Source: a virus. Taken from it: a stretch of 64,000 bases of DNA. Location of the stretch: IMG/VR virus record IMGVR_UViG_3300032271_000682, positions 1 through 64,000 of that record, one strand, 5' to 3'. Of the stretch, positions 1-64,000 are shown one piece after another. The first letter of the stretch is position 1, and the number at the start of each line of letters is the position of its first letter. The notes under the pieces were generated by a model. It searched no databases and was not told where the DNA came from. It saw only the letters and a program-made list of their open reading frames with translations. The translations under genes and the position numbers were made by a program.

Positions 1-1
1 A

Positions 2-2407
2 AATTCTGGAATATTAACAGGACAAGAAAGTGCAGCACAGGCTGGCGGACTAGTAATGGCTGCTAGTAATTATGGTACTAGTGCTGTATCAGGGTACATT
101 AATGCCAGTACTAGAGGATCAGGCCTATCTGCTAACGTTGGAGTAGGTGCTAATTTTGGCGGTGCTTCTGTAGGAGGATCTCTCAATGTAGGCGGTAGTG
201 GTAATAATGTAGGAATAAATGCTAATATTGGTGGTTTAATTGGAGGTGGAGCTCTAGGAAATATTAATATATCAGCAAATATTGGAGGTAAAGCAGGAGC
301 AGCCATCAAGACTGGTCTAGCAGTAGCAGGCGCAGCAGTAGCAGGAGTGGCCACAGTTAATGCAATATCAAATGCAATAGCTAGTGGCAAACTTGCTGGT
401 AGTATAGCAGATAACATTAGTAGTGGGTTGACAGGACTTGCAACAAGTGTTGCTGACTCATTAAATAATTTAGGTAAGAGTATAGCAGCAGCAGCCGCTA
501 GTTTGATCGGACCATTAAGAGCAGCGTTTGGACAAGTTGAAGCATCTCTTAAGGATCTTCAAGCAAACTTGCCAAACTTCTTAGGAGGAAGTGATAAGAG
601 TACATCATCAGTTGAAGTTAATAGTAGTGGATCAAAATATAATTCAACTCAAGCAGCGGTTAAAATTGCACAGAGTAACTATGATATGGCTCTTACAAAT
701 TATAAAAACGTATCAGACGGAATTAATAAAGCAGCATTAGACTCAGCAGAATCTGATTTAGCAGCAGCTAGAAAAGAAAGTGGTAAAGCAGCGATTGGAC
801 TAGTGACAGGAATTAATAATAGTCTAATTGGTACTGGAAATGCATTGAATTCATTACGTGGAGCAGTGGCTGGTACATTATCTATAGGTGGAATTTCTGT
901 CAAAGCTGGGCTTTCATCAAATGGAATCACAGCTGGACTACAAGCTGGTATTAGCGGGGGATTGGCAGCAGGTGGAATTAGAGGTGGATTATCACTTGGT
1001 ACAAATGGAATATCAGCAGGTATAAGCGGAGGGGTGTCAGTTGGTGGAATTGCCGCTGGTTTACAAGCTGGTATTAGCGGAGGCTTGGCATCAGCACAAA
1101 TGGCAGTTACTACATTCAACAGTGGAATCAATGGACTAAGTGGTGGCTTAAGTGCCATGGCCAGTTTAACTAATGCTACTAATCCATCTAACTTAATTAA
1201 GAATCTATCAGGAGCAGTGTCGTTCTCTGCCAGTGGAGGCAGATCATCATTATCTGTTGGAGTTCAAGGAGGAATTGGAGGGGGCGGTGGATCTCTTGGA
1301 GTATCAATACAAAATCCTCTATCATTGGCAGGCAACTTAGTTGCCAACACTACACGTTCAATAGGTAGTATATCAGCCGGAGTAAGTGCTGGAATCAACG
1401 GTGGGTTATCAGGTGGAATAGGAATCAATGCTAATTTAGGTGGGGTTCAAGTTGGTCTCAATGCTAATTTAGGAGGAATTGCTGGGGGCGTTCAAGCTGG
1501 AGTCGTTGGAGGTTTGGCCGCGGCCTCATTCGTAGCTAATGGTGGAATTCAGGCTGGTATCAATGGTATATCAGCCGGAATTCGTGGTAGTATTAGTGGA
1601 ATTAGCGGAGGAATTCAGGCTGGATTACAAGCTGGTATTAGCGGAGGTTTGGCCGCAGGAGGAATAATTGCTAGTTTACAAGCTAGTATCGCAAGTATTG
1701 GCAATGCTAGTGGACAGATAAAGACTGGTATATTAGCGTCTGGAACATTCTTAAAAGCTAACTTTGCTGTCAATGCAGGAAAATTATTAAACAACAGTAT
1801 TATTCCTATGCCACTAAGTGTTCTTCCTGGAACTGATGATGCTGGAGCAGCAGTTAATACATCAACAAATCAATTGGCAGCCAAGACTCTTGGTTCACAA
1901 AGTGAGGCGTTGAAGAAAATAAAAGATATTGAAGATAAGCTAGCTCAAGCTAGAGCACAAATTCGTGATGAAGTTAGAAATCAAACTCAAACTCTTGGAC
2001 TTTTTGATAAAATTGCTAGTTATGCTAAAGTAAAAGGATTAGAAAGTGATTTAGAAAAAGCCACAGAGCAATATAATTCATTGGTCAGTGGACAAAATAC
2101 TACTCCTCCTGATCCAAGACCAGCTACTGCCAGTACAGCAACAACTGCAGCAGTCAGTTCACAGCCTCAGTCACAGTCAATTTCAAACAACAATCTTAGT
2201 GGATTTAGTGGAGTTACTAGAGCTAAAGAAACTGATCTTTTATCCACTTCTGATCTATCAGGTCAAACTTTTGTAGGTAAAGATAAAGATGGTAACACTG
2301 TAACTACTACATACGGAAAACCTTCTAACAGATCAATATTTGCAGACGGTCAAGGTTCAGTAGTAAATCTAACTCCGGAAGAGTTTAAAAAGAAATATGG
2401 TTCATAA
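2..2407 (+). CDS. Gly/Ala/Ser-rich virion protein, 5'-truncated by the window edge (possibly a baseplate hub or tail-tip associated protein)
   Basis: Frame is open from position 2 (NSGILTGQESAAQAGGLVM...), so the ATG at 56 is probably internal. Low-complexity G-x-S/A-G strands. Lies directly upstream of a gp25-like gene. Confidence 0.6.
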   Translation, partial: NSGILTGQESAAQAGGLVMAASNYGTSAVSGYINASTRGSGLSANVGVGANFGGASVGGSLNVGGSGNNVGINANIGGLIGGGALGNINISANIGGKAGAAIKTGLAVAGAAVAGVATVNAISNAIASGKLAGSIADNISSGLTGLATSVADSLNNLGKSIAAAAASLIGPLRAAFGQVEASLKDLQANLPNFLGGSDKSTSSVEVNSSGSKYNSTQAAVKIAQSNYDMALTNYKNVSDGINKAALDSAESDLAAARKESGKAAIGLVTGINNSLIGTGNALNSLRGAVAGTLSIGGISVKAGLSSNGITAGLQAGISGGLAAGGIRGGLSLGTNGISAGISGGVSVGGIAAGLQAGISGGLASAQMAVTTFNSGINGLSGGLSAMASLTNATNPSNLIKNLSGAVSFSASGGRSSLSVGVQGGIGGGGGSLGVSIQNPLSLAGNLVANTTRSIGSISAGVSAGINGGLSGGIGINANLGGVQVGLNANLGGIAGGVQAGVVGGLAAASFVANGGIQAGINGISAGIRGSISGISGGIQAGLQAGISGGLAAGGIIASLQASIASIGNASGQIKTGILASGTFLKANFAVNAGKLLNNSIIPMPLSVLPGTDDAGAAVNTSTNQLAAKTLGSQSEALKKIKDIEDKLAQARAQIRDEVRNQTQTLGLFDKIASYAKVKGLESDLEKATEQYNSLVSGQNTTPPDPRPATASTATTAAVSSQPQSQSISNNNLSGFSGVTRAKETDLLSTSDLSGQTFVGKDKDGNTVTTTYGKPSNRSIFADGQGSVVNLTPEEFKKKYGS
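932..1654 (+). repeat. Three dispersed ~35-bp copies encoding AGLQAGISGGLA (starting at 932, 1055, 1619)
   Basis: gctggN(c/t)tacaagctggtattagcggNggNttggc occurs three times in frame. Confidence 0.85.
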
Positions 2408-2424
2408 ATTAAAAGGAAAATATA

Positions 2425-2862
2425 ATGCCAACATATATAGGATTTTCAACAGTAGAAGCAAATCAACCAATACAAGTTACTGGAGGAGCTATATCTACTG
2501 CTGCCACTACTAGAAAAAGTAAAAAATTTGCTTTATACGATGAGCAACTAGTTATAAGAGATTTAATTAATGCACTTAGTATACAGCAGGGTAGTAAAGT
2601 AGGTCAGCCAAATTATGGTACTACGCTGTGGACATATCTATTTGAACCAGTTAATGAAAATACAGAACAGTTATTAACAACTGAAATTAATAGAGTTATT
2701 AAATCTGATCCAAGAATAGTACTAAACTCATTAACTATAACATCTCAAGATACTGGCATGTTGATTCAAGTTGAAATGGCATTTAGCCCATTTAACAATG
2801 CGGTTACTATAGATTTCTTTTTGAATAGATATGATGGAAGTGTGCAACAGTTAGCTCAGTAA
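2425..2862 (+). CDS. Baseplate wedge protein, gpW/gp25 family
   Basis: DLINALSIQQGSKVGQPNYGTTLWTYLFEP...DPRI matches the gp25 (G-E-R..P.FG..L...LFEP...EPRI) pattern. SD aagga upstream. Confidence 0.85.
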   Translation: MPTYIGFSTVEANQPIQVTGGAISTAATTRKSKKFALYDEQLVIRDLINALSIQQGSKVGQPNYGTTLWTYLFEPVNENTEQLLTTEINRVIKSDPRIVLNSLTITSQDTGMLIQVEMAFSPFNNAVTIDFFLNRYDGSVQQLAQ

Positions 2863-2883
2863 GATTCGTCTACTATTATTGAT

Positions 2884-2891
2884 GATAAATA
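2884..2891 (+). promoter_or_regulatory. T4-like late promoter box
   Basis: GATAAATA upstream of the gp6-like gene. The same box recurs at 6436, 19303, 44042 and 48734 before leadered genes. Confidence 0.65.
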
Positions 2892-2912
2892 TATTAATAC
2901 AGGAAAGATAAA

Positions 2913-5900
2913 ATGTCAAATATACCATTATCCGGATCATTAACTAGTTCTACATCTGGATCACAAACCAGTTCATTGAGTAGTACTCGTCAAAGCTCGC
3001 TATTTGGACTTCAAGACTGGACGCGTATATATCAGACTTATAGAGCATCAAACTTAACTAGCTACGATTATACTACTCTTCGTAAAAGTTTTATTGACTA
3101 TCTTACTACATATTATCCTGAATCATTTAACGACTATACAGAATCATCTGAGTTTATAGCACTGCTTGACATTATAGCGTTTATGGGTCAGGGATTAGCA
3201 TTTCGTGATGATTTAAATGCTCGTGAAAATTTTATGGATACGGCTGAACGTCGTGATTCTGTTATTAAACTAGCAAACTTAGTTTCATATAATCCAAAAC
3301 GTAATATTGAATCCAATGGAGTTGTAAAAGTATCTTCTATTAGTAGTAGTGAAAGTATCTTTGACATTAATGGTGTCAGTCTAGGTAATACTACTGTATT
3401 TTGGAATGATCCTGCTAATCCAAACTGGCAACAACAATTCAATACTATACTAAACGCATCATTAGTTAATAGTCAAGTAGTTGGTAGACCGGGAAATACT
3501 CAAGATATTCTGGGTGTTACTATTAGCGAGTATACTATTAATATTACTCCTGGACAAAATCCAGTAATACCATATATTGCTCAGATCAATGGTGTTTTAA
3601 CAAATTTTGAATTAGTAAGTGTTACTAGTTTAAATAAACCATATTTGTACGAGTTACCTCCTGCTCCTACTGGACAATTTAATATATTATACTCTAATGA
3701 TGGATTAGGATTTGGTAGTCCAAATACTGGATTTCTTTTTTACTTTAAGCAGGGAACTTTAAACTCTTTCAATTTTAATTTCCCAGAAAGAATTCAAAAC
3801 AATGTACAAGACATAAACATTCAAGGAATCAACAACTCTGATACTTGGTTATACTCAGTGAGTAGTAATGGAGCAATTGACGCATTATGGTCTCAAGTTG
3901 AAAATCTATTCATTACTAATGGAAATTCACAGGGTAATAGCGCAACTCCAATTTTTGAAGTTGCTAGCAGATCCAATGATCAAGTTACATATATATTTGG
4001 AGATGGTGTTTTTGGTGAAATACCAGTAGGAAATTATCTTGCTTATGTAAGAAGTAGCAATGGGTTAACATATAGTATTGACCCAAGTGAAATGACAGGA
4101 ATAGCAATTTCTATTCCATATATAGGTAGATCAGGAAATACTGAGTCATTGACATTTACAATTGACTTACAATCAGTTAATAATACGGCTCAAGGTCGTC
4201 AGTCAATTGCTGACATTAAACAACGTGCTCCTGCCAGATACTATACTCAAAATCGTATGGTCAATGGAGAAGATTATACAAATTTCCCATTTACATTGTA
4301 TAACTCAATTGTTAAAAGCAGCGCAGTTAACAGAACTAGCATTGGAGTTAGTCGTGGATTAGATTTATTAGATCCTACTGGAATATACAGTAGTACAAAC
4401 GTATTTGCTAATGATGGAGCATTGTACTTAGATCCACTTCCTACTATTGTTACTTTTTCAACACAAAGTATAAATTCTGCAATTCAGTTTATATCAGTTA
4501 ATCTTCCAATATTATTAGGCTTGACCTCTGCGGTTCAGTATTATCAAAAATATTATCCTAGATATTCTGGTTATTATACAGGGATTGCTTCTATAGATAA
4601 TCGAGTATACTGGCAGCAAACTACACTAACATCAAGTAATGTTACCGGATACTTTTATATATTGACATCTGGTAATGTTAAGACACCAATTCCATTAGGA
4701 GTCTTTAGTACGTTTAATATGAGATATATTAGTCAAGGAAGTATGCTTAAGTTTGTAGCTCCCGTTGGTTATTATTTTGATAGTAATGATAGATTACAGC
4801 AGGGCATTGCTAATCCATATATGGGTGATCGTTCTAGTATTTGGATCGGAGTTTCTGCTGTAGTTGGTGATGGGTATAACTTTGGTAACGGCAATTTAGA
4901 AAACGGATTAGGGCCAGTTACAATGAATTCTTATGTGCCCACTGGAGCTTTCTTGGATATAAATCGAGCAACCCCGACTGCTATTATCCCATCATTTAGT
5001 AATGTATTAGGTTCAATACTAGTTAATAGAATGTTAGATTTAATAAGTCTAAAGCAGAACTTTGCTCTTAAATTTGACAACAGCATATTAGCAACATTGG
5101 AACAATGGACTATTGTAAATCCAATTCCAACTAATCCAAGTCCAACTGATTTGTTTGTGACATTTGTGAGCAGTGCAATTGACAATAATTACACGATCAC
5201 CGTTAGTAACACCAAGTACAATTTTGCATCAGTTGATCAAATTAGATTTATATTTAATGGATCACAAAAAATATATGACCCACAAAGCGGTCAAGTATTT
5301 TCTGATTTTGTTAATGTTTTTGCTACTAATGCTAATGCCACTAATAGTGGAACACTAGGTACTGATTATATTTTAAATGTAACTGGTCAGCCAGTACTAA
5401 GTGATGGTCACACAGATGATTATGAAGTAATGGTCAGCAGCATTGATTTAACCAGTGGATTCACATATAATCCAGATTTTTTTACTGATGTAGTGGGAAC
5501 AAGTTCTACGGCTTATGTATTTCTTCAAGTATATTATGATATCAATGATTTATATCGTACACAAGTATTACCTACTGATTATATTATATATACTTATACT
5601 ACTCAAAATCAAGTATCTAATGTAATATATGATTACCCTACTGGAACAGTATTTTACTGTAGTTCCGGAACAGTGTCAAATCCAAAACCTGTTTTCTTTC
5701 AAAGCGTTTTGGTAGTTGGAACTAACCCTCCAATATTAGTATTGAATGATGTCACTGCTAGTTATTTGGTTACTACTGGTCGAGGAGCTATTAATTTTCA
5801 ATACAGACACAATAGTAATAATACTACTAGAGTTGATCCTAGTACTACAAATATCATTGATTTGTATTTGGTAACTCAGAGTTACTATACTCAGTATCAA

Positions 5901-6410
5901 AATTGGATTCAAGATACTACTGGAACTGTTTTATTCCCATTACAGCCTACTATCAATGAATTACAACAGGCATATGGAGACTTAGATAGTTATAAAATGA
6001 TAAGTGATTCGGTAATACTAAACAGCGTGACGTTTGTTCCCTTATTTGGAACTAAAGCTAGTCCTGCTCTTCAAGGTACAATAAAAATAATAGCTAATCC
6101 AACTACAATTGCTAGCAATAGTCAAATTGTCAGTTCAGTATTAGGTGCTATGAATACTTATTTTACAATTACTAATTGGGATTTTGGAGATACGTTTTAT
6201 ATGAGTGAGTTGACAGCATATCTGCATCTTCAGCTACAGGGTTTAATAAGTTCAGTTGTATTAGTGTCTAATAATCCTAATCAAAGTTTTGGAGACTTAT
6301 ATGAGATTAAGAGTGCTCCAAATGAGATTTTTGTTAACGGAGCCACTGCTAACGACGTTATCGTAATTTCTTCACTTACACCAGCCGCGTTACAACGTGG
6401 AACAATGTAA
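2913..6410 (+). CDS. Baseplate wedge subunit, T4 gp6-like
   Basis: YDYTTLRKSFIDYL..YPESFNDY.ESSEFIALLDIIAF, ENFMDTAERRDSVIKLA, IFGDGVFGEIP and QNRMVNGEDY motifs. Follows the gp25-like gene. Confidence 0.85.
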   Translation: MSNIPLSGSLTSSTSGSQTSSLSSTRQSSLFGLQDWTRIYQTYRASNLTSYDYTTLRKSFIDYLTTYYPESFNDYTESSEFIALLDIIAFMGQGLAFRDDLNARENFMDTAERRDSVIKLANLVSYNPKRNIESNGVVKVSSISSSESIFDINGVSLGNTTVFWNDPANPNWQQQFNTILNASLVNSQVVGRPGNTQDILGVTISEYTINITPGQNPVIPYIAQINGVLTNFELVSVTSLNKPYLYELPPAPTGQFNILYSNDGLGFGSPNTGFLFYFKQGTLNSFNFNFPERIQNNVQDINIQGINNSDTWLYSVSSNGAIDALWSQVENLFITNGNSQGNSATPIFEVASRSNDQVTYIFGDGVFGEIPVGNYLAYVRSSNGLTYSIDPSEMTGIAISIPYIGRSGNTESLTFTIDLQSVNNTAQGRQSIADIKQRAPARYYTQNRMVNGEDYTNFPFTLYNSIVKSSAVNRTSIGVSRGLDLLDPTGIYSSTNVFANDGALYLDPLPTIVTFSTQSINSAIQFISVNLPILLGLTSAVQYYQKYYPRYSGYYTGIASIDNRVYWQQTTLTSSNVTGYFYILTSGNVKTPIPLGVFSTFNMRYISQGSMLKFVAPVGYYFDSNDRLQQGIANPYMGDRSSIWIGVSAVVGDGYNFGNGNLENGLGPVTMNSYVPTGAFLDINRATPTAIIPSFSNVLGSILVNRMLDLISLKQNFALKFDNSILATLEQWTIVNPIPTNPSPTDLFVTFVSSAIDNNYTITVSNTKYNFASVDQIRFIFNGSQKIYDPQSGQVFSDFVNVFATNANATNSGTLGTDYILNVTGQPVLSDGHTDDYEVMVSSIDLTSGFTYNPDFFTDVVGTSSTAYVFLQVYYDINDLYRTQVLPTDYIIYTYTTQNQVSNVIYDYPTGTVFYCSSGTVSNPKPVFFQSVLVVGTNPPILVLNDVTASYLVTTGRGAINFQYRHNSNNTTRVDPSTTNIIDLYLVTQSYYTQYQNWIQDTTGTVLFPLQPTINELQQAYGDLDSYKMISDSVILNSVTFVPLFGTKASPALQGTIKIIANPTTIASNSQIVSSVLGAMNTYFTITNWDFGDTFYMSELTAYLHLQLQGLISSVVLVSNNPNQSFGDLYEIKSAPNEIFVNGATANDVIVISSLTPAALQRGTM

Positions 6411-6468
6411 ACTTAATATGCTACTTTTAAAAAAAGATAAGTAATAGTATCACAGGTATAATAAAAAT

Positions 6469-9400
6469 ATGGCCACTCAAGTTCGTACTCTAGATTTTCT
6501 CCCTGATGTTTTTAGAACCGACACCAATGCTCAGTTCTTATCTGCTACGCTAGATCAGTTAGTTCAACAACCTGATTTTGCTAGAGTAGAAGGATTTATT
6601 GGGCAAAAATATGGATATGCGGTTGAACCAACTGATAAGTATGTAGTTGAGCCAACTCAAAGTAGATCCAATTATCAACTCGACCCATCTGTTATCTTTT
6701 TAAAAGACAGTACTCAAACTGCAAAAGACTTTATTAACTATCCTGGAATGGTAAGCGCACTTGACAGTCAGGGTGCCATAACAAATAATAACAATCGACT
6801 ATTTGAAAATCAATTTTATAGTTGGGATAGTTTTACTGATCTAGATATGATGGTTAACTATAGTCAATACTATTGGATTCCAAATGGTCCTGATGCTGTT
6901 AGTGTTGCCACTAATAACGTATACACACTTGATAATTACATTGTGGTTAATGGCATTAATGGATATACCGTCAATGGTATTAGTCAAAAGAATCCTACGC
7001 TAACGTTACTACGTGGCGGTACATATACATTTCAAGTAGATCAGACTTCAAAATTTTGGATTCAGGGTGTTCCTGGATTGTCCGGCTATGGAACAAACGA
7101 CAATGTTAGTACAAGAGATATATTAGGAGTTACTAATAACGGAACCATTAAGGGAACAGTCACGTTTACTGTTCCACAAAAGAACGCACAGCAGCAATAT
7201 ACATTGCCTGGAAATAATTTAGTCAACATTGTAACCACGCTACAATTCAATGAGATCAATGGTCAGACTATTGCAACAGTTAACAATATTGACGGAGTAA
7301 CTCAGCTAGACGGTCAAACGCTGATGTTTTATGACAATAATGATTTAAGTACTCAGATTTATTACTATGTAGTTAGTGTAGCTCCAGTTACTGGAATTAT
7401 TACACTGACTCAAGCTGATGCAATTATTAATAATGAATTAATAATTAGTACTAGTGGTACTATATATGTTGCTAGAAATTTCTATAGAGACAATACTGGA
7501 ACAATTCAATTAATTCCATATATTAGTGCAGTGCTAGATACGCTTTATTATCAAGATGAAACTAACCCATTAAATGTAGGAAGAATCAACTTAATAGACT
7601 CTAACACAACCAATGTTATTAATATCAATGACATTATTGGTGCTACTAATTATGTTAGTCCCAATGGAGTTACATTTATTAATGGTCTTAAGGTAGTATT
7701 TGAATCACCTACTATTCCAACAAATTATCAAAATACTCAGTACTATGTAGCTGGAGTAGGAACTGCGATAAATTTATTACCAGTTAATCAATATCTTAGT
7801 TTTGAAAGTGGCGGCGAAGGAATATATATACCATGGGATTATAATCCTTGGGACAGTACAGTATGGGATCAATCTATATATGTTCCATTGGCATCAGATT
7901 ATTTAACCATCAATCGAGACAGTCGTGATCGTAATGCATGGTCACGTAGCAATCGTTGGTTTAATGAACAGGTTATTAACGCCACTGCTTTATATAATGG
8001 AGTGGCCACTACCAGCACTGCCAATACACCAGTAAGAGCACAAAGACCTATTATTCAGTTCTATGGAAATTTAGGACTATTCAATACTGGAACACAATTT
8101 TTAGGATTTGTAAATTTATTTGACAACACTACCACAAATGCATTTTTACAAGTAGCAGGACAAACTAGCTATACTATAGATGGAATTGAATTATATAGCG
8201 GGCAAACTGTTATTTTCAATGCTGATTTAAATGAGGGCGTAAGACAAAGTATATTTGAAGTTGGTTTTGCCCCAACAGGACCAGATAACACAGAAGTAAT
8301 TACTCTTACTCCTACTCCAAGAATTCGTTGGTGGACAGATCAATTTGATAGCGTATATGATACAAATTTAGAATTGATTGCTACAAATAACAATCAAATA
8401 TACGTATCAAGCGGAACAAAATACGCGGGTACTGGTTGGAGATTCTCTGAGACATTTAGTGGAGTTGATACAGACGGATTCTGGATTGAATCTCAGCTAA
8501 AAACTTCTGTAAATCAAGCTCCACTATTTGACGTGTATGATATCAATGGTTATTCATTAAGTAATCTAGCATATTATCCCGGTACAACTTTTACTGGAAC
8601 TAAATTATTTAGTTATACATCGGGAACTGGTTCAAATGATTCAGTATTAGGATTTCCTATTGCGTATAGTAGCGCCTCTAGTATCGGAGATATACTGTTC
8701 ACTGTTAATTTAAACAGTGACACATTTAATTATCAGCAGGGAACTACAACTGTTACTAATAATATTAGTATTGGTTTCATTTATGATTATTTAACTGCTA
8801 ATACTCCAGTTAATCAAACTGGATATGTTGATGCTTATCGTGCTTCTGCTCAGTATCAAGTATTTCAATTTACAGTTCAATTTATACTTGCCACTGTAAA
8901 TCAAACATCTTTTACATGCGATATATTAGTAACTAATAATGGAATTATTGACCCTCACAATGTATACTACAATGATGTATTATTAAGTGATTCAGAATAT
9001 TCGGTTACAACAAACATTGTCAGTAATACTACTACAATCACTTTATCTTTTCCCACAGCAGTTGGTAGTCAAGTTACTGTTCTATTATACAGTGATCAAG
9101 TTAGTGCTACTGCCTATTATGAGATTCCAAGTAATCTTCAAAATAATCCGTTTAATACAAATATTACTAGCGTAAATGTTGGTGATCTTAAGAATCAATA
9201 TTACTCTATATTCAGTAATTCATTAGGAACAACAGGGACAATTTTTGGACCTAATAATATATATAATCTAGGTAATTTATCTAGATATGGTACTGCAATT
9301 ATACAAAGCAGTGCTCCAATGGTACTACCGGGAGTATTTTTACGTAGACAAGAATTAAATGTTTTTGAAGCATTACAGTATAACAGTGAGCAATATATTG

Positions 9401-12400
9401 AATATAAAACATTGTTAGTTAATTTAACTGATCAAAACGACTTTAGTATATATACTACTCCGTCAAAAATGTTGGACACTATTGTTTATCAAATCTCTAC
9501 AATCAAGAATAGTTCTGATTCGTTCTTTTGGAGCGATATGTTTCCAAGTGGATCTCCATATGTTACAAATCAATATACATATACTTTCCCAGTTTCAACA
9601 GTAACATTACCATTAAACAAAGTTTATAATTTTACTAGTAGTAATTATAACGGCGTATTGATTTATTTGACTACAGTGGTTAATTCTCAGTCAGTTACTA
9701 TTCAACTAATAAGTGGCGTTGATTATGTAGTCAGTGATATTAGTCCACAAGTAGTTGTCAACTATAATATCGTCGATGGTGATGTAATCACTGTCAATGA
9801 ATATAATCAAACATACGGTCAATATTGCCCTAATACTCCGACTAAGCTTGGACTATATAAGAGTTATATTCCTGCTGTAATATTAGATACAACTTATACT
9901 ACTCCAACATACTTTATATTAGGTCATGATGGTAGTTATAATACACTTTACGGTGAGTATATCGATGGTCATTTAAATGATTTTCGTGATCAAGTTCTGC
10001 TTGAATTTGAAAGCAGAGTCTATAACAATCTAAAAATAAAGAGCGTGATACCTCTTCAAGCAGAAGATGTAATTCCTGGACAATTTAGAACCACCGATTA
10101 TACTTGGGCTGAATATATTGAAATATATCAGACTAATTTCTTAAAATGGGTCGGAGCTAACAGAGTTGATTATAAAACTCAAGTATATACTAAGTCAAAT
10201 CAATTTACATATAACTATAATCAAAGCACTAATAAACTAACTGGGGAATTATTACAGCAGGGTTACTGGCGTGGACTTTATGATTGGTTCTATGATACCT
10301 CAAATCCAGCTGCAGCACCATGGGGAATGTTGGGTTTTGCTAATGAACCAACTTGGTGGTCTAGTAGATACGGAGCTGCTCCGTACACTAGTGATAACAC
10401 ATTAATGTGGACAGAAATTAGCGAGGGATTTATTTGGAATGATGGAGCTTCTTATGTCAATCCTCTATATATCAGAGATGGACTGCTATCAGTGCTTCCA
10501 GTGGATGCTCAGGGAAGTCTAGTATCTCCTCTTCCGACTGTAGTTAAAAATTATAATTCATTAACGTTTCAACGTATTTGGGCAGTAGGAGATCAGGGTC
10601 CAGCAGAGACTAGCTATTTACGTAGCAGTAGTTGGCCGTTTGATTTAATGCGTTTGCTTGCACTTACTAAACCAGCCAAGTTCTTTAATTTATTTGTAGA
10701 TCGTGATTTATATGTACTAGATGAAACTTCGGGTCAGTACTTGTACGATCAACGATATCATTTAGATTCTAGAGCTATTCAAGTATATGGTAATGGAACA
10801 AGTAAAGCTAGTTATATTAACTGGGTGGTTGATTATATTAATCAGCGTGGAGTTAATGGTACAGATGCAGTTACCACTATATTAAAAAACATCGATGTTA
10901 GATTAACCTATAACGTGGCTGGATTTAGTGCGAAAGAATATCTTTCTTTCTTAATAGAAAAATCTACTCCTAATTCATTAAACTCTACGCTACTAATACC
11001 AGATAATAGTTATAAAGTATTGGTGTATAACAATGTGCCAGAACAACAGTTAGTATACTCTAGTATTGTAATACAAAAGACTCCAAATGGTTATACAGTG
11101 TGGGGTAATAGTAAAACTAATCCATACTTTACAGTAGCGGTTCCTGCTGGCGGCGGAAAAGAAACAATTACAGTTGCAAATACATCAGTTCAAGTAAGTA
11201 CTAGTTTTTCTAATACTACTGCTCTTATACCATATGGTACATTGTACTATAGCTCACAGGGTGTTAGTGAATTCATACAAACATACGGACAGTACTTAGT
11301 AGATAGTGGAATGAAGTTTGAATATACTACCAACACTGTTGTTTATAATTGGCAAAATATGATTAGTCAATTTCTAAACTGGACACAACAATATTGGGAA
11401 ATTGGTAGTACCATTAGCTTGAATCCTGCTGCTAAGTTAATGCAACTAGTAAGTCCTGGATTATCTGTCAGACCGTTGGATACTCAATTTAATTATATTC
11501 TGAATCAGAATTTATTATCATTGCAAAATCAAAACGTTTCTATCATAAGAGAAAATGAATCGTTTAGTGTTCAAGTATTATCGGACGGAGATACAATTGC
11601 ATTAAGTAATTTACATTTATCTAGTATAGAAAGTGCGGTTATATTCGATAACTACACTGTATTTAACGATACTATATATGATCTAGTTACTGGATTACGT
11701 CAAGATAGATTATTACTACAGGGATTTAAATCAGCTAATTGGACTGGCTACATGAATGCTCCTGGATTTATTATAAGTCAGAATAATATTCAAGATTGGG
11801 CGCCATATGTAAAATATCCACAGGGATCGGTTATTACGTTCAAGGGTAACTACTGGACTGCTATTGAATTGGTTCAACCCAATGCTCAATTCAGTCAAGA
11901 ACAATGGAAGTATGTCGAACAGAATCAGATTCAGTTTGGTCTATTACCTAATCCAAGTACGAATGCTTATGAAAGTTTATACTACTATGATACAAAAAAT
12001 CCTAGTTTAAGTAATGATAAAGACTTACTAGCATATAGTTTAATTGGATACAGACCTCGTAAATATCTAGAAGATGCGGACTTAAGCTTAATTACTCAAG
12101 TTAATGTTTATCAAAACATTATACAAGAAAAAGGTACTAACTTAATAGCAAACTCGTTTAAGAGTGCCAATCTATTACAGGGTCAAATCGATTATAATGT
12201 ATCTGAAAACTGGATAATCAAAACTGGATCATTCGGAACAATATCTAATAGTAATTTCGTTGAAGTATTACTAGATCAGAGTTTATTAACTAGTAACCCA
12301 ACATTAATTGGATTTACTGAGAACAGTGTTCCCGTAACTGGAGTAGAGCAAAATGTTAATGTTACCAACTTAATAAATTGGGGAACTCAGCCTACTAGTC

Positions 12401-15400
12401 AGTACTTTTTACCAGAATTCAATAACGTATACAGTGATGAGCGTGGATTACCCTCGGCTGGATATGTAAATCTCAATGATGTTACGTATATTACATTTAA
12501 TTTAACTGATCTAAATAATAATCCAGACAGTATTAATACACTGTATCGTAGTAATATTATATGGGTAGCTAGCTATATGGGTAGTTGGGACGTGTTTACT
12601 CCTGTTCCTATCGGTAGTCAGATCACTCAAATTACTAACAATTTAGATAACTCAGTAACAGTTACATTTGGTCAATATCATGGACTTTCAAAGTATGATC
12701 CGTTTGTAATATTTCAGTTAGATCCATCAGTAAATGGATACTATCAAGTTGCTTCGGTAGTATCGGCCACTAGTGTTATAGTAGGATTAGTATTAGCTTC
12801 TACCACTACAACAATATCAGGGCCTGGACTAGCATTTAAATTAATTAGTCGTCGTTTCGCTCAAGCAAGTGATCAAGTGTTTGATACGATTCCATACTCT
12901 GAGTTTTATGCTAAAAATAGTTGGGTAGACGAAAATACAGACGGTCAATGGGCAGTTTGGGGTTCTGCTCCAATATATAGTCCAACTCAATTATCATTAT
13001 CAACAGTAGAGGCTGCTCTTGCAGTAGGAACATCAGTTGCATATTCAACAGAAATTGGCTCAATGGTAGCTGATGAACTGTCTGGAATATTGTATCGCTA
13101 CTATCAAGATTCTGATGGTGTAGATCAATTACAAACTATTAGTATCAGTGGATCTTCCGTAGGCACAAATATGGTTGCCACCGGGTCATACTTATTTGCT
13201 AGTGATTCAATGAACGGTCGAGTTTATGTGTTTAAACTTAATACTGCAAATCAATTAGTACTAATTGATACAGTGACTCGTAACAACACAGGAGCAATTG
13301 CAGTAAGTACTGACGTTCAATGGTTATATATAGCTAACACTGTTACAAAAACTGTATTTGTATATTCATTAAATGATTCTACTAGTACATATAGTTATGT
13401 AAATTCAGTGATTGGCCCTTCAACTGCTATTGGATTTGGTACTAGTATTGCTACTAGTATAGATGGTACTAAATTAATTGTTGGCGCTCCAGATCAAAAT
13501 TTACCAACTACCAACTTTACAATAGCTAAAGCTGGAGCAACATATGTCTATAGTAGATCATATCAGAATTTCTTATCAACTGGATCTACTACTTACGTTA
13601 CGTTCAATACTATTCCAAATAATATTGCTGATGTTTATGTAAATGATGTATTGATAACTAGTGGAGTAACTGTCAGTGGATCTACTGTTACGTTTACTAC
13701 TGCCCCTGCTTATGGATCATTAGTCACTGTTAGTTATGGTTACATGACTCAAGTACAAATGATGTTGAGTGCTCAACCCATCAATGGTGGTAATTTTGGA
13801 ATTAGCGTCTCTACTAACAAATACGCGGCTCAAATATTAATAGGAACTCCGTTTGAATTATCAACTGCTAATAATATTCCTAATGTTCAGGGAGCAGTTT
13901 ATCGTTGGACTAATAGTGGTCAGCAATACGGTTCTATTATCGGAACAGTTGCTAGTTCAGTATCAGGAACAATGTTCATTGATGGCTATAGAGTCAATTT
14001 CAATGGATTAGCCGCTGATATCGTCGATCAAATCAATACTCAAACTCCAAGTAATATTAAAGCAATTGCAATTGATAACGTATTACAAATTGGAATTATC
14101 AATGGAACACAAGAATTTGTTAACAATGTCATTGATCTAGTTGCTACTGAAGCAGTGTTGTCTCAGTTAGGTATTACACTGTATACTAGCACTCAAGTAA
14201 TTGTTAGTCCAACACTTAACAGCACTGGACAGTTTGGTTCACTAGTAGCAATGGGAAATGATAATAGTTTGATAATCACCGACCCTATCGCAAGACCATT
14301 AAGCGAAACTACATTTGACTATAGCGCACAGGGACAATCTATATCTAATCTTAATAATTATACTATATTCGACAATGGTAGTACCACATACGTGGATACA
14401 TTTGGTCAAATTGGTGTTGTTTATGAGTTTAATTATTTGCCAGCATACAATGAAAGCATTAGTAATGTTGGAAATTATGTATTCGGTCAGTATATTCAAT
14501 CAATATATCGTGTTGGAATTTCAAAATCTCCTAAGTTTGGTACTAGCATTGCTAACAATGATGGAGTAATTGTAGTCGCGTCTCCCACATGGTATGCCAA
14601 TGGAGACGGAATAGCTTTTAAATTTGCTCCAGTCAATCAATCTACTAGTTGGTACTTAGATAAAACTCCATTGCCAATGGTAGATGTGAATAAATTAAAT
14701 TATATTAGCATCTATGATACTATTACAAATGAAACCTTAGGTTATCTAGATTATATTGATCCAGTTCAAGGAAAACAATTAGCGGCTGTCACAACTAACT
14801 TAGATTATATTCAGTCAAATGATCCTGCTAGTTACGTACAGGGTCTAATATGGACTATTAAGCAGGTTGGTAGCACATGGCTGGACACCACTAATCTACG
14901 TATGTTAAATTATAATCAACCAGACATTGTATATAACTCTAAGATTTGGGGTCAAGCATTTCCTGGTAGTTTAGCTGATATATACACTTGGGTTCAAAGC
15001 TCAGTAGCTCCAATTAATTGGACTAGTGGCGGCATTGTTGTAAATTATAATTTATTTAATACAACTATTGTTCAAGATAGATCCAGTGGAGCTCTTGTTA
15101 CTAATTATTTCTTCTGGGTTAAGAACTTCAATGAAATTTCATCAACCAAAACATTGAGTCCATTAACTATTAGTCAGTATGTATTAAATCCATTAAATAG
15201 TGGAATCTCATATTTAGCTGCTATAACAACTAATGTTGTAGCACTAATGAATAATAGCTCAAACATAAGAAGCAATAGTAGTGCGCTACACATTGGTTAT
15301 AGTACTGGAACTAATACAGATGAAAAGCATACTAGTTGGACATTGATTCAAGAAAATAATTCTGATAGCTTTTTGCCAGGATTACCAACGGCGATTAATT

Positions 15401-18400
15401 CAGAACCAACTAGCTTATACTTAAAGTATTTAGATAGTTTTGCTGGGCAAAATAGACTTGGAATATATATTCCTAGTACTAAGCAACCACTATTAACTCA
15501 ATTTGGAGTTGACTATTATCAAAGTATGTATGTCAATAGGCTTACAGCTTTAAATAACTATATACAGTATGCTAATGATATACTAATCAAATTACCTATA
15601 GCAGAAACAAGAAATTTTTACTTCTTGAATAAAGTTGGCGCATCATATGATACAACTAAATTCTGGGAATATACTGACTGGTGGGCTCCTGGATATAATT
15701 CTAGTACGATAGCAGTAGTTGAAGTTCAGTACTATGCTGATCTACAGACTATACAGTCTAATCAATTAATAGACAGTACTACTACACTTATTCTTGGACT
15801 TCAAGACGGATTGATTGCTAGAGTAACTGGTAGCAACAGTGGCAATGCACAAACATATGTATATAATATGGCAACTGGATGGGTATTGATTGGAATCCAA
15901 AACGGTACAATTCAAATCTTGTCTACATTGTATACAGATCCATATGGATGGGATAGTAATTCTTATGATACTGCTCCATTTGATGCCACGTATGCTCAAG
16001 AAACTTACTATATTATTCGTTGGTTAAATGAACAATGTTATATCAATGAACTTGAAATTGAACGTAACAATAGTTTGATATTAATGTTCAATTATATGAC
16101 CAGTGAGTCACTAGAACAGCAGAATTATTTAAACTGGCTTAATAAGACCAGCTTAATTAATGTTAGTCATAAAGTTCGTGAATTGCTGCCATATAAAAAA
16201 TATCAAGCGGATAATCAAGAATTTTTAGTAGGCTACTTAAACGAAGTTAAGCCGTATCACGTTAAGATCAATGATTTCTTATTCACTTATCCTGGTCTGG
16301 ACATATACACTGGCAACATCAGTGATTTTGATTTGCCTGCTCAGTATTATGCTCGTAATGGACAATTTGAAAGTCCTCAATTAGTATATACTAATCCGAA
16401 TAATAATTTTAATGAGTATTTGCCAACAAGTGATATTTGGAATCAACAGGAATATACAAATTGGTTTAACAACTATGGACTGAGTATTACTAATGAGAAT
16501 AGTATTACTAATATAACTCAGACAAGTGAACCAATAACATCATCAAGTTTAATTATTCCAGTTAAAAATTCATATGGATTCCCAACTAGTGGAACAATTA
16601 TAATTGGTGAAGAAAAAATATCATACTCTAGTATAAATCATTTACTGTCAGAATTGATTGTAACTTATCGTGGAGCAGATAATACTATTGCAACCTCTCA
16701 TTCAGCAAACTCTAATATCACTGCTATATTACCAGCAGTAATTGTTATAGATGGAGGAAGAGGATACATAGAGCCGCCTATAGTTACCGTATCTATAGAT
16801 ACAACTGAGTATTCAAGTCCTAGAGCTCCAGCAATACTATCTTGTGTGATGAGCAATCAAACTGTTTCTACTATTAATGTAGTAGACGCTGGTTCTGGAT
16901 ATGCCACAGCTCCGGTTATAATTATAGCAGCAAGCAGTATTAGTTCTACATTCACATCAACTGATATTGATTTAGTAGAAAATACTATTACTATTACTGG
17001 ACATCCTTTTGTCACTGGCGATTCAATTACCTATCGTTACAATGTTCTTACCACCGTTGCTCCTGTTGGATTGCAAAATAATGAATATTATTATGTAAGA
17101 TCAATTGACGTGGATACTATTGCTTTATACAATACTATCAGAGGAGCATATGACGTAACTAAGTTGCCAATATTTGATACAGATAGAATAGACTTGATTA
17201 CAGTAGGATCTGGAACAGATAATATATTGGCAGTAACAGCTAAGGCAATCGCATTCAATGGTGGTCAACCAGTTCGTGAAGTTACTACTACTATTAAGTT
17301 TGATAGAATAAGTTATGGTAGTAAAATTACTAGCTGGGGCGGAGGCATTACATATATTGCTCTTATAAGTTTAGTTACATATGCAGGAAAACTATGGCAA
17401 TGTATTAATTCCAATACTTCTTCGACATTTGTATATGAAGACTGGGTTCAAATATACAGCGATAATAGTATGTTAAATGCTGCTGACAGAGTAGCGGCTT
17501 TCTATGATCCAACCGCTAATATGTCAGGCAATGATCTTAGACAATTAATTACTGGAGTAGAATATCCTAACTCAATAGTGTTGGGAGAACCATTTGATTA
17601 TGGATTAAAAACTTGGGATTCTACTGGATGGGATGTTAACTTATGGGATCAAGATGTTACGTTTAATATTGATGCTAACGTACAAAGTCCTTCATTTAAC
17701 TACGACGTATTGACAAATCCAACCGTATATGATATTCAGGGTGGAAGATTCCAAGATGGATATGGGCCAGAAGAATTAGTTCCTGGAATTGTCACCGATG
17801 AATTAGAGTTCAATGTAACTACTGATCCTGCTACGCTGCCTGGAACGTATCTAAACTTTAGAATTCAAGTGAACAAGTATGGAGTTGGATCAGTATATAA
17901 TACTAATCCTTATACACAAACCACGCTTACTGAAGACTTTGTAAGTCGTAATAGTATCGCTGACGTACTATATGTAAGCGATGCCAGTGTATTAGTAGAT
18001 ACAACTATTACTAGCGGAACTACCGATATCAATGGCGTAATAATAGTTGAGGGTAATATGTCATTGATAGTTGCTCCGATTACAATTGATATTGATACTC
18101 AATTTGATGCAGTTCAAATTCCTGGAACCAATTTTATATCAATCACTATATACGGAATTACACCTCCTGTTGCTGTTACAGTGACAGTACATCAGGGTAA
18201 TATGTTATTAGTTAATAGTGAATATATACAGTTTACTGAGATTGATTTGACTGCTAATACAGTTACAGGACTATTACGTGGAAGAATGGGTTCAATTACC
18301 AATGACTTTATTGCCAGTGGTGCCATTGTTCAAAGTGTTCTTAGTAGAGATATGTTACCAGAAGAGTACTACTATCAATGGTGGTATAATAGTGCAGCAT

Positions 18401-18510
18401 GGGACAATGTTCCTTGGGACAATCAGCCATGGGATGCAACATTTGTTAGTGAAACATTAGAAGAAAGTACTACTGTTCCTGCCGAATTCTTAAAACAACA
18501 GTCTGCGTGA
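6469..18510 (+). CDS. Very large (4013 aa) baseplate/tail structural protein with FG-GAP-like repeats, CBM5/12-like modules and triple WD motifs
   Basis: Follows the gp6-like gene. FG.S.A....L.VGAP repeats, WAPYVKYPQGSVITFKGNYW module, EVKPYHVKI motif; Thr/Asn/Ser-rich beta-type composition. Confidence 0.75.
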   Translation: MATQVRTLDFLPDVFRTDTNAQFLSATLDQLVQQPDFARVEGFIGQKYGYAVEPTDKYVVEPTQSRSNYQLDPSVIFLKDSTQTAKDFINYPGMVSALDSQGAITNNNNRLFENQFYSWDSFTDLDMMVNYSQYYWIPNGPDAVSVATNNVYTLDNYIVVNGINGYTVNGISQKNPTLTLLRGGTYTFQVDQTSKFWIQGVPGLSGYGTNDNVSTRDILGVTNNGTIKGTVTFTVPQKNAQQQYTLPGNNLVNIVTTLQFNEINGQTIATVNNIDGVTQLDGQTLMFYDNNDLSTQIYYYVVSVAPVTGIITLTQADAIINNELIISTSGTIYVARNFYRDNTGTIQLIPYISAVLDTLYYQDETNPLNVGRINLIDSNTTNVININDIIGATNYVSPNGVTFINGLKVVFESPTIPTNYQNTQYYVAGVGTAINLLPVNQYLSFESGGEGIYIPWDYNPWDSTVWDQSIYVPLASDYLTINRDSRDRNAWSRSNRWFNEQVINATALYNGVATTSTANTPVRAQRPIIQFYGNLGLFNTGTQFLGFVNLFDNTTTNAFLQVAGQTSYTIDGIELYSGQTVIFNADLNEGVRQSIFEVGFAPTGPDNTEVITLTPTPRIRWWTDQFDSVYDTNLELIATNNNQIYVSSGTKYAGTGWRFSETFSGVDTDGFWIESQLKTSVNQAPLFDVYDINGYSLSNLAYYPGTTFTGTKLFSYTSGTGSNDSVLGFPIAYSSASSIGDILFTVNLNSDTFNYQQGTTTVTNNISIGFIYDYLTANTPVNQTGYVDAYRASAQYQVFQFTVQFILATVNQTSFTCDILVTNNGIIDPHNVYYNDVLLSDSEYSVTTNIVSNTTTITLSFPTAVGSQVTVLLYSDQVSATAYYEIPSNLQNNPFNTNITSVNVGDLKNQYYSIFSNSLGTTGTIFGPNNIYNLGNLSRYGTAIIQSSAPMVLPGVFLRRQELNVFEALQYNSEQYIEYKTLLVNLTDQNDFSIYTTPSKMLDTIVYQISTIKNSSDSFFWSDMFPSGSPYVTNQYTYTFPVSTVTLPLNKVYNFTSSNYNGVLIYLTTVVNSQSVTIQLISGVDYVVSDISPQVVVNYNIVDGDVITVNEYNQTYGQYCPNTPTKLGLYKSYIPAVILDTTYTTPTYFILGHDGSYNTLYGEYIDGHLNDFRDQVLLEFESRVYNNLKIKSVIPLQAEDVIPGQFRTTDYTWAEYIEIYQTNFLKWVGANRVDYKTQVYTKSNQFTYNYNQSTNKLTGELLQQGYWRGLYDWFYDTSNPAAAPWGMLGFANEPTWWSSRYGAAPYTSDNTLMWTEISEGFIWNDGASYVNPLYIRDGLLSVLPVDAQGSLVSPLPTVVKNYNSLTFQRIWAVGDQGPAETSYLRSSSWPFDLMRLLALTKPAKFFNLFVDRDLYVLDETSGQYLYDQRYHLDSRAIQVYGNGTSKASYINWVVDYINQRGVNGTDAVTTILKNIDVRLTYNVAGFSAKEYLSFLIEKSTPNSLNSTLLIPDNSYKVLVYNNVPEQQLVYSSIVIQKTPNGYTVWGNSKTNPYFTVAVPAGGGKETITVANTSVQVSTSFSNTTALIPYGTLYYSSQGVSEFIQTYGQYLVDSGMKFEYTTNTVVYNWQNMISQFLNWTQQYWEIGSTISLNPAAKLMQLVSPGLSVRPLDTQFNYILNQNLLSLQNQNVSIIRENESFSVQVLSDGDTIALSNLHLSSIESAVIFDNYTVFNDTIYDLVTGLRQDRLLLQGFKSANWTGYMNAPGFIISQNNIQDWAPYVKYPQGSVITFKGNYWTAIELVQPNAQFSQEQWKYVEQNQIQFGLLPNPSTNAYESLYYYDTKNPSLSNDKDLLAYSLIGYRPRKYLEDADLSLITQVNVYQNIIQEKGTNLIANSFKSANLLQGQIDYNVSENWIIKTGSFGTISNSNFVEVLLDQSLLTSNPTLIGFTENSVPVTGVEQNVNVTNLINWGTQPTSQYFLPEFNNVYSDERGLPSAGYVNLNDVTYITFNLTDLNNNPDSINTLYRSNIIWVASYMGSWDVFTPVPIGSQITQITNNLDNSVTVTFGQYHGLSKYDPFVIFQLDPSVNGYYQVASVVSATSVIVGLVLASTTTTISGPGLAFKLISRRFAQASDQVFDTIPYSEFYAKNSWVDENTDGQWAVWGSAPIYSPTQLSLSTVEAALAVGTSVAYSTEIGSMVADELSGILYRYYQDSDGVDQLQTISISGSSVGTNMVATGSYLFASDSMNGRVYVFKLNTANQLVLIDTVTRNNTGAIAVSTDVQWLYIANTVTKTVFVYSLNDSTSTYSYVNSVIGPSTAIGFGTSIATSIDGTKLIVGAPDQNLPTTNFTIAKAGATYVYSRSYQNFLSTGSTTYVTFNTIPNNIADVYVNDVLITSGVTVSGSTVTFTTAPAYGSLVTVSYGYMTQVQMMLSAQPINGGNFGISVSTNKYAAQILIGTPFELSTANNIPNVQGAVYRWTNSGQQYGSIIGTVASSVSGTMFIDGYRVNFNGLAADIVDQINTQTPSNIKAIAIDNVLQIGIINGTQEFVNNVIDLVATEAVLSQLGITLYTSTQVIVSPTLNSTGQFGSLVAMGNDNSLIITDPIARPLSETTFDYSAQGQSISNLNNYTIFDNGSTTYVDTFGQIGVVYEFNYLPAYNESISNVGNYVFGQYIQSIYRVGISKSPKFGTSIANNDGVIVVASPTWYANGDGIAFKFAPVNQSTSWYLDKTPLPMVDVNKLNYISIYDTITNETLGYLDYIDPVQGKQLAAVTTNLDYIQSNDPASYVQGLIWTIKQVGSTWLDTTNLRMLNYNQPDIVYNSKIWGQAFPGSLADIYTWVQSSVAPINWTSGGIVVNYNLFNTTIVQDRSSGALVTNYFFWVKNFNEISSTKTLSPLTISQYVLNPLNSGISYLAAITTNVVALMNNSSNIRSNSSALHIGYSTGTNTDEKHTSWTLIQENNSDSFLPGLPTAINSEPTSLYLKYLDSFAGQNRLGIYIPSTKQPLLTQFGVDYYQSMYVNRLTALNNYIQYANDILIKLPIAETRNFYFLNKVGASYDTTKFWEYTDWWAPGYNSSTIAVVEVQYYADLQTIQSNQLIDSTTTLILGLQDGLIARVTGSNSGNAQTYVYNMATGWVLIGIQNGTIQILSTLYTDPYGWDSNSYDTAPFDATYAQETYYIIRWLNEQCYINELEIERNNSLILMFNYMTSESLEQQNYLNWLNKTSLINVSHKVRELLPYKKYQADNQEFLVGYLNEVKPYHVKINDFLFTYPGLDIYTGNISDFDLPAQYYARNGQFESPQLVYTNPNNNFNEYLPTSDIWNQQEYTNWFNNYGLSITNENSITNITQTSEPITSSSLIIPVKNSYGFPTSGTIIIGEEKISYSSINHLLSELIVTYRGADNTIATSHSANSNITAILPAVIVIDGGRGYIEPPIVTVSIDTTEYSSPRAPAILSCVMSNQTVSTINVVDAGSGYATAPVIIIAASSISSTFTSTDIDLVENTITITGHPFVTGDSITYRYNVLTTVAPVGLQNNEYYYVRSIDVDTIALYNTIRGAYDVTKLPIFDTDRIDLITVGSGTDNILAVTAKAIAFNGGQPVREVTTTIKFDRISYGSKITSWGGGITYIALISLVTYAGKLWQCINSNTSSTFVYEDWVQIYSDNSMLNAADRVAAFYDPTANMSGNDLRQLITGVEYPNSIVLGEPFDYGLKTWDSTGWDVNLWDQDVTFNIDANVQSPSFNYDVLTNPTVYDIQGGRFQDGYGPEELVPGIVTDELEFNVTTDPATLPGTYLNFRIQVNKYGVGSVYNTNPYTQTTLTEDFVSRNSIADVLYVSDASVLVDTTITSGTTDINGVIIVEGNMSLIVAPITIDIDTQFDAVQIPGTNFISITIYGITPPVAVTVTVHQGNMLLVNSEYIQFTEIDLTANTVTGLLRGRMGSITNDFIASGAIVQSVLSRDMLPEEYYYQWWYNSAAWDNVPWDNQPWDATFVSETLEESTTVPAEFLKQQSA

Positions 18511-18525
18511 TGACTAAATAATATA

Positions 18526-18669
18526 ATGAATGATAAAGTTAAACCTATTGTAATGCAGCAATCACCCGCTAAAAAACCAAATGAAAATGTTGGATTTAGA
18601 TTTAGCAGCGCGGTTACAATAAAAGACCCAGAAACCAATAAAGTATTGGTTCAATTAAGATGTAGTTAA
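18526..18669 (+). CDS. Small virion-module protein (47 aa; missing from the ORF track)
   Basis: MNDKVKP...GFRFSSAVTIKDPETNKVLVQLRCS. Late box ACTAAATA 5 nt before the ATG. Resembles the N-terminus of the next gene (GFLKIYDPNTGEV). Confidence 0.7.
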   Translation: MNDKVKPIVMQQSPAKKPNENVGFRFSSAVTIKDPETNKVLVQLRCS

Positions 18670-18680
18670 CGGATAAAAAT

Positions 18681-19298
18681 ATGAAGACAAACATTACGCT
18701 AGATGTACGAGGATTTCTTAAGATATATGATCCCAATACTGGAGAAGTATTTGAAGAAAAAAATAATGCAATCAACTACGAAACAATGTCTCAATCATTG
18801 GCTCTTACGTTGAGTGATCGTGGTTATGGGCAAATTTATCAAATGGCATTTGGTAATGGTGCTGCTAGTATTGATAGCACTGGATTAATAACCTATCTTC
18901 CTCCAAACGTAACTGGCATTAATGCCTCATTATATAATCAGACATATGAAAAAATTGTTGATGATACACTGGTTAGTAACACTGATCCATTAAACAATAA
19001 TATGACCGTTAATCATGTAGTTGGTAACATGTATACTGATATACTAGTAAAATGTTTACTAAATTACGGAGAACCGGGTGGTCAAATGGCATTTGACAAT
19101 GGAACTCAAACTGATAGTACATATACATTTGATGAGTTGGGATTATTAGCAAATTACGGTTTAGATCAAGAAGGAAATATACAAACCGTACTACTGACTC
19201 ATGTAGTATTTGCTCCAATTCAAAAAGCTCTCAATCGTCAAATTCAAATTGATTATACAGTTAGAATTCAAGCACTAACCAACTTAATAACAATTTAA
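18681..19298 (+). CDS. Putative baseplate/tail-fibre attachment protein
   Basis: MAFGNG...TFDELGL...LLTHVVFAPIQKALNRQIQIDYTVRI resembles fibre-socket/baseplate N-terminal domains. Structural gene context. Confidence 0.55.
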   Translation: MKTNITLDVRGFLKIYDPNTGEVFEEKNNAINYETMSQSLALTLSDRGYGQIYQMAFGNGAASIDSTGLITYLPPNVTGINASLYNQTYEKIVDDTLVSNTDPLNNNMTVNHVVGNMYTDILVKCLLNYGEPGGQMAFDNGTQTDSTYTFDELGLLANYGLDQEGNIQTVLLTHVVFAPIQKALNRQIQIDYTVRIQALTNLITI

Positions 19299-19351
19299 TT
19301 ATGATAAATAAACATATATATTTTAAACATACTAAAGGAAATATCTAGATC

Positions 19352-20311
19352 ATGGCTTATACACTTACCTATTCTTTAGGAACTATAACAGTTGTTGACA
19401 CAACTATTAACACTAGCACGAGTTTGAGTTTGCCTGGAAGAAATTTTTCTGGGTACGGGGCAGCCGTTGATCAGAATCAACTATCTCTACTAGAAAATTT
19501 TGCTAGTTATACTTCTGGTCCTGTTAACCCTATTCCAGGACAAACATGGTATAATAATGCTAATACTACCCTCAATGTTAACGTGAGTGCAAATGCAACT
19601 CCGATTTGGCAAACTTTGACTGTTAGTGGAAGCAATGCTAACATTACATACGGAAATCTAACAGTTACTGGATTGGGTACATTTGGAAATTTAATCGTTA
19701 CTGGACTTGGTACATTTGGAAATCTATCAGTTACGGGAACAGGCACATTTGGAAATCTATCAGTTCTAGGAAATTTAACAGTACTTAACACAGAAACAGT
19801 GGCCAATTTGTCTGTTACTAGTAGATTAACCACAAGAGTAATCACCACAGGCGCTAATACTACTACTGGAAACTTAACTGGTACGTGGACATTAACAGCC
19901 GGAAGTTCTCTTAATGCTACTTATGCCGACTTGGGTGAAAGATTTGAAGCAGATGCTGAGTATGAAACTGGCACGGTAGTAGAATTAGGCGGGTCAAAAG
20001 AAATTACAGCAGTAGTAGATGATGCTAGTGACAATGTATTTGGCGTTATTAGTAGCAGCATGGGTTACTTGATGAATAGTGCTGCTGGGCCACAAACTAC
20101 TCATCCAGCAATCGCAATGACTGGTAGAGTTCCAGTTAAAGTTCGAGGCCAAGTTCGCAAGGGAAATCGTTTGGTATCTGCTGGCGGTGGTTATGCCAGA
20201 GCAGCAAAAGTTGGGGAAGCTACTTCATTCAATACAGTTGGAAGAAGTTTAGAAGATAAACTCACTGATGATGACGGAAAGATATTAGCAGCAGTAAGCG
20301 TTAAGTTATAA
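19352..20311 (+). CDS. Short tail fibre with a C-terminal intramolecular-chaperone (peptidase G2-like) domain
   Basis: N-terminal LPGRNFSGYG...LLENFAS..P.NP.PGQ.WY anchor, 11-aa repeats, C-terminal YADLGERFEAD.EY..GTVV.LGG...IAMTGRVPVKV.G.V.KG.RLVS. Confidence 0.75.
   Translation: MAYTLTYSLGTITVVDTTINTSTSLSLPGRNFSGYGAAVDQNQLSLLENFASYTSGPVNPIPGQTWYNNANTTLNVNVSANATPIWQTLTVSGSNANITYGNLTVTGLGTFGNLIVTGLGTFGNLSVTGTGTFGNLSVLGNLTVLNTETVANLSVTSRLTTRVITTGANTTTGNLTGTWTLTAGSSLNATYADLGERFEADAEYETGTVVELGGSKEITAVVDDASDNVFGVISSSMGYLMNSAAGPQTTHPAIAMTGRVPVKVRGQVRKGNRLVSAGGGYARAAKVGEATSFNTVGRSLEDKLTDDDGKILAAVSVKL
19652..19785 (+). repeat. 33-bp tandem repeat encoding GNL(T/I/S)VTG(L/T)GTF (about 4 copies)
   Basis: GNLTVTGLGTF-GNLIVTGLGTF-GNLSVTGTGTF-GNLSVLGNLTV. 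Confidence 0.85.
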
Positions 20312-20337
20312 ATTTTGGTCAATCAGGAGAACTATAA

Positions 20338-21267
20338 ATGACATATGTCCGAGGTGGATTGATACAAGCAGTAGACTACAATGGATTTGTTAGTACTGGG
20401 TCACCCAATCTAAATGAAATATGGTCTGTTGGTAGCAACGCTATTGGATATGGTCAAACTGCATTAAGTACAGTAGCCGCTTCTGATTTAGTTGAAGCAG
20501 TTAGTTGGTATGATTTAGTTAACTCTATTAATAATGTAGCTTTACATCAGGGCACTACAATAGCTACTATAACTCCTCCTACCACAAATGATACTATTAC
20601 TTTTGAAGCCGATCTAGCAACAAACTTAAGTAATATCTATACTGGAAGATTAAATTGTTCAACCAACGGGACCGATATTACCGATACTGGAACTAGAACT
20701 GCGGCTTGGGGTACGGCTGCTGCAGCACCGTATGTTGTAAGTACCGTCACTGTAACTTTTGGAAGTGCAAATGAAGCCAGATATTTCTTTAATACCGGTG
20801 GTGCAGTATTAGTTAGTTGTAGTAGAACTGGAGGTAGTGTCTCCGTTCCTAATACTACATGGACCACATTGTGTAATGATATTGGAACTATTGGTCTTCC
20901 AGCTGTTCTTACTGCTCAAACAATAGCCGCGGCCAGTTATGTTGGACTGACCAAATTTGGAGGAGGAGGAGTAACTCCTACTATATACACTAGATTCGGA
21001 TATTATAATCTAACTGGGACTCCGTTAATATTATTCAGACAGTTCGCGGTAACTGGTGTATATACAAGTGACTACATTCAATTAACATACAGTTTTGTTA
21101 CTAATGTATTGACCATATCTGTAAGATTCGTAGATTCTATCGGAGATGCTACTAGTATTGATGGCAATCTAAGCGTGACTGCTGTAGCTAGACCGTCCGA
21201 ATCTACTTATATTTCAAACAGTTGGGGTACTCCTGTAGTTGATGTAACAGTCCCGACATACCCATAA
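20338..21267 (+). CDS. Virion/tail-fibre-associated protein (paralog 1)
   Basis: Thr/Ser-rich and alignable end to end with 21280-22212. SD aggaga. Confidence 0.65.
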   Translation: MTYVRGGLIQAVDYNGFVSTGSPNLNEIWSVGSNAIGYGQTALSTVAASDLVEAVSWYDLVNSINNVALHQGTTIATITPPTTNDTITFEADLATNLSNIYTGRLNCSTNGTDITDTGTRTAAWGTAAAAPYVVSTVTVTFGSANEARYFFNTGGAVLVSCSRTGGSVSVPNTTWTTLCNDIGTIGLPAVLTAQTIAAASYVGLTKFGGGGVTPTIYTRFGYYNLTGTPLILFRQFAVTGVYTSDYIQLTYSFVTNVLTISVRFVDSIGDATSIDGNLSVTAVARPSESTYISNSWGTPVVDVTVPTYP

Positions 21268-21279
21268 CTGGAAAAATAA

Positions 21280-22212
21280 ATGACTTATGCACAATACGGA
21301 AGAATTCAAGCAACAGATTATAATAATTTTGTAAGTACTGGTACTCCAAACTTTAATAATATTTGGTCTACTGGATCAGGAAATAGTGGATACGGACAAT
21401 CATCATTATCAACGGTCTCATCTGGAGATCGTGTTACTGCCAATTCATGGAGTAATTTTGTTAATTTTACAGCCAATGTGGCTCTTCATCAAGGCTCTAG
21501 TATTACTGCAGTAACTCCTCCCCCAGCTGGAAATATTATTGCATTTATTTCAGCTCTTAGTACAAATTTAACAACAATCAATACAAATAGACTAAATGCT
21601 AATTTAGTAGGTACCGATATTTCAAATACCGCAACTAGAAGTACTTCATGGGGTACTGGCGTGGCATTGGCCAATGTTACTAGTACAGTAACTATAACTT
21701 TTGCTACAACGGCCGCCGCTAGATACTATTTTAATGCTGGTGGAACTATTAGAATTACATGTAGTAAAACTGGCGCTGCGTTGCCAGTAGATACTGCTTG
21801 GATTAATCTGTGTGCTGATATTGGAGCTATTGCTTTACCTGCAGTTTCAACCTCTCAAACAATTGCATCTCAGTCTTATACTGGATTAACTAAGATTGGT
21901 GGGGGCGGTACTGCTCCTATCACGTATGTAAGAAATGGATTTTATGATTTAACAGTTACTCCAACGGCATACTTTAAACAACTTAGTAACTATAGTGTAT
22001 ACACCGGCGATTATATACAAATGACATACAGTGTAAATACAGTTACACCTAATATTATAACAGTGGCAGTGCTATTTCACGATAGCGCAACATTTGGCAA
22101 CAATACTATAACAGGAAATTTAAGTGTAACAGCGGTTGCTCGTCAGCCAGAAAGTACTTATATTACTAGTACTTGGGGCACACCAACTGTTGCTGTAACA
22201 GCTCCAGCTTAA
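21280..22212 (+). CDS. Virion/tail-fibre-associated protein (paralog 2)
   Basis: Shares IQA.DYN.FVSTG.PN, ARY.FN.GG and GNLSVTAVAR..ESTYI...WGTP with the upstream gene. Confidence 0.65.
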   Translation: MTYAQYGRIQATDYNNFVSTGTPNFNNIWSTGSGNSGYGQSSLSTVSSGDRVTANSWSNFVNFTANVALHQGSSITAVTPPPAGNIIAFISALSTNLTTINTNRLNANLVGTDISNTATRSTSWGTGVALANVTSTVTITFATTAAARYYFNAGGTIRITCSKTGAALPVDTAWINLCADIGAIALPAVSTSQTIASQSYTGLTKIGGGGTAPITYVRNGFYDLTVTPTAYFKQLSNYSVYTGDYIQMTYSVNTVTPNIITVAVLFHDSATFGNNTITGNLSVTAVARQPESTYITSTWGTPTVAVTAPA

Positions 22213-22225
22213 AAATTCATGATCA

Positions 22226-22248
22226 TACTACTTATTGAATAAGTAGTA
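22226..22248. repeat. Perfect 11-bp inverted repeat overlapping a late promoter box
   Basis: TACTACTTATT-G-AATAAGTAGTA. Confidence 0.8.
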
Positions 22249-22250
22249 CT

Positions 22251-22556
22251 ATGAATACAGAACTAATCAAGCAAACCACTAAAATTAAATACGATCACGG
22301 TGTGGCAAAAATATCGGCCAAAGAGAATCATCAAGCAAGACTCTTGCTGACTCAATCCGGCGGTACATTTCGTGTCACGCCTGAATTAATCTCATTTCTA
22401 TCCATCGATAAATCTGAAACTATCATACTCTTAGATATATACGACAACCCTATTAGAGTCAATCGTGAAAATTTATTCAGCGCAGCGATATTGCTATATG
22501 AAGAGGTCATGACCGATTGGTGGAACACTGTAAACAAAATCAACAATCAACGATGA
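22251..22556 (+). CDS. Hypothetical protein (possible tail assembly chaperone)
   Basis: 101-aa ORF after the fibre genes; late box 5 nt upstream. Confidence 0.55.
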   Translation: MNTELIKQTTKIKYDHGVAKISAKENHQARLLLTQSGGTFRVTPELISFLSIDKSETIILLDIYDNPIRVNRENLFSAAILLYEEVMTDWWNTVNKINNQR

Positions 22557-23356
22557 AACAGGGTGTATTACTATTTGCCGTTGATACTAATACTGTGTCT
22601 TATACAAGTATTGCCAGTTACTGTGCTAAAAAAATCAAACAACATCTTAATTTAAGCGTGACATTGGTTACCGACAGTACTATTTTAAATCCAATATTTG
22701 ACAATGTCATTACAATAGATAAAGTTGATAGTCAAGAACGTTCTATATCTGGTGGAATTGAAACATGGCGTAATTTTAATAGATATCATGCCTACGAACT
22801 TAGTCCATATGATCAAACATTGTTGTTAGATTGTGATTACATATGTAATAGCACTCAGCTACTCAAATTATTTGATTTTAATCAGAATCTATTATGTCAT
22901 AAACGTAGAATGTATTTGGGTAGCTTAGATCCTACTCATGAAATTGAATTATTTGGAAACAATATTGAAATGTATTGGGCCACTGTAGTGTACTTTACTA
23001 AAAGTGACGAGAGCAAGTGTGTGTTTGAAATGATAAAAATGATTCAGCATAATTATGATCATTATGCCAAATTATATAGATTTAATCCAAATCCTTATCG
23101 TAATGACTATGCACTAAGTATTGCTCTAAATGCAGTATATGGACATGCTATACCAACGACAGTTGAAATACCATGGCGACTAACAAATGCTGAATTTAAT
23201 ACTAAAATAAAACAACTATCTGATAATAATTATGAATTGACATTCAACAAATATATTAATTCTCAGCAGAAAACTGTTAAAATTTCTACACACGATCAAG
23301 ATATACATTTTCTAAATAAATCAGACTTACTAACTATTATTGAGCAAAACAAATGA
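22553..23356 (+). CDS. Glycosyltransferase, GT-A/GT8-like
   Basis: GVLLFA start, SPYDQTLLLDCDY (DxD motif), RNDYALSIA, late His. Likely start is ATG 22553, overlapping the upstream TGA. Confidence 0.7.
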   Translation: MKQGVLLFAVDTNTVSYTSIASYCAKKIKQHLNLSVTLVTDSTILNPIFDNVITIDKVDSQERSISGGIETWRNFNRYHAYELSPYDQTLLLDCDYICNSTQLLKLFDFNQNLLCHKRRMYLGSLDPTHEIELFGNNIEMYWATVVYFTKSDESKCVFEMIKMIQHNYDHYAKLYRFNPNPYRNDYALSIALNAVYGHAIPTTVEIPWRLTNAEFNTKIKQLSDNNYELTFNKYINSQQKTVKISTHDQDIHFLNKSDLLTIIEQNK

Positions 23357-24156
23357 CACAAGGATATCTGATTCAAGCAGTTAATACCGATGAAGTAGAC
23401 TATGTATGCTGTGCTCGTGTGCTAGCGCATTCAATTAGAGCAACTGAGGATACTAGACCCATTACGTTATTGACTAATCATAGTAACTATGAACGATTAG
23501 ATGTATTTGACAGTGTAATACTACTAGATTCTGATGTAGTTAATTCTCAAACATGTGGTTCATATAGTGATGACTGGCAAGTATATCACAAGTCTCCGTA
23601 TGATGAAACGTTTAAATTAGAAGCAGATATATTAGTAACTAGATCACTTGATAGTTGGTGGACGTTATGTCATGATAGAAATATTCATATAGCAACTGGA
23701 TGTAGAGATTATAAACAAAATATATCTAAATCTAGAGATTATAGACACACTAATGATAAGAACTTACTACCAGACTGCTATAACGGAATTACATATTTTA
23801 AAAAATGTCAGCTTAGTGAAACATTCTATTCAATAGTTAGAACTATATTTGCAAATTGGACTGAAATTAATAATGAACTCAAACATTCATCTATTCTAGA
23901 GTATGGAGACACTGACACTGTATATGCTATAGCAGCAACTTGTATTGGTATTGAACAGTGTACGCTTCCAAATAATATTATTCAATTTGTTCATATGAAG
24001 CAACGTATTAATAATACATTGAATGTAGATTGGACACAAGAATTAATATGGGAATACTTTAAGTCTGACTTTAGAATACATACTCGTAGTCAATTATATC
24101 CAGTTCATTACTATATTAAATCATTAGCAAAAAAATTGGAACAATATTATGTATAG
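23353..24156 (+). CDS. Glycosyltransferase, GT-A/GT8-like (paralog)
   Basis: GYLIQA, SPYDETFKLEAD (ExD motif), DTDTVYAIA, FVHMK. Confidence 0.7.
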   Translation: MTQGYLIQAVNTDEVDYVCCARVLAHSIRATEDTRPITLLTNHSNYERLDVFDSVILLDSDVVNSQTCGSYSDDWQVYHKSPYDETFKLEADILVTRSLDSWWTLCHDRNIHIATGCRDYKQNISKSRDYRHTNDKNLLPDCYNGITYFKKCQLSETFYSIVRTIFANWTEINNELKHSSILEYGDTDTVYAIAATCIGIEQCTLPNNIIQFVHMKQRINNTLNVDWTQELIWEYFKSDFRIHTRSQLYPVHYYIKSLAKKLEQYYV

Positions 24157-24433
24157 ACTATATTATAACAGTGATGGGTCTCCAAAATATTACACAATGG
24201 AAGACTTAGAGGGTGAATACATTGAGGTTGATGAACAAACTTATCATGTGGGCAGATACGATGTTAAGATTGTCAATAAAAAATTAAAATCATTAAACGA
24301 AAATATTGTATCCAAGTATACAATAGTAAAGCAAAGAACATTATCTACCGTTTCATGTGATCCAACAGATATTTTACTAGTAGTTGATATATCTCAAGAT
24401 AATATATTATGGGACTACTTAGATAGCAACTAA
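24149..24433 (+). CDS. Hypothetical protein
   Basis: 94-aa ORF coupled to the GT genes. Confidence 0.55.
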   Translation: MYRLYYNSDGSPKYYTMEDLEGEYIEVDEQTYHVGRYDVKIVNKKLKSLNENIVSKYTIVKQRTLSTVSCDPTDILLVVDISQDNILWDYLDSN

Positions 24434-24436
24434 ATA
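24429..24436 (+). promoter_or_regulatory. Late promoter box heading the GT-radical SAM operon
   Basis: ACTAAATA, 6 nt before ATG 24443. Confidence 0.65.
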
Positions 24437-24442
24437 TTCTAT

Positions 24443-25375
24443 ATGAATATTGAATACATAGATGTTGCTGATCTCGACACAATTTTTTTAACTTATGATG
24501 AACCAAAAAAAGAAGAATTTTGGGTCAGAATAAAAAACATGATTCCATGGGCAAAGCGTGTAGATAACGTATATGGAAGTGATGCTGCTCATAAAGCTGC
24601 CGCTGATCAATCCGAAACTGAGCGTTTTATACTAATTGACGGTGATAACATGCCAGATCAAAAGTTCTTTGATTTAACACTAGAGATCACTGATCAAAAT
24701 AAACATCATCAAATGCGTTGGCGTGCAAAGAATCACGTTAATGGATTATATTATGGAAATGGTGGCATATCTAGTTGGACAAAAACATACGTTCATAATA
24801 TGAAGACTCATGAAAACACCGATGGTAGCGACAAAACTAACATAGAGTTTTGTTTTGATCCAATGTATGTGCCAATGCATGATTCTTATAGTACTACATA
24901 CATTAATCACAGTCCAAAGCAAGCATGGCGTGCAGGATTTCGTGAGGGTGTTAAGATGTGTACTCGTGATGGAGTAATACCTAAAAATAGACAAGAATTC
25001 TTAACGTGGTTGTGGCCCAGTAATTTACAAAATTTGTCAATATGGCATAGTATGGGACGTGATGTTGAGAATGGATTTTGGGCTATATTAGGTGCTAGAC
25101 TAGGAACTCACTATCTAATGTTACACGAGGGCTGGGATCACACAGATGTTCGTGACTTCAACAAATTAGATGAATTATGGGAAAGACACAAAAACAATGA
25201 TGAACAAGTTGCTATTGATATTGCTAAAGATTTAAACAAATATCTCGGAACAAACATTGTTGAGTTTGATGAAAGACAAAGTAAATTTTTTAAAGATTAC
25301 ATTAGTAAAAATTGGCATAATATGGGACCAATGATTACAGAAATGTCAGTAGTTAGAGCAAGAGAAGGATGGTAA
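24443..25375 (+). CDS. Glycosyltransferase-like protein (GT-A fold)
   Basis: DTIFLTYDEP, GSDAAHKAAA, FILIDGDN (DxD), NGLYYGNGG, AWRAGFREGVKM. Confidence 0.7.
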   Translation: MNIEYIDVADLDTIFLTYDEPKKEEFWVRIKNMIPWAKRVDNVYGSDAAHKAAADQSETERFILIDGDNMPDQKFFDLTLEITDQNKHHQMRWRAKNHVNGLYYGNGGISSWTKTYVHNMKTHENTDGSDKTNIEFCFDPMYVPMHDSYSTTYINHSPKQAWRAGFREGVKMCTRDGVIPKNRQEFLTWLWPSNLQNLSIWHSMGRDVENGFWAILGARLGTHYLMLHEGWDHTDVRDFNKLDELWERHKNNDEQVAIDIAKDLNKYLGTNIVEFDERQSKFFKDYISKNWHNMGPMITEMSVVRAREGW

Positions 25376-26670
25376 TGATAGATAACAATAATAAAAGTTT
25401 TTGTGCAGTTCCGTTTGTAAGTACAATGGTCAACACAGATACAACAATTAGATACTGCTGTATGGTTCGAGGAACACATAATAAATTAAAAAAAGAGGAC
25501 GGCACATTCTATTCTTGTAAGGATAATTTTATAACCGACTCTTGGAATAGTTCAGACATGAGAACAATCAGATTGAATATGATTGATGGCAATAAAATAG
25601 AAGGGTGTACGGTATGTTATGATCAAGAATCCAACGGCAGAACTTCTAATCGTGAACATGCTAATCGTGAATGGTCATGGCGTTTAGGTCAAGAACATAT
25701 GAATGATCTTATTACACAAGCAATTGACAACAATGGTCACTTAGATAGTGATCCAGTATATTTGGATTTACGTCTTGGCAATCTGTGCAATCTAAAATGT
25801 CGTATGTGCAACCCATGGAATTCTAGTCAGATCGTTAAAGAACACGTTGAACTAGCAGAGAAAAATCCTGAGTATAATGAAGTATGGCGCAAAACATTTG
25901 GTAAATTTCCTATCACAGTAATGGATGATCAACAATGGTTTGATCATGACATCTTGTGGGATCAAGTTATTTCCTTAATCCCTACCTTAAAAAAAGTCTA
26001 CATGACCGGCGGTGAACCTACACTTATCAAAAACAACATCAAGTTTATGCAACGTTGCATTGACGCTGGTCGTACAGATATTGTATTGTTCTTTAATACC
26101 AACTGCACAAACATAAACAAAAAGTTTTTAGAATTGATCTCACAATTCAAACAAGTAAACATAAATGCGAGTATGGATGGTATTGGTGTTGTCAATGAAT
26201 ATATACGTGCGCCGAGTGATTGGAAATTAATCAGTGAGAATATTGAGAAGCTAGCTCAAATGCCCAATATCAATCTGGGAGTTACTCCCACAATTCAAGT
26301 GTACAATGTATTCGACATTGTGAATATGTTAAACTGGGTAGATGAACTGAATATTCGTCACGGTAAACAAATCTTTATCGACTTCTTGGTCAATCATCAC
26401 CCACATCATCTTGCTGTGCGAATACTAGATGATGAGATGCGAGGAGCTGCATTGGATATGATATCGGGCTATATGGCAGTGACAAAGATCCAGCCTTCAA
26501 CACAAACATTTAACTCGCTTAAAGGCATCATTGGTTTACTACAGCAGCCGCGAGTTGATGACTGGGAAGAACAATTACATCGATTTAAAGTCTACACCAA
26601 TGCATTGGATGTAGAACGTGGGCAATCTATTACTAATATTGATCAACGACTGGCGGTCTTATGTCACTAA
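25369..26670 (+). CDS. Radical SAM protein with N-terminal SPASM/twitch-like domain
   Basis: FCAVPF...CC...C..C N-terminal domain, CNLKCRMC, MTGGEP, NTN, ASMDG. Confidence 0.9.
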   Translation: MVMIDNNNKSFCAVPFVSTMVNTDTTIRYCCMVRGTHNKLKKEDGTFYSCKDNFITDSWNSSDMRTIRLNMIDGNKIEGCTVCYDQESNGRTSNREHANREWSWRLGQEHMNDLITQAIDNNGHLDSDPVYLDLRLGNLCNLKCRMCNPWNSSQIVKEHVELAEKNPEYNEVWRKTFGKFPITVMDDQQWFDHDILWDQVISLIPTLKKVYMTGGEPTLIKNNIKFMQRCIDAGRTDIVLFFNTNCTNINKKFLELISQFKQVNINASMDGIGVVNEYIRAPSDWKLISENIEKLAQMPNINLGVTPTIQVYNVFDIVNMLNWVDELNIRHGKQIFIDFLVNHHPHHLAVRILDDEMRGAALDMISGYMAVTKIQPSTQTFNSLKGIIGLLQQPRVDDWEEQLHRFKVYTNALDVERGQSITNIDQRLAVLCH

Positions 26671-27926
26671 ACTCAAAGAAAAACTTCTGTATTCAACCGT
26701 GGATACACTTGGCTAGTTACAATGATGGAAGTGTACCGCTATGTTGCATTGCTGAACCTGAGTATGATCTAAATCTGAACAGACAAACCCCAGTTCAAAT
26801 ATGGAACAGCTCACAGTTTAAAGCTGCAAGACTACAGATTATGAAGGGCGAACGACTATCACAGTGTTCAAGTTGCTGGAAAGAAGAAGATAGCGGAATA
26901 AGAAGCCACAGACAAATTGAAAACTTTATGTGGGAAAAAAAGTTTGGTCTAGAACATCTAGAAGAACTAGTCAATAAGACACACGAAGATGGAACAGTTG
27001 ATCACAAACCTATGACTCTTGATCTACGTTTGTCTAATCTATGTAATCTACAATGTGTGATGTGTCGTCCGCGTGATAGTAGCAAATGGCTAGCAGATAG
27101 CAAAAAGTTAAGTGAAAGTTTAGTTAGTGTGCATGCCAAGAATGACTGGCAACACAAAGCTAACAGTATCTCTAATACAGATATGTTTGACTGGTTTGAA
27201 CGTCTAGAAACACAAGAAGCTCTAGAAGAATTCTTAGGCGATATCAGACACATTATTTTTGGTGGTGGTGAGCCACTGCTTATCAAAGAGCACGACAGAT
27301 TTATCAGAAGATTGGTAGAATCAGGAAACTCTAGACGCATATCATTACGTTATCACACTAACGGAACTCAATTGAATGAAGAGATTATTGAATTATGGAG
27401 TCATTTTGAGCAAGTAGAATTGATGATCAGTCTAGATGATTGGGGACAGCGTAATGAGTATGTCAGATACCCTGCCAAGTGGGCAACAATTAAAAAGAAT
27501 CTAGACAGATTGGATACAACTCCTGACAACATTGTTGTCAATATGTTAGCCAGTATACATGCTATGAATATATATAATTTACCTGAGTTTGCAATGCTGA
27601 TGATACACAGTGAATGGAAAAAGATTTGTGTTCGTAACGACAAGATGTTCAATGTGGGTACTGTTCACTGGCCACGATACATGAGTACTAAAGTATTACC
27701 ACAAGATGTTAAGAATACAATCTTAAATTACTGGAATTTATTCACGGAATTAAATAAGCATCAGTACTGGGTGAATCGTGTAAAGCCTCAATTGGATTTT
27801 ATGATGAGCGGTGATGAGTCTAGATTGTATACTGATCTACTAGACTATATTGAAAAGCTAGACGCAATTAGACCTATTAAATTTACTGATGTATACAGTG
27901 ACTACTACAAAATATTAACAGAGTAA
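26661..27926 (+). CDS. Radical SAM protein with N-terminal SPASM/twitch-like domain (paralog)
   Basis: FCIQPW...CC...CSSC, CNLQCVMC, GGGEP, HTNG, ISLDD. Confidence 0.9.
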   Translation: MSLNSKKNFCIQPWIHLASYNDGSVPLCCIAEPEYDLNLNRQTPVQIWNSSQFKAARLQIMKGERLSQCSSCWKEEDSGIRSHRQIENFMWEKKFGLEHLEELVNKTHEDGTVDHKPMTLDLRLSNLCNLQCVMCRPRDSSKWLADSKKLSESLVSVHAKNDWQHKANSISNTDMFDWFERLETQEALEEFLGDIRHIIFGGGEPLLIKEHDRFIRRLVESGNSRRISLRYHTNGTQLNEEIIELWSHFEQVELMISLDDWGQRNEYVRYPAKWATIKKNLDRLDTTPDNIVVNMLASIHAMNIYNLPEFAMLMIHSEWKKICVRNDKMFNVGTVHWPRYMSTKVLPQDVKNTILNYWNLFTELNKHQYWVNRVKPQLDFMMSGDESRLYTDLLDYIEKLDAIRPIKFTDVYSDYYKILTE

Positions 27927-27929
27927 TCT

Positions 27930-28874
27930 ATGACAACTTTACAACTACATTTTTTAGACAATTTAGACAAAAAGCACATTATAAATTTTTTTATCTATAA
28001 TAGTAATCTGGCCAAACGCTGGATTGAGCTTACAAAAAAGAATCAAGCTATACCAGAAAAGAGTATTTCTGCTAAGTTTTCAAATGTAAGCCCAACTCAA
28101 ATAGCTAGTGTTAGAAAAAGATTGATTGACTGTATTACTCGAATAAATGAAGTGTACGATGAGCAACTTCCTCTTTATTCGGACGTTGAAACTCTACGTA
28201 CTTCGGAGTTGAACTATCTACATGAACAATTTGAACTTTATGGTGACAGATATGAAAAACTCATGGCAGAAAAAACATACTGGACTCAAGAACTTCACGA
28301 GAATTTCTTACAACTAAATGAATTGATTCATCTACACGAAGATGTTAATCTCAGCGCATCACAGAAATTTCCATCAATGTCGTTACTATATGATTATTAT
28401 CTACAGGGATTACATGAGCCTATACTAGAGTCAGATAAAATATGGTTAAGCAATCAATTTGATTGGGGTCAAGTATATCTAGGATACAACACATTAGGCA
28501 AAGATTGGATGAAAGTCATGGCAGATAACGACTTAGCAGTAATTGAGCGTGAACAAGTTCGACCACAACGACGATTTGCAGCAGAGACCTGGATCAACTT
28601 TGGTCCATATAGTGGAGACTATGCTCTGACTATATTTGAACGTTGGTTAAATGATCTTCCAGAGAGTATACGAAGCAAAGTTCCTGTTGATAATTTAAAT
28701 ACTATGACTCTTGGAAGATTCAAAATAGGACAAGTTATCATTGATGATTACTTTTTAAAATATAATTCAGACCGCGCTCAGTGGAAAATTTTCAACAGTC
28801 AAGCTAAACTAGACTGGAACATTAATGTGTTTAGTACTTTTGTAAAATTAATAGATGTAAGATTTTATGACTAA
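27930..28874 (+). CDS. Hypothetical protein in the radical SAM cluster
   Basis: 314-aa ORF with LNYLHEQFE / LNELIHLHE His motifs and VYLGYNTLGKDW. Confidence 0.6.
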   Translation: MTTLQLHFLDNLDKKHIINFFIYNSNLAKRWIELTKKNQAIPEKSISAKFSNVSPTQIASVRKRLIDCITRINEVYDEQLPLYSDVETLRTSELNYLHEQFELYGDRYEKLMAEKTYWTQELHENFLQLNELIHLHEDVNLSASQKFPSMSLLYDYYLQGLHEPILESDKIWLSNQFDWGQVYLGYNTLGKDWMKVMADNDLAVIEREQVRPQRRFAAETWINFGPYSGDYALTIFERWLNDLPESIRSKVPVDNLNTMTLGRFKIGQVIIDDYFLKYNSDRAQWKIFNSQAKLDWNINVFSTFVKLIDVRFYD

Positions 28875-29955
28875 GCAAATAATTAGCATCAAACGAAAAT
28901 CTAATGTATGTCAACTAACATGGATACTAAACAACATCTGTACTAATCATTGCGATTATTGTCCTCCTACTCTACACAGCGGAACAAATCATCATTATGA
29001 TTGGGTTATAGCCAAAAATTTTGTAGATCGCTTGATGAATAGATACTCTCAAATACATTGCACGATTAGTGGAGGAGAACCTACTTTATCTCCTCATTTT
29101 CCGGAATTAGTAAAGATGTTTCATGATCGTGGACATACCGTGGGTATTACCTCTAATGGTGCTCGTACAGTTAGATACTGGGAAGAAGTAGCACCACTTT
29201 TGTCCTACATCTGTTTTTCATATCACCCTAGTTTTCACGATAAAGAATTTTTAGACAAAGCAATAGCTGCCGCCAAACATACACAAGTAACTGTACGAGT
29301 TATGATGGACAGTCGTCACTGGGCTCGCTCAGTTGAAATGTTCAATGAATGCTATAATAATCCTGTCTTGTGTGTAGAGGCTGTTAAAATATTGGCAGAA
29401 ACATCGATGCGTAGTGGAGTTGGAGAAGACTACAGTACTGAGCAACTTGAATGGATATCTAGTCAACGATTGAAATTTTCAACGTTGCGTCAGTATAAAG
29501 ATAATCCAAACTGGAAACAAGCTGAGATTGACGCAGTGGGTTATTATGATGATGGCTCAGTCGATTCTAGTATAGACACTAATTACTTAGTGTCTACTGG
29601 TCAAACTGATTTTCGTGGATGGGCATGCAACATAGGATTAGAAAGTTTATTTGTACACTGGGATGGATTTGTAAAGAAGGGTAATTGTATGCAGGGCGGT
29701 AACTTATTTCATCTTAATGATCATGAACAACATGAATTACCATCTACTGGAGAAATTTGTTTACAGAATCTATGTAGTTGTGGAACGGATGTACTAATCA
29801 CCAAAGCGGCAATGTTAGATAAAGAACATCCATATATTGTACAAAATCAGTATGTCAGACCAGTACTCAACAATGAACAATACAAGCAAATGTTCTACGA
29901 TAAAAATGAAAAAGTGATAGGAGCAAAAGTAATTAGGATAGTGAAAGATGAATGA
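28867..29955 (+). CDS. Radical SAM protein with C-terminal SPASM/twitch-like cysteines
   Basis: CTNHCDYC, SGGEPT, TSNG, SYH; C-terminal CNIG...GNC...C...CSC. Confidence 0.9.
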   Translation: MTKQIISIKRKSNVCQLTWILNNICTNHCDYCPPTLHSGTNHHYDWVIAKNFVDRLMNRYSQIHCTISGGEPTLSPHFPELVKMFHDRGHTVGITSNGARTVRYWEEVAPLLSYICFSYHPSFHDKEFLDKAIAAAKHTQVTVRVMMDSRHWARSVEMFNECYNNPVLCVEAVKILAETSMRSGVGEDYSTEQLEWISSQRLKFSTLRQYKDNPNWKQAEIDAVGYYDDGSVDSSIDTNYLVSTGQTDFRGWACNIGLESLFVHWDGFVKKGNCMQGGNLFHLNDHEQHELPSTGEICLQNLCSCGTDVLITKAAMLDKEHPYIVQNQYVRPVLNNEQYKQMFYDKNEKVIGAKVIRIVKDE

Positions 29956-30625
29956 AGCACTATTAGAATTTATAAGAGTAAACACAAAAAATCAATGGCA
30001 CCCAATAATTTTACCACAAGATTTATGGAAGAGTAACTGGCCATGGGCTCCTATAATACCAAATGAGTCTATTACATCAGTGATATTAGAAGAACTAGCA
30101 GCAGTTGATCATCTATTTGTAGATCATCGTGCTAACGACAAGATCAATAGTTATGGTCACGAAGGTTGGGCCGCGCTTACACTACATGGAATTAATTACG
30201 ATAAGACAGAGAACTATGATCGGTATGGATTTAAGACCGAGCAAGAGGCAGATTATCACTGGACTTCTGTGTGTGATCAATTATCTGATACTGTAGAGTT
30301 AATAAAACGTTTGCCATTCACTAATTGGGGGCGTGTGCGTATTATGAGACTAGCACCTAATGGTTACATTATGCCACATACAGACGGCACAGGAAGGATA
30401 TTTGGACCATGTAACTTTGCTCTGACTAACCCAGAGGGATGTGAGTTTGTATTTGAAGATCACGGTCGAGTACCATTTGAACAGGGTCGTGGGTTTATGC
30501 TTGACTTAGGAATTAAACATGCTGTATACAACAATTCAGATGAATACAGATATCATGTTATAATACATGGCAAACCATATTCAGACATAAATTCCATAGT
30601 AAAACAATCAATTGAAAAATTATGA
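29948..30625 (+). CDS. Aspartyl/asparaginyl beta-hydroxylase-like 2OG-Fe(II) oxygenase
   Basis: RVRIMRLAPNGYIMPHTD...HAVYNNSDEYRYHVIIH (HxD...H, R). Confidence 0.8.
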   Translation: MNEALLEFIRVNTKNQWHPIILPQDLWKSNWPWAPIIPNESITSVILEELAAVDHLFVDHRANDKINSYGHEGWAALTLHGINYDKTENYDRYGFKTEQEADYHWTSVCDQLSDTVELIKRLPFTNWGRVRIMRLAPNGYIMPHTDGTGRIFGPCNFALTNPEGCEFVFEDHGRVPFEQGRGFMLDLGIKHAVYNNSDEYRYHVIIHGKPYSDINSIVKQSIEKL

Positions 30626-32019
30626 ACATTATAGACAAACGATTTAGCAATCAGATAAAACTGGCAATTTGTATTTTCCCCAGTGATATACTCAAGAACG
30701 AAATTCTTGCCGAGAAAATGACAGAGTATACTCGCTTCTACGCACTACGTTTCAATCAAATATTAGAGACTGATAGTACGCTGGACGTACATTATGCTTC
30801 AACAATTGAAGCTGCACTAGAACAATACAGTGACAAGTACGATCATCTGCTATTAATGGCGGCCGGTGTTCGTATATTCAAAATGGACATTTTATTTGAT
30901 ATTGAGCAAATGATACTAGATAATCCAAACTACTTCTGTGCAGCACATATATTAGACTGGAAAGAACGTTGGTTTGAGTTACATCATCAGTTTGTATTAG
31001 TAAACACTCAGCAGTGGAAGAAATGTGGTCGTCCTGAGTACGGAGGATGGACTGAAGCTATAGAAGAATTACCTGTGATAGAACGTAGTGTAGAAAACTT
31101 TCATGATGACTACACACCGTTATGGATTAAATTCACCGGTGAGTATTCACAACAACGTCATCAAGTACAGGGTTGGAATTTTATTAATGTAGCAGCAAGA
31201 CATGACATGGAAATCTTAAATTGGCCACAGCACATTAGACTTAAGCGTACATACTATTATCCAGAGAGTCAAAGCGATGATTTCTTAAATAGTTTAAATA
31301 CTTTAGATGTCACAAAAATTACAAACCCTAATCAACAAAGACTGATAGAGTCATGTAATGCCGTCAGACATCAAATTTGGGTAATCAATAGTGAACATAT
31401 GAGATTCATTGATACAGAAGAAACTTACGATACGGTAGTAACAACCGCCAGTGGTTTTAAGTTTCTAGACGCTTATCATAGTAATTTATTGTTTTGTGGA
31501 GTATGCCGACACTGTGATGAATCAAGCAAGTTGATTATTTATGATTTTAACCCACTTAGCATTGCTTGGGTAAAATATCTACACAGTAGTGATAATGAAA
31601 ATATTGCTGAGTTAGTTGAGACGTTTGAACATCGTCAGCACTTTAAGATATTAGGTGATGATGTGTTTAGTTCAACCGGCTCTTATACTAAATCATTCAG
31701 TGATGGGTTAGAGATTACCAAAGAATATTTTGGAGGACACAGTAACTTTATAGCACTACTGCGACAATTCAGACAGTCACGAGTAGAATTTATATTGAGT
31801 GATCTTTATAACGCTTCTCAAGAATTAATTGTTCATTTCAGAGGTAAAACACTGTTCAATATATCAAACATATTCTGTACTGATGTGGGCAATGCCTATT
31901 ATGGAATGAGAGAGACAAAGCTAAGATATCGACGATTACTAGACAGTATTAGCGTTGACTGTACTATTGTTGGGCATGATGCTGACTGTGAACAAATTAG
32001 TTTAAGAATTAATAACTAA
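30622..32019 (+). CDS. Hypothetical protein (GT-like N-terminal half; possible methyltransferase-like C-terminal half)
   Basis: 465-aa ORF coupled in the cluster; HILD...FELHHQFVLVN, ENFHDDYTPLW, IIYDFN. Confidence 0.5.
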   Translation: MNIIDKRFSNQIKLAICIFPSDILKNEILAEKMTEYTRFYALRFNQILETDSTLDVHYASTIEAALEQYSDKYDHLLLMAAGVRIFKMDILFDIEQMILDNPNYFCAAHILDWKERWFELHHQFVLVNTQQWKKCGRPEYGGWTEAIEELPVIERSVENFHDDYTPLWIKFTGEYSQQRHQVQGWNFINVAARHDMEILNWPQHIRLKRTYYYPESQSDDFLNSLNTLDVTKITNPNQQRLIESCNAVRHQIWVINSEHMRFIDTEETYDTVVTTASGFKFLDAYHSNLLFCGVCRHCDESSKLIIYDFNPLSIAWVKYLHSSDNENIAELVETFEHRQHFKILGDDVFSSTGSYTKSFSDGLEITKEYFGGHSNFIALLRQFRQSRVEFILSDLYNASQELIVHFRGKTLFNISNIFCTDVGNAYYGMRETKLRYRRLLDSISVDCTIVGHDADCEQISLRINN

Positions 32020-32670
32020 TTATTTTCGCCAGATGCTCATGTAACGTGTGTATTCTTTTGTGTGCAAATGCCCACTAAAGAGTGCATCACGTACATAATT
32101 AGCATCCATAAATTCATTTAGATTATTATTACAGCGAATATGTTCGGGACAACTGAAATAATTATTGCTTTGAGCTACTATCAAACTACCAGTAGCAATT
32201 CTGTCATACCACTCAGTATATGCTTCTTGAGTAAGATGTTCACATACAGTATTAATAACCACATCACTTGTAATACCCCAGTCATAGTCGTAGCGAGTCA
32301 TGTCAGCAGTTACGGCTTTAAAGCGCCATCCATCCATTTCATAGGGTTTATTAATCGTATCAGCTATCTCTTCACATAGTGGATCCATATCAATGCTACG
32401 AATCTTTTTAACTGGTATTTTGCTATTGAATAACATTGATGATAACACTCCAGTCCACCCACCGAAGATATAAACGTTGCTTGAATGCTCTACATAGTAT
32501 GATAAACAATGAATTAACCATCCTTTGCTTAATAGTTGTCCTGAATAAAATGATTCAAGAGCACGAGTTCGTCGTTCTTCTGATAAATTTCTAATGGAAT
32601 TAAACCACGCTGCTATATCTTCTAGATTAATTGATAAATTATTAGTAAATGTTTTCATATCGGTTTTCAT
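32020..32670 (-). CDS. Class I SAM-dependent methyltransferase-like protein
   Basis: VYIFGGWTG, IRSIDMDP, ADM, VINTVCEH. Likely start is ATG 32670, 5 nt after a late box. Confidence 0.7.
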   Translation of the reverse strand: MKTDMKTFTNNLSINLEDIAAWFNSIRNLSEERRTRALESFYSGQLLSKGWLIHCLSYYVEHSSNVYIFGGWTGVLSSMLFNSKIPVKKIRSIDMDPLCEEIADTINKPYEMDGWRFKAVTADMTRYDYDWGITSDVVINTVCEHLTQEAYTEWYDRIATGSLIVAQSNNYFSCPEHIRCNNNLNEFMDANYVRDALFSGHLHTKEYTRYMSIWRK

Positions 32671-32675
32671 ATAAA

Positions 32676-32705
32676 TATTTAGTGTTCTAGATATAGTATT
32701 AAATA
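32676..32705. promoter_or_regulatory. Back-to-back divergent late promoter boxes
   Basis: ACTAAATA on the minus strand (32683-32676) and ATTAAATA on the plus strand (32698-32705), each 5 nt before an ATG. Confidence 0.7.
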
Positions 32706-32710
32706 TTATC

Positions 32711-35700
32711 ATGATGATAGATAGAACAGAACAAAATCGTAGAAAGCAATTAAATGAAAGTGGTCATTGGGAAATTCCTGATAATTTAGATACTAGTAAT
32801 TTTGATTTTAATTGGCGTCCACATGACAATGAAAGACCATATATACATCAATTCGGAACACAATGGCAACGAACTGGTGGACCAAGATATATAGTTTCTG
32901 AACACGAGGGAATCAAATATCAATCTGTTCAACATGCAATTAGACTTTCAGATACTAGCAACTTTAAAAAATTAATTGAAGAAGAAATTGAATTTGATTA
33001 TAGTTGGCACCCAGACGATACAGAACCATCGCTAATATATATATTTGGTAATAAATGGAACGATCCAGCTACAGAACCAACTATTGAATATAGATCAGAA
33101 AGTGCTACTGACTTAAAATACATGTCTGAGCCAATCGCCACAGTTTTTTCTAATTTACATAATTGGAAAATTTTAATCAAGGGTGCAACAATAGACCAAA
33201 GCTGGAGACCTAACCCATTTGATCCTCCCTATATATATGTATTCGGTAATCAATGGAACGATCCAGCTACAGAACCAACTATTGAATATAGAGTAACTGA
33301 GTTAGCAGTTGATAGAAAGTATATGAATAATATGATAGCTATTGTTCCGTCAACAACTGAAAATTGGCATATACTTATTGATGGAGCAACAATAGACCAA
33401 AGCTGGAGACCTAACCCATTTGATCCTCCCTATATCTATGTATGGGGTAATCAATGGAACGATCCAGCTACAGAACCGACAATTGAATATAGAGTTTCGG
33501 GAGCCGTTGATAGAAAGTATATGAATAATATGATAGCTATTGTTCCGTCAACAACTGAAAATTGGACAGTGTTCGTAGAAGATGATTACAAAACTTTTGA
33601 TTTTAGTTGGAGACCTAATCCGCACGCACCCTCTCAAATTTATCAATGGGAAAATAATGGTCCAATGTATACAATGAAAGATGCAGTTCATGTATCATTG
33701 ATGACTAGATCAGATATAAATCAAAGTAATGTGTCTAGATATAAAATAGAAACTACACTAGAACATCTGATTGAACAGCATCCAACTGAAGTATTCTGGG
33801 CACTAAACTCGGAACTGAATTACGATCAGTTTGATTTTAATTGGAGACCAACAGAAGAAAATTTTAGACATATTAATGTATTTGGAAATGCATTGAGCAA
33901 AGATGTAACTACATATTATGTAAATGGCCCAGCTTTTATTAAAGGATTCAGAGAATATAATTATATCGACAATCATCAAATTGAAATCACTACTGATATT
34001 GATATGTTTTATATTATTAAAGGATCATCTATAGATCAATACGAAGAATTAAAACTACAGTTTCCTAAGTTACAAAAAACAAGATACTTAAACAGTTGGG
34101 TTGATACCATTAATCGTTGTGTTAAAAAAGCTACTACTAAGTTGATTTGGATACTTAGTAGTGAGGTTGATTATACTGACTTTAAGTTTGATTTTTATCC
34201 TACTACGTGGCAACGTAATATGATTCATGTATTTGGAACTCAATGGTCACACTGGGGTAATACCTATATGATTAACACTGAGACTTTTGAAGAAGATACC
34301 AAATATGTTAAGATCATTGAACATTTAACAAATATTAATTTTGTAAGAAAACGTATAGCAAAGATTACTCAATGTCTTTATGACATTGTGTATATAGATC
34401 ATGGCAATGCTAGTATCTCACTAGATCAGCTCAAACAAAAATGTCCAAACAGTACAGTTACTATTTTAAAATATAACGATAGTTATCTTAAAACGTTAAG
34501 CAATTGGACATCAACGCTTAATGTATTTGAAATCAAGCAAGAGCATTATCTATGGGTATGTAGTAGCTTATGTGACTATAGTGAATTTGATTTTACATGG
34601 GCTAGTGATCCATTTAAACAAGAACAATTACATGTGTTTTCTAGTAAGCTTGGAACTGACAGACAAAAATTTGGTGATACTTTTCTATTGAATTTAAATA
34701 CATTCAAGAAAGAAGCAGAGTTTCTATCTAAGCTTGAAGATTATAGTTGTTCAATAGATTATATTGGACATATTTCTGCTCGTCGATTACCACATCCAGT
34801 TATAGAACATGATCATGATAGTCAAGTTATTGCTATTAAAGAAATTAAAAACAGAACTTGGCCCTATTATGAATTAATTAATCGTGATAGCAAACCAGTT
34901 AAAAATCAATTCATAGTGCCTAATATGTGGAATGTTCATGAAAGACAAGTACTAGTATCTAGTACTGGTGCAAGTAGAATTGTTGTTCCAGAAGTCGCTA
35001 TAGATTATATTCACAGCGAAGTATATGATTATCATAATATTCAAGAAATGGATCAAGTTGATCAGTCTAAGCCATTGGATATAATATTTTTTAGTAATAA
35101 TGAGCCAGCAGCAGAAGAGAATTTTATACATTTGTCTAATTTAGTAAAGAGTAAAAAACTATCAAACAAACTACACTGGGTCAAAAATGTTAGTGGCAGA
35201 GTAGCAAGCCAACACGCAGCTGCTAATACAAGTGAGACCAGTTGGTATTTCTTAGTCAATGGTAAACTTCGTATAAATGAAAAGTTTGACTTTAATTGGC
35301 AACCAGATAGATTACAAAGAGCAAAGCATTACATATTCTCTGCTACTAATCCAGTCAATGGATTAGAATACGGTCATCAAGCAATAGTAGCCAATAATCG
35401 AACATTGACATTGAATACTATTGTACAGGGATTAGATTTTACACTTGACAGTCCACACGAGGTTGTAGAGATGAATTGTGGAGTAGCAAGATTTAATACT
35501 GACCCATGGACTACGTGGCGTACTGCGTTTCGAGAAGTAATCAAATTAAGTTGTAATACAGATGAAGCATCAGTCGAACGCTTACGTGCTTGGGTAAACA
35601 TAGGCAATGGAGCGAACGGTGAATGGTCTATTAAAGGTGCACAAGACGCAGTATCATACTATGATAAAGTCAATGGCAATTTAACTGAACTTATGAAGAG

Positions 35701-35749
35701 TTATGACTGGCAATGGTTAGAAAAATTATATAAAAAACGTTATTGTTGA
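32711..35749 (+). CDS. Large multidomain glycosyltransferase-like protein with internal repeats
   Basis: Repeated FDF.W.P...YI..FG.QW units. The C-terminal domain is homologous to 24443-25375 (DIIFFSNNEP, NPVNGLEYG, TWRTAFREVIKL). Confidence 0.7.
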   Translation: MMIDRTEQNRRKQLNESGHWEIPDNLDTSNFDFNWRPHDNERPYIHQFGTQWQRTGGPRYIVSEHEGIKYQSVQHAIRLSDTSNFKKLIEEEIEFDYSWHPDDTEPSLIYIFGNKWNDPATEPTIEYRSESATDLKYMSEPIATVFSNLHNWKILIKGATIDQSWRPNPFDPPYIYVFGNQWNDPATEPTIEYRVTELAVDRKYMNNMIAIVPSTTENWHILIDGATIDQSWRPNPFDPPYIYVWGNQWNDPATEPTIEYRVSGAVDRKYMNNMIAIVPSTTENWTVFVEDDYKTFDFSWRPNPHAPSQIYQWENNGPMYTMKDAVHVSLMTRSDINQSNVSRYKIETTLEHLIEQHPTEVFWALNSELNYDQFDFNWRPTEENFRHINVFGNALSKDVTTYYVNGPAFIKGFREYNYIDNHQIEITTDIDMFYIIKGSSIDQYEELKLQFPKLQKTRYLNSWVDTINRCVKKATTKLIWILSSEVDYTDFKFDFYPTTWQRNMIHVFGTQWSHWGNTYMINTETFEEDTKYVKIIEHLTNINFVRKRIAKITQCLYDIVYIDHGNASISLDQLKQKCPNSTVTILKYNDSYLKTLSNWTSTLNVFEIKQEHYLWVCSSLCDYSEFDFTWASDPFKQEQLHVFSSKLGTDRQKFGDTFLLNLNTFKKEAEFLSKLEDYSCSIDYIGHISARRLPHPVIEHDHDSQVIAIKEIKNRTWPYYELINRDSKPVKNQFIVPNMWNVHERQVLVSSTGASRIVVPEVAIDYIHSEVYDYHNIQEMDQVDQSKPLDIIFFSNNEPAAEENFIHLSNLVKSKKLSNKLHWVKNVSGRVASQHAAANTSETSWYFLVNGKLRINEKFDFNWQPDRLQRAKHYIFSATNPVNGLEYGHQAIVANNRTLTLNTIVQGLDFTLDSPHEVVEMNCGVARFNTDPWTTWRTAFREVIKLSCNTDEASVERLRAWVNIGNGANGEWSIKGAQDAVSYYDKVNGNLTELMKSYDWQWLEKLYKKRYC
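33185..33565 (+). repeat. Near-identical tandem duplication (~200-bp period, 66-67 aa) within the GT-like gene
   Basis: gcaacaatagaccaaagctggagacctaacccatttgatcctccc at 33185 and 33386; a more diverged copy lies upstream. Confidence 0.9.
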
Positions 35750-35751
35750 TT

Positions 35752-36420
35752 TTATGCTGATCTCAACAGCGCGGAATCTATAAAAACTGGATCAGTTATT
35801 ACTAATGTACCATCTGATCTAGCCATTACATTGGCAGCATGAAGATCGGGTTCAAAGTCTCCAGAGTTAATCAATGTTTTTGCTATGTCTAATGCGTCGA
35901 TCCATTGAGGATGAGTTGATCCCCAATTTATATAAAAACTACTATCTTTATATTTTGGACTATTAGTCATATCGCTTGGCATGCCACTATTTCTTAGTAC
36001 ACTATTTGACCATTTAATTATTCTTATATCATCATCGTTAGTAACTGGAGTAAGCTTTTCCATTCTAATAGCTGATACTTCAGGAGTAACAGAAACTATT
36101 CGTTTACTAATAAATTTGGGCATGTGAACGTTATTTGTGTGTTTACGTGCGGTTGATATCCAAGCAGTATAGGCAGTATCGGTTGAGATAAACACTTTAA
36201 GAACATAAGATAATTTTGAATGACTCCATACTGTCCCAAAACCGCCTGAGCCCAATGGGTGAAATCCATTCTTTAGTAGTACGTCATGCCATTCAACTCC
36301 CATAGGATAGGGACTATCACTATTTCTGATTCTTTTAGGAACAGGCAAATCTTTAATTTGACTTTTAATGCCAATTAATTCTGTCAATGTATCTTCTAGT
36401 ATGATTTCTGTTATTTTCAT
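35752..36420 (-). CDS. Protein kinase-like enzyme with CTS-like leader
   Basis: LGSGGFGTV, YVLKVF, IRMEKL, DLHAANVM, VITDP. Confidence 0.8.
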   Translation of the reverse strand: MKITEIILEDTLTELIGIKSQIKDLPVPKRIRNSDSPYPMGVEWHDVLLKNGFHPLGSGGFGTVWSHSKLSYVLKVFISTDTAYTAWISTARKHTNNVHMPKFISKRIVSVTPEVSAIRMEKLTPVTNDDDIRIIKWSNSVLRNSGMPSDMTNSPKYKDSSFYINWGSTHPQWIDALDIAKTLINSGDFEPDLHAANVMARSDGTLVITDPVFIDSALLRSA

Positions 36421-36743
36421 TATGAAAAATATGATCCACTTAACTGTTTATCTTGTTCTATTTTTTGTGCTATTGCCAATTTAACTTCTTCACAGGGATT
36501 GATTTTACAATATTTCATAAATTCCAAAGTTTTTTCAGGAGATTCAAATGAATCAATTGCGCCACCCCATGTGCCCCACGTTCCTGGTTGTTCTACTTTT
36601 CGTGATCGATGAGCGATACACAATCGTTCGGTGTCAAGTGCTAAGAAAATACATCCAGCGCCTTGTCTGCCCCAAAATCCAGTCTGCTTTAATGCATCTC
36701 GATGCTCGGAGTCGTTTTCAATGAGGAATTCGTATGATTTCAT
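36420..36743 (-). pseudogene. Truncated/chimeric Nudix hydrolase
   Basis: GAGCIFLA...HRS..VEQPGTWGTWGGAIDSFESPE is the start of a Nudix domain, but the REUxEE half of the Nudix box is absent in all frames. Confidence 0.6.
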
Positions 36744-36748
36744 AATTA

Positions 36749-37438
36749 TTAATCTCTATTCATAAGAGCATCAGTGTCATACACGGGGTCGGTCATTACC
36801 AAAGTATTACCACGTAACATAAAATTTCCAGTATGTATGTCAAATTTAAATTTAGAGTTATAACTAAATTCTTTTAAAATTTGAATCGCATCCATCAATT
36901 GTGGATAGGCATTACAGTATTTATTAAACAGATCAATTTCTTCTTTCGACATTCTTCTAGTTTCATTGTGTAACGTTAGTTTAATGAAATATATAATATC
37001 ATTCATTAATTGACCTCTCGTTGGGGCTAATTTTTCCATTCTAATTGCTGATACTTCTGGCGTAATTGGAAATGCTTTCGTACTAATAAATTTGGGAAAA
37101 TGTGGATTATTTTTATTTTGAATGCACACGTTAACCCATCCAAGGTATGCTACGTCTGTAGTTCTAAACACTTTTAATACATATTGCAACTTTGGATGTT
37201 CCCATACTGTTCCGAATGATCCAGAACCCATTGCAGTGAATCCATTATTTGTCATGACATCATGCCATTCTAATCCCAATGGTCGAGTATCAGCCGCACC
37301 TTGATCTTCATCTGGTTTAGGATATTTGAATCCAGGTTTAGGCAAATCTTTGATTTTATTTTTAATACCAACTAGTTCTGTCAATTTTTCTTCATCGATT
37401 GAGCTATTGGTTTCGGGTAAAAATTCATGTGATTTCAT
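36749..37438 (-). CDS. Protein kinase-like enzyme with CTS-like leader (paralog)
   Basis: MGSGSFGTV, YVLKVF, IRMEKL, DIHTGNFM, VMTDP. Start is ATG 37438 (MKSHEFLPE), 7 nt after a late box. Confidence 0.8.
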   Translation of the reverse strand: MKSHEFLPETNSSIDEEKLTELVGIKNKIKDLPKPGFKYPKPDEDQGAADTRPLGLEWHDVMTNNGFTAMGSGSFGTVWEHPKLQYVLKVFRTTDVAYLGWVNVCIQNKNNPHFPKFISTKAFPITPEVSAIRMEKLAPTRGQLMNDIIYFIKLTLHNETRRMSKEEIDLFNKYCNAYPQLMDAIQILKEFSYNSKFKFDIHTGNFMLRGNTLVMTDPVYDTDALMNRD

Positions 37439-37461
37439 TGTATAGTATTTATCCAAAGTAG

Positions 37462-37490
37462 TTGACATATGATATTCATTACAGTATACT
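37462..37490 (+). promoter_or_regulatory. sigma70-type promoter (probably leaderless transcript of 37497)
   Basis: TTGACA-17 nt-TATACT; ATG 6 nt downstream with no SD. Confidence 0.75.
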
Positions 37491-37496
37491 TATAAA

Positions 37497-37682
37497 ATGA
37501 GCACAGAAAATTTATTTGATTTTACAAACGTACCTCAGTCTAAAAAACGAAAAGAGGTCATCGACGATGTTCGTAACATATTGATTGTGGAATTCTTGGG
37601 AGACAAATCCGGAGAATTACAAGCTAAAAAACTATTTGAAGAACTAGTAGGTCGTGGTTTAAAAGTGAAGATAATGTCATGA
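37497..37682 (+). CDS. Small protein coupled to the ABC-GNAT gene
   Basis: 61 aa; ATGA overlap with the next gene. Confidence 0.65.
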   Translation: MSTENLFDFTNVPQSKKRKEVIDDVRNILIVEFLGDKSGELQAKKLFEELVGRGLKVKIMS

Positions 37683-38791
37683 GAACATATGAATTAACAT
37701 TAAAATGTGATGCGCCAACTGACTTCTATTGTGTCAAAGCAGCCAACTCGGTTGACTTAGATATTGATAAGAAATTAACACATAATATTAAGATTAGAGC
37801 TGATCTTGACACTCGGTACAATGTTGGTCTTATCATTGGAGCAAGTGGATCAGGTAAGACTACTCTTGCTAAACATATTTGGGGAAACAATTGCTTTGAT
37901 ACACTACTAAAACCAGATACAGCTCCTATTTCACAATTCGATGAATCATATAGCTATGATGAACGAGTGGCATTCTTAAGCGGAGTTGGTTTAGCATCAC
38001 CCACTTGTTGGATTGCTCCATCTAAAACATTAAGTAACGGTCAACAAGCAAGAGCAGAAGCAGCATTACAAATGGCTAGATTAGACGGTAAGTTTACAGT
38101 CATTGATGAATTTACTAGTGTAGTAGATAGAACTGTAGCCAAAGCAATGGCACACGCGGTACAAAAACATGCACGAAAAACAGGCAAGACTATAGCACTG
38201 CTCAGTTGTCACTATGATGTATTAGAATGGTTGAACCCAGATTGGGTCATCGATTGTAATACTCAAGAGTACACTGACCGGAGGTCACTTTGTCGAGGGT
38301 TTACCAGAACCGAAGAGCTTGTTTTTGGGATTAGACAACTTACTGACAACAAAAGTTGGAAAGTCTTTAGCAAGTATCACTATCTAAGCGATACTCTACC
38401 ACCAGGAAAAAACTATAGTTTTGGATTGTTTAGTGGAGATAATCAGATTGGATTCTGTGCCTTTTCAAATTATGTAATGTGGAAACAAGAACATAAAGAT
38501 AAAGGCATTCCAATGGTGTTACATGCTAATCGAATTGTAATTCATCCTGATTATTGTGGGTTCGGTTTGGGTGGCAAGTTTACTGATATATGTGCTGATC
38601 ACTTACAAAATGAAATGGGCTTTGATGTTCAGATCAAATTGAGCAGTGCTAGTATGGCTATTTCGCTTAAACGAAATCCACGTTGGGAACTAAGAGAAGT
38701 TAAACGAAACATTCATAATATCTGGAGCAATCACGAGAATCGTAAGGGTAGAATGGATGTAAAAACGTGGTCGTTTAATTTTCTTGGCTAA
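37679..38791 (+). CDS. ABC-type ATPase - GNAT acetyltransferase fusion
   Basis: GASGSGKTT, LSNGQQAR, VIDEF, SCH; C-terminal FSKYHYL...NRIVIHPDYCGFGLG (acetyl-CoA motif A). Confidence 0.85.
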   Translation: MRTYELTLKCDAPTDFYCVKAANSVDLDIDKKLTHNIKIRADLDTRYNVGLIIGASGSGKTTLAKHIWGNNCFDTLLKPDTAPISQFDESYSYDERVAFLSGVGLASPTCWIAPSKTLSNGQQARAEAALQMARLDGKFTVIDEFTSVVDRTVAKAMAHAVQKHARKTGKTIALLSCHYDVLEWLNPDWVIDCNTQEYTDRRSLCRGFTRTEELVFGIRQLTDNKSWKVFSKYHYLSDTLPPGKNYSFGLFSGDNQIGFCAFSNYVMWKQEHKDKGIPMVLHANRIVIHPDYCGFGLGGKFTDICADHLQNEMGFDVQIKLSSASMAISLKRNPRWELREVKRNIHNIWSNHENRKGRMDVKTWSFNFLG

Positions 38792-38802
38792 TCCAAATTT
38801 TA

Positions 38803-38831
38803 TTGACAATAACGATAAATACGTGTATACT
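38803..38831 (+). promoter_or_regulatory. tmRNA promoter: sigma70 plus embedded late box
   Basis: TTGACA(38803)-17 nt-TATACT(38826), with GATAAATA at 38814 inside the spacer. Confidence 0.75.
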
Positions 38832-38837
38832 ATGTTT

Positions 38838-39230
38838 TTAAAGAATTGTTGTAAACCCTGAGTAATCAGGACAGAAGTAAAGAGAAAAGTGTCCAAGACG
38901 AGGGTTCGATTCCCTCCAGCTTCACCATAAAGGGATTACATGAATTACATTGACAATACAATAGTGCTTGAAAACGGCAGAACAGTACATTATACAAAAG
39001 ATGTATCTAAAATGTCGCTTAAAGAAGCTAATAAAATGTTAGTCACTATTAGAAAGTCTCTTTATGATGGGGCTGACCAGGTTTCGATTGGGCAAAGAGT
39101 AACGGAATGGACAACTCGACACAGATAGTCGTAAAAAGTAAACAACCAATAAATGCTAACGATGAAAATTGGGCATTAGCCGCTTGAAAAAGTTGCTTAG
39201 GGTAGGAAATACCTCGTAACAGAAAATACC
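38838..39230 (+). ncRNA. ssrA: Circularly permuted (two-piece) tmRNA: acceptor piece ~38838-38927, intervening segment 38928-39068, coding piece 39069-~39230; tag ANDENWALAA (39155-39187)
   Basis: T-arm GAGGG-TTCGATT-CCCTC plus CAGCTTC-A-CCA precedes GGGGCTG (39069). P2 pairing TGTCCAA/TTGGGCA. Tag frame gct aac gat gaa aat tgg gca tta gcc gct tga. Own promoter and terminator. Confidence 0.92.
38940..39128 (+). CDS. Putative ORF starting in the tmRNA intervening segment (62 aa; 43 codons before the mature 5' end)
   Basis: AAGGGA SD-like motif 5 nt before the ATG; no stop across the whole IVS. Confidence 0.4.
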   Translation: MNYIDNTIVLENGRTVHYTKDVSKMSLKEANKMLVTIRKSLYDGADQVSIGQRVTEWTTRHR

Positions 39231-39259
39231 AATAGGGACTTTCGAGTCCCTATTTTTTT
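39231..39259 (+). terminator. Rho-independent terminator of tmRNA
   Basis: AATAGGGACT-TTCG-AGTCCCTATT followed by a T run. Confidence 0.9.
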
Positions 39260-39292
39260 GACGATAAATACAGTATATGTTAGAGTATCACA

Positions 39293-39547
39293 ATGAAAAT
39301 AGATAATAGCTCAGATTGGCAATTGGTAGACTTAGAGCTTAGCCGTCAAATTAGATCGTTAAACTTTAATTCTGATCTAAATAAAATGAAACGTAATTTA
39401 GAAAAAATGGTTACAGAATTGAACAAGTCTGAAGTTGAGGCTCGTAGAGTCAAAACTAATAAATATATTCGTCCTAAGATAGACGAGATAAATATAGCAA
39501 TAGATCAATTGGAAAAATTGATCATTGTACTTATATTACGACAATAA
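39293..39547 (+). CDS. Hypothetical coiled-coil protein
   Basis: 84-aa ORF; TTGACG-17-TAGAGT just upstream (leaderless geometry). Confidence 0.6.
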   Translation: MKIDNSSDWQLVDLELSRQIRSLNFNSDLNKMKRNLEKMVTELNKSEVEARRVKTNKYIRPKIDEINIAIDQLEKLIIVLILRQ

Positions 39548-39559
39548 TGGAGAAATAAA

Positions 39560-39709
39560 ATGAATACCTATTGGGCACATGTAAAAACCGGAACTGGTGG
39601 TTTTATCAAAGTAACAGTGCAGGCAGACAATGCTTATATTGCTGGTGAAATTCTTAAGAATACATATGGGGCAAATCTGATGACCTCAGCGGCTCTAGTA
39701 ACAAGATAA
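39560..39709 (+). CDS. Small hypothetical protein (49 aa; missing from the ORF track)
   Basis: SD ggaga; MNTYWAHVKTGTGGFIKVTVQADNAYIAGEILKNTYGANLMTSAALVTR. Confidence 0.7.
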   Translation: MNTYWAHVKTGTGGFIKVTVQADNAYIAGEILKNTYGANLMTSAALVTR

Positions 39710-39710
39710 G

Positions 39711-39728
39711 TGTTGTAAAAATACAACA
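39711..39728. promoter_or_regulatory. 18-bp palindromic operator 7 nt upstream of the -35 box
   Basis: TGTTGTA-AAAA-TACAACA. Confidence 0.7.
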
Positions 39729-39735
39729 TAATATA

Positions 39736-39764
39736 TTGACATTAAACCCATTATAGCTTATAAT
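39736..39764 (+). promoter_or_regulatory. Early sigma70 promoter
   Basis: Perfect TTGACA-17-TATAAT. Confidence 0.85.
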
Positions 39765-39794
39765 GGCTTTACAGTAACAGAAACGGAGTAAAAA

Positions 39795-39998
39795 ATGTCA
39801 GATAATAAAATTGATCGTACCGAGTACGATATGTTGTTTCCATCCGCTCAAGAATTCAAAACTTGGGTCGAAAATCAAGAGCTTATGGATGTTCGTGCCG
39901 AACTCAAGCGCCGCTTAACTGCTGCCATAGCTGAATCTAGTGAATCTCGTAAATATCCTAAAGAAGACTTTAGCCCATTCAACACGATTAATAGCTAA
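39795..39998 (+). CDS. Early hypothetical protein
   Basis: SD ggag; own promoter. Confidence 0.7.
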   Translation: MSDNKIDRTEYDMLFPSAQEFKTWVENQELMDVRAELKRRLTAAIAESSESRKYPKEDFSPFNTINS

Positions 39999-40016
39999 TG
40001 TTGTGTAAAAACAACA
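39999..40016. promoter_or_regulatory. 18-bp palindromic operator 7 nt upstream of the -35 box
   Basis: TGTTGT-GTAAAA-ACAACA. Confidence 0.7.
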
Positions 40017-40023
40017 CTTTTTA

Positions 40024-40052
40024 TTGACAATAAATCCATATTTCTGTATAAT
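40024..40052 (+). promoter_or_regulatory. Early sigma70 promoter
   Basis: Perfect TTGACA-17-TATAAT. Confidence 0.85.
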
Positions 40053-40083
40053 ATACACATACACTAGAGAAAAGGAAGTAAAA

Positions 40084-40236
40084 ATGTTCAAGCTAATTTA
40101 TGTCGATACTAAAGCTGATTTCACCAAAAAAGGTGAAGTTCTCACGTTCCCCACTCAACGAGATGCGGAATTTTACGTTCATTTTTATCATATGAATCAT
40201 TCAAACTATAACGTACAAGTTGCGTCTGTCAAATAG
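40084..40236 (+). CDS. Early hypothetical protein (50 aa)
   Basis: SD aaggaa before ATG 40084; the track's TTG start is the -35 box. Confidence 0.7.
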   Translation: MFKLIYVDTKADFTKKGEVLTFPTQRDAEFYVHFYHMNHSNYNVQVASVK

Positions 40237-40241
40237 TTTGC

Positions 40242-40270
40242 TTGACAATAAATCCATTTTCCTGTAAAAT
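40242..40270 (+). promoter_or_regulatory. Early sigma70 promoter
   Basis: TTGACA-17-TAAAAT; near-duplicate of the 40024 promoter/leader. Confidence 0.8.
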
Positions 40271-40302
40271 ACACACATACACTCAAAAACAAGGAATTAA
40301 AC

Positions 40303-40530
40303 ATGAATCAAAAAGTCGCTCAAGAACTTTCCGCTCAGTTTCAGATCAAAATGACTGACGCTGCCGATGTTCAGTATCATGCCGGTCTTGCTAAACGTCG
40401 TCTAGAGACTGCCTTAGAAAATGCTCGTTTAGCATGGGAATCAATCATCGATGACGAGCGGGCATTACGCGCTCTTTACGTAGGTCGTCTTGAGGGCTGG
40501 AAGGGAAAATCTTGGTATACTGGCGTTTAA
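40303..40530 (+). CDS. Early hypothetical protein
   Basis: SD aaggaattaaacATG. Confidence 0.7.
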   Translation: MNQKVAQELSAQFQIKMTDAADVQYHAGLAKRRLETALENARLAWESIIDDERALRALYVGRLEGWKGKSWYTGV

Positions 40531-40571
40531 GCGGTATTCAATAAACACACACTCACATAAAGGAATTAAAC

Positions 40572-40838
40572 ATGAAAGCAAAAATCACTCTTTTGTATTA
40601 CACGGATCCTGGTCATGGCTGGCTTCGCGTGCCGCTTAAAACTCTCACTAAACTGGGCATCGCCGATAAAATCACTTCATTTTCTTATAAACGAACTGAG
40701 TACGCTTATCTTGAAGAAGATCAAGATATGACAACTTTTCTTCTGGCAATGAACGAAAAGGGCGTTGAAGTTGCTCGTAAAAATCGCAATACTAATCGCG
40801 AATCTCGTATTCGTAAGTATGAGTCATACACAGTTTAA
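40572..40838 (+). CDS. Early hypothetical protein (DPGHGWL...YLEED motif)
   Basis: SD aaggaattaaacATG; conserved-looking motifs. Confidence 0.7.
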   Translation: MKAKITLLYYTDPGHGWLRVPLKTLTKLGIADKITSFSYKRTEYAYLEEDQDMTTFLLAMNEKGVEVARKNRNTNRESRIRKYESYTV

Positions 40839-40863
40839 TCTGTCACAATCAAAGGATTTCACA

Positions 40864-41082
40864 ATGAATGCAGTCTATTTGCTAATGATGCGTTATACTC
40901 TTGACGGCGAAACGGCACTTGATGATGTTGATATTGATCAAGTGGGTAACATGGTCATTGGCGTATATCTTTCTCAAGAAAACGCAGTTGCCGAAATGGA
41001 AAAAACTAAAAAAGAATCTCAGTATCAGGATGACGTAGAATACTACGTTGACTATAAACAAATTCGTGATTCAGTCGTTTAA
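40864..41082 (+). CDS. Early hypothetical protein
   Basis: SD aagga before ATG 40864; contains IGVYLSQENA. Confidence 0.65.
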   Translation: MNAVYLLMMRYTLDGETALDDVDIDQVGNMVIGVYLSQENAVAEMEKTKKESQYQDDVEYYVDYKQIRDSVV

Positions 41083-41094
41083 TCGGGAAATTAA

Positions 41095-41301
41095 ATGTTC
41101 GAGACAATTTTAGGTAGCATGATTTACATTTTAGCGTTTGCGATTGGCTGGATGGGCGGTGTTAGATCGTTTGATAACGGTTGGATTGGCATTGCTATAG
41201 TAGCTGGGGGTATTGCGCTTACTGTAATTAGTATCAAATCAATGTTCAAATCAATGTTAACCGATATGGAAGAAAAAAGGAAAGTAAAACAAAATGATTG
41301 A
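41095..41301 (+). CDS. Small two-TM membrane protein
   Basis: Two hydrophobic segments and a basic tail. Confidence 0.65.
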   Translation: MFETILGSMIYILAFAIGWMGGVRSFDNGWIGIAIVAGGIALTVISIKSMFKSMLTDMEEKRKVKQND

Positions 41302-41401
41302 CATTATACGCTCTACATCTCACGCTTTCAGTTGGCTCAGCACCAAACAAGTGTGTCAACGCTGGTCGGCATACTACTCAGCAATTAACTGGAGTTAAAG
41401 A

Positions 41402-41569
41402 ATGAGTTTCATGAGAGAAGCGGTTCGAGAATGGACTTGGAATGTCGGGCAAGATCGATCAGATCAACAGTGGATTCTTTCTGCCTATGACACATGGGAA
41501 CGTAATCCGCATTATCACGGACTCGATCAAGGTCATCCGGAAGATGACTATTATGAAGATGAAGAGTAA
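41402..41569 (+). CDS. Small acidic Trp-rich protein (55 aa; missing from the ORF track)
   Basis: SD ggag; MSFMREAVREWTWNVGQDRSDQQWILSAYDTWERNPHYHGLDQGHPEDDYYEDEE. Confidence 0.7.
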   Translation: MSFMREAVREWTWNVGQDRSDQQWILSAYDTWERNPHYHGLDQGHPEDDYYEDEE

Positions 41570-41586
41570 TTCGGTCAATGTAATCA

Positions 41587-41615
41587 TTGACAATAAATCG
41601 CTTTCGTAATATAAT
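41587..41615 (+). promoter_or_regulatory. Early sigma70 promoter
   Basis: Perfect TTGACA-17-TATAAT. Confidence 0.85.
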
Positions 41616-41643
41616 TACTACTTACTTACTTCAAGGAAATTAC

Positions 41644-42744
41644 ATGGCACAGTCATCAACTGACAGTTATTCAGTCAATGCCGTTTTGGCACAAAAAGCA
41701 ATTCTAGGATGTTTCGAGGCGGATTTATCTGCATTTATTTGGGGACCCCCAGGAATTGGTAAATCAGAATTAGTTGCCAAAATCGCTGAAGAAGGCGGTG
41801 GGCATATCATCGATATGCGTATGGCTCAAATGGAACCCACTGATTTACGTGGCATTCCATTCTTCAATCAAATTACTAAAAAAATGGATTGGGCTGACCC
41901 ATCTGAATTGCCAAGCGAAGAACTTGCCAGCAAATATCCATTCGTCATCTTATTCTTAGATGAAATGAATAGTGCCCCTAGTACCGTTCAGGGCGCCGCA
42001 TATCAATTGATCTTAAATGGTCGAATTGGTACATATGTAAAACCAAAAAATGTAAGAATTGTAGCCGCCGGTAATCGAGATAGTGATCGTGGTGTTACTT
42101 ATCGTATGCCAATGCCATTGGCTAATCGATTTATTCATATTGAAATGAAACCAGATTTTGCTTCTTGGCAAGAATGGGCAATGATGAACGATGTTCATCA
42201 GGACGTAGTGTCATACTTGTCATATGCAAAACAACATATGTATGATTTTGATGCTAAATCTAGCAGCAAAGCATTTGCCACTCCTCGCTCATGGGGTTTT
42301 GTTAGTAAGTTTCTGTATACATGTACTGACCCAGAAACTTTATACACATTAGTTGCTGGTTCTGTAGGCGAGGGATTAGCTACATCTTTGATGGCTCATC
42401 GTAAAATTGCTTCTAAACTTCCAAATGCCGCTGATATTTTATCGGGTAAAGTAACAACATTGGAAACTAAAGAAATTTCAGCTCAATATTCATTGACAGT
42501 TTCTTTATGTTACGAAATGAAAGATATTACTGATAACAAACGAGCTACTCGTGATGAATTCAATAAAATCTTTGATAACTTTCTTGGTTATATGTTAGCT
42601 AATTTTGAACCAGATTTGATTATTCTTGGTGGAAGAACTGCTCTCAAGACATATAAATTAGACTTTGATGTTACTAAACTTACTAATTTTGAAACTTTTC
42701 ATAAAAAATACGGACGACACATTCTTTCGGCTGTAAAAAAGTAA
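41644..42744 (+). CDS. MoxR-like AAA+ ATPase
   Basis: GPPGIGKS, LFLDEMN, AAGN, LANRF, TPRSW. SD aaggaa before ATG 41644. Confidence 0.9.
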   Translation: MAQSSTDSYSVNAVLAQKAILGCFEADLSAFIWGPPGIGKSELVAKIAEEGGGHIIDMRMAQMEPTDLRGIPFFNQITKKMDWADPSELPSEELASKYPFVILFLDEMNSAPSTVQGAAYQLILNGRIGTYVKPKNVRIVAAGNRDSDRGVTYRMPMPLANRFIHIEMKPDFASWQEWAMMNDVHQDVVSYLSYAKQHMYDFDAKSSSKAFATPRSWGFVSKFLYTCTDPETLYTLVAGSVGEGLATSLMAHRKIASKLPNAADILSGKVTTLETKEISAQYSLTVSLCYEMKDITDNKRATRDEFNKIFDNFLGYMLANFEPDLIILGGRTALKTYKLDFDVTKLTNFETFHKKYGRHILSAVKK

Positions 42745-42765
42745 TCAATCATTTACGGAGAAATA

Positions 42766-44016
42766 ATGAGTAATATTCACGCCAATAGTACACATAAAAA
42801 AAAGAATGACAAATTTTCTAATTTAATCGGCAAAACTGATTTAAAAATTGACGAAAAAGCTCGTGATATGTTACTCATGGCACGAGTGAGTTTGTTAATC
42901 AATCATCCATTTTTTGGAAACTTAGCCACTCGTCTTAGAATGGTTAATGCTGATGAATGGTGTAGCACTGCTGCTACTGATGGTCGATTCTTTTATTACA
43001 ATAGTCGATTCATTACAATGTTGCGTGAAAAAGAAGTTGAATTTCTTTTTGGACACGAAGTGTTGCACGTAGTCTACGATCACATTGGTCGTACTGAACA
43101 TCGTGATCATGAATTGTTTAATATTGCTAATGATTATGTGGTTAATGCTGATTTACGGCGACACAAAATCGGAGAATTCATTACATCAGTTCCTTGTTTG
43201 TATGAAGTAAAATACGATGGAAAGGCTAGCGAATGGGTCTACGATGATCTACTGAAAAATGCTCAACACATTGACATTAATTCTCTTATCGAACAAATGA
43301 TTGATCAACATCTTGAAGGTGAAGATGATGACTCAGAAGAGGGAAAGGGTCCAGCCAAAATGACACAGGCTGAACGAGATGAATTACGTCAAGAAATTAA
43401 ACAAAGCATTATCAGCGCAGCACAATATGCATCAGCGGGTGAATTGCCTAAGGGGGTAGCTCGTTTATTAAATCAGTTTACTAATCCAACAATGCCATGG
43501 CAAGAATTGATTCAGACCAACTTGACTTCTTCCATTAAAAATGATTATTCTTTTTCTAGACCTAATCGTCGCGGCTGGCATCTAGATGCTGTTTTGCCAA
43601 GTATGACTCCGGGAGAAGAAATAGATGTATGTATCGCTCTTGATATGTCTGGTAGTATTTCTACTAAAGTTGGAAATCAATTTATCAGCGAAGTCGCTGG
43701 AATGATGGATATGTTTGCTGGCTATAAGATTCATATTTTTTGTTTCGACACAAATGTATATGCTGAGGCTGATTTTGATAGTCAGAATTTGGAAACTATC
43801 GATGAGTATAAACCAAAGGGTGGCGGCGGTACTGACTTTACTGCGATCTTTAATCATCTTAAAAATCGTGGAGAACCAGTAAATCGTTTAATCGTATTTA
43901 CTGATGGTCTGCCTTTTGGAAGTTGGGGAACAGAAGATTTCTGTGATACAACTTGGATCATTCATGGAAGTAAAGATATTATTCCTCCATGGGGAACCTA
44001 CGCTTATTTTGATTAA
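42766..44016 (+). CDS. Metallopeptidase-like / vWA domain protein (DUF2201-type), partner of the AAA ATPase
   Basis: TAATDG, HEVLH, NIANDYVVN; DMSGS MIDAS motif, GGGGTDF, FTDG. Confidence 0.88.
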   Translation: MSNIHANSTHKKKNDKFSNLIGKTDLKIDEKARDMLLMARVSLLINHPFFGNLATRLRMVNADEWCSTAATDGRFFYYNSRFITMLREKEVEFLFGHEVLHVVYDHIGRTEHRDHELFNIANDYVVNADLRRHKIGEFITSVPCLYEVKYDGKASEWVYDDLLKNAQHIDINSLIEQMIDQHLEGEDDDSEEGKGPAKMTQAERDELRQEIKQSIISAAQYASAGELPKGVARLLNQFTNPTMPWQELIQTNLTSSIKNDYSFSRPNRRGWHLDAVLPSMTPGEEIDVCIALDMSGSISTKVGNQFISEVAGMMDMFAGYKIHIFCFDTNVYAEADFDSQNLETIDEYKPKGGGGTDFTAIFNHLKNRGEPVNRLIVFTDGLPFGSWGTEDFCDTTWIIHGSKDIIPPWGTYAYFD

Positions 44017-44085
44017 AAATATTTTACTCTCTTAAATTAGTCATAAATATTTTAAGATATTTCTAACTAATTCAAGGAGAGTAAT

Positions 44086-44853
44086 ATGGCAAAATTTATC
44101 AAGCACGTAGGTAAGATCGGTGATAGAAAAGTAGCAGTTGTATTCAGAGAAATTCCAAATGAGGAATGGATGTGTCTGGTAGTTTATACTGAAACATTAA
44201 ATCAAAACATTCATGATCCTCTTATTACATGTATTGAGAGTGAGCCAGCTCAACGAATGGATAACTTGGCAGATGCGTTGAACAAAAATTATACTCGTGA
44301 TGGTAAAATTTTGTTACAGGTTTTGCATGCCGAGGGTATGATGAAGAAAGTTCAAACAAGTCAAGTATTAATGACTCCAGCTCCAAATCAAGCAATTAGA
44401 TTAAGTGAACTCAACAGCATCATGAATGAAATGAGCAAGGGCGAAGATGCGGTCAAACGTTTGGCTGAGTTAGATGCTAGTCGTGGTCTTCAAGATCCAA
44501 AAGATATTGCTCGTCGTATGCGTGAGAATCAAGAGCGTGAAGTAGCATCAAGAGACAATCGTAGTATTCCATCTACTAACGATGTAATTGGCGACAGTGA
44601 TTTAGCTCGTCAGCGTTTACAACAAGCTGAAAAAATGGCAGCAGAAGCTCGTGGATTATTAGCTGAAAGTGAAAGACTAACTCAAGAAGCCTATGGAATG
44701 GATAGTAGTTTGAATCCAGTTAAAGACAAAGTCAAAAAGACAGTAGATAAAACTACTAAGAAAGCGGCAGAGCCATTATCAGTATCGCAGATTTTGGCAG
44801 AACAAGCTCCTAGAAAAGCTGGTCGTCCTCGTAAGGCAACCGTAACAGGATAA
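44086..44853 (+). CDS. Hypothetical protein (late box upstream)
   Basis: 255 aa; CATAAATA at 44042; SD aaggaga; basic C-terminal tail. Confidence 0.65.
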   Translation: MAKFIKHVGKIGDRKVAVVFREIPNEEWMCLVVYTETLNQNIHDPLITCIESEPAQRMDNLADALNKNYTRDGKILLQVLHAEGMMKKVQTSQVLMTPAPNQAIRLSELNSIMNEMSKGEDAVKRLAELDASRGLQDPKDIARRMRENQEREVASRDNRSIPSTNDVIGDSDLARQRLQQAEKMAAEARGLLAESERLTQEAYGMDSSLNPVKDKVKKTVDKTTKKAAEPLSVSQILAEQAPRKAGRPRKATVTG

Positions 44854-44857
44854 TACA

Positions 44858-45157
44858 ATGTCTCCAGAAGTTTTCGCAAAGTGGGAACATATAATTGACG
44901 GAGTAGAAAAGACTAAAATACCCATCAAATTCGTCGAGAAACTCATTCTTAAGCTAGATGGTCGCAAACAAAAAACAATTAATATTAAAAAATTGTTTAG
45001 TCAGGGTCTTGAAGCTGAAGAAATTGAAATGGCAGTTGTTCGTAAATTAGACGAATATGATGAAGAAATGGTTGGTATTGAGTTTGTTCTAGATTATCAG
45101 GGAATTGCCGACACTGTACAGCCAGAAATTGATGATCTCTTAAAATCGGTCAAATAG
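44858..45157 (+). CDS. Hypothetical protein
   Basis: 99-aa ORF with SD agga. Confidence 0.6.
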   Translation: MSPEVFAKWEHIIDGVEKTKIPIKFVEKLILKLDGRKQKTINIKKLFSQGLEAEEIEMAVVRKLDEYDEEMVGIEFVLDYQGIADTVQPEIDDLLKSVK

Positions 45158-45160
45158 AAT

Positions 45161-45189
45161 TTGACAAGACATTGTAATAATGTCATAAT
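45161..45189 (+). promoter_or_regulatory. sigma70 promoter for the thyX operon
   Basis: TTGACA-17-CATAAT. Confidence 0.7.
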
Positions 45190-45209
45190 ATCGTTTTAGA
45201 GAATATTCA

Positions 45210-45884
45210 ATGAAAGTTAAATTAATTAGTTATTCGCAACCAAGTCAAGAAGTCTTAGAAGAAGGTTTAAAAGACGCTCAAGACTTGGTTGCTTTTTGTG
45301 CGCGAGTGTCAAATCCAAGTAATCAAATGAACACTGAGACTAGTGAAAAGTTGATTAAATATCTGATCAAACATAAGCACTGGTCTCCAATGGAAATGGT
45401 GTCTGTATGTTTAGAAATAGAAACTACTAGAGATATCGGACGTCAATTACTTCGTCATAGATCATTTTCGTTTCAAGAATTCTCACAACGATATGCTGAT
45501 CCAACAAAGGACTTGAGCTTTGTCGTTCGCGAAGCTAGACTTCAAGATACAAAAAATCGTCAAAACAGTGTTGCTCTAGATATGACTAATGATGATCAAC
45601 GTCGCATTGCCTATCAATGGGAACAAGGTCAGCTAAATCTAACAAAACAAGCACAAGAATTATATACTTGGGCAATCTCAAAAGGTATTGCCAAAGAACA
45701 AGCACGTGCAGTGTTACCTGAGGGACTGACGATGAGTAGATTGTATGTTAATGGACCACTACGTAGCTGGATTCATTATATTGAAGTTCGCGCTGATGAA
45801 AGTACTCAACTTGAGCATCGCGAGATTGCAATTGAATGTGCTAGAGTAATTGCCAAAGTATTTCCATTAATATCGGATTTATAA
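45210..45884 (+). CDS. thyX: Flavin-dependent thymidylate synthase
   Basis: HWSPME, RQLLRHRSFSFQEFSQRY (RHRx7S motif), AKEQARAVLP, LRSW.H...R, QLEHR. Confidence 0.95.
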   Translation: MKVKLISYSQPSQEVLEEGLKDAQDLVAFCARVSNPSNQMNTETSEKLIKYLIKHKHWSPMEMVSVCLEIETTRDIGRQLLRHRSFSFQEFSQRYADPTKDLSFVVREARLQDTKNRQNSVALDMTNDDQRRIAYQWEQGQLNLTKQAQELYTWAISKGIAKEQARAVLPEGLTMSRLYVNGPLRSWIHYIEVRADESTQLEHREIAIECARVIAKVFPLISDL

Positions 45885-46207
45885 TGGCATTTATGGCACC
45901 CAGTCAGGAAGAGCGGCGTAAGCCTCCGTCGTTTAGGCGAGTCGGTGATCTAGTAGTTGAAGAGTCTGACATGCTAGTTTATGAATTTGTAATAGATAAT
46001 ATAACAGAATCAAATCCAACGGCAGCTGCCTATTGGCAATTAGAAGATTGGCTAAAGACAGATTCTGGGCAATGGATACTTGAACATTCGGTAGACGAGC
46101 CGTATATATTGTGGTACGAAAATGCCATATACGGTGGGTATACATATCGTATAATGGTCAGACTACGCAAACAAGATCAAACTTATTTCGCATTGAAATA
46201 TAAATGA
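45884..46207 (+). CDS. Hypothetical protein ending in FALKY
   Basis: Coupled ORF; paralog-like to the next gene. Confidence 0.65.
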   Translation: MAFMAPSQEERRKPPSFRRVGDLVVEESDMLVYEFVIDNITESNPTAAAYWQLEDWLKTDSGQWILEHSVDEPYILWYENAIYGGYTYRIMVRLRKQDQTYFALKYK

Positions 46208-46228
46208 AAACTATTAATCGGATTTATA

Positions 46229-46564
46229 ATGTCAACTAGTGTGGATAATGATTATACTTATACAGACTGTGGTTATCCAATTGAATACAAAATAGTCGAA
46301 GATAAAGTAAAGAAAATTATACCAGTACTGGTATATAAATTTGAGTATGACGCGTACGGTGGTGTACATGGAGCCAATCCATTATGGACTTCACAATTTC
46401 AACATTGGAGACTTGGAGAAGAATCAACATGGCTCATGGAACATAGAGTTGGAGATATTAAATTATTCAAATACGTGAATCCTGATACATACTCAGATAT
46501 GATGGGAGTCGTAGTTAAATTGTACGAAGAACACGCAGTGTATCATGCACTGAAATGGAGATAA
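46229..46564 (+). CDS. Hypothetical protein ending in HALKW
   Basis: W...E..W.MEH...L..E...Y.ALKW pattern shared with 45884. Confidence 0.65.
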   Translation: MSTSVDNDYTYTDCGYPIEYKIVEDKVKKIIPVLVYKFEYDAYGGVHGANPLWTSQFQHWRLGEESTWLMEHRVGDIKLFKYVNPDTYSDMMGVVVKLYEEHAVYHALKWR

Positions 46565-46565
46565 A

Positions 46566-47546
46566 ATGAGAGTATTAGTAACCGGTGGATGTGGATTAAT
46601 TGGTCATAATGTCGTTCAACGACTAGAAGAACAGGGTCATGATGTTAGAATCATCGACAATCAAACTGACTATGGTATTATTCCAGAAGATGAACTTAAA
46701 TATGTCATGACTGAGCGTATTAAAAAGATCAGTCATAAAACTCAAATTCATAAGATTGATATTGAAAGTAAATTTACTGGAAATGTATTTGAGATGTTTC
46801 TTCCTGAAATTGTAATTCATCTTGCATCTTTCCCTAGACAAAAAGTAGTCAATGCAAACCCACGACGTGGTGCTCAAGTAATGTGCGAAGGGTTGATCAA
46901 TTTGCTAGAATTATCGGCAAAATTCAAAGTGTCAAAATTTGTATATATCAGCAGCAGCATGGTATACGGAGACTTTGAAGACGATGTTCGTGAAGATGCT
47001 ATTTGTACTCCACAAGGACAGTACGGAATTATGAAATTAGCAGGTGAGATGTTAGTTCGTGATTATAGTCGTAAACATGAATCGCTTACTCATACGATAC
47101 TCAGACCCAGTGCTGTATATGGAGAACTAGATATCGAAGACAGAGTTATCAGTAAGTTTATTCTAACTGCTATGAGAAACAATACTATTATGGTTCATGG
47201 TGCTAATACTACGTTGGATTTTACCTATGTAGATGACGCAGCAGATGGTATCGTATCAGCAACGTTTAGTGAAGTAACTAAAAACAAAACTTATAACATT
47301 ACAAAAAGTCATGGTGTCAAACTAGTAGATGCAGCAAAAATGACAATCGATATGGTAACAACTGGTAAGATATATGTTGGACCAAGAGACTTAGATTTCC
47401 CAGTTCGTGGATCACTTAACGTAGATGAGGCTCGTCAAGATTTTGGATTTAATCCAAAAATTGGAGTACAAGAAGGTTTCCATCGATACTATGAATGGCT
47501 TAGAAATAGTCCATTCTGGCAAAAAAAGATCAAATTTTCTAAATAA
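46566..47546 (+). CDS. NAD-dependent epimerase/dehydratase (extended SDR)
   Basis: VLVTGGCGLIG, HLAS, SSSMVYG, YGIMK, DFTYVDD. Confidence 0.92.
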   Translation: MRVLVTGGCGLIGHNVVQRLEEQGHDVRIIDNQTDYGIIPEDELKYVMTERIKKISHKTQIHKIDIESKFTGNVFEMFLPEIVIHLASFPRQKVVNANPRRGAQVMCEGLINLLELSAKFKVSKFVYISSSMVYGDFEDDVREDAICTPQGQYGIMKLAGEMLVRDYSRKHESLTHTILRPSAVYGELDIEDRVISKFILTAMRNNTIMVHGANTTLDFTYVDDAADGIVSATFSEVTKNKTYNITKSHGVKLVDAAKMTIDMVTTGKIYVGPRDLDFPVRGSLNVDEARQDFGFNPKIGVQEGFHRYYEWLRNSPFWQKKIKFSK

Positions 47547-47550
47547 TAGA

Positions 47551-48267
47551 TTATTGACCTAGCCCAAATTTCATACCAGTTGCTTGCTCAATAACGGACA
47601 TTGGAACTTGATATTTAGGTAAATCTTGTACCGGAAGAGTAGCATTTGGCATTAAGTACGCTTGTACTTTTTGACTATGCTTCTCTATAATTATTTTGTA
47701 TAGTCTAGTTGGAATTCCTAATCCATTACCGACTATTTGATGACCTTGATCAAAAATCCCTCCGGAAATGACGTAAAAGTCTGTTCCATTTGTCATCGCC
47801 CACTGACGCTCAAATGTTTCTAATTGTTTCCATATTCCTCTGTTATTATTTGCTACTTGAGGAACCATATTGCTTAAATTAAAACTCTCACTCATTATTT
47901 GATCATTCTGAGTATTGTTTCCAGCTGGCGACATATGACCACGATCATGAGTTTTCCCCACAATAGCATAATCAGATAGACTAGCAGAACATTGCGGCGT
48001 AACCATTGCATCTGGATGAAAGTTATCTCTGCGTTTGGCTGGCCCACTAATTTCTGCTATTGTTAAATGTTCAAATACGGCGATTGGCGCTTTGACATCA
48101 CAACGATGAATCACCGCATAATTCATATGACAAATTTCTTGATCACCTTGATGAATTTGATACTGTGGTGTTCCGTTGACCGTGAATTGAGGGCACTGAT
48201 TGTCAATTGTGCCAGCTAACGATGACATTGACCATAGCAATATTATTAGAGAGACAATGTGTTTCAT
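47551..48267 (-). CDS. Secreted DNA/RNA non-specific endonuclease (NucA/EndoG family)
   Basis: Signal peptide MKHIVSLIILLWSMSSLA; DRGHMSP, SFNLSNMVPQ...NRGIWKQLE. SD aagga before ATG 48267. Confidence 0.9.
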   Translation of the reverse strand: MKHIVSLIILLWSMSSLAGTIDNQCPQFTVNGTPQYQIHQGDQEICHMNYAVIHRCDVKAPIAVFEHLTIAEISGPAKRRDNFHPDAMVTPQCSASLSDYAIVGKTHDRGHMSPAGNNTQNDQIMSESFNLSNMVPQVANNNRGIWKQLETFERQWAMTNGTDFYVISGGIFDQGHQIVGNGLGIPTRLYKIIIEKHSQKVQAYLMPNATLPVQDLPKYQVPMSVIEQATGMKFGLGQ

Positions 48268-48316
48268 GATTATCCTTTGTATATTGTATTTATATACAAA
48301 CGATAAATACTTAACT

Positions 48317-48706
48317 ATGAGACTATTTGAATTCGATGAATCATCCACTAAAATACCCAAACTCAATGAGTTTGTAAAATGGGTGTGTAAGAAAATAGGC
48401 GCAAAAGATTGCCCAACTGTAAAGTATGGCACTAGTTTAGATAAAGTAAAACAACTTAGAACTTTTGGTAGCACAACTAGTAACGGTGATATATGGGTTC
48501 ACATTGAAAATAGAAACTTAGCTGACATTATGAGAACACTGTGTCATGAGATTATACATTTTAAGCAATTTGGAGCAGGCACTGCCAGCGATGATATGGA
48601 TGATAAACAACGCCAGCACATAGAAGATGAAGCCAATGCTTATGCCGGTCGATTAATGAGAGACTACGGCAAAATTCACAAAGACATATACGAAAATATC
48701 AATTAA
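48317..48706 (+). CDS. Zincin-like metallopeptidase (HExxH) with CTS-like leader
   Basis: MRLFEFDE; RTLCHEIIHFKQ...EDEANAYAG. Late box 7 nt upstream. Confidence 0.75.
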   Translation: MRLFEFDESSTKIPKLNEFVKWVCKKIGAKDCPTVKYGTSLDKVKQLRTFGSTTSNGDIWVHIENRNLADIMRTLCHEIIHFKQFGAGTASDDMDDKQRQHIEDEANAYAGRLMRDYGKIHKDIYENIN

Positions 48707-48733
48707 GTATCCTAATCTATTTAAATAGATTAA

Positions 48734-48741
48734 GATAAATA
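48734..48741 (+). promoter_or_regulatory. Late promoter box for the mosaic polyprotein gene
   Basis: GATAAATA in the intergenic region. Confidence 0.65.
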
Positions 48742-48765
48742 CTCTATTGATTAGGATGTATAAAC

Positions 48766-51700
48766 ATGTCAGACATTAAAAAATTTATGGATATCATGAT
48801 GGAAACTACCGCTGGAGCAACCTCTAGTGGTTCAGTCGCTGAAGTATCTCAGCCAATGATGTCTACTCAACGAAGAGTAAATCCTAGTATCTATACTAAT
48901 CAAGCTTCAAAATCTGATGATCATTGTCCTGAGTGTAAATGTAATCCATGTGAATGTCATGAAGCAAGCAGAAAAGCTCCAACAGCACCAAAAGCAAAAG
49001 AATTTGGTTTATGGCAAAATAGCGTATTAGCTGGAAAAGCACAAAAAGATAAAAAAACTAAAAAAGAAACCAATGAATCAGTTAAAATTTTAAAAACTAC
49101 TAAAACTCCTACTGGTAAGCAAGTACAAGGAAATTACGGTCTAGATTATCAGCCGGAAGAAAAACTAGATATGTACGGGCACTCAATGAGAGGAAGTCCA
49201 AAGTTACATTCTCCTAGAATCCCTGACAATAAATATCCTGGACAAGGACCTGGACGCCCTGAAAATATTAGCTCAACTGATGCATTTGACGTTTTAAAAA
49301 AAGATCCATTTGGTCGTGACAGCAATATGACAGAAGATGATCTAGAAGAAGATTGGGAAGACATTAAGAATGCTGGTAAAAAAACAATTGGGGCTGGAGC
49401 AATAGGGTTAGCAGCATTAGGCGGAGGCGGAACGCAAGCACAAACCGTTCCTGCTAATACAGGTACAAACGTAGCTCAAACACAGTCGGTTTCATCTAAT
49501 GCAGCAATAGTAAAAAGTTTGGTGAATCCCGAGGCACGACAAAGATTCTTAAAACAACACTCGGATACTACGGCTCAATTAAAAGATCCAAAATATGATC
49601 ATAATCCAGATGCTTTAGCACAACATGCAACTTATCCTAAAGAACAACATAGTCAATATATACAAAATGTCAAGAATGTGGCAGAATTTCAAAATCCCTA
49701 TCAGATTATTCGCACTGCGTTAAACATGGCAGGATTAACTCCACAGGAAGTTTTACAAAATCTACCTAAAGGATACAAACTTCCATCAACAGAGCCTAAA
49801 TCTGAGCCAGTGCGAATTCCAGGTGATCCAGGATACAAAGCACCGGTAAACGAATTTAAAAAATCTTCAAGAAATATTAATGAACTTGAATATGGTCAAG
49901 GTCAGCGCCAACTAAGATTAGCAGAAGTAGATGATAAAAGTGAACTAGATAGCTCTGGTATTCAAAGAATTATCAAAAAAATGGCGGCTAAACATCAAGA
50001 CGAAAAATGGACTAAAGAGCAGTTAGCTGCATTAGGTAAAAAATTAGCAGCGGCTGGTCGTAGAGAAGAAGAACGTAAGAATAAAAAGGGCGTTAAAGAA
50101 ACAGCAAACAAACCTAAATCTCCAAATCGTAATGATCCATGGGAACAAGGTTGGTCTGCTGCTCATCGACTTCAAAGCAACTATGAGTGTCCATATAAAA
50201 AAGGTACCGCTGAGTACGAGCGTTGGATGAATGGTTACGAAGAAGGCAGCTCACAACGTGGACATTATGATGAAAGTGTGAAGGAAGGCTCTGATCAACA
50301 GTTAACGATTCAACAGTTAGCTACTATCAGTGACGAAGCATTAGACAATGCTTATCACTATGGTCGTAGCACACCGGGAAATACATTTGGTTGGCAGGCA
50401 AATTTAAAATCTGCTGCTTATGCTAAACAAATGATTGATAAGGGTATCACTGATATTGAAGCAATTAGTGACGCTATTCATAAAGGATGGAATGTTACTG
50501 CTAAAGCATTTGTACAAAATCCTGATAAATTTGACGACACAAAAAAATTAAAAGCAGCTGGCAAACTAGAAGCAAAACTTCAACAACGAGAAAAATTGAT
50601 GAACATTGGTTATAGTCAATTACCAGACGAAGAACAAGAAAAAGATCGTGTAGTTGCTAGAGCGTTATTACAAGCCATTACAGGTCAACAAGATATGTCT
50701 GAAGCAGTAGAAGATCATACTAAAATCAAAGTTGATAGAATATCATCTAAATATCCAGGAACAAATATTTTAACTGGGAGTTCGTCCGTTCGTGTTGGAA
50801 GAAAGGGAAAATCTTCAATTGGAACATTTCCAACTTTTGAAATAGATGGACACAGATATATAACTCTTGCTGACGGAAATAAAATAGAAAGAGCGTTGAG
50901 ACAAGATGTAGCGGAAGACCTAGAAGAAAGCAAACGCACAATGAGTCGTGCTGCTAAGGGTAATGAAAAGTATGGTAAAGATGGAATGCAGGCATTAGCC
51001 AAAGCAGGTCGTGAAGGTAAAGATTTAGATAAAATCAGAGCCAAGTATAACAAATATGACGAAGACATTGAAGAAGGTTGGAGTCAAAAATACAAAAATT
51101 CAATCAACTGCTCACATCCTAAAGGATTTTCACAAAAAGCACATTGTGCAGGAAAAAAGAAACACAACGAATCAATAGAAATGGAAATGACTTGTGAAGA
51201 TTGTGGTATGTGTAAAACACACGGAGATCATAATCACAACGCTCTTGATGAAGCCTGTTGGAAAGGTTATCACAAAGAAGGTATGAAAACTATGTTTGGA
51301 AAAGAATACCCTAACTGTAAAAAAAATAAAAATGAGAGTCTAGAAACTTATATTCGTAAAGGTGAGTGTCCTGGGTGTGGAGGATCAATGATTGCTGAAG
51401 GGCAATTAAACGAAAAACAAGATGCGTGTTATCACAAAGTAAAATCAAGATACAAAGTGTGGCCTAGTGCTTATGCGTCAGGAGCATTGGTTCAATGTAG
51501 AAAAAAAGGTGCTGCCAATTGGGGTAACAGTACAAAAAAAGAATCCATTGATCTAGATGAAAATCTACATGACTGGTTCGGAAAAGAAAAATGGGTGCGT
51601 ATGGATACGAAGGGCAACATAAAAGGCCCTTGCGCTAGAGGTTCAAAAAGTGAAGGTAAGCCCAAGTGCTTACCACAAAGCAAAGCACACAGTATAGGTA

Positions 51701-52131
51701 AAAAAGGACGAGCCAGTGCCGCCACGAAAAAACGCAGAGAAGATCCAAATCCAGAACGCAGTGGAAAGGCTATCAATGTTAAGACTTCTACTAAATCAAC
51801 AGCTAAGACTGAAGGAATGTCGGCAAAAATCAAACCTATTCAAGAATTATCTTCTGCTATATTAGATAGATACAAAGAGAAGGCTAAGAAATCTTCGGAT
51901 GAATTAATCAGACAGGGTAAATATCGTAAGGCTAATGACAGAACCATGAATGTTATGAAGGCAACAGGTAAACAAATTGATAATACTGTATCAAGTATTA
52001 GAAAATCTTTGAGAAATGACAAAAGCGTAGCAGAAGGATCAAATACAAAAGTTACAAAAACATCTTCTGATATTCGTGCAATAAATAAAGCTGCTATGAA
52101 AGAAATATCATCACTGAAAAAGAATAAATAA
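48766..52131 (+). CDS. 1121-aa mosaic protein (putative head-packaged polyprotein: RMF-like, RyR-like and Cys-rich microdomains)
   Basis: Late box 48734 and SD agga. Short unrelated modules separated by (V/L/I/N)xE linkers. Confidence 0.7.
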   Translation: MSDIKKFMDIMMETTAGATSSGSVAEVSQPMMSTQRRVNPSIYTNQASKSDDHCPECKCNPCECHEASRKAPTAPKAKEFGLWQNSVLAGKAQKDKKTKKETNESVKILKTTKTPTGKQVQGNYGLDYQPEEKLDMYGHSMRGSPKLHSPRIPDNKYPGQGPGRPENISSTDAFDVLKKDPFGRDSNMTEDDLEEDWEDIKNAGKKTIGAGAIGLAALGGGGTQAQTVPANTGTNVAQTQSVSSNAAIVKSLVNPEARQRFLKQHSDTTAQLKDPKYDHNPDALAQHATYPKEQHSQYIQNVKNVAEFQNPYQIIRTALNMAGLTPQEVLQNLPKGYKLPSTEPKSEPVRIPGDPGYKAPVNEFKKSSRNINELEYGQGQRQLRLAEVDDKSELDSSGIQRIIKKMAAKHQDEKWTKEQLAALGKKLAAAGRREEERKNKKGVKETANKPKSPNRNDPWEQGWSAAHRLQSNYECPYKKGTAEYERWMNGYEEGSSQRGHYDESVKEGSDQQLTIQQLATISDEALDNAYHYGRSTPGNTFGWQANLKSAAYAKQMIDKGITDIEAISDAIHKGWNVTAKAFVQNPDKFDDTKKLKAAGKLEAKLQQREKLMNIGYSQLPDEEQEKDRVVARALLQAITGQQDMSEAVEDHTKIKVDRISSKYPGTNILTGSSSVRVGRKGKSSIGTFPTFEIDGHRYITLADGNKIERALRQDVAEDLEESKRTMSRAAKGNEKYGKDGMQALAKAGREGKDLDKIRAKYNKYDEDIEEGWSQKYKNSINCSHPKGFSQKAHCAGKKKHNESIEMEMTCEDCGMCKTHGDHNHNALDEACWKGYHKEGMKTMFGKEYPNCKKNKNESLETYIRKGECPGCGGSMIAEGQLNEKQDACYHKVKSRYKVWPSAYASGALVQCRKKGAANWGNSTKKESIDLDENLHDWFGKEKWVRMDTKGNIKGPCARGSKSEGKPKCLPQSKAHSIGKKGRASAATKKRREDPNPERSGKAINVKTSTKSTAKTEGMSAKIKPIQELSSAILDRYKEKAKKSSDELIRQGKYRKANDRTMNVMKATGKQIDNTVSSIRKSLRNDKSVAEGSNTKVTKTSSDIRAINKAAMKEISSLKKNK

Positions 52132-52135
52132 TAAT

Positions 52136-53284
52136 ATGAAAATGTCTGAAATCATCAATGATGATATTATTTCAAAAGAAAAACGAAAATCAAGTGAGTT
52201 GGTAAAATCACGAACTACTCCTATAGCAAGAGATTATTTCGGAAATAAATCTACACAACAAAAACCAATTGATCGTGAAGTTCAAAAGAAATCCAAACAA
52301 AAAGAATGGTTTGAAGAGAGTAATCAAATTACAGATGAAGAGTCATTAGACAATACACTTAACATGACTGCATTTGAAGATACAGTATCATTAGATAGTA
52401 AGTATACAGTTTGTGCTAAGGGCAGTAATCAGCCTACACTATTATATCATACTAAGCACGAAGCAGAAGAAGCATCAAAAAAAGTTCCTGGTTCTACAGT
52501 TAGACTAGTAGTACCAAAACAAAAAACTGGACAAATGGGCGAGAGTAGTATGAAAGCTGCTACTCGTAAACCAGAAGGATCAAAATTTGGTGGCTACTAT
52601 AAGGGAACTCAAAAAGGTGCTCCAAAACCAAATCAAAGTTTTGGAAGCACTGATGAAAGCATAGAGTTAGATGAGTTCGCTCCAAGCAAAGGTTATCCGG
52701 GTTATGTTAACTCATCTGATACTGACGACAGCCCTCCTACAGCACCACCCGCACCACCCACTACCTCTTCAAGACGAGGGCGTGACGATGACGATGATGG
52801 TGAATTTTTTCTAGACTTAGACAGTGTCGGAGGAGTAGGCGGGCGCGACAAAAACGGTAAACACAAAGTCTATACTAAGTATCAGTTTAGTATCTATCAA
52901 CAAGCAACTCCAGTTGGCAAGCATCACAATGATGATTTAATTCCAGTTGGTGATTATCCTTCTGGTGACTATTTTTTTGTAAAAGAAGTGGGCCATTGTG
53001 AATTGGATGAATCTAAAGGAAATAGTCTGAAAGGTTATGTATTTGTTCAAGGTCAAGGTAGAAAGTTTTTTAATTATGACATGAGCGACAATTCTAACCC
53101 AATGGTTAGACAAGCACAAGACAAAATTGAAGATAGTCAAAAAGACTTAAAGGAAGTTGCTCCTCCAGGAAAAGAAAAATTGGTTAGAAAACTGAAAAAA
53201 GAATATCCAGGACATCCAGAAAAAGCATTTGCAACTGCGTGGGCAATAAAAAATAAAACAGTAAATAACAAAGGTAAAAAATAA
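52136..53284 (+). CDS. Mosaic protein with CTS-like leader (second putative polyprotein)
   Basis: MKMSEIIND; modules separated by FEE, MGE, LDE and LKE; late box 5 nt upstream. Confidence 0.65.
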   Translation: MKMSEIINDDIISKEKRKSSELVKSRTTPIARDYFGNKSTQQKPIDREVQKKSKQKEWFEESNQITDEESLDNTLNMTAFEDTVSLDSKYTVCAKGSNQPTLLYHTKHEAEEASKKVPGSTVRLVVPKQKTGQMGESSMKAATRKPEGSKFGGYYKGTQKGAPKPNQSFGSTDESIELDEFAPSKGYPGYVNSSDTDDSPPTAPPAPPTTSSRRGRDDDDDGEFFLDLDSVGGVGGRDKNGKHKVYTKYQFSIYQQATPVGKHHNDDLIPVGDYPSGDYFFVKEVGHCELDESKGNSLKGYVFVQGQGRKFFNYDMSDNSNPMVRQAQDKIEDSQKDLKEVAPPGKEKLVRKLKKEYPGHPEKAFATAWAIKNKTVNNKGKK

Positions 53285-53724
53285 TGTTAGCAGATAATTT
53301 AAAAATACTATTAGGTAGCACATATGGTCTTTATTTTAAGACTCACGGTTTTCACTGGAACGTAGAAGGAAGTGATTTCCCACAATATCACAAATTTCTA
53401 AACAAATATTATGATGAAATTTATGGTTCTGCTGATACAATAGCTGAGTACATTCGTAGTCTTGGAGCGTTTGCGCCAGGAAGCATGACACGAATGATGG
53501 AGTTGAATGTCGTTCAAGATCAACTAAAGATTCCACGAGCAGAACTTATGTTTGCTGAGTTACTTCAAGATACAGAAAAAATGATTGAAATGGTTAAAGA
53601 CATATTCGACGAAGCAACCGAAAATAGAGAACAGGGAATTGCTAACTTTATGGCCGATTTGCAAGATTTGTACAGTAAAAGACGTTGGATGATAGCAGCT
53701 ATTCTAAAAAAGGAACGTGAGTGA
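53284..53724 (+). CDS. dps: Dps / ferritin-like DNA-protecting protein
   Basis: KTHGFHWNVEG.DF.QYH.FL..YY.EI....D.IAEYIRSLG; C-terminal K..WM. Confidence 0.92.
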   Translation: MLADNLKILLGSTYGLYFKTHGFHWNVEGSDFPQYHKFLNKYYDEIYGSADTIAEYIRSLGAFAPGSMTRMMELNVVQDQLKIPRAELMFAELLQDTEKMIEMVKDIFDEATENREQGIANFMADLQDLYSKRRWMIAAILKKERE

Positions 53725-53978
53725 AGATCAGTGATTTACTAAGTGAGAATATGGATCATAGTAAAGATGATCAAGCTGTTCCACAATTAAAAGCTGCATT
53801 ATTAGCTCAGAAGAAAAAGATCCAATCTGTTAAAGACGATAAAAATGAAGTGTATGACATCATTGATGGCATGATGACTAGCATTTCCAAAGCTCATAGT
53901 ATTAGTGGTCAAAAACTTCATGATATGTGGACCAAAAAGTACAAAGAGATTCCTGATACTTGGATCATGAATCAGTAA
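53721..53978 (+). CDS. Small protein with CTS-like leader
   Basis: GTG start overlapping the dps stop; MKISDLLSE. Confidence 0.65.
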   Translation: MKISDLLSENMDHSKDDQAVPQLKAALLAQKKKIQSVKDDKNEVYDIIDGMMTSISKAHSISGQKLHDMWTKKYKEIPDTWIMNQ

Positions 53979-53993
53979 TATTACCGAAATACA

Positions 53994-54021
53994 TTGACAT
54001 TTAGCACAACTCCTGTATAAT
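53994..54021 (+). promoter_or_regulatory. sigma70 promoter of the replication operon
   Basis: TTGACA-16-TATAAT with overlapping AATAAGTA. Confidence 0.7.
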
Positions 54022-54046
54022 AAGTACTATCTCAAAAGGAGTAACA

Positions 54047-54325
54047 ATGTCAGACACACAAGATCATGATCAAACGATGTTTACGAGTGATCAAAAATTA
54101 AAACTAAATCAACTAATCAACGAGGGCATGCAAGTCATGAACGAAGTTGAAACACTCAATAGTGGTTTATCGGATACCATTAAGGCAATGGCAGAAGAAA
54201 TGAATATCAAAGCCACTGTTCTTAAAAAAGCAATTAAGGTTGCTCATAAAATGGAATTTGGCCAAACTCAACGCGATCACGAATTGCTAGAAAACATTCT
54301 TACTACAGTAGGAAAAACTCTTTAA
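54047..54325 (+). CDS. T4 DsbA-like dsDNA-binding protein
   Basis: Helical L..LI.E....M.E.E.L...L.D.IK..AEE..I...VL.KAIK.AHK pattern; precedes the polymerase. Confidence 0.55.
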   Translation: MSDTQDHDQTMFTSDQKLKLNQLINEGMQVMNEVETLNSGLSDTIKAMAEEMNIKATVLKKAIKVAHKMEFGQTQRDHELLENILTTVGKTL

Positions 54326-57048
54326 TGAGTTATGTTGATTGTCTGCATGATCGTGATAAAGACGTTATTCACGTTGTAGAACGAGTTGACGGTAAACGTA
54401 TTTACAAAGAGTATCCAACAAACTACGTATTGTATTACGAAGATTCAAAAGGAAAATATCGTTCTGTATACGAAGATTCTCTAAGCAAATTTTCTTGTAG
54501 AAAGCGAACTGAGTTTCAAAAAGAACTTAGAATGCATTCTGGAAAGAAAATATTTGAAAGCGATATTAATCCAGTTTTTCGTATGCTATCAGATAATTAT
54601 CTTGGAAAAGAAAGTCCTAAGCTTCATACATGCTTTTTTGACATTGAAACTGACTTTGATCCACAAAAAGGTTTTGCGCCAACTACTGATCCATTTAATC
54701 CAGTTACCGCTATATCGCTATATCTAGATTGGGCTGATCAATTAGTTACTCTTTGTATTCCTCCTAGACATATGGATCCAGAAACTGTAACAGAGATATC
54801 CAACTCATTTGAAAACACATTTGTTTTTAAAAATGAAACTGATATGTTCAATATGTTTTTTGAGTTGATTGAAGATGCAGACGTACTAACTGGTTGGAAC
54901 TCAGCAGGCTATGATATTCCGTATATGGTTAATAGAGTAACTAGAGTAATGTCTAAAGATGATACTCGCAGATTCTGTTTATGGAATCAATTGCCAAAAC
55001 CTAGAACCTATATCATGTTCGATCAAGAACAAGAAACGTATGATCTAAGCGGCAGAATTCATATGGACTATCTAGAACTGTATAAGAAATATAACTATGA
55101 ATCACGACACAGTTATAAGTTAGATAGTATTGGAGAAATGGAAGTTGGAGAAAACAAAACTCAATACGAAGGATCTCTTGATCAATTATACAATAAAGAT
55201 TGGCGTAAGTTTTTAGAATACAATCGTCAAGATACTATGTTATTGTTCAAGATTCATGACAAATTAGAGTTTTTATATCTAGCTAACGATATTGCTCATC
55301 AAAACGGAGTATTGTTACCAACTGCCATGGGCAGTGTGGCTATGATTGATCAATCAATTATCAATAAAGCTCACGCTCGTGGTTTTATAGTTCCATCAAA
55401 AACGAGACAAATACAAAATGACGACGACGATGACGAAAAAGCAGCAGGTGCCTACGTTGCTGTGCCTAAGAAAGGAATCCATGAATCTATCGGGGCAGTC
55501 GACCTTAAATCACTTTACCCGTCAAACATCCGTGCTCTTAACATGGCGCCAGAAACCATCATCGGTCAAATTAGACCGCACATGACCGATAAGTACATTT
55601 CTGATCGTATGGCAGATTCTATATCAGCCAAAGGAAAGAAAATCAAAGGTATGAAGTTTGCAGAAGCATGGGACGGATTATTTGGTACACTTGAATATAC
55701 TGCAGTAATGAATCAAGAGCGTGGCACTATGCTAACTGTTGATTGGGAACGTGGTGATTCTGAAGAGGCCAGCGCAGCAGAAATTTGGAAAATGATATTT
55801 GATTCAAATCAACCATGGATGCTATCAGCTAATGGTACTATCTTTACTTATGAAAAAGAGGGTATTATTCCTGGTCTGTTAACTGAATGGTTCAATGAAC
55901 GTATTGAAATACAAAAACAAATGAACTTGGCAACCACTGTCGAAGAGCGTGAGTTTCTTGATAAACGTCAGTTAGTTAGAAAGATTTTACTAAACTCTGC
56001 ATATGGTGCATTACTGAATGAACATAGTAGATTCTATGACATCAGATTGGGTCAAAGTACTACACTGGGCGGTCGTTGTATTGTTAAGCATATGAGTGCT
56101 TTCTTAAACGAAGCAATCACTGGAGTATACGATCATAATGGTGAAGCTATCATTTATGGTGACACTGACTCTTGTTATTTTTCTGCTTGGCCAATTTTGT
56201 CTAAAGATCCAGAAATGAAAGAACGTTGGAATAAAGACATGGCAATTGAAGTGTATAATGGTCTTAGTGAACAGGTCAATGCATCATTTCCTCAGTTTAT
56301 GGAATCATCATTTCATGTGCCTCGTAAAAATGGTAAGATTATTGAGTGTAGCAGAGAACTAGTTGCTGATCGTGGCATCTTTATGACCAAGAAACGTTAC
56401 GCTGTGAATATCTACGACAAAGAAGGCAAACGTCTTGATGTTAATGGTAAGCGTGGTAAGATTAAAGCCATGGGTCTTGATTTGAAACGAGCAGATACAC
56501 CTAAGTATGTTCAGCAATTCTTGTCTAAGATTCTTGATTTTGTACTAGAAGGAACCAATCGTGATGTTATCATTAAAGAGATTAGAGAGTTTAAACATCT
56601 GTTATCTAAAAATGATCCATGGACTAAAGGTAGACCAATGGGCGTCAAGAAAATAACTCACTACGCTGAATTACTAAAAAGAGAAGCACAATCTACCACT
56701 AGAAGAATGACTAAGAAAGTAAGCCCACCCGGTCACGTTAATGCTTCTATCAATTGGAATTTCTTACGTGATATGAATGGAGACAAATATTCACAAAAAA
56801 TTGTGGATGGAATGAAGATTGTAGTTTGTCAACTTAAAGATAATCCACTTCAGATGACTTCAGTTGCTTATCCAGTAGATCAGCTAAGATTGCCAACTTG
56901 GTTTAAAGATTTGCCATTTGATGAAGAGGCAATGATGCAGTCTTTGGTTAACGATAAGATTGAGAATTTGATTGGAGTTCTTAACTGGGACGTAGAAGCA
57001 GATAGCAATATTAATAGCACATTCTCTTCGCTATTCTCATTCGGTTAA
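54325..57048 (+). CDS. Family B DNA polymerase (gp43-like)
   Basis: Exonuclease DIETD, WNS.GYD and YNRQD motifs; polymerase DLKSLYPS, KILLNSAYG, YGDTDS and KKRY motifs. Confidence 0.97.
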   Translation: MSYVDCLHDRDKDVIHVVERVDGKRIYKEYPTNYVLYYEDSKGKYRSVYEDSLSKFSCRKRTEFQKELRMHSGKKIFESDINPVFRMLSDNYLGKESPKLHTCFFDIETDFDPQKGFAPTTDPFNPVTAISLYLDWADQLVTLCIPPRHMDPETVTEISNSFENTFVFKNETDMFNMFFELIEDADVLTGWNSAGYDIPYMVNRVTRVMSKDDTRRFCLWNQLPKPRTYIMFDQEQETYDLSGRIHMDYLELYKKYNYESRHSYKLDSIGEMEVGENKTQYEGSLDQLYNKDWRKFLEYNRQDTMLLFKIHDKLEFLYLANDIAHQNGVLLPTAMGSVAMIDQSIINKAHARGFIVPSKTRQIQNDDDDDEKAAGAYVAVPKKGIHESIGAVDLKSLYPSNIRALNMAPETIIGQIRPHMTDKYISDRMADSISAKGKKIKGMKFAEAWDGLFGTLEYTAVMNQERGTMLTVDWERGDSEEASAAEIWKMIFDSNQPWMLSANGTIFTYEKEGIIPGLLTEWFNERIEIQKQMNLATTVEEREFLDKRQLVRKILLNSAYGALLNEHSRFYDIRLGQSTTLGGRCIVKHMSAFLNEAITGVYDHNGEAIIYGDTDSCYFSAWPILSKDPEMKERWNKDMAIEVYNGLSEQVNASFPQFMESSFHVPRKNGKIIECSRELVADRGIFMTKKRYAVNIYDKEGKRLDVNGKRGKIKAMGLDLKRADTPKYVQQFLSKILDFVLEGTNRDVIIKEIREFKHLLSKNDPWTKGRPMGVKKITHYAELLKREAQSTTRRMTKKVSPPGHVNASINWNFLRDMNGDKYSQKIVDGMKIVVCQLKDNPLQMTSVAYPVDQLRLPTWFKDLPFDEEAMMQSLVNDKIENLIGVLNWDVEADSNINSTFSSLFSFG

Positions 57049-57062
57049 TGTGTCCAATAGTA

Positions 57063-57091
57063 TTGACTTAACTCAATCATTATAGTATTAT
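57063..57091 (+). promoter_or_regulatory. sigma70 promoter
   Basis: TTGACT-17-TATTAT. Confidence 0.55.
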
Positions 57092-57111
57092 AACTTATAT
57101 AAAGGAAAAAC

Positions 57112-57843
57112 ATGAAAGATAATTTAAATGACATGATTAGTCATACTTCTCAATTGGGATTTATTGATCTAATCAAAGTCGTTGGAACTGATAAACAAAC
57201 TGTAATTGCAGCTTTGGCAGAAGATAGATCAGTGATTGTAAGTGGAAAATTTAAAGTTCCAATGTTAGAATTCGTTGGCACATTTGGAATGCCAAATTTG
57301 GCTAAACTTAAAACCATTCTTGGTTTTGATGAGTATGATGAGAACGCAACTCTTACTATGATTAGTGATAATCTAGAATATCCAGATGCTCCAACTGCTA
57401 TTCACTTTGAAACTCAGAGTGGAGACTTTGTAAACGATTATAGATTAATGATGCAATCTATCATTGAAACTAAATTGCCAGATGTTAAGTTTGCTGGCGC
57501 AACTTGGAATATTAATTTTGAACCTAAAATTGCCAATATTCAAAGATTACAAAAGCAATCTGGTGCTAATAGTGAATCAACTACATTCGTTACAAAAATG
57601 GATGGAACTAATCTCAAGATTTACTTTGGTGACGTTAGCAGTCATAGTGCTAACTTTGTATTTGAGAGTGATGTAGTTGGAACATTATCTAGATCATGGG
57701 CATGGCCTACAAAACAGTTTATCAGTGTTATGCAATGTGTTGGAGATAAAAAGATTTATATCTCTGATCAGGGCGCAATGAAAATCACTGTTGATAGTGG
57801 CATTGCTGATTATGAATATTTATTTCCAGCACAACAACCTTAA
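57112..57843 (+). CDS. Putative sliding clamp (gp45-like)
   Basis: 243 aa directly after PolB; two-domain alpha/beta pattern with FGMPNL.KL..IL and a C-terminal YEYLFP. Confidence 0.55.
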   Translation: MKDNLNDMISHTSQLGFIDLIKVVGTDKQTVIAALAEDRSVIVSGKFKVPMLEFVGTFGMPNLAKLKTILGFDEYDENATLTMISDNLEYPDAPTAIHFETQSGDFVNDYRLMMQSIIETKLPDVKFAGATWNINFEPKIANIQRLQKQSGANSESTTFVTKMDGTNLKIYFGDVSSHSANFVFESDVVGTLSRSWAWPTKQFISVMQCVGDKKIYISDQGAMKITVDSGIADYEYLFPAQQP

Positions 57844-57845
57844 GT

Positions 57846-58226
57846 ATGATTAATAATTATCTGACCACTAGTGGTAACGGAATCGTTATTATGGGCGCAG
57901 ATCAGCAGTCAATGCCACACATTAACGAATCTATAACTCCGTATCCAGATGGCACTGGTAGATTATGCTACAACGGAGATATTAAATATGTTAATGGATC
58001 ACATCATATTTTCAGAAATGGAGTATGGCAGCATCTACCATATACTTCACTAAGTATAGGATTGACTACTGAATTTGAAAATGCCATACGTTGGGCTGAA
58101 AAGAAAATGAAACAAGAAGATAGACTTTTGCAAATGGCAAAAGAATATCCAGTGGTTTTGACTGCTCTTGATAATTTGAAAACAGCACAAGAACAAGTAG
58201 ATATAATTGCGGCATTGGTGAAATAA
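57846..58226 (+). CDS. Hypothetical protein
   Basis: 126-aa ORF in the operon. Confidence 0.6.
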   Translation: MINNYLTTSGNGIVIMGADQQSMPHINESITPYPDGTGRLCYNGDIKYVNGSHHIFRNGVWQHLPYTSLSIGLTTEFENAIRWAEKKMKQEDRLLQMAKEYPVVLTALDNLKTAQEQVDIIAALVK

Positions 58227-58227
58227 C

Positions 58228-58578
58228 ATGTCAGATCAACGAGAAATAGCACTAGCTGAAAATAGACGTAGAATTATTTTTGGAGCAAATAGAATGTACT
58301 GGCTAACATCGTTGATTTGGCATGATTATACATTTAATTTTGCCGTTCAGATTAAGTACAATCATATATTAAAAAATACTGACGAGTTAGAGTTGTCCAC
58401 ATTACTTGACGATATATCAATTACTGTGTTACAATATGACTTGTCTACACTAATAATGATCAGTGATACTCTTTATGATAAGATCGCTGAATATTATACC
58501 ACTCACGATATTCAAATTGATATTGTGAATTTAAATCAACCGGTACTTAGTACCACTTATACTAGCAAACCGCTATAG
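58228..58578 (+). CDS. Hypothetical protein, possibly a degenerate QueD/PTPS-like T-fold protein
   Basis: Pattern H..xFxFxVxI...MISD.LY..I...Y....I.IDI recalls phage QueD-like proteins, but the metal-binding His residues are missing. Confidence 0.35.
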   Translation: MSDQREIALAENRRRIIFGANRMYWLTSLIWHDYTFNFAVQIKYNHILKNTDELELSTLLDDISITVLQYDLSTLIMISDTLYDKIAEYYTTHDIQIDIVNLNQPVLSTTYTSKPL

Positions 58579-58590
58579 TAGGAAATTATC

Positions 58591-58827
58591 ATGGCAAAAG
58601 TACAAATTCAATCCAATCCTCGTGTTAAACAAATCTTTGATGATTTGAATAAGTTCAAGGACTTCTGTGTAGAGTATGGATATAAATTTGATGAATCATG
58701 CTTATACAATATGCGTAATTATGCATATCAACAGTATAGCAAATTCATCGCTCAGAAAAACTTTAAAAATCAATGGGCAGAAGACGGCAAACGTTTTGCT
58801 CAAATTGCTGAACGATATCAGTCATGA
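58591..58827 (+). CDS. Hypothetical protein
   Basis: SD agga; 78 aa. Confidence 0.65.
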   Translation: MAKVQIQSNPRVKQIFDDLNKFKDFCVEYGYKFDESCLYNMRNYAYQQYSKFIAQKNFKNQWAEDGKRFAQIAERYQS

Positions 58828-58976
58828 AATCATTAGTCTATTTTATGTTTATCATTCTTTGGCTTTGCGGTATCGTTATTGCCAAAGGTTTCTGGTCAAC
58901 GTTCTTCGCGTTAGTGTTTCCATTCTGGGGATATTATCTTGTCGCTGAACAACTGGTACACAAATACTTATTATGA
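58824..58976 (+). CDS. Small membrane protein (50 aa; missing from the ORF track)
   Basis: ATGA overlaps at both ends; MKSLVYFMFIILWLCGIVIAKGFWSTFFALVFPFWGYYLVAEQLVHKYLL. Confidence 0.7.
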   Translation: MKSLVYFMFIILWLCGIVIAKGFWSTFFALVFPFWGYYLVAEQLVHKYLL

Positions 58977-59992
58977 ACAAACGAATCGGGTTTGCATGTA
59001 AATGGATTGATACTCCAGATCAAACTGACGGTATCAAACCAAAAGACAATGCTCGTCAATACACGACAGGTACTACAACAGTAGCTTGGCTTTCACGTCA
59101 AACTCGTGACGTTGCTGAACAACGTCTGTGGGACTTAATGGTAGGTAACATCGAGGCAACACGCAAACTAGTAGAAAAGGTAGGAACACTAAATGAACGA
59201 TTACGTATGGTACGTCTTAGTAGCGATATCTTGCCCGTTTATACTCATTGCGATTGGAGTTATTTCTGGGCTAGGAGTGACGTTATTACGTACTGCGAAA
59301 AGCACTTTAGATCGATTGGAGATAGTGCTATCGCTCGTGGGGTTAGGCTTAGTTTTCATCCAGGTCAGTTTACTGTTCTGGCTAGTGCTAACGACAACAT
59401 TGTAGAAAACTCAATAAAGGAATTTGAATATCATGCAGACATGGCTAGATGGATGGGCTACGGAAAAAGTTTTCAAGACTTCAAAATCAACGTTCACATT
59501 TCCGGCAAACGCGGCCCGCAAGGTATCCGTGAAGTATTGGGCAGATTGTCATCAGAAGCTCGTAACTGTATCACGTTAGAGAATGAGGAGTGCGCTTGGG
59601 GTTTAGATGATTGTCTCAGTCTTAGCGATGTTGTCCCCACTGTATTAGATATACATCACAACTGGATAAAAACAGGTGAATACATTGATACAAATAGTGA
59701 CAGTGTTAAACGAGTTATAGATAGCTGGAGGGGCATACGTCCTACTATGCACTACTCAGTCAGCCGCGAAGATGTTCTAGCGGATCATTGTAAAAAAACA
59801 TTGCCTGATCGTGATCTCTTAATCAAGAATGGTAGCAACAAGCAGAAATTACGTGCTCATTCGGACTTCTATTGGAATACCGCGGTAAGTGATTGGGCGT
59901 TATCGTTCAATGACAACTTTGATATCATGTGTGAATCAAAAGGAAAAAATCTTGCCTCATTTGAATTATATGAACGAACTAAAAACGTCTGA
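58973..59992 (+). CDS. uvsE: UV damage repair endonuclease
   Basis: RIGFAC, RLSSD, RLSFHPGQF, NVH, ITLENE, VLDIHH, MHYS, LRAHSD, MCESK.K. Confidence 0.92.
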   Translation: MNKRIGFACKWIDTPDQTDGIKPKDNARQYTTGTTTVAWLSRQTRDVAEQRLWDLMVGNIEATRKLVEKVGTLNERLRMVRLSSDILPVYTHCDWSYFWARSDVITYCEKHFRSIGDSAIARGVRLSFHPGQFTVLASANDNIVENSIKEFEYHADMARWMGYGKSFQDFKINVHISGKRGPQGIREVLGRLSSEARNCITLENEECAWGLDDCLSLSDVVPTVLDIHHNWIKTGEYIDTNSDSVKRVIDSWRGIRPTMHYSVSREDVLADHCKKTLPDRDLLIKNGSNKQKLRAHSDFYWNTAVSDWALSFNDNFDIMCESKGKNLASFELYERTKNV

Positions 59993-60224
59993 TTTTAATT
60001 TACCTATTAGTCCATTCTTAGATAATGCTACTAATTGGTATCTTAGTAGTCATACTAATTGTTATGATGATCATGACTTTCTTTATTCTAAGTATAAAGA
60101 TTGGATGAGTGAACAAGGAGTTGTCATTAAAAATCGTGATCTGAGAAATAAAGATAATTATCCTTTTTTAGATTTCGTAGACGAGCAATCAATGATTATC
60201 TTTATTCTACGATGGGGAAATTAA
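59970..60224 (+). CDS. Hypothetical protein ending in FILRWG
   Basis: Likely start ATG 59970; C-terminal LDF.DE...IFILRW. Confidence 0.6.
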   Translation: MNELKTSDFNLPISPFLDNATNWYLSSHTNCYDDHDFLYSKYKDWMSEQGVVIKNRDLRNKDNYPFLDFVDEQSMIIFILRWGN

Positions 60225-60255
60225 GCAAACACAATGTTAATCTATAAATATAACT

Positions 60256-60729
60256 ATGTTAAATAAACTTAAAAGTCTCTTTCAAAAATCAGTTTCTATT
60301 CCAGAAATAGTCCCAGATGTAGTAGTAGAATCTCCAAAGGAAAAGAAACCTAGAAAACCCAGAAAACCTAAAGAAATTACTGTTCCAGTAAAAACAGAAA
60401 AAGAATTAGCAACTGAAATGGGCGAACCATATATATCTATTTTAAAAATAGATATAGACCCAAATAATATCAATGCCGGATCATTTGAGTTAGATTGGAA
60501 TTCTAAGTTTGCAGCCAATTTGGCTCGTGCTGGATATCAAATGAAACCGGGTGAATCCGAGGATGTTATAGTCGATAGATGGTTTAAAGAAATTTGCCGT
60601 AATATCGTATTGGAAATGTACGAACAAGATCAGGCGGATCCAGAAAATAGAGAAGTGGATATGCTCAAAGAAGAACTTCGTCATATTCGTTCTAAAGATA
60701 TTGGAAATGGCCGAACTGAAATAAGCTAA
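60256..60729 (+). CDS. Hypothetical protein (late, leaderless)
   Basis: TATAAATA 5 nt upstream; GSFELDWN..F...L.RAGY. Confidence 0.65.
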   Translation: MLNKLKSLFQKSVSIPEIVPDVVVESPKEKKPRKPRKPKEITVPVKTEKELATEMGEPYISILKIDIDPNNINAGSFELDWNSKFAANLARAGYQMKPGESEDVIVDRWFKEICRNIVLEMYEQDQADPENREVDMLKEELRHIRSKDIGNGRTEIS

Positions 60730-60743
60730 TCTATCCAAATTCA

Positions 60744-60772
60744 TTGACAATAATGCTTTTTTATTCTATAAT
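60744..60772 (+). promoter_or_regulatory. sigma70 promoter
   Basis: Perfect TTGACA-17-TATAAT. Confidence 0.85.
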
Positions 60773-60803
60773 ATACATATATTATAGATAAATAAGAGCC
60801 ACA

Positions 60804-61826
60804 ATGAAATATATTTTGATCGATACTGCTAATTTGTTCTTTAAATCACGTCACTTTGCTAGTCGTGGCAGCGATGATTGGGAAAAGATCGGCATGGCTT
60901 TACATCTTACACTTTCTGGTGTTCAAAGTATAGTCAGACGTTTTGTAGGAACTGAACCATGTCACGTTATCTTTGCACTAGAGGGTCGTTCATGGCGTAA
61001 AGACTTTTATACTCCGTACAAAGCAAATCGTGCCGTTAAGCGTGCAGCTCTGACTGAAAAAGAAGTTGAGCAAGATCAAATGTTCTGGGATACTTATGAC
61101 ACATTTACCAAATTTCTTGACGAAAAAACAAATGTATCAGTATTACGATGCCCTACTGCCGAGGCAGATGACATTATTGCACGCTTTGTTCAAACTCATC
61201 CAGATGATGAGCATTTCATTATTAGCAGTGATGGTGACTTTGCTCAACTGATTGCATCTAATGTTAAACAATATAATTCAATGGCTGGTCATTTGATCAC
61301 GCTTGAAGGATTCTATGATGACAAGGGTAAAGAAGTTAAAGATAAGAAAACCAAAGAGCATAAGAAACTAGAAGAACCACAGTATTTACTTTTTGAAAAG
61401 TGTATGCGTGGTGATACTAGTGACAATGTATTTTCTGCTTATCCGGGTGTTAGAACTAAGGGTACAAAGAAGTCAATTGGTCTAATCGATGCCTATGCTG
61501 ATCGTGAACGTAAAGGATTCAACTGGAATAACATGATGCTACAGCGTTGGGTTGATCATAATGGCGTTGAGCATCGTGTAACAGATGACTATCAACGTAA
61601 CGTCACATTATGTGATCTTACTGCTCAACCACAAGAAATTAAAGATGCGGTCGATCAATGTATTCAGGATCAAATCAGAGTAGTTCCTAAGACTGGAGTT
61701 GGAATGAATTTGATGAAATTCGTAGCAAAATACGAACTGACTAAAATCAGTGAACAGGTCGAACAGTATGCTCGGTGGATGAATGCCACTTATGATGGCC
61801 CACTTAAGGAAAAAACGAATGAGTGA
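60804..61826 (+). CDS. rnh: T4 RNase H-like 5'-3' exonuclease / flap endonuclease
   Basis: ILIDTAN, WRK..Y..YKANR, EADDIIA, SSDGDF.QL, GDTSDNV. Confidence 0.9.
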   Translation: MKYILIDTANLFFKSRHFASRGSDDWEKIGMALHLTLSGVQSIVRRFVGTEPCHVIFALEGRSWRKDFYTPYKANRAVKRAALTEKEVEQDQMFWDTYDTFTKFLDEKTNVSVLRCPTAEADDIIARFVQTHPDDEHFIISSDGDFAQLIASNVKQYNSMAGHLITLEGFYDDKGKEVKDKKTKEHKKLEEPQYLLFEKCMRGDTSDNVFSAYPGVRTKGTKKSIGLIDAYADRERKGFNWNNMMLQRWVDHNGVEHRVTDDYQRNVTLCDLTAQPQEIKDAVDQCIQDQIRVVPKTGVGMNLMKFVAKYELTKISEQVEQYARWMNATYDGPLKEKTNE

Positions 61827-61974
61827 CAAAGAAGAAATTGAATTAGAATTCACAGATGAAGAGCTATTAACATACATGAAAATGGCTCATAAATTGGATA
61901 TTACATTCAACGAACTTATTGAACGAGCAATAAAATCAATGATTGAAAATTATAAACCAGAGGACAAATCATGA
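61819..61974 (+). CDS. Small hypothetical protein
   Basis: SD aagga before ATG 61819; AHKLDITFNELIERAI. Confidence 0.6.
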   Translation: MSDKEEIELEFTDEELLTYMKMAHKLDITFNELIERAIKSMIENYKPEDKS

Positions 61975-62417
61975 ATCTAATAGCAAAAACAATTGTAAAG
62001 AATCAGCTTTGGGTTATCACAGACGGTAATCGTAAAATTGGTAACGTTGAGGCAGATCAAACTGGATATTGTGTCAAAATCGGTGGTGACACTAGACACT
62101 ATGCTGACACAAAATCAATTGAGCAGATTTTTAAAGTTGAATTTGATATTCCTAAAAAAATAGCAAAAACAGAAGAACTTCCATATGCTCGTTGGCCAAC
62201 TGAGGGTAAAACCTATAACAATTTCTATGATATAAAACGTAAATTACACGTTTATACAAAAACTCCAAAAAGTCTTTGCTATCACTGTGCTGGATATTTT
62301 CGTATCAATATGAATGGAACATGGGAAACTATTTTTTGTCCTAAGTATATTTTCGTTCAACGATATGAAAATAGTGGGCCATTTAATTCTGAGATAGAAG
62401 CTTCGCTAACTAAATAG
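61971..62417 (+). CDS. Hypothetical protein
   Basis: Coupled ORF with SD agga. Confidence 0.65.
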   Translation: MNLIAKTIVKNQLWVITDGNRKIGNVEADQTGYCVKIGGDTRHYADTKSIEQIFKVEFDIPKKIAKTEELPYARWPTEGKTYNNFYDIKRKLHVYTKTPKSLCYHCAGYFRINMNGTWETIFCPKYIFVQRYENSGPFNSEIEASLTK

Positions 62418-62421
62418 TAAT

Positions 62422-62616
62422 ATGGTAAACATTAAACGTTTTATAGATCGTGTAAGTAGTATGGATCAAAGTCCAGGTAAAAATCTTGTCTTGCCGGCAC
62501 AAGAGGCTAGACAATTACGTGATGAAATTGTCAAATTATTGGCTGATAAATTAGAAGCATATCAAACTGCTCCACAAGAGACAATTCAAATTGAACTTGG
62601 TGGCGGTAAGTTTTAA
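62422..62616 (+). CDS. Hypothetical protein (late, leaderless)
   Basis: ACTAAATA 5 nt upstream; ends GGGKF. Confidence 0.6.
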   Translation: MVNIKRFIDRVSSMDQSPGKNLVLPAQEARQLRDEIVKLLADKLEAYQTAPQETIQIELGGGKF

Positions 62617-62906
62617 TGTCTAGAACACAACCAAAAATACTATTAGAAATAGTAGACAAACAAACTTACAAGATTGATCAAGTGGTCGAGGCTAATGGTA
62701 TCTGGGCTGTATTTTATTTAGATCAACCAATCAATCTTAAGAATCAACACTACTTGGATAGTAATTCGGTTCCTAAATACAAAAAGACTAGTTTTTCAAA
62801 TCCAGGACATGCCAGAAATCTATGTCGTAAATTGAATAGTCAATTTAAAACTGATAAGTTTAGTGTAGTATTCTTGAATCAGGGTCAAAAAGTTTATCCA
62901 GATTAA
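62616..62906 (+). CDS. Hypothetical protein
   Basis: Coupled ORF; PKYKKTSFSNPGHA. Confidence 0.65.
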   Translation: MSRTQPKILLEIVDKQTYKIDQVVEANGIWAVFYLDQPINLKNQHYLDSNSVPKYKKTSFSNPGHARNLCRKLNSQFKTDKFSVVFLNQGQKVYPD

Positions 62907-62915
62907 TGAGATATC

Positions 62916-63350
62916 ATGATAACGTTCGTCACTGATAAAAAAACAATAATTAACGCAGTATTATTGTTATTACCTACAGATGAAATAGAAATGTTAGATA
63001 GTGCTATGAAAACATGGTGGACTAATATTAGACGAACAGAAGGATTGGGATTGACTGGTGGACTAGGGCTAACTGAGCATGGCGATAAGATGTTTCAGCT
63101 TGCCAGGTTAGAAAGTTACGATTTTGAAATTATCCCTGACCCTAAGATTGGTCTTTTATTCATGACTATAATGATAAATCGAGAACTTACTTGTCCTCAT
63201 TTCATGTATTATGAAAACAAAAAAAGATATATTCGAATTTATGATAGTAGAATAGCAATGATAATAGCATTAGAGGGTAGCGTAAATGATTACTTATCAA
63301 AGTTAGTAAGTAGAAAAAAGGAGATCAATAATGACCGAACCAAAGCGTAA
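62916..63350 (+). CDS. Hypothetical protein
   Basis: 144-aa ORF; WW.N.R...GL.LT..G. Confidence 0.6.
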   Translation: MITFVTDKKTIINAVLLLLPTDEIEMLDSAMKTWWTNIRRTEGLGLTGGLGLTEHGDKMFQLARLESYDFEIIPDPKIGLLFMTIMINRELTCPHFMYYENKKRYIRIYDSRIAMIIALEGSVNDYLSKLVSRKKEINNDRTKA

Positions 63351-63516
63351 TCCAAATCCATTTATTAGAGCAGCAATGGAAGCAAAGAATATCAGAGAAC
63401 AAAAGTTTAATATTTCTGGAGTTCAAGACAAAGCAGAACAAGTTGGCAAAGTAGTAAAAATGTCTTCAGTTCCAAAAGCAGCAAAAGTAATGCGTAAAGC
63501 AGGGCGTGGTAGATAA
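63331..63516 (+). CDS. Small basic protein
   Basis: SD aaggag; ends RKAGRGR. Confidence 0.6.
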   Translation: MTEPKRNPNPFIRAAMEAKNIREQKFNISGVQDKAEQVGKVVKMSSVPKAAKVMRKAGRGR

Positions 63517-63623
63517 TATATATTTATATTATGTTGCTATACAGCATAAGTAAGATTGAAGAACACAATTTTTCAATCATAATTTAAGAATTACAATTTC
63601 TTAAACACACACAGGAGAAAATT

Positions 63624-63788
63624 ATGAAAATGTACACGATGTTACAAAGACTTGCGGAAATGTTTCCAAAGCAAGATTATCACACTAGACTAGAAAGATA
63701 TCTAGAATCAAAAAATGTTAAATCTATATCAGATATAGAGCATTGGGCAAAACAATTTGAACAAAATTCTGATAGAGGATTAGCATAA
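63624..63788 (+). CDS. Small protein, DUF3563-like (54 aa; missing from the ORF track)
   Basis: SD aggaga; RLERYLESKNVKSISDIEHWAKQFE. Confidence 0.6.
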   Translation: MKMYTMLQRLAEMFPKQDYHTRLERYLESKNVKSISDIEHWAKQFEQNSDRGLA

Positions 63789-63934
63789 TGAAATCATTAA
63801 TTAAAAAAATAGCAGTATCTATCTACTCATTTTTTGAGCATATCGGACAAGCTAGAGCGGCAGGAATACTTGCTAGATCAGGTAACTTCGAAGCAGCTAA
63901 AGCAGTAATGATGTCAGACAAGAAACCAGCTTAA
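63788..63934 (+). CDS. Small hypothetical protein (48 aa; missing from the ORF track)
   Basis: TAATG coupling; MKSLIKKIAVYLYSFFEHIGQARAAGILARSGNFEAAKAVMMSDKKPA. Confidence 0.6.
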   Translation: MKSLIKKIAVSIYSFFEHIGQARAAGILARSGNFEAAKAVMMSDKKPA

Positions 63935-64000
63935 CCAAATTACTTGTAATCTAATAAATTATAAAGTATAATAGTACTACAGTAGAGATACTGTTTTGAC

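Follow-up and report, generated by a model that had tools for sequence, protein, structure and literature searches.

Neighboring mosaic polyprotein genes of a marine T4-related phage carry Glu-ended linkers that resemble protease sites

Two neighboring mosaic ORFs lie on the 64,000-nt stretch analyzed here (the window), and both ORF A (1,121 aa) and ORF B (382 aa) are chains of small unrelated modules encoded by an uncultured, marine giant T4-related phage (Table 1). Its closest complete relatives, judged by DNA polymerase, are Atu_ph07 and Vibrio phage 2.275.O. ORF B is probably co-transcribed with ORF A. An initial annotation had assigned late promoters to both genes, but the T4 late box TATAAATA showed no enrichment (4 found vs. 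12 expected), and the only box of ORF A is GATAAATAC, which occurs five times in the window compared to 1.2 expected, leaving no clear late promoter. The box preceding ORF B was rejected as a promoter because it consists of the last codons of ORF A.

Table 1 Features of the ORF A and ORF B region (window coordinates; a slash follows each Glu-ended site)
Feature	Position	Strand	Description
GATAAATAC box	48302..48310	+	7 nt before start of small HExxH gene; promoter-like, class unassigned
129-aa zincin-like HExxH protein (HEIIH...E)	48317..48706	+	CTS-like leader MRLFEFDE; Peptidase_M78 weak, E 1.4e-4
GATAAATAC box	48734..48742	+	31 nt upstream of ORF A; differs from canonical T4 late box
ORF A, 1121 aa, mosaic polyprotein	48766..52131	+	~15 modules, pI 9.3
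ORF A N-terminal leader, aa 1-26	48766..48843	+	Two Glu-ended sites: MSDIKKFMDIMME/TTAGATSSGSVAE/; homologs start MKINDIYE/STTSGSVA
Signal-peptide-like unit, aa 196-~245	49351..49500	+	Directly after DDLEE/: DWEDIKNAGKK[TIGAGAIGLAALGGGGT]QAQ
Module f, aa 388-445	49927..50100	+	Between RLAE/ and KGVKE/; 9 instances; alignment starts aa 389-390, ends 428-430
Module e, aa 508-646	50287..50703	+	Between ESVKE/ and QQDMSE/; independent six-helix domain (AF2)
Module x, aa 647-717	50704..50916	+	AVEDHTK...RQDVAE/; other contexts in P0002, P0003
Module h, aa 722-770	50929..51075	+	Ends DEDIEE/; in L001 located after module d
Module a, aa 771-805	51076..51180	+	GWSQKYK..C..HPKGFS..AHC, ends NESIE/; 113 instances
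Module b, aa 806-860	51181..51345	+	Inner site ALDE/ACWKGY..YPNC, ends NESLE/; 134 instances
Module c, aa 861-932	51346..51561	+	CPGCGG knuckle, then QLNE/KQDACYHKVKSRY..C (DUF5872), ends IDLDE/; Pfam DUF5872 and phrog_727 matches; 121 instances
Module d, aa 933-1027	51562..51846	+	NLHDWFGKEKW...KAINV + basic tail, net charge +15; phrog_23735 match; 118 instances; flank in relatives KAINVNTKKKSNEGVAE/ or stop
Module t (aa 1028-1090, ends KSVAE/) + tail GSNTKVTKT... (aa 1091-1121)	51847..52128	+	Tail in P0003 directly after RQDVAE/
ORF B, 382 aa, leader MKMSEIINDD	52136..53284	+	Mosaic, at least 3 shared pieces; starts 5 nt past ORF A stop
ORF B middle module, aa 137-180	52544..52675	+	Between QMGE/ and IELDE/
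ORF B C-terminal module VAPPGKEKLVRKLKKEYPGHPEKAFATAWAI	53156..53281	+	Preceded by DLKE/
85-aa gene, leader (V/M)KISDLLSE	53721..53978	+	phrog_10346 match

More than 1,380 database relatives of ORF A were found, and their best local alignments span only 7–46% of ORF A each. Rather than being colinear over their full length, these homologs are shuffled, with module orders that include a-b-c-d, d-a-b-c, d-e-c, d-b-c-a, and c-a-d-b. BLAST alignment ends from 119 database relatives cluster on ORF A at aa ~105, 428–430, 502–513, 642–650, 717, 765–768, 804–805, 855–868, 924–932, and 1007–1020, and these clusters coincide with or adjoin Glu-ended sites. The mosaic reading of the initial annotation thus held for ORF A, and it held for ORF B, which is composed of pieces at aa 1–~100, 117–180, and 333–375. 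Proteins matching ORF B aa 117–180 differ widely in length and in where the match lies, and the C-terminal module was found at varied positions in ~100 cluster representatives, nearly always behind a hydrophobic-x-E (e.g., LDE/VAPPG and MDE/KAPPG). The C-terminal ~45 aa of the 85-aa gene further downstream is another polyprotein module, present inside 10 of the collected polyproteins.

Modules a–d were present in 365 cultured-phage records, all of them named as cyanophages, marine viruses, or Roseobacter phages, and those examined belong to the T4-like Kyanoviridae. Between phages that differ greatly, the four modules are 70–85% identical, unlike effectors engaged in an arms race. Being very conserved, basic, and Cys-paired, they look more like DNA-associated internal proteins, and the term "effectors" used initially is too strong for them.

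Module e also appears to be an independent unit. AF2 predicted it with pLDDT >90 for aa 510–639 and <50 in the flanking linkers, which are predicted to be disordered, and the same module is a stand-alone 133-aa gene in P0182. Module b was predicted as a beta-hairpin (pLDDT ~84), while the a–d region modeled poorly and may be a flexible basic chain. In close relatives, the breakpoints of module gain and loss fall exactly after the Glu. P0002, which is 90% identical to ORF A over aa 11–516, reads HYDESVAE/AVEDHTK and is exactly without module e, and P0003 reads NTESVAE/AVEDHTK...RQDVAE/DSNTKVTKT. In both proteins, module x always begins directly after V-A-E.

The five linkers noted initially are all present: KGVKE at aa 441 (nt 50086), ESVKEG at aa 503 (nt 50272), QQDMSEA at aa 641 (nt 50686), QDVAEDLEE at aa 713 (nt 50902), and KSVAEG at aa 1086 (nt 52021), as are the LEE, VNE, INE, IEE, LDE, LNE, and IQE sites. 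ORF A contains 21 hydrophobic-x-E sites (14 expected), 17 of which lie outside module cores. The fraction of unique contexts in which a hydrophobic-x-E ends 1–8 residues ahead of where the module starts is 94% for a, 99% for b, 69% for c, 85% for d, and 78% for e; random positions in these proteins give ~17%. The residue at P1 is Glu in 82/82 unique contexts upstream of module a, 66/71 upstream of module b, and 54/57 of a third set. Asp occupies P1 in only 0, 2, and 0 contexts of the three sets, although the E:D ratio in these proteins is 1.08. P3 is V, L, I, or M, and P2 and P1' are free. The same P3/P1 pattern precedes structurally unrelated modules, namely the helical e, the hairpin b, the Cys-paired a, c, and d, and the APPG module of ORF B. 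Within module cores the motif is 13-fold rarer than outside (0.20 vs. 2.62 per 100 aa), though homology among the instances makes this statistic partly non-independent. Other observations count against cutting at the tags: some junctions are tag-less, such as the one following module d in ORF A and the one preceding module h, and T4 cut sites have Leu or Ile at P3, while the P3 of the tag is mostly Val. The sequence patterns and structure models indirectly support the idea that the Glu-ended linkers behave like protease sites.

Leaders resembling the T4 capsid-targeting sequence (CTS) precede some of these proteins. T4 IPII and IPIII start with MKTYQEFIAE and IPI with MKTFKEF...ITE; on this contig we found the CTS-like leaders MKSYEFLIE, MRADEFITE, MRAKEFIVE, MKITEIILE, MKITDIISE, MKMSEIIND, and MRLFEFDE. 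T4-CTS-like starts were present in 57 of 368 collected relatives, and an N-terminal module a follows MKISEILTE/, MKARDIITE/, or MRNKEFASE/. Sequences predicted to be Sec/Tat-like signal peptides sit directly behind linkers. In relatives, the counterpart of the signal-like unit at ORF A aa 196–~245 reads GVAE/GWKDK[LGAAALTGAMALGAAGA]QARV; of the 29 internal hydrophobic signal-like segments, 23 lie no more than 25 aa downstream of a tag, and Pfam TAT_signal matches occur mid-chain in relatives, ahead of a TonB_C domain.

SSM1_115 (T4-GC119) of cyanophage S-SM1 has modules c, d, and b in common with ORF A, and 13 of its peptides were detected in purified S-SM1 virions (PMC3037559, Table S8). Proteases of the gp21 type cut after Glu, and a 10-residue CTS is enough for packaging (PMC9026906, PMC5694885). 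A Peptidase_S77 (gp21) protease is encoded by both Atu_ph07 and Vibrio phage 2.275.O and also by a marine T4-like contig bearing such a polyprotein. Head genes and a prohead protease were absent from our ~26%-complete contig, and ORF A and ORF B adjoin replication genes, outside any head module; both points count against a role as capsid cargo.

With moderate confidence, we suggest from the sequence that ORF A and ORF B encode capsid-targeted cargo polyproteins of a T4-related jumbo myovirus that are cut by a gp21-type prohead protease. We infer the targeting, the protease, the cleavage, and the delivery as follows. Each precursor would be a chain of independently evolving modules of 30–140 aa, with a short exposed tag, (Q/K/E)(G/D/N/S)-(V/L/I/M)-x-Glu, at the N-terminal edge of each. 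The T4 capsid-targeting-type leader would bring the precursor into the prohead core, where the Glu-cutting serine protease would sever the chain behind every tag. The released proteins, small and mostly basic, would remain with the DNA in the head and exit with it at the next infection, and renewed export within the new host would be possible for pieces starting with a Sec/Tat-like signal. Since each module would come with a tag, gaining, losing, or reshuffling modules in frame at the tag would be tolerated, which would explain the mosaic. As the linker fits a T4-type head protease site, it is probable that many small proteins reach the capsid from a single gene. The initial annotation had likewise proposed a payload cut in the prohead; the protease-like linkers, leaders, breakpoints, and virion homolog indirectly favor that part, while an effector role looks too strong for a–d, and the late promoters and a DNA-level joint found no support here.

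It is also possible, though unlikely, that no cutting occurs and that these are long multidomain virion or DNA-binding proteins in which the hydrophobic-x-Glu serves each module as a conserved N-cap or spacer and the leaders are used otherwise. The tag always travels with its module at a fixed offset, the S-SM1 homolog was reported only as a virion protein with no mention of fragments (PMC3037559), and the poor AF2 model of a–d would suit a flexible chain. A cap or spacer, however, does not readily account for unrelated modules sharing one P3/P1 pattern with free P2 and P1', for the exclusion of Asp at P1, or for avoidance of the motif within modules. Canonical n-h-c signal peptides right behind tags are sensible only at a free N-terminus, and modules also exist as single genes. 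We consider it highly improbable that the linker, initially suggested to double as a recombination joint for swapping cassettes, is kept mainly as an integron-like DNA site encoding an incidental peptide. Breakpoints in close relatives do fall exactly at the linker, and among related loci GGTRTGGCGGAAG is found as two exact copies in L005 and one in L011, but within the 64 kb this 13-mer has a single occurrence at 2 mismatches, as chance would give, and no direct-repeat families map to linkers. The ORF A linkers use GTG, GTA, GTC, and GTT for Val and GCA, GCG, and GCT for Ala, the shared tract never exceeds ~5 nt, and across loci Leu and Glu in the tag are likewise encoded by varying codons. 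Because synonymous codons vary freely and repeats are lacking, selection is visible on the peptide and not on the DNA.

The zincin-like HExxH module is itself a member of the cassette pool and a rival protease. It is embedded, with conserved HExxH...GSPxE, in at least 20 of 120 ORF A relatives, and the gene just upstream of ORF A, with HEIIH and a weak Peptidase_M78 match, is its stand-alone copy. Processing by this peptidase in place of the head protease, in the cytoplasm or after delivery, would parallel the suggested autoproteolysis of polyvalent proteins, in which embedded metallopeptidases are proposed to free the domains (Iyer et al. 2017; PMC5512222). We regard such processing as quite improbable: the zincin was found in only four cultured-phage records, compared to the 365 with modules a–d, and in 0/19 related viral loci, indicating that most carriers are without it. 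Zincins usually select on P1', whereas the tag, with strict Glu at P1 and a P1' that varies, fits the Glu-specific serine proteases of the gp21 type, and the zincin carries a CTS-like leader, as cargo would.

ORF A and ORF B resemble T4 IPI, IPII, IPIII, and Alt in their short leaders (M-K-x-x-x-E-F-x-x-E), in Glu at the cut position with a hydrophobic P3, in small basic products (the cutting being predicted here), in highly variable cargo after a conserved leader, and in T4-related lineage. The T4 cargo, in contrast, consists of single proteins with one leader, while up to ~15 chained modules, each tagged, are found here; the T4 IPs have no sequence homology with ORF A or ORF B, in which P3 is mostly Val and some modules carry export signals. 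Polyvalent proteins (Iyer, Burroughs, Anand, de Souza, Aravind 2017; PMC5512222) similarly combine many unrelated domains per phage polypeptide, are thought to be co-delivered with DNA, and have been proposed to release domains by proteolysis, and ORF A relatives carry nucleotidyltransferase, methyltransferase, ParB_N, and zincin peptidase modules. That report, however, names no marine phage or cyanophage members and no linker (the word occurs zero times), and the hallmark MuF, ART, DarB-type helicase/methylase, and ArdC domains were not found in ORF A or ORF B, whose modules are much smaller and for which we predict cutting at a standard tag by the head protease, acting in trans. In phiKZ and SPN3US (gp175/gp245), a gp21-related protease also cleaves many head proteins behind a Glu, and a single precursor can be cut at several sites (PMC10052503, PMC5694885), but the motif there is A/S/G-x-E preceded by a P4 Val, most cuts take off N-terminal propeptides, and the processed proteins are not shuffled cassette arrays. 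The cyanophage T4-GC119 "structural protein" (Sullivan et al. 2010; PMC3037559) is a true homolog, with modules b, c, and d and presence in S-SM1 virions, and its gene ranges from 276 to 2,985 nt among cyanophages. Its earlier description went no further than a hypothetical or structural protein in a mobile cassette, with the modules, tags, and possible processing not noted, and we found no paper in the literature describing a tag-linked polyprotein of the ORF A type. If the proposed scheme is true, a single gene would supply the capsid with many small proteins by means of standard tags cut in trans.

The two ORFs, A and B, and the five linkers that the initial annotation had noted in ORF A (KGVKE at 50086, ESVKEG at 50272, QQDMSEA at 50686, QDVAEDLEE at 50902 and KSVAEG at 52021) lie where it had placed them. 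Searching 5.8 billion proteins by word index gave >1380 relatives of ORF A, and among the matches listed the best local alignment covered 7-46% of ORF A per relative. When we mapped 119 relatives onto ORF A, alignment starts and ends fell in tight clusters on or beside Glu-ended sites. Nine modules were defined from the alignment-end clusters, and their instances were gathered by iterated HMM search. Module orders among relatives include a-b-c-d, t-a-b-c-d, d-a-b-c, d-e-c, d-b-c-a and c-a-d-b, among others. An exhaustive HMMER search with ORF B yielded 139 cluster representatives; these proteins, 49-1256 aa long, match three separate pieces of ORF B at differing positions. The initial annotation had set its mosaic reading against colinear full-length homologues; given the varied module orders and the scattered ORF B pieces, the homologues are not colinear, and the modular anatomy is confirmed and much stronger than could be seen at first. 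Megablast against 50,697 phage records gave no nucleotide match to the region, only protein-level module matches being found. Pfam, PHROGs and NCBIfam assigned no function to ORF A or ORF B beyond a weak DUF5872 match and unnamed phrogs, and domains found in the relatives include NTase, CTP-transferase, MTase, Sigma70_r4, TonB_C and ParB_N.

A short tag ending in hydrophobic-x-Glu recurs ahead of the modules. Module a nearly always stands behind a tag, for example ..QGVAE/GWSQKYK, ..QLDE/KWS or ..DIEE/GWS (slashes mark predicted cuts, and P1 is the Glu before them); module b follows ..LDE/ACWKGY and module d ..LDE/N-LHDWF; module e has ..VAE/G-xxQ-LSVQQLA ahead and ALLQAIKG-QQGVAE/ behind, and the APPG module of ORF B stands behind LDE/V, MDE/K or VDE/S. 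In 69-99% of unique contexts a hydrophobic-x-E lies with its end 1-8 residues ahead of the module, compared with ~17% at random positions. Glu occupies P1 in 82/82, 66/71 and 54/57 junctions and Asp in 0, 2 and 0, in proteins where Glu is about as common as Asp; P3 is V/L/I/M in 78/82, 68/71 and 49/57, while P2 and P1' are variable. The motif occurs 0.20 times per 100 aa in module cores and 2.62 times outside them (13 times rarer inside, although shared ancestry inflates this figure in part). Of the 21 sites in ORF A, 17 fall outside cores; the remaining four comprise the two sites of the leader and a junction inside module c.

The tags are also where modules come and go. One relative, P0002, matches ORF A at 90% identity over aa 11-516 and reads ..HYDESVAE/AVEDHTKIKV.. 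where ORF A reads ..HYDESVKE/, module e, and then ..QQDMSE/AVEDHTKIKV; after ..RQDVAE/ it carries different cargo. A second relative, P0003, has module x behind ..NTESVAE/, and its ..RQDVAE/ is joined straight to DSNTKVTKT.., which in ORF A follows ..KSVAE/. Module e exists, too, as a stand-alone 133-aa gene (MKQLSVQQL...ALLQAIKGAE). By these junctions and the stand-alone gene, the proposed coincidence of module gain and loss with the linkers holds at the protein level.

For module e, AlphaFold2 gave a confident model of six helices in one domain (aa 510-639, pLDDT >90) between two linkers of pLDDT <50. We found no convincing fold match for it, the best being Foldseek E 0.58 and VIA-align Z 6.3 among unrelated helical proteins. 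Module e (50287-50703) also gave four independent signals for an RyR repeat domain, none significant singly: a PDB profile match at E 0.86 (Bacteroides RyR chimera), Foldseek rank 15, VIA-align Z of 4.5 and 4.2, and Pfam RyR at E 0.29 in two homologues. We treat this weak likeness as a lead only. The region of modules a-d was poorly modelled (mean pLDDT 60, too poor for a fold search) save for a hairpin in module b. These modules are very basic (pI 9-10.3, with a net charge of +15 for d) and contain Cys pairs, and they may require metal, disulfides or DNA for folding.

Among 29 unique internal hydrophobic segments picked up by a scan, 23 have a tag no more than 25 residues upstream. Many of the 29 show the canonical n-h-c build of signal peptides, for example GVAE/GWKDK[LGAAALTGAMALGAAGA]QARV, and ORF A has a signal-like unit of its own, DDLEE/DWEDIKNAGKK[TIGAGAIGLAALGGGGT]QAQ. 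Pfam TAT_signal motifs likewise occur mid-chain in relatives, in one case preceding a TonB_C domain.

Modules at the start of their protein come behind a leader, for example MKISEILTE/SWSQKYK, MKARDIITE/KWS, MRNKEFASE/DWS or MKKFNKFLEE/... For comparison, MKTYQEFIAE opens the T4 internal proteins IPII and IPIII, and MKTFKEF...ITE opens IPI (NC_000866). A leader of about 10 residues resembling the T4 capsid-targeting sequence (CTS) opens ORF B (MKMSEIINDD), the upstream HExxH protein (zincin; MRLFEFDE) and the 85-aa protein ((V)KISDLLSE); that of ORF A is looser (MSDIKKFMDIMME; MKINDIYE in homologues). The contig encodes seven CTS-like leaders, compared with ~0.1 expected by a rough estimate from residue frequencies, and 57 of 368 collected relatives have a CTS-like start. 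For targeting to the capsid, 10 residues from the start of IPIII are enough, and processing depends on residues 8 and 10 (PMC9026906). In the ORF B family (52136-52165; P0247-P0264) the leaders close with ..IINDD, ..IITDD or ..IISDD, Asp taking the place of the cut-site Glu of other leaders. Since Asp at leader position 10 blocks processing in T4 while leaving targeting intact (PMC9026906), this hints, by analogy, that the ORF B family may be targeted with its leader kept on.

A homologue that shares modules with ORF A has been detected in the virions of one cyanophage. By tblastn, modules b-d occur in 365 cultured-phage records bearing cyanophage, marine-virus and Roseobacter-phage names; those inspected are T4-like Kyanoviridae, in which the gene, labelled T4-GC119, sits between terminase genes 16 and 17. 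This gene is 276-2985 nt long across 16 cyanophages, and its product was detected in purified S-SM1 virions by 13 peptides (Sullivan et al. 2010; PMC3037559, Table S8). The S-SM1 protein, SSM1_115, has modules c (E 3e-22), d (2e-12) and b (1e-7) in common with ORF A, in a different order. A Peptidase_S77 (gp21, the T4 prohead protease) gene is absent from the 89.8-kb contig, a fragment of 26% completeness; Atu_ph07, Vibrio phage 2.275.O and G005, a marine T4-like contig that itself carries a polyprotein, do have one. The G005 protease (L030 5013-5657, minus strand) begins MKLITEVTE/SVNFITE/, which is cargo-leader-like and agrees with the LIE-9 site described in T4 gp21. T4 gp21 reportedly prefers Leu/Ile-x-Glu, and the tag, with Glu at P1 and V/L/I/M at P3, is compatible with cutting by gp21. 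The gp21-type proteases of T4, phiKZ and SPN3US cut after Glu (PMC5694885).

The reading that we find best supported, at somewhat better than even, is that a CTS-type leader would target the polyprotein to the capsid and a gp21-type head protease would then cut it at each tag; it draws entirely on sequence logic and one proxy proteome. That the polyproteins instead stay uncut seems to us unlikely, since a signal peptide directly behind a cut site is hard to account for without cutting. Processing by the zincin would be a different route, and we consider it improbable. This 129-aa upstream protein, with HEIIH and a weak Peptidase_M78 match, is a cassette of the same pool as the ORF A modules; a homologous module with a conserved HExxH...GSPxE lies inside at least 20 of 120 relatives, in parallel with the embedded metallopeptidases of polyvalent proteins (PMC5512222), which is what makes it a rival processing enzyme. 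Its distribution, however, rules it out as the general one: it occurs in only 4 cultured-phage records, against 365 with modules a-d, and in 0 of 19 related loci. We read the zincin as cargo or accessory.

The initial annotation had also suggested that the linkers act as recombination joints in the DNA itself, which now appears very improbable. The ORF A linkers differ in synonymous codons (AGT GTG AAG GAA, AGC GTA GCA GAA, GAT GTA GCG GAA, TCA GTC GCT GAA), no repeat family maps to them, and the Leu and Glu codons of the tag vary across related loci. The 13-mer GGTRTGGCGGAAG, encoding G-V/M-A-E, has one occurrence in the window at two mismatches, which is chance level. Conservation in this lineage is thus at the peptide level, and breakpoints at linkers are explained equally well by selection for in-frame, tag-preserving recombinants. 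Unlike the window, the related loci L005 (6526-6538, 6667-6679) and L011 (4761-4773) have exact copies of GGTRTGGCGGAAG inside polyprotein genes, so linker conservation at the DNA level may be lineage-specific.

The contig is 89.8 kb long with 35% G+C (26% complete by CheckV), and the window is its first 64 kb; an identical protein is carried by a 171-kb contig. The polyprotein genes sit just upstream of a family-B DNA polymerase whose nearest relatives (42-46% identity) are from jumbo myoviruses of the Atu_ph07, GAP32, CBB and Vibrio 2.275.O group.

Features of the window in and around the polyprotein cluster
Feature	Position	Strand	Remarks
4013-aa single ORF	6469-18510	+	followed by several 300-aa ORFs
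Permuted (two-piece) tmRNA gene	38835-39278	+	ARAGORN; tag peptide ends ANDENWALAA
Endonuclease_NS (DNA/RNA non-specific endonuclease)	47551-48267	-	E 1e-37; hydrophobic, signal-like N-terminus; divergent, adjoins cassette cluster
HExxH protein (zincin), 129 aa	48317-48706	+	after NS-type endonuclease
ORF A, 1121 aa	48766-52131	+	after HExxH protein
ORF B, 382 aa	52136-53284	+	after ORF A
Dps-like gene	53284-53724	+	phrog_3636; after ORF B
85-aa gene			after Dps-like gene
92-aa regulator-like gene			after 85-aa gene
Family-B DNA polymerase			after 92-aa gene

In related viral contigs the polyprotein gene is likewise followed by the Dps-like gene, the 92-aa gene and the polymerase, but the polyproteins differ. 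The Dps-like protein lies beside variable polyprotein genes in five related loci (L003, L005, L006, L008 and L011; 47-68% identity), and a functional link between this DNA-binding protein and capsid cargo is possible. Late promoters, which had been ascribed to both ORFs, were not borne out: the canonical T4 late promoter TATAAATA showed no enrichment, GATAAATAC lies ahead of the zincin gene and of ORF A, and ORF B, starting 5 nt past the ORF A stop, is probably co-transcribed with it. Elsewhere in the window, the 4013-aa ORF presumably codes for a giant fibre or structural protein. Two-piece permuted tmRNAs are typical of alphaproteobacteria, and the tmRNA type may hint at the host. Beyond the window (G000:C1 66953-68173, 75412-76002, 85438-87348 and 70273-71337), the contig seems, judged solely by N-terminal sequence, to encode ClpX-, ClpP-, DnaK-, IscU/IscA- and peptide-deformylase-like proteins, which if true would be a chaperone and protease set unusually rich for a phage.

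The closest known kinds are T4 internal proteins, which have in common with ORF B, the zincin and the 85-aa protein the CTS-like leader, and polyvalent proteins (Iyer et al. 2017), which like ORF A hold many unrelated domains per polypeptide; the ~15 modules of ORF A, with their independent distributions, fall within the polyvalent range of 2-15. The polyvalent hallmarks (MuF, ART, DarB-like, ArdC and others) were nonetheless not seen in ORF A or ORF B by Pfam or NCBIfam, and a zincin-like metallopeptidase, a kind of domain that polyvalent proteins embed, is here encoded next door to ORF A and ORF B instead of inside them, while at least 20 relatives have it within the chain. The phiKZ-type protease motif S/A/G-x-E differs from the ORF A-type junctions in its P3 residue, and the repeated DNA site that borders the cassettes of an integron-like array is lacking here. 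In the literature searched, where coverage of subscription journals is limited, we found no description of this polyprotein family, and chained, tag-delimited cassettes with unmasked export signals appear to be undescribed there.

More tentatively, capsid-targeted and head-protease-cut polyproteins may extend to a widespread class of marine and freshwater T4-related phages that pack the capsid with 'beads on a string', with the head protease cutting before each bead and Sec/Tat signals unmasked on some. One gene would then deliver a dozen mini-proteins through a standard cut ahead of each bead, unmasked signals could take phage proteins from the capsid through the new host's cytoplasm to the periplasm, and the same tag would make each bead an exchangeable evolutionary cassette. 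If this is true, the cargo would have a readable grammar of leader, tag and module, and cargo and mature protein ends would be predictable from sequence alone via the tag. The extreme variation in T4-GC119 gene length in cyanophages would be explained, and T4-type capsids would have a natural scaffold for loading several foreign proteins. The idea is open to direct test in existing cultured cyanophages. A large share of the 'hypothetical' coding in abundant ocean myoviruses (cyanophages, jumbo phages) would be virion-delivered cargo, and the T4 internal-protein paradigm, so far one of single proteins, would widen in tailed phages to take in polyproteins.
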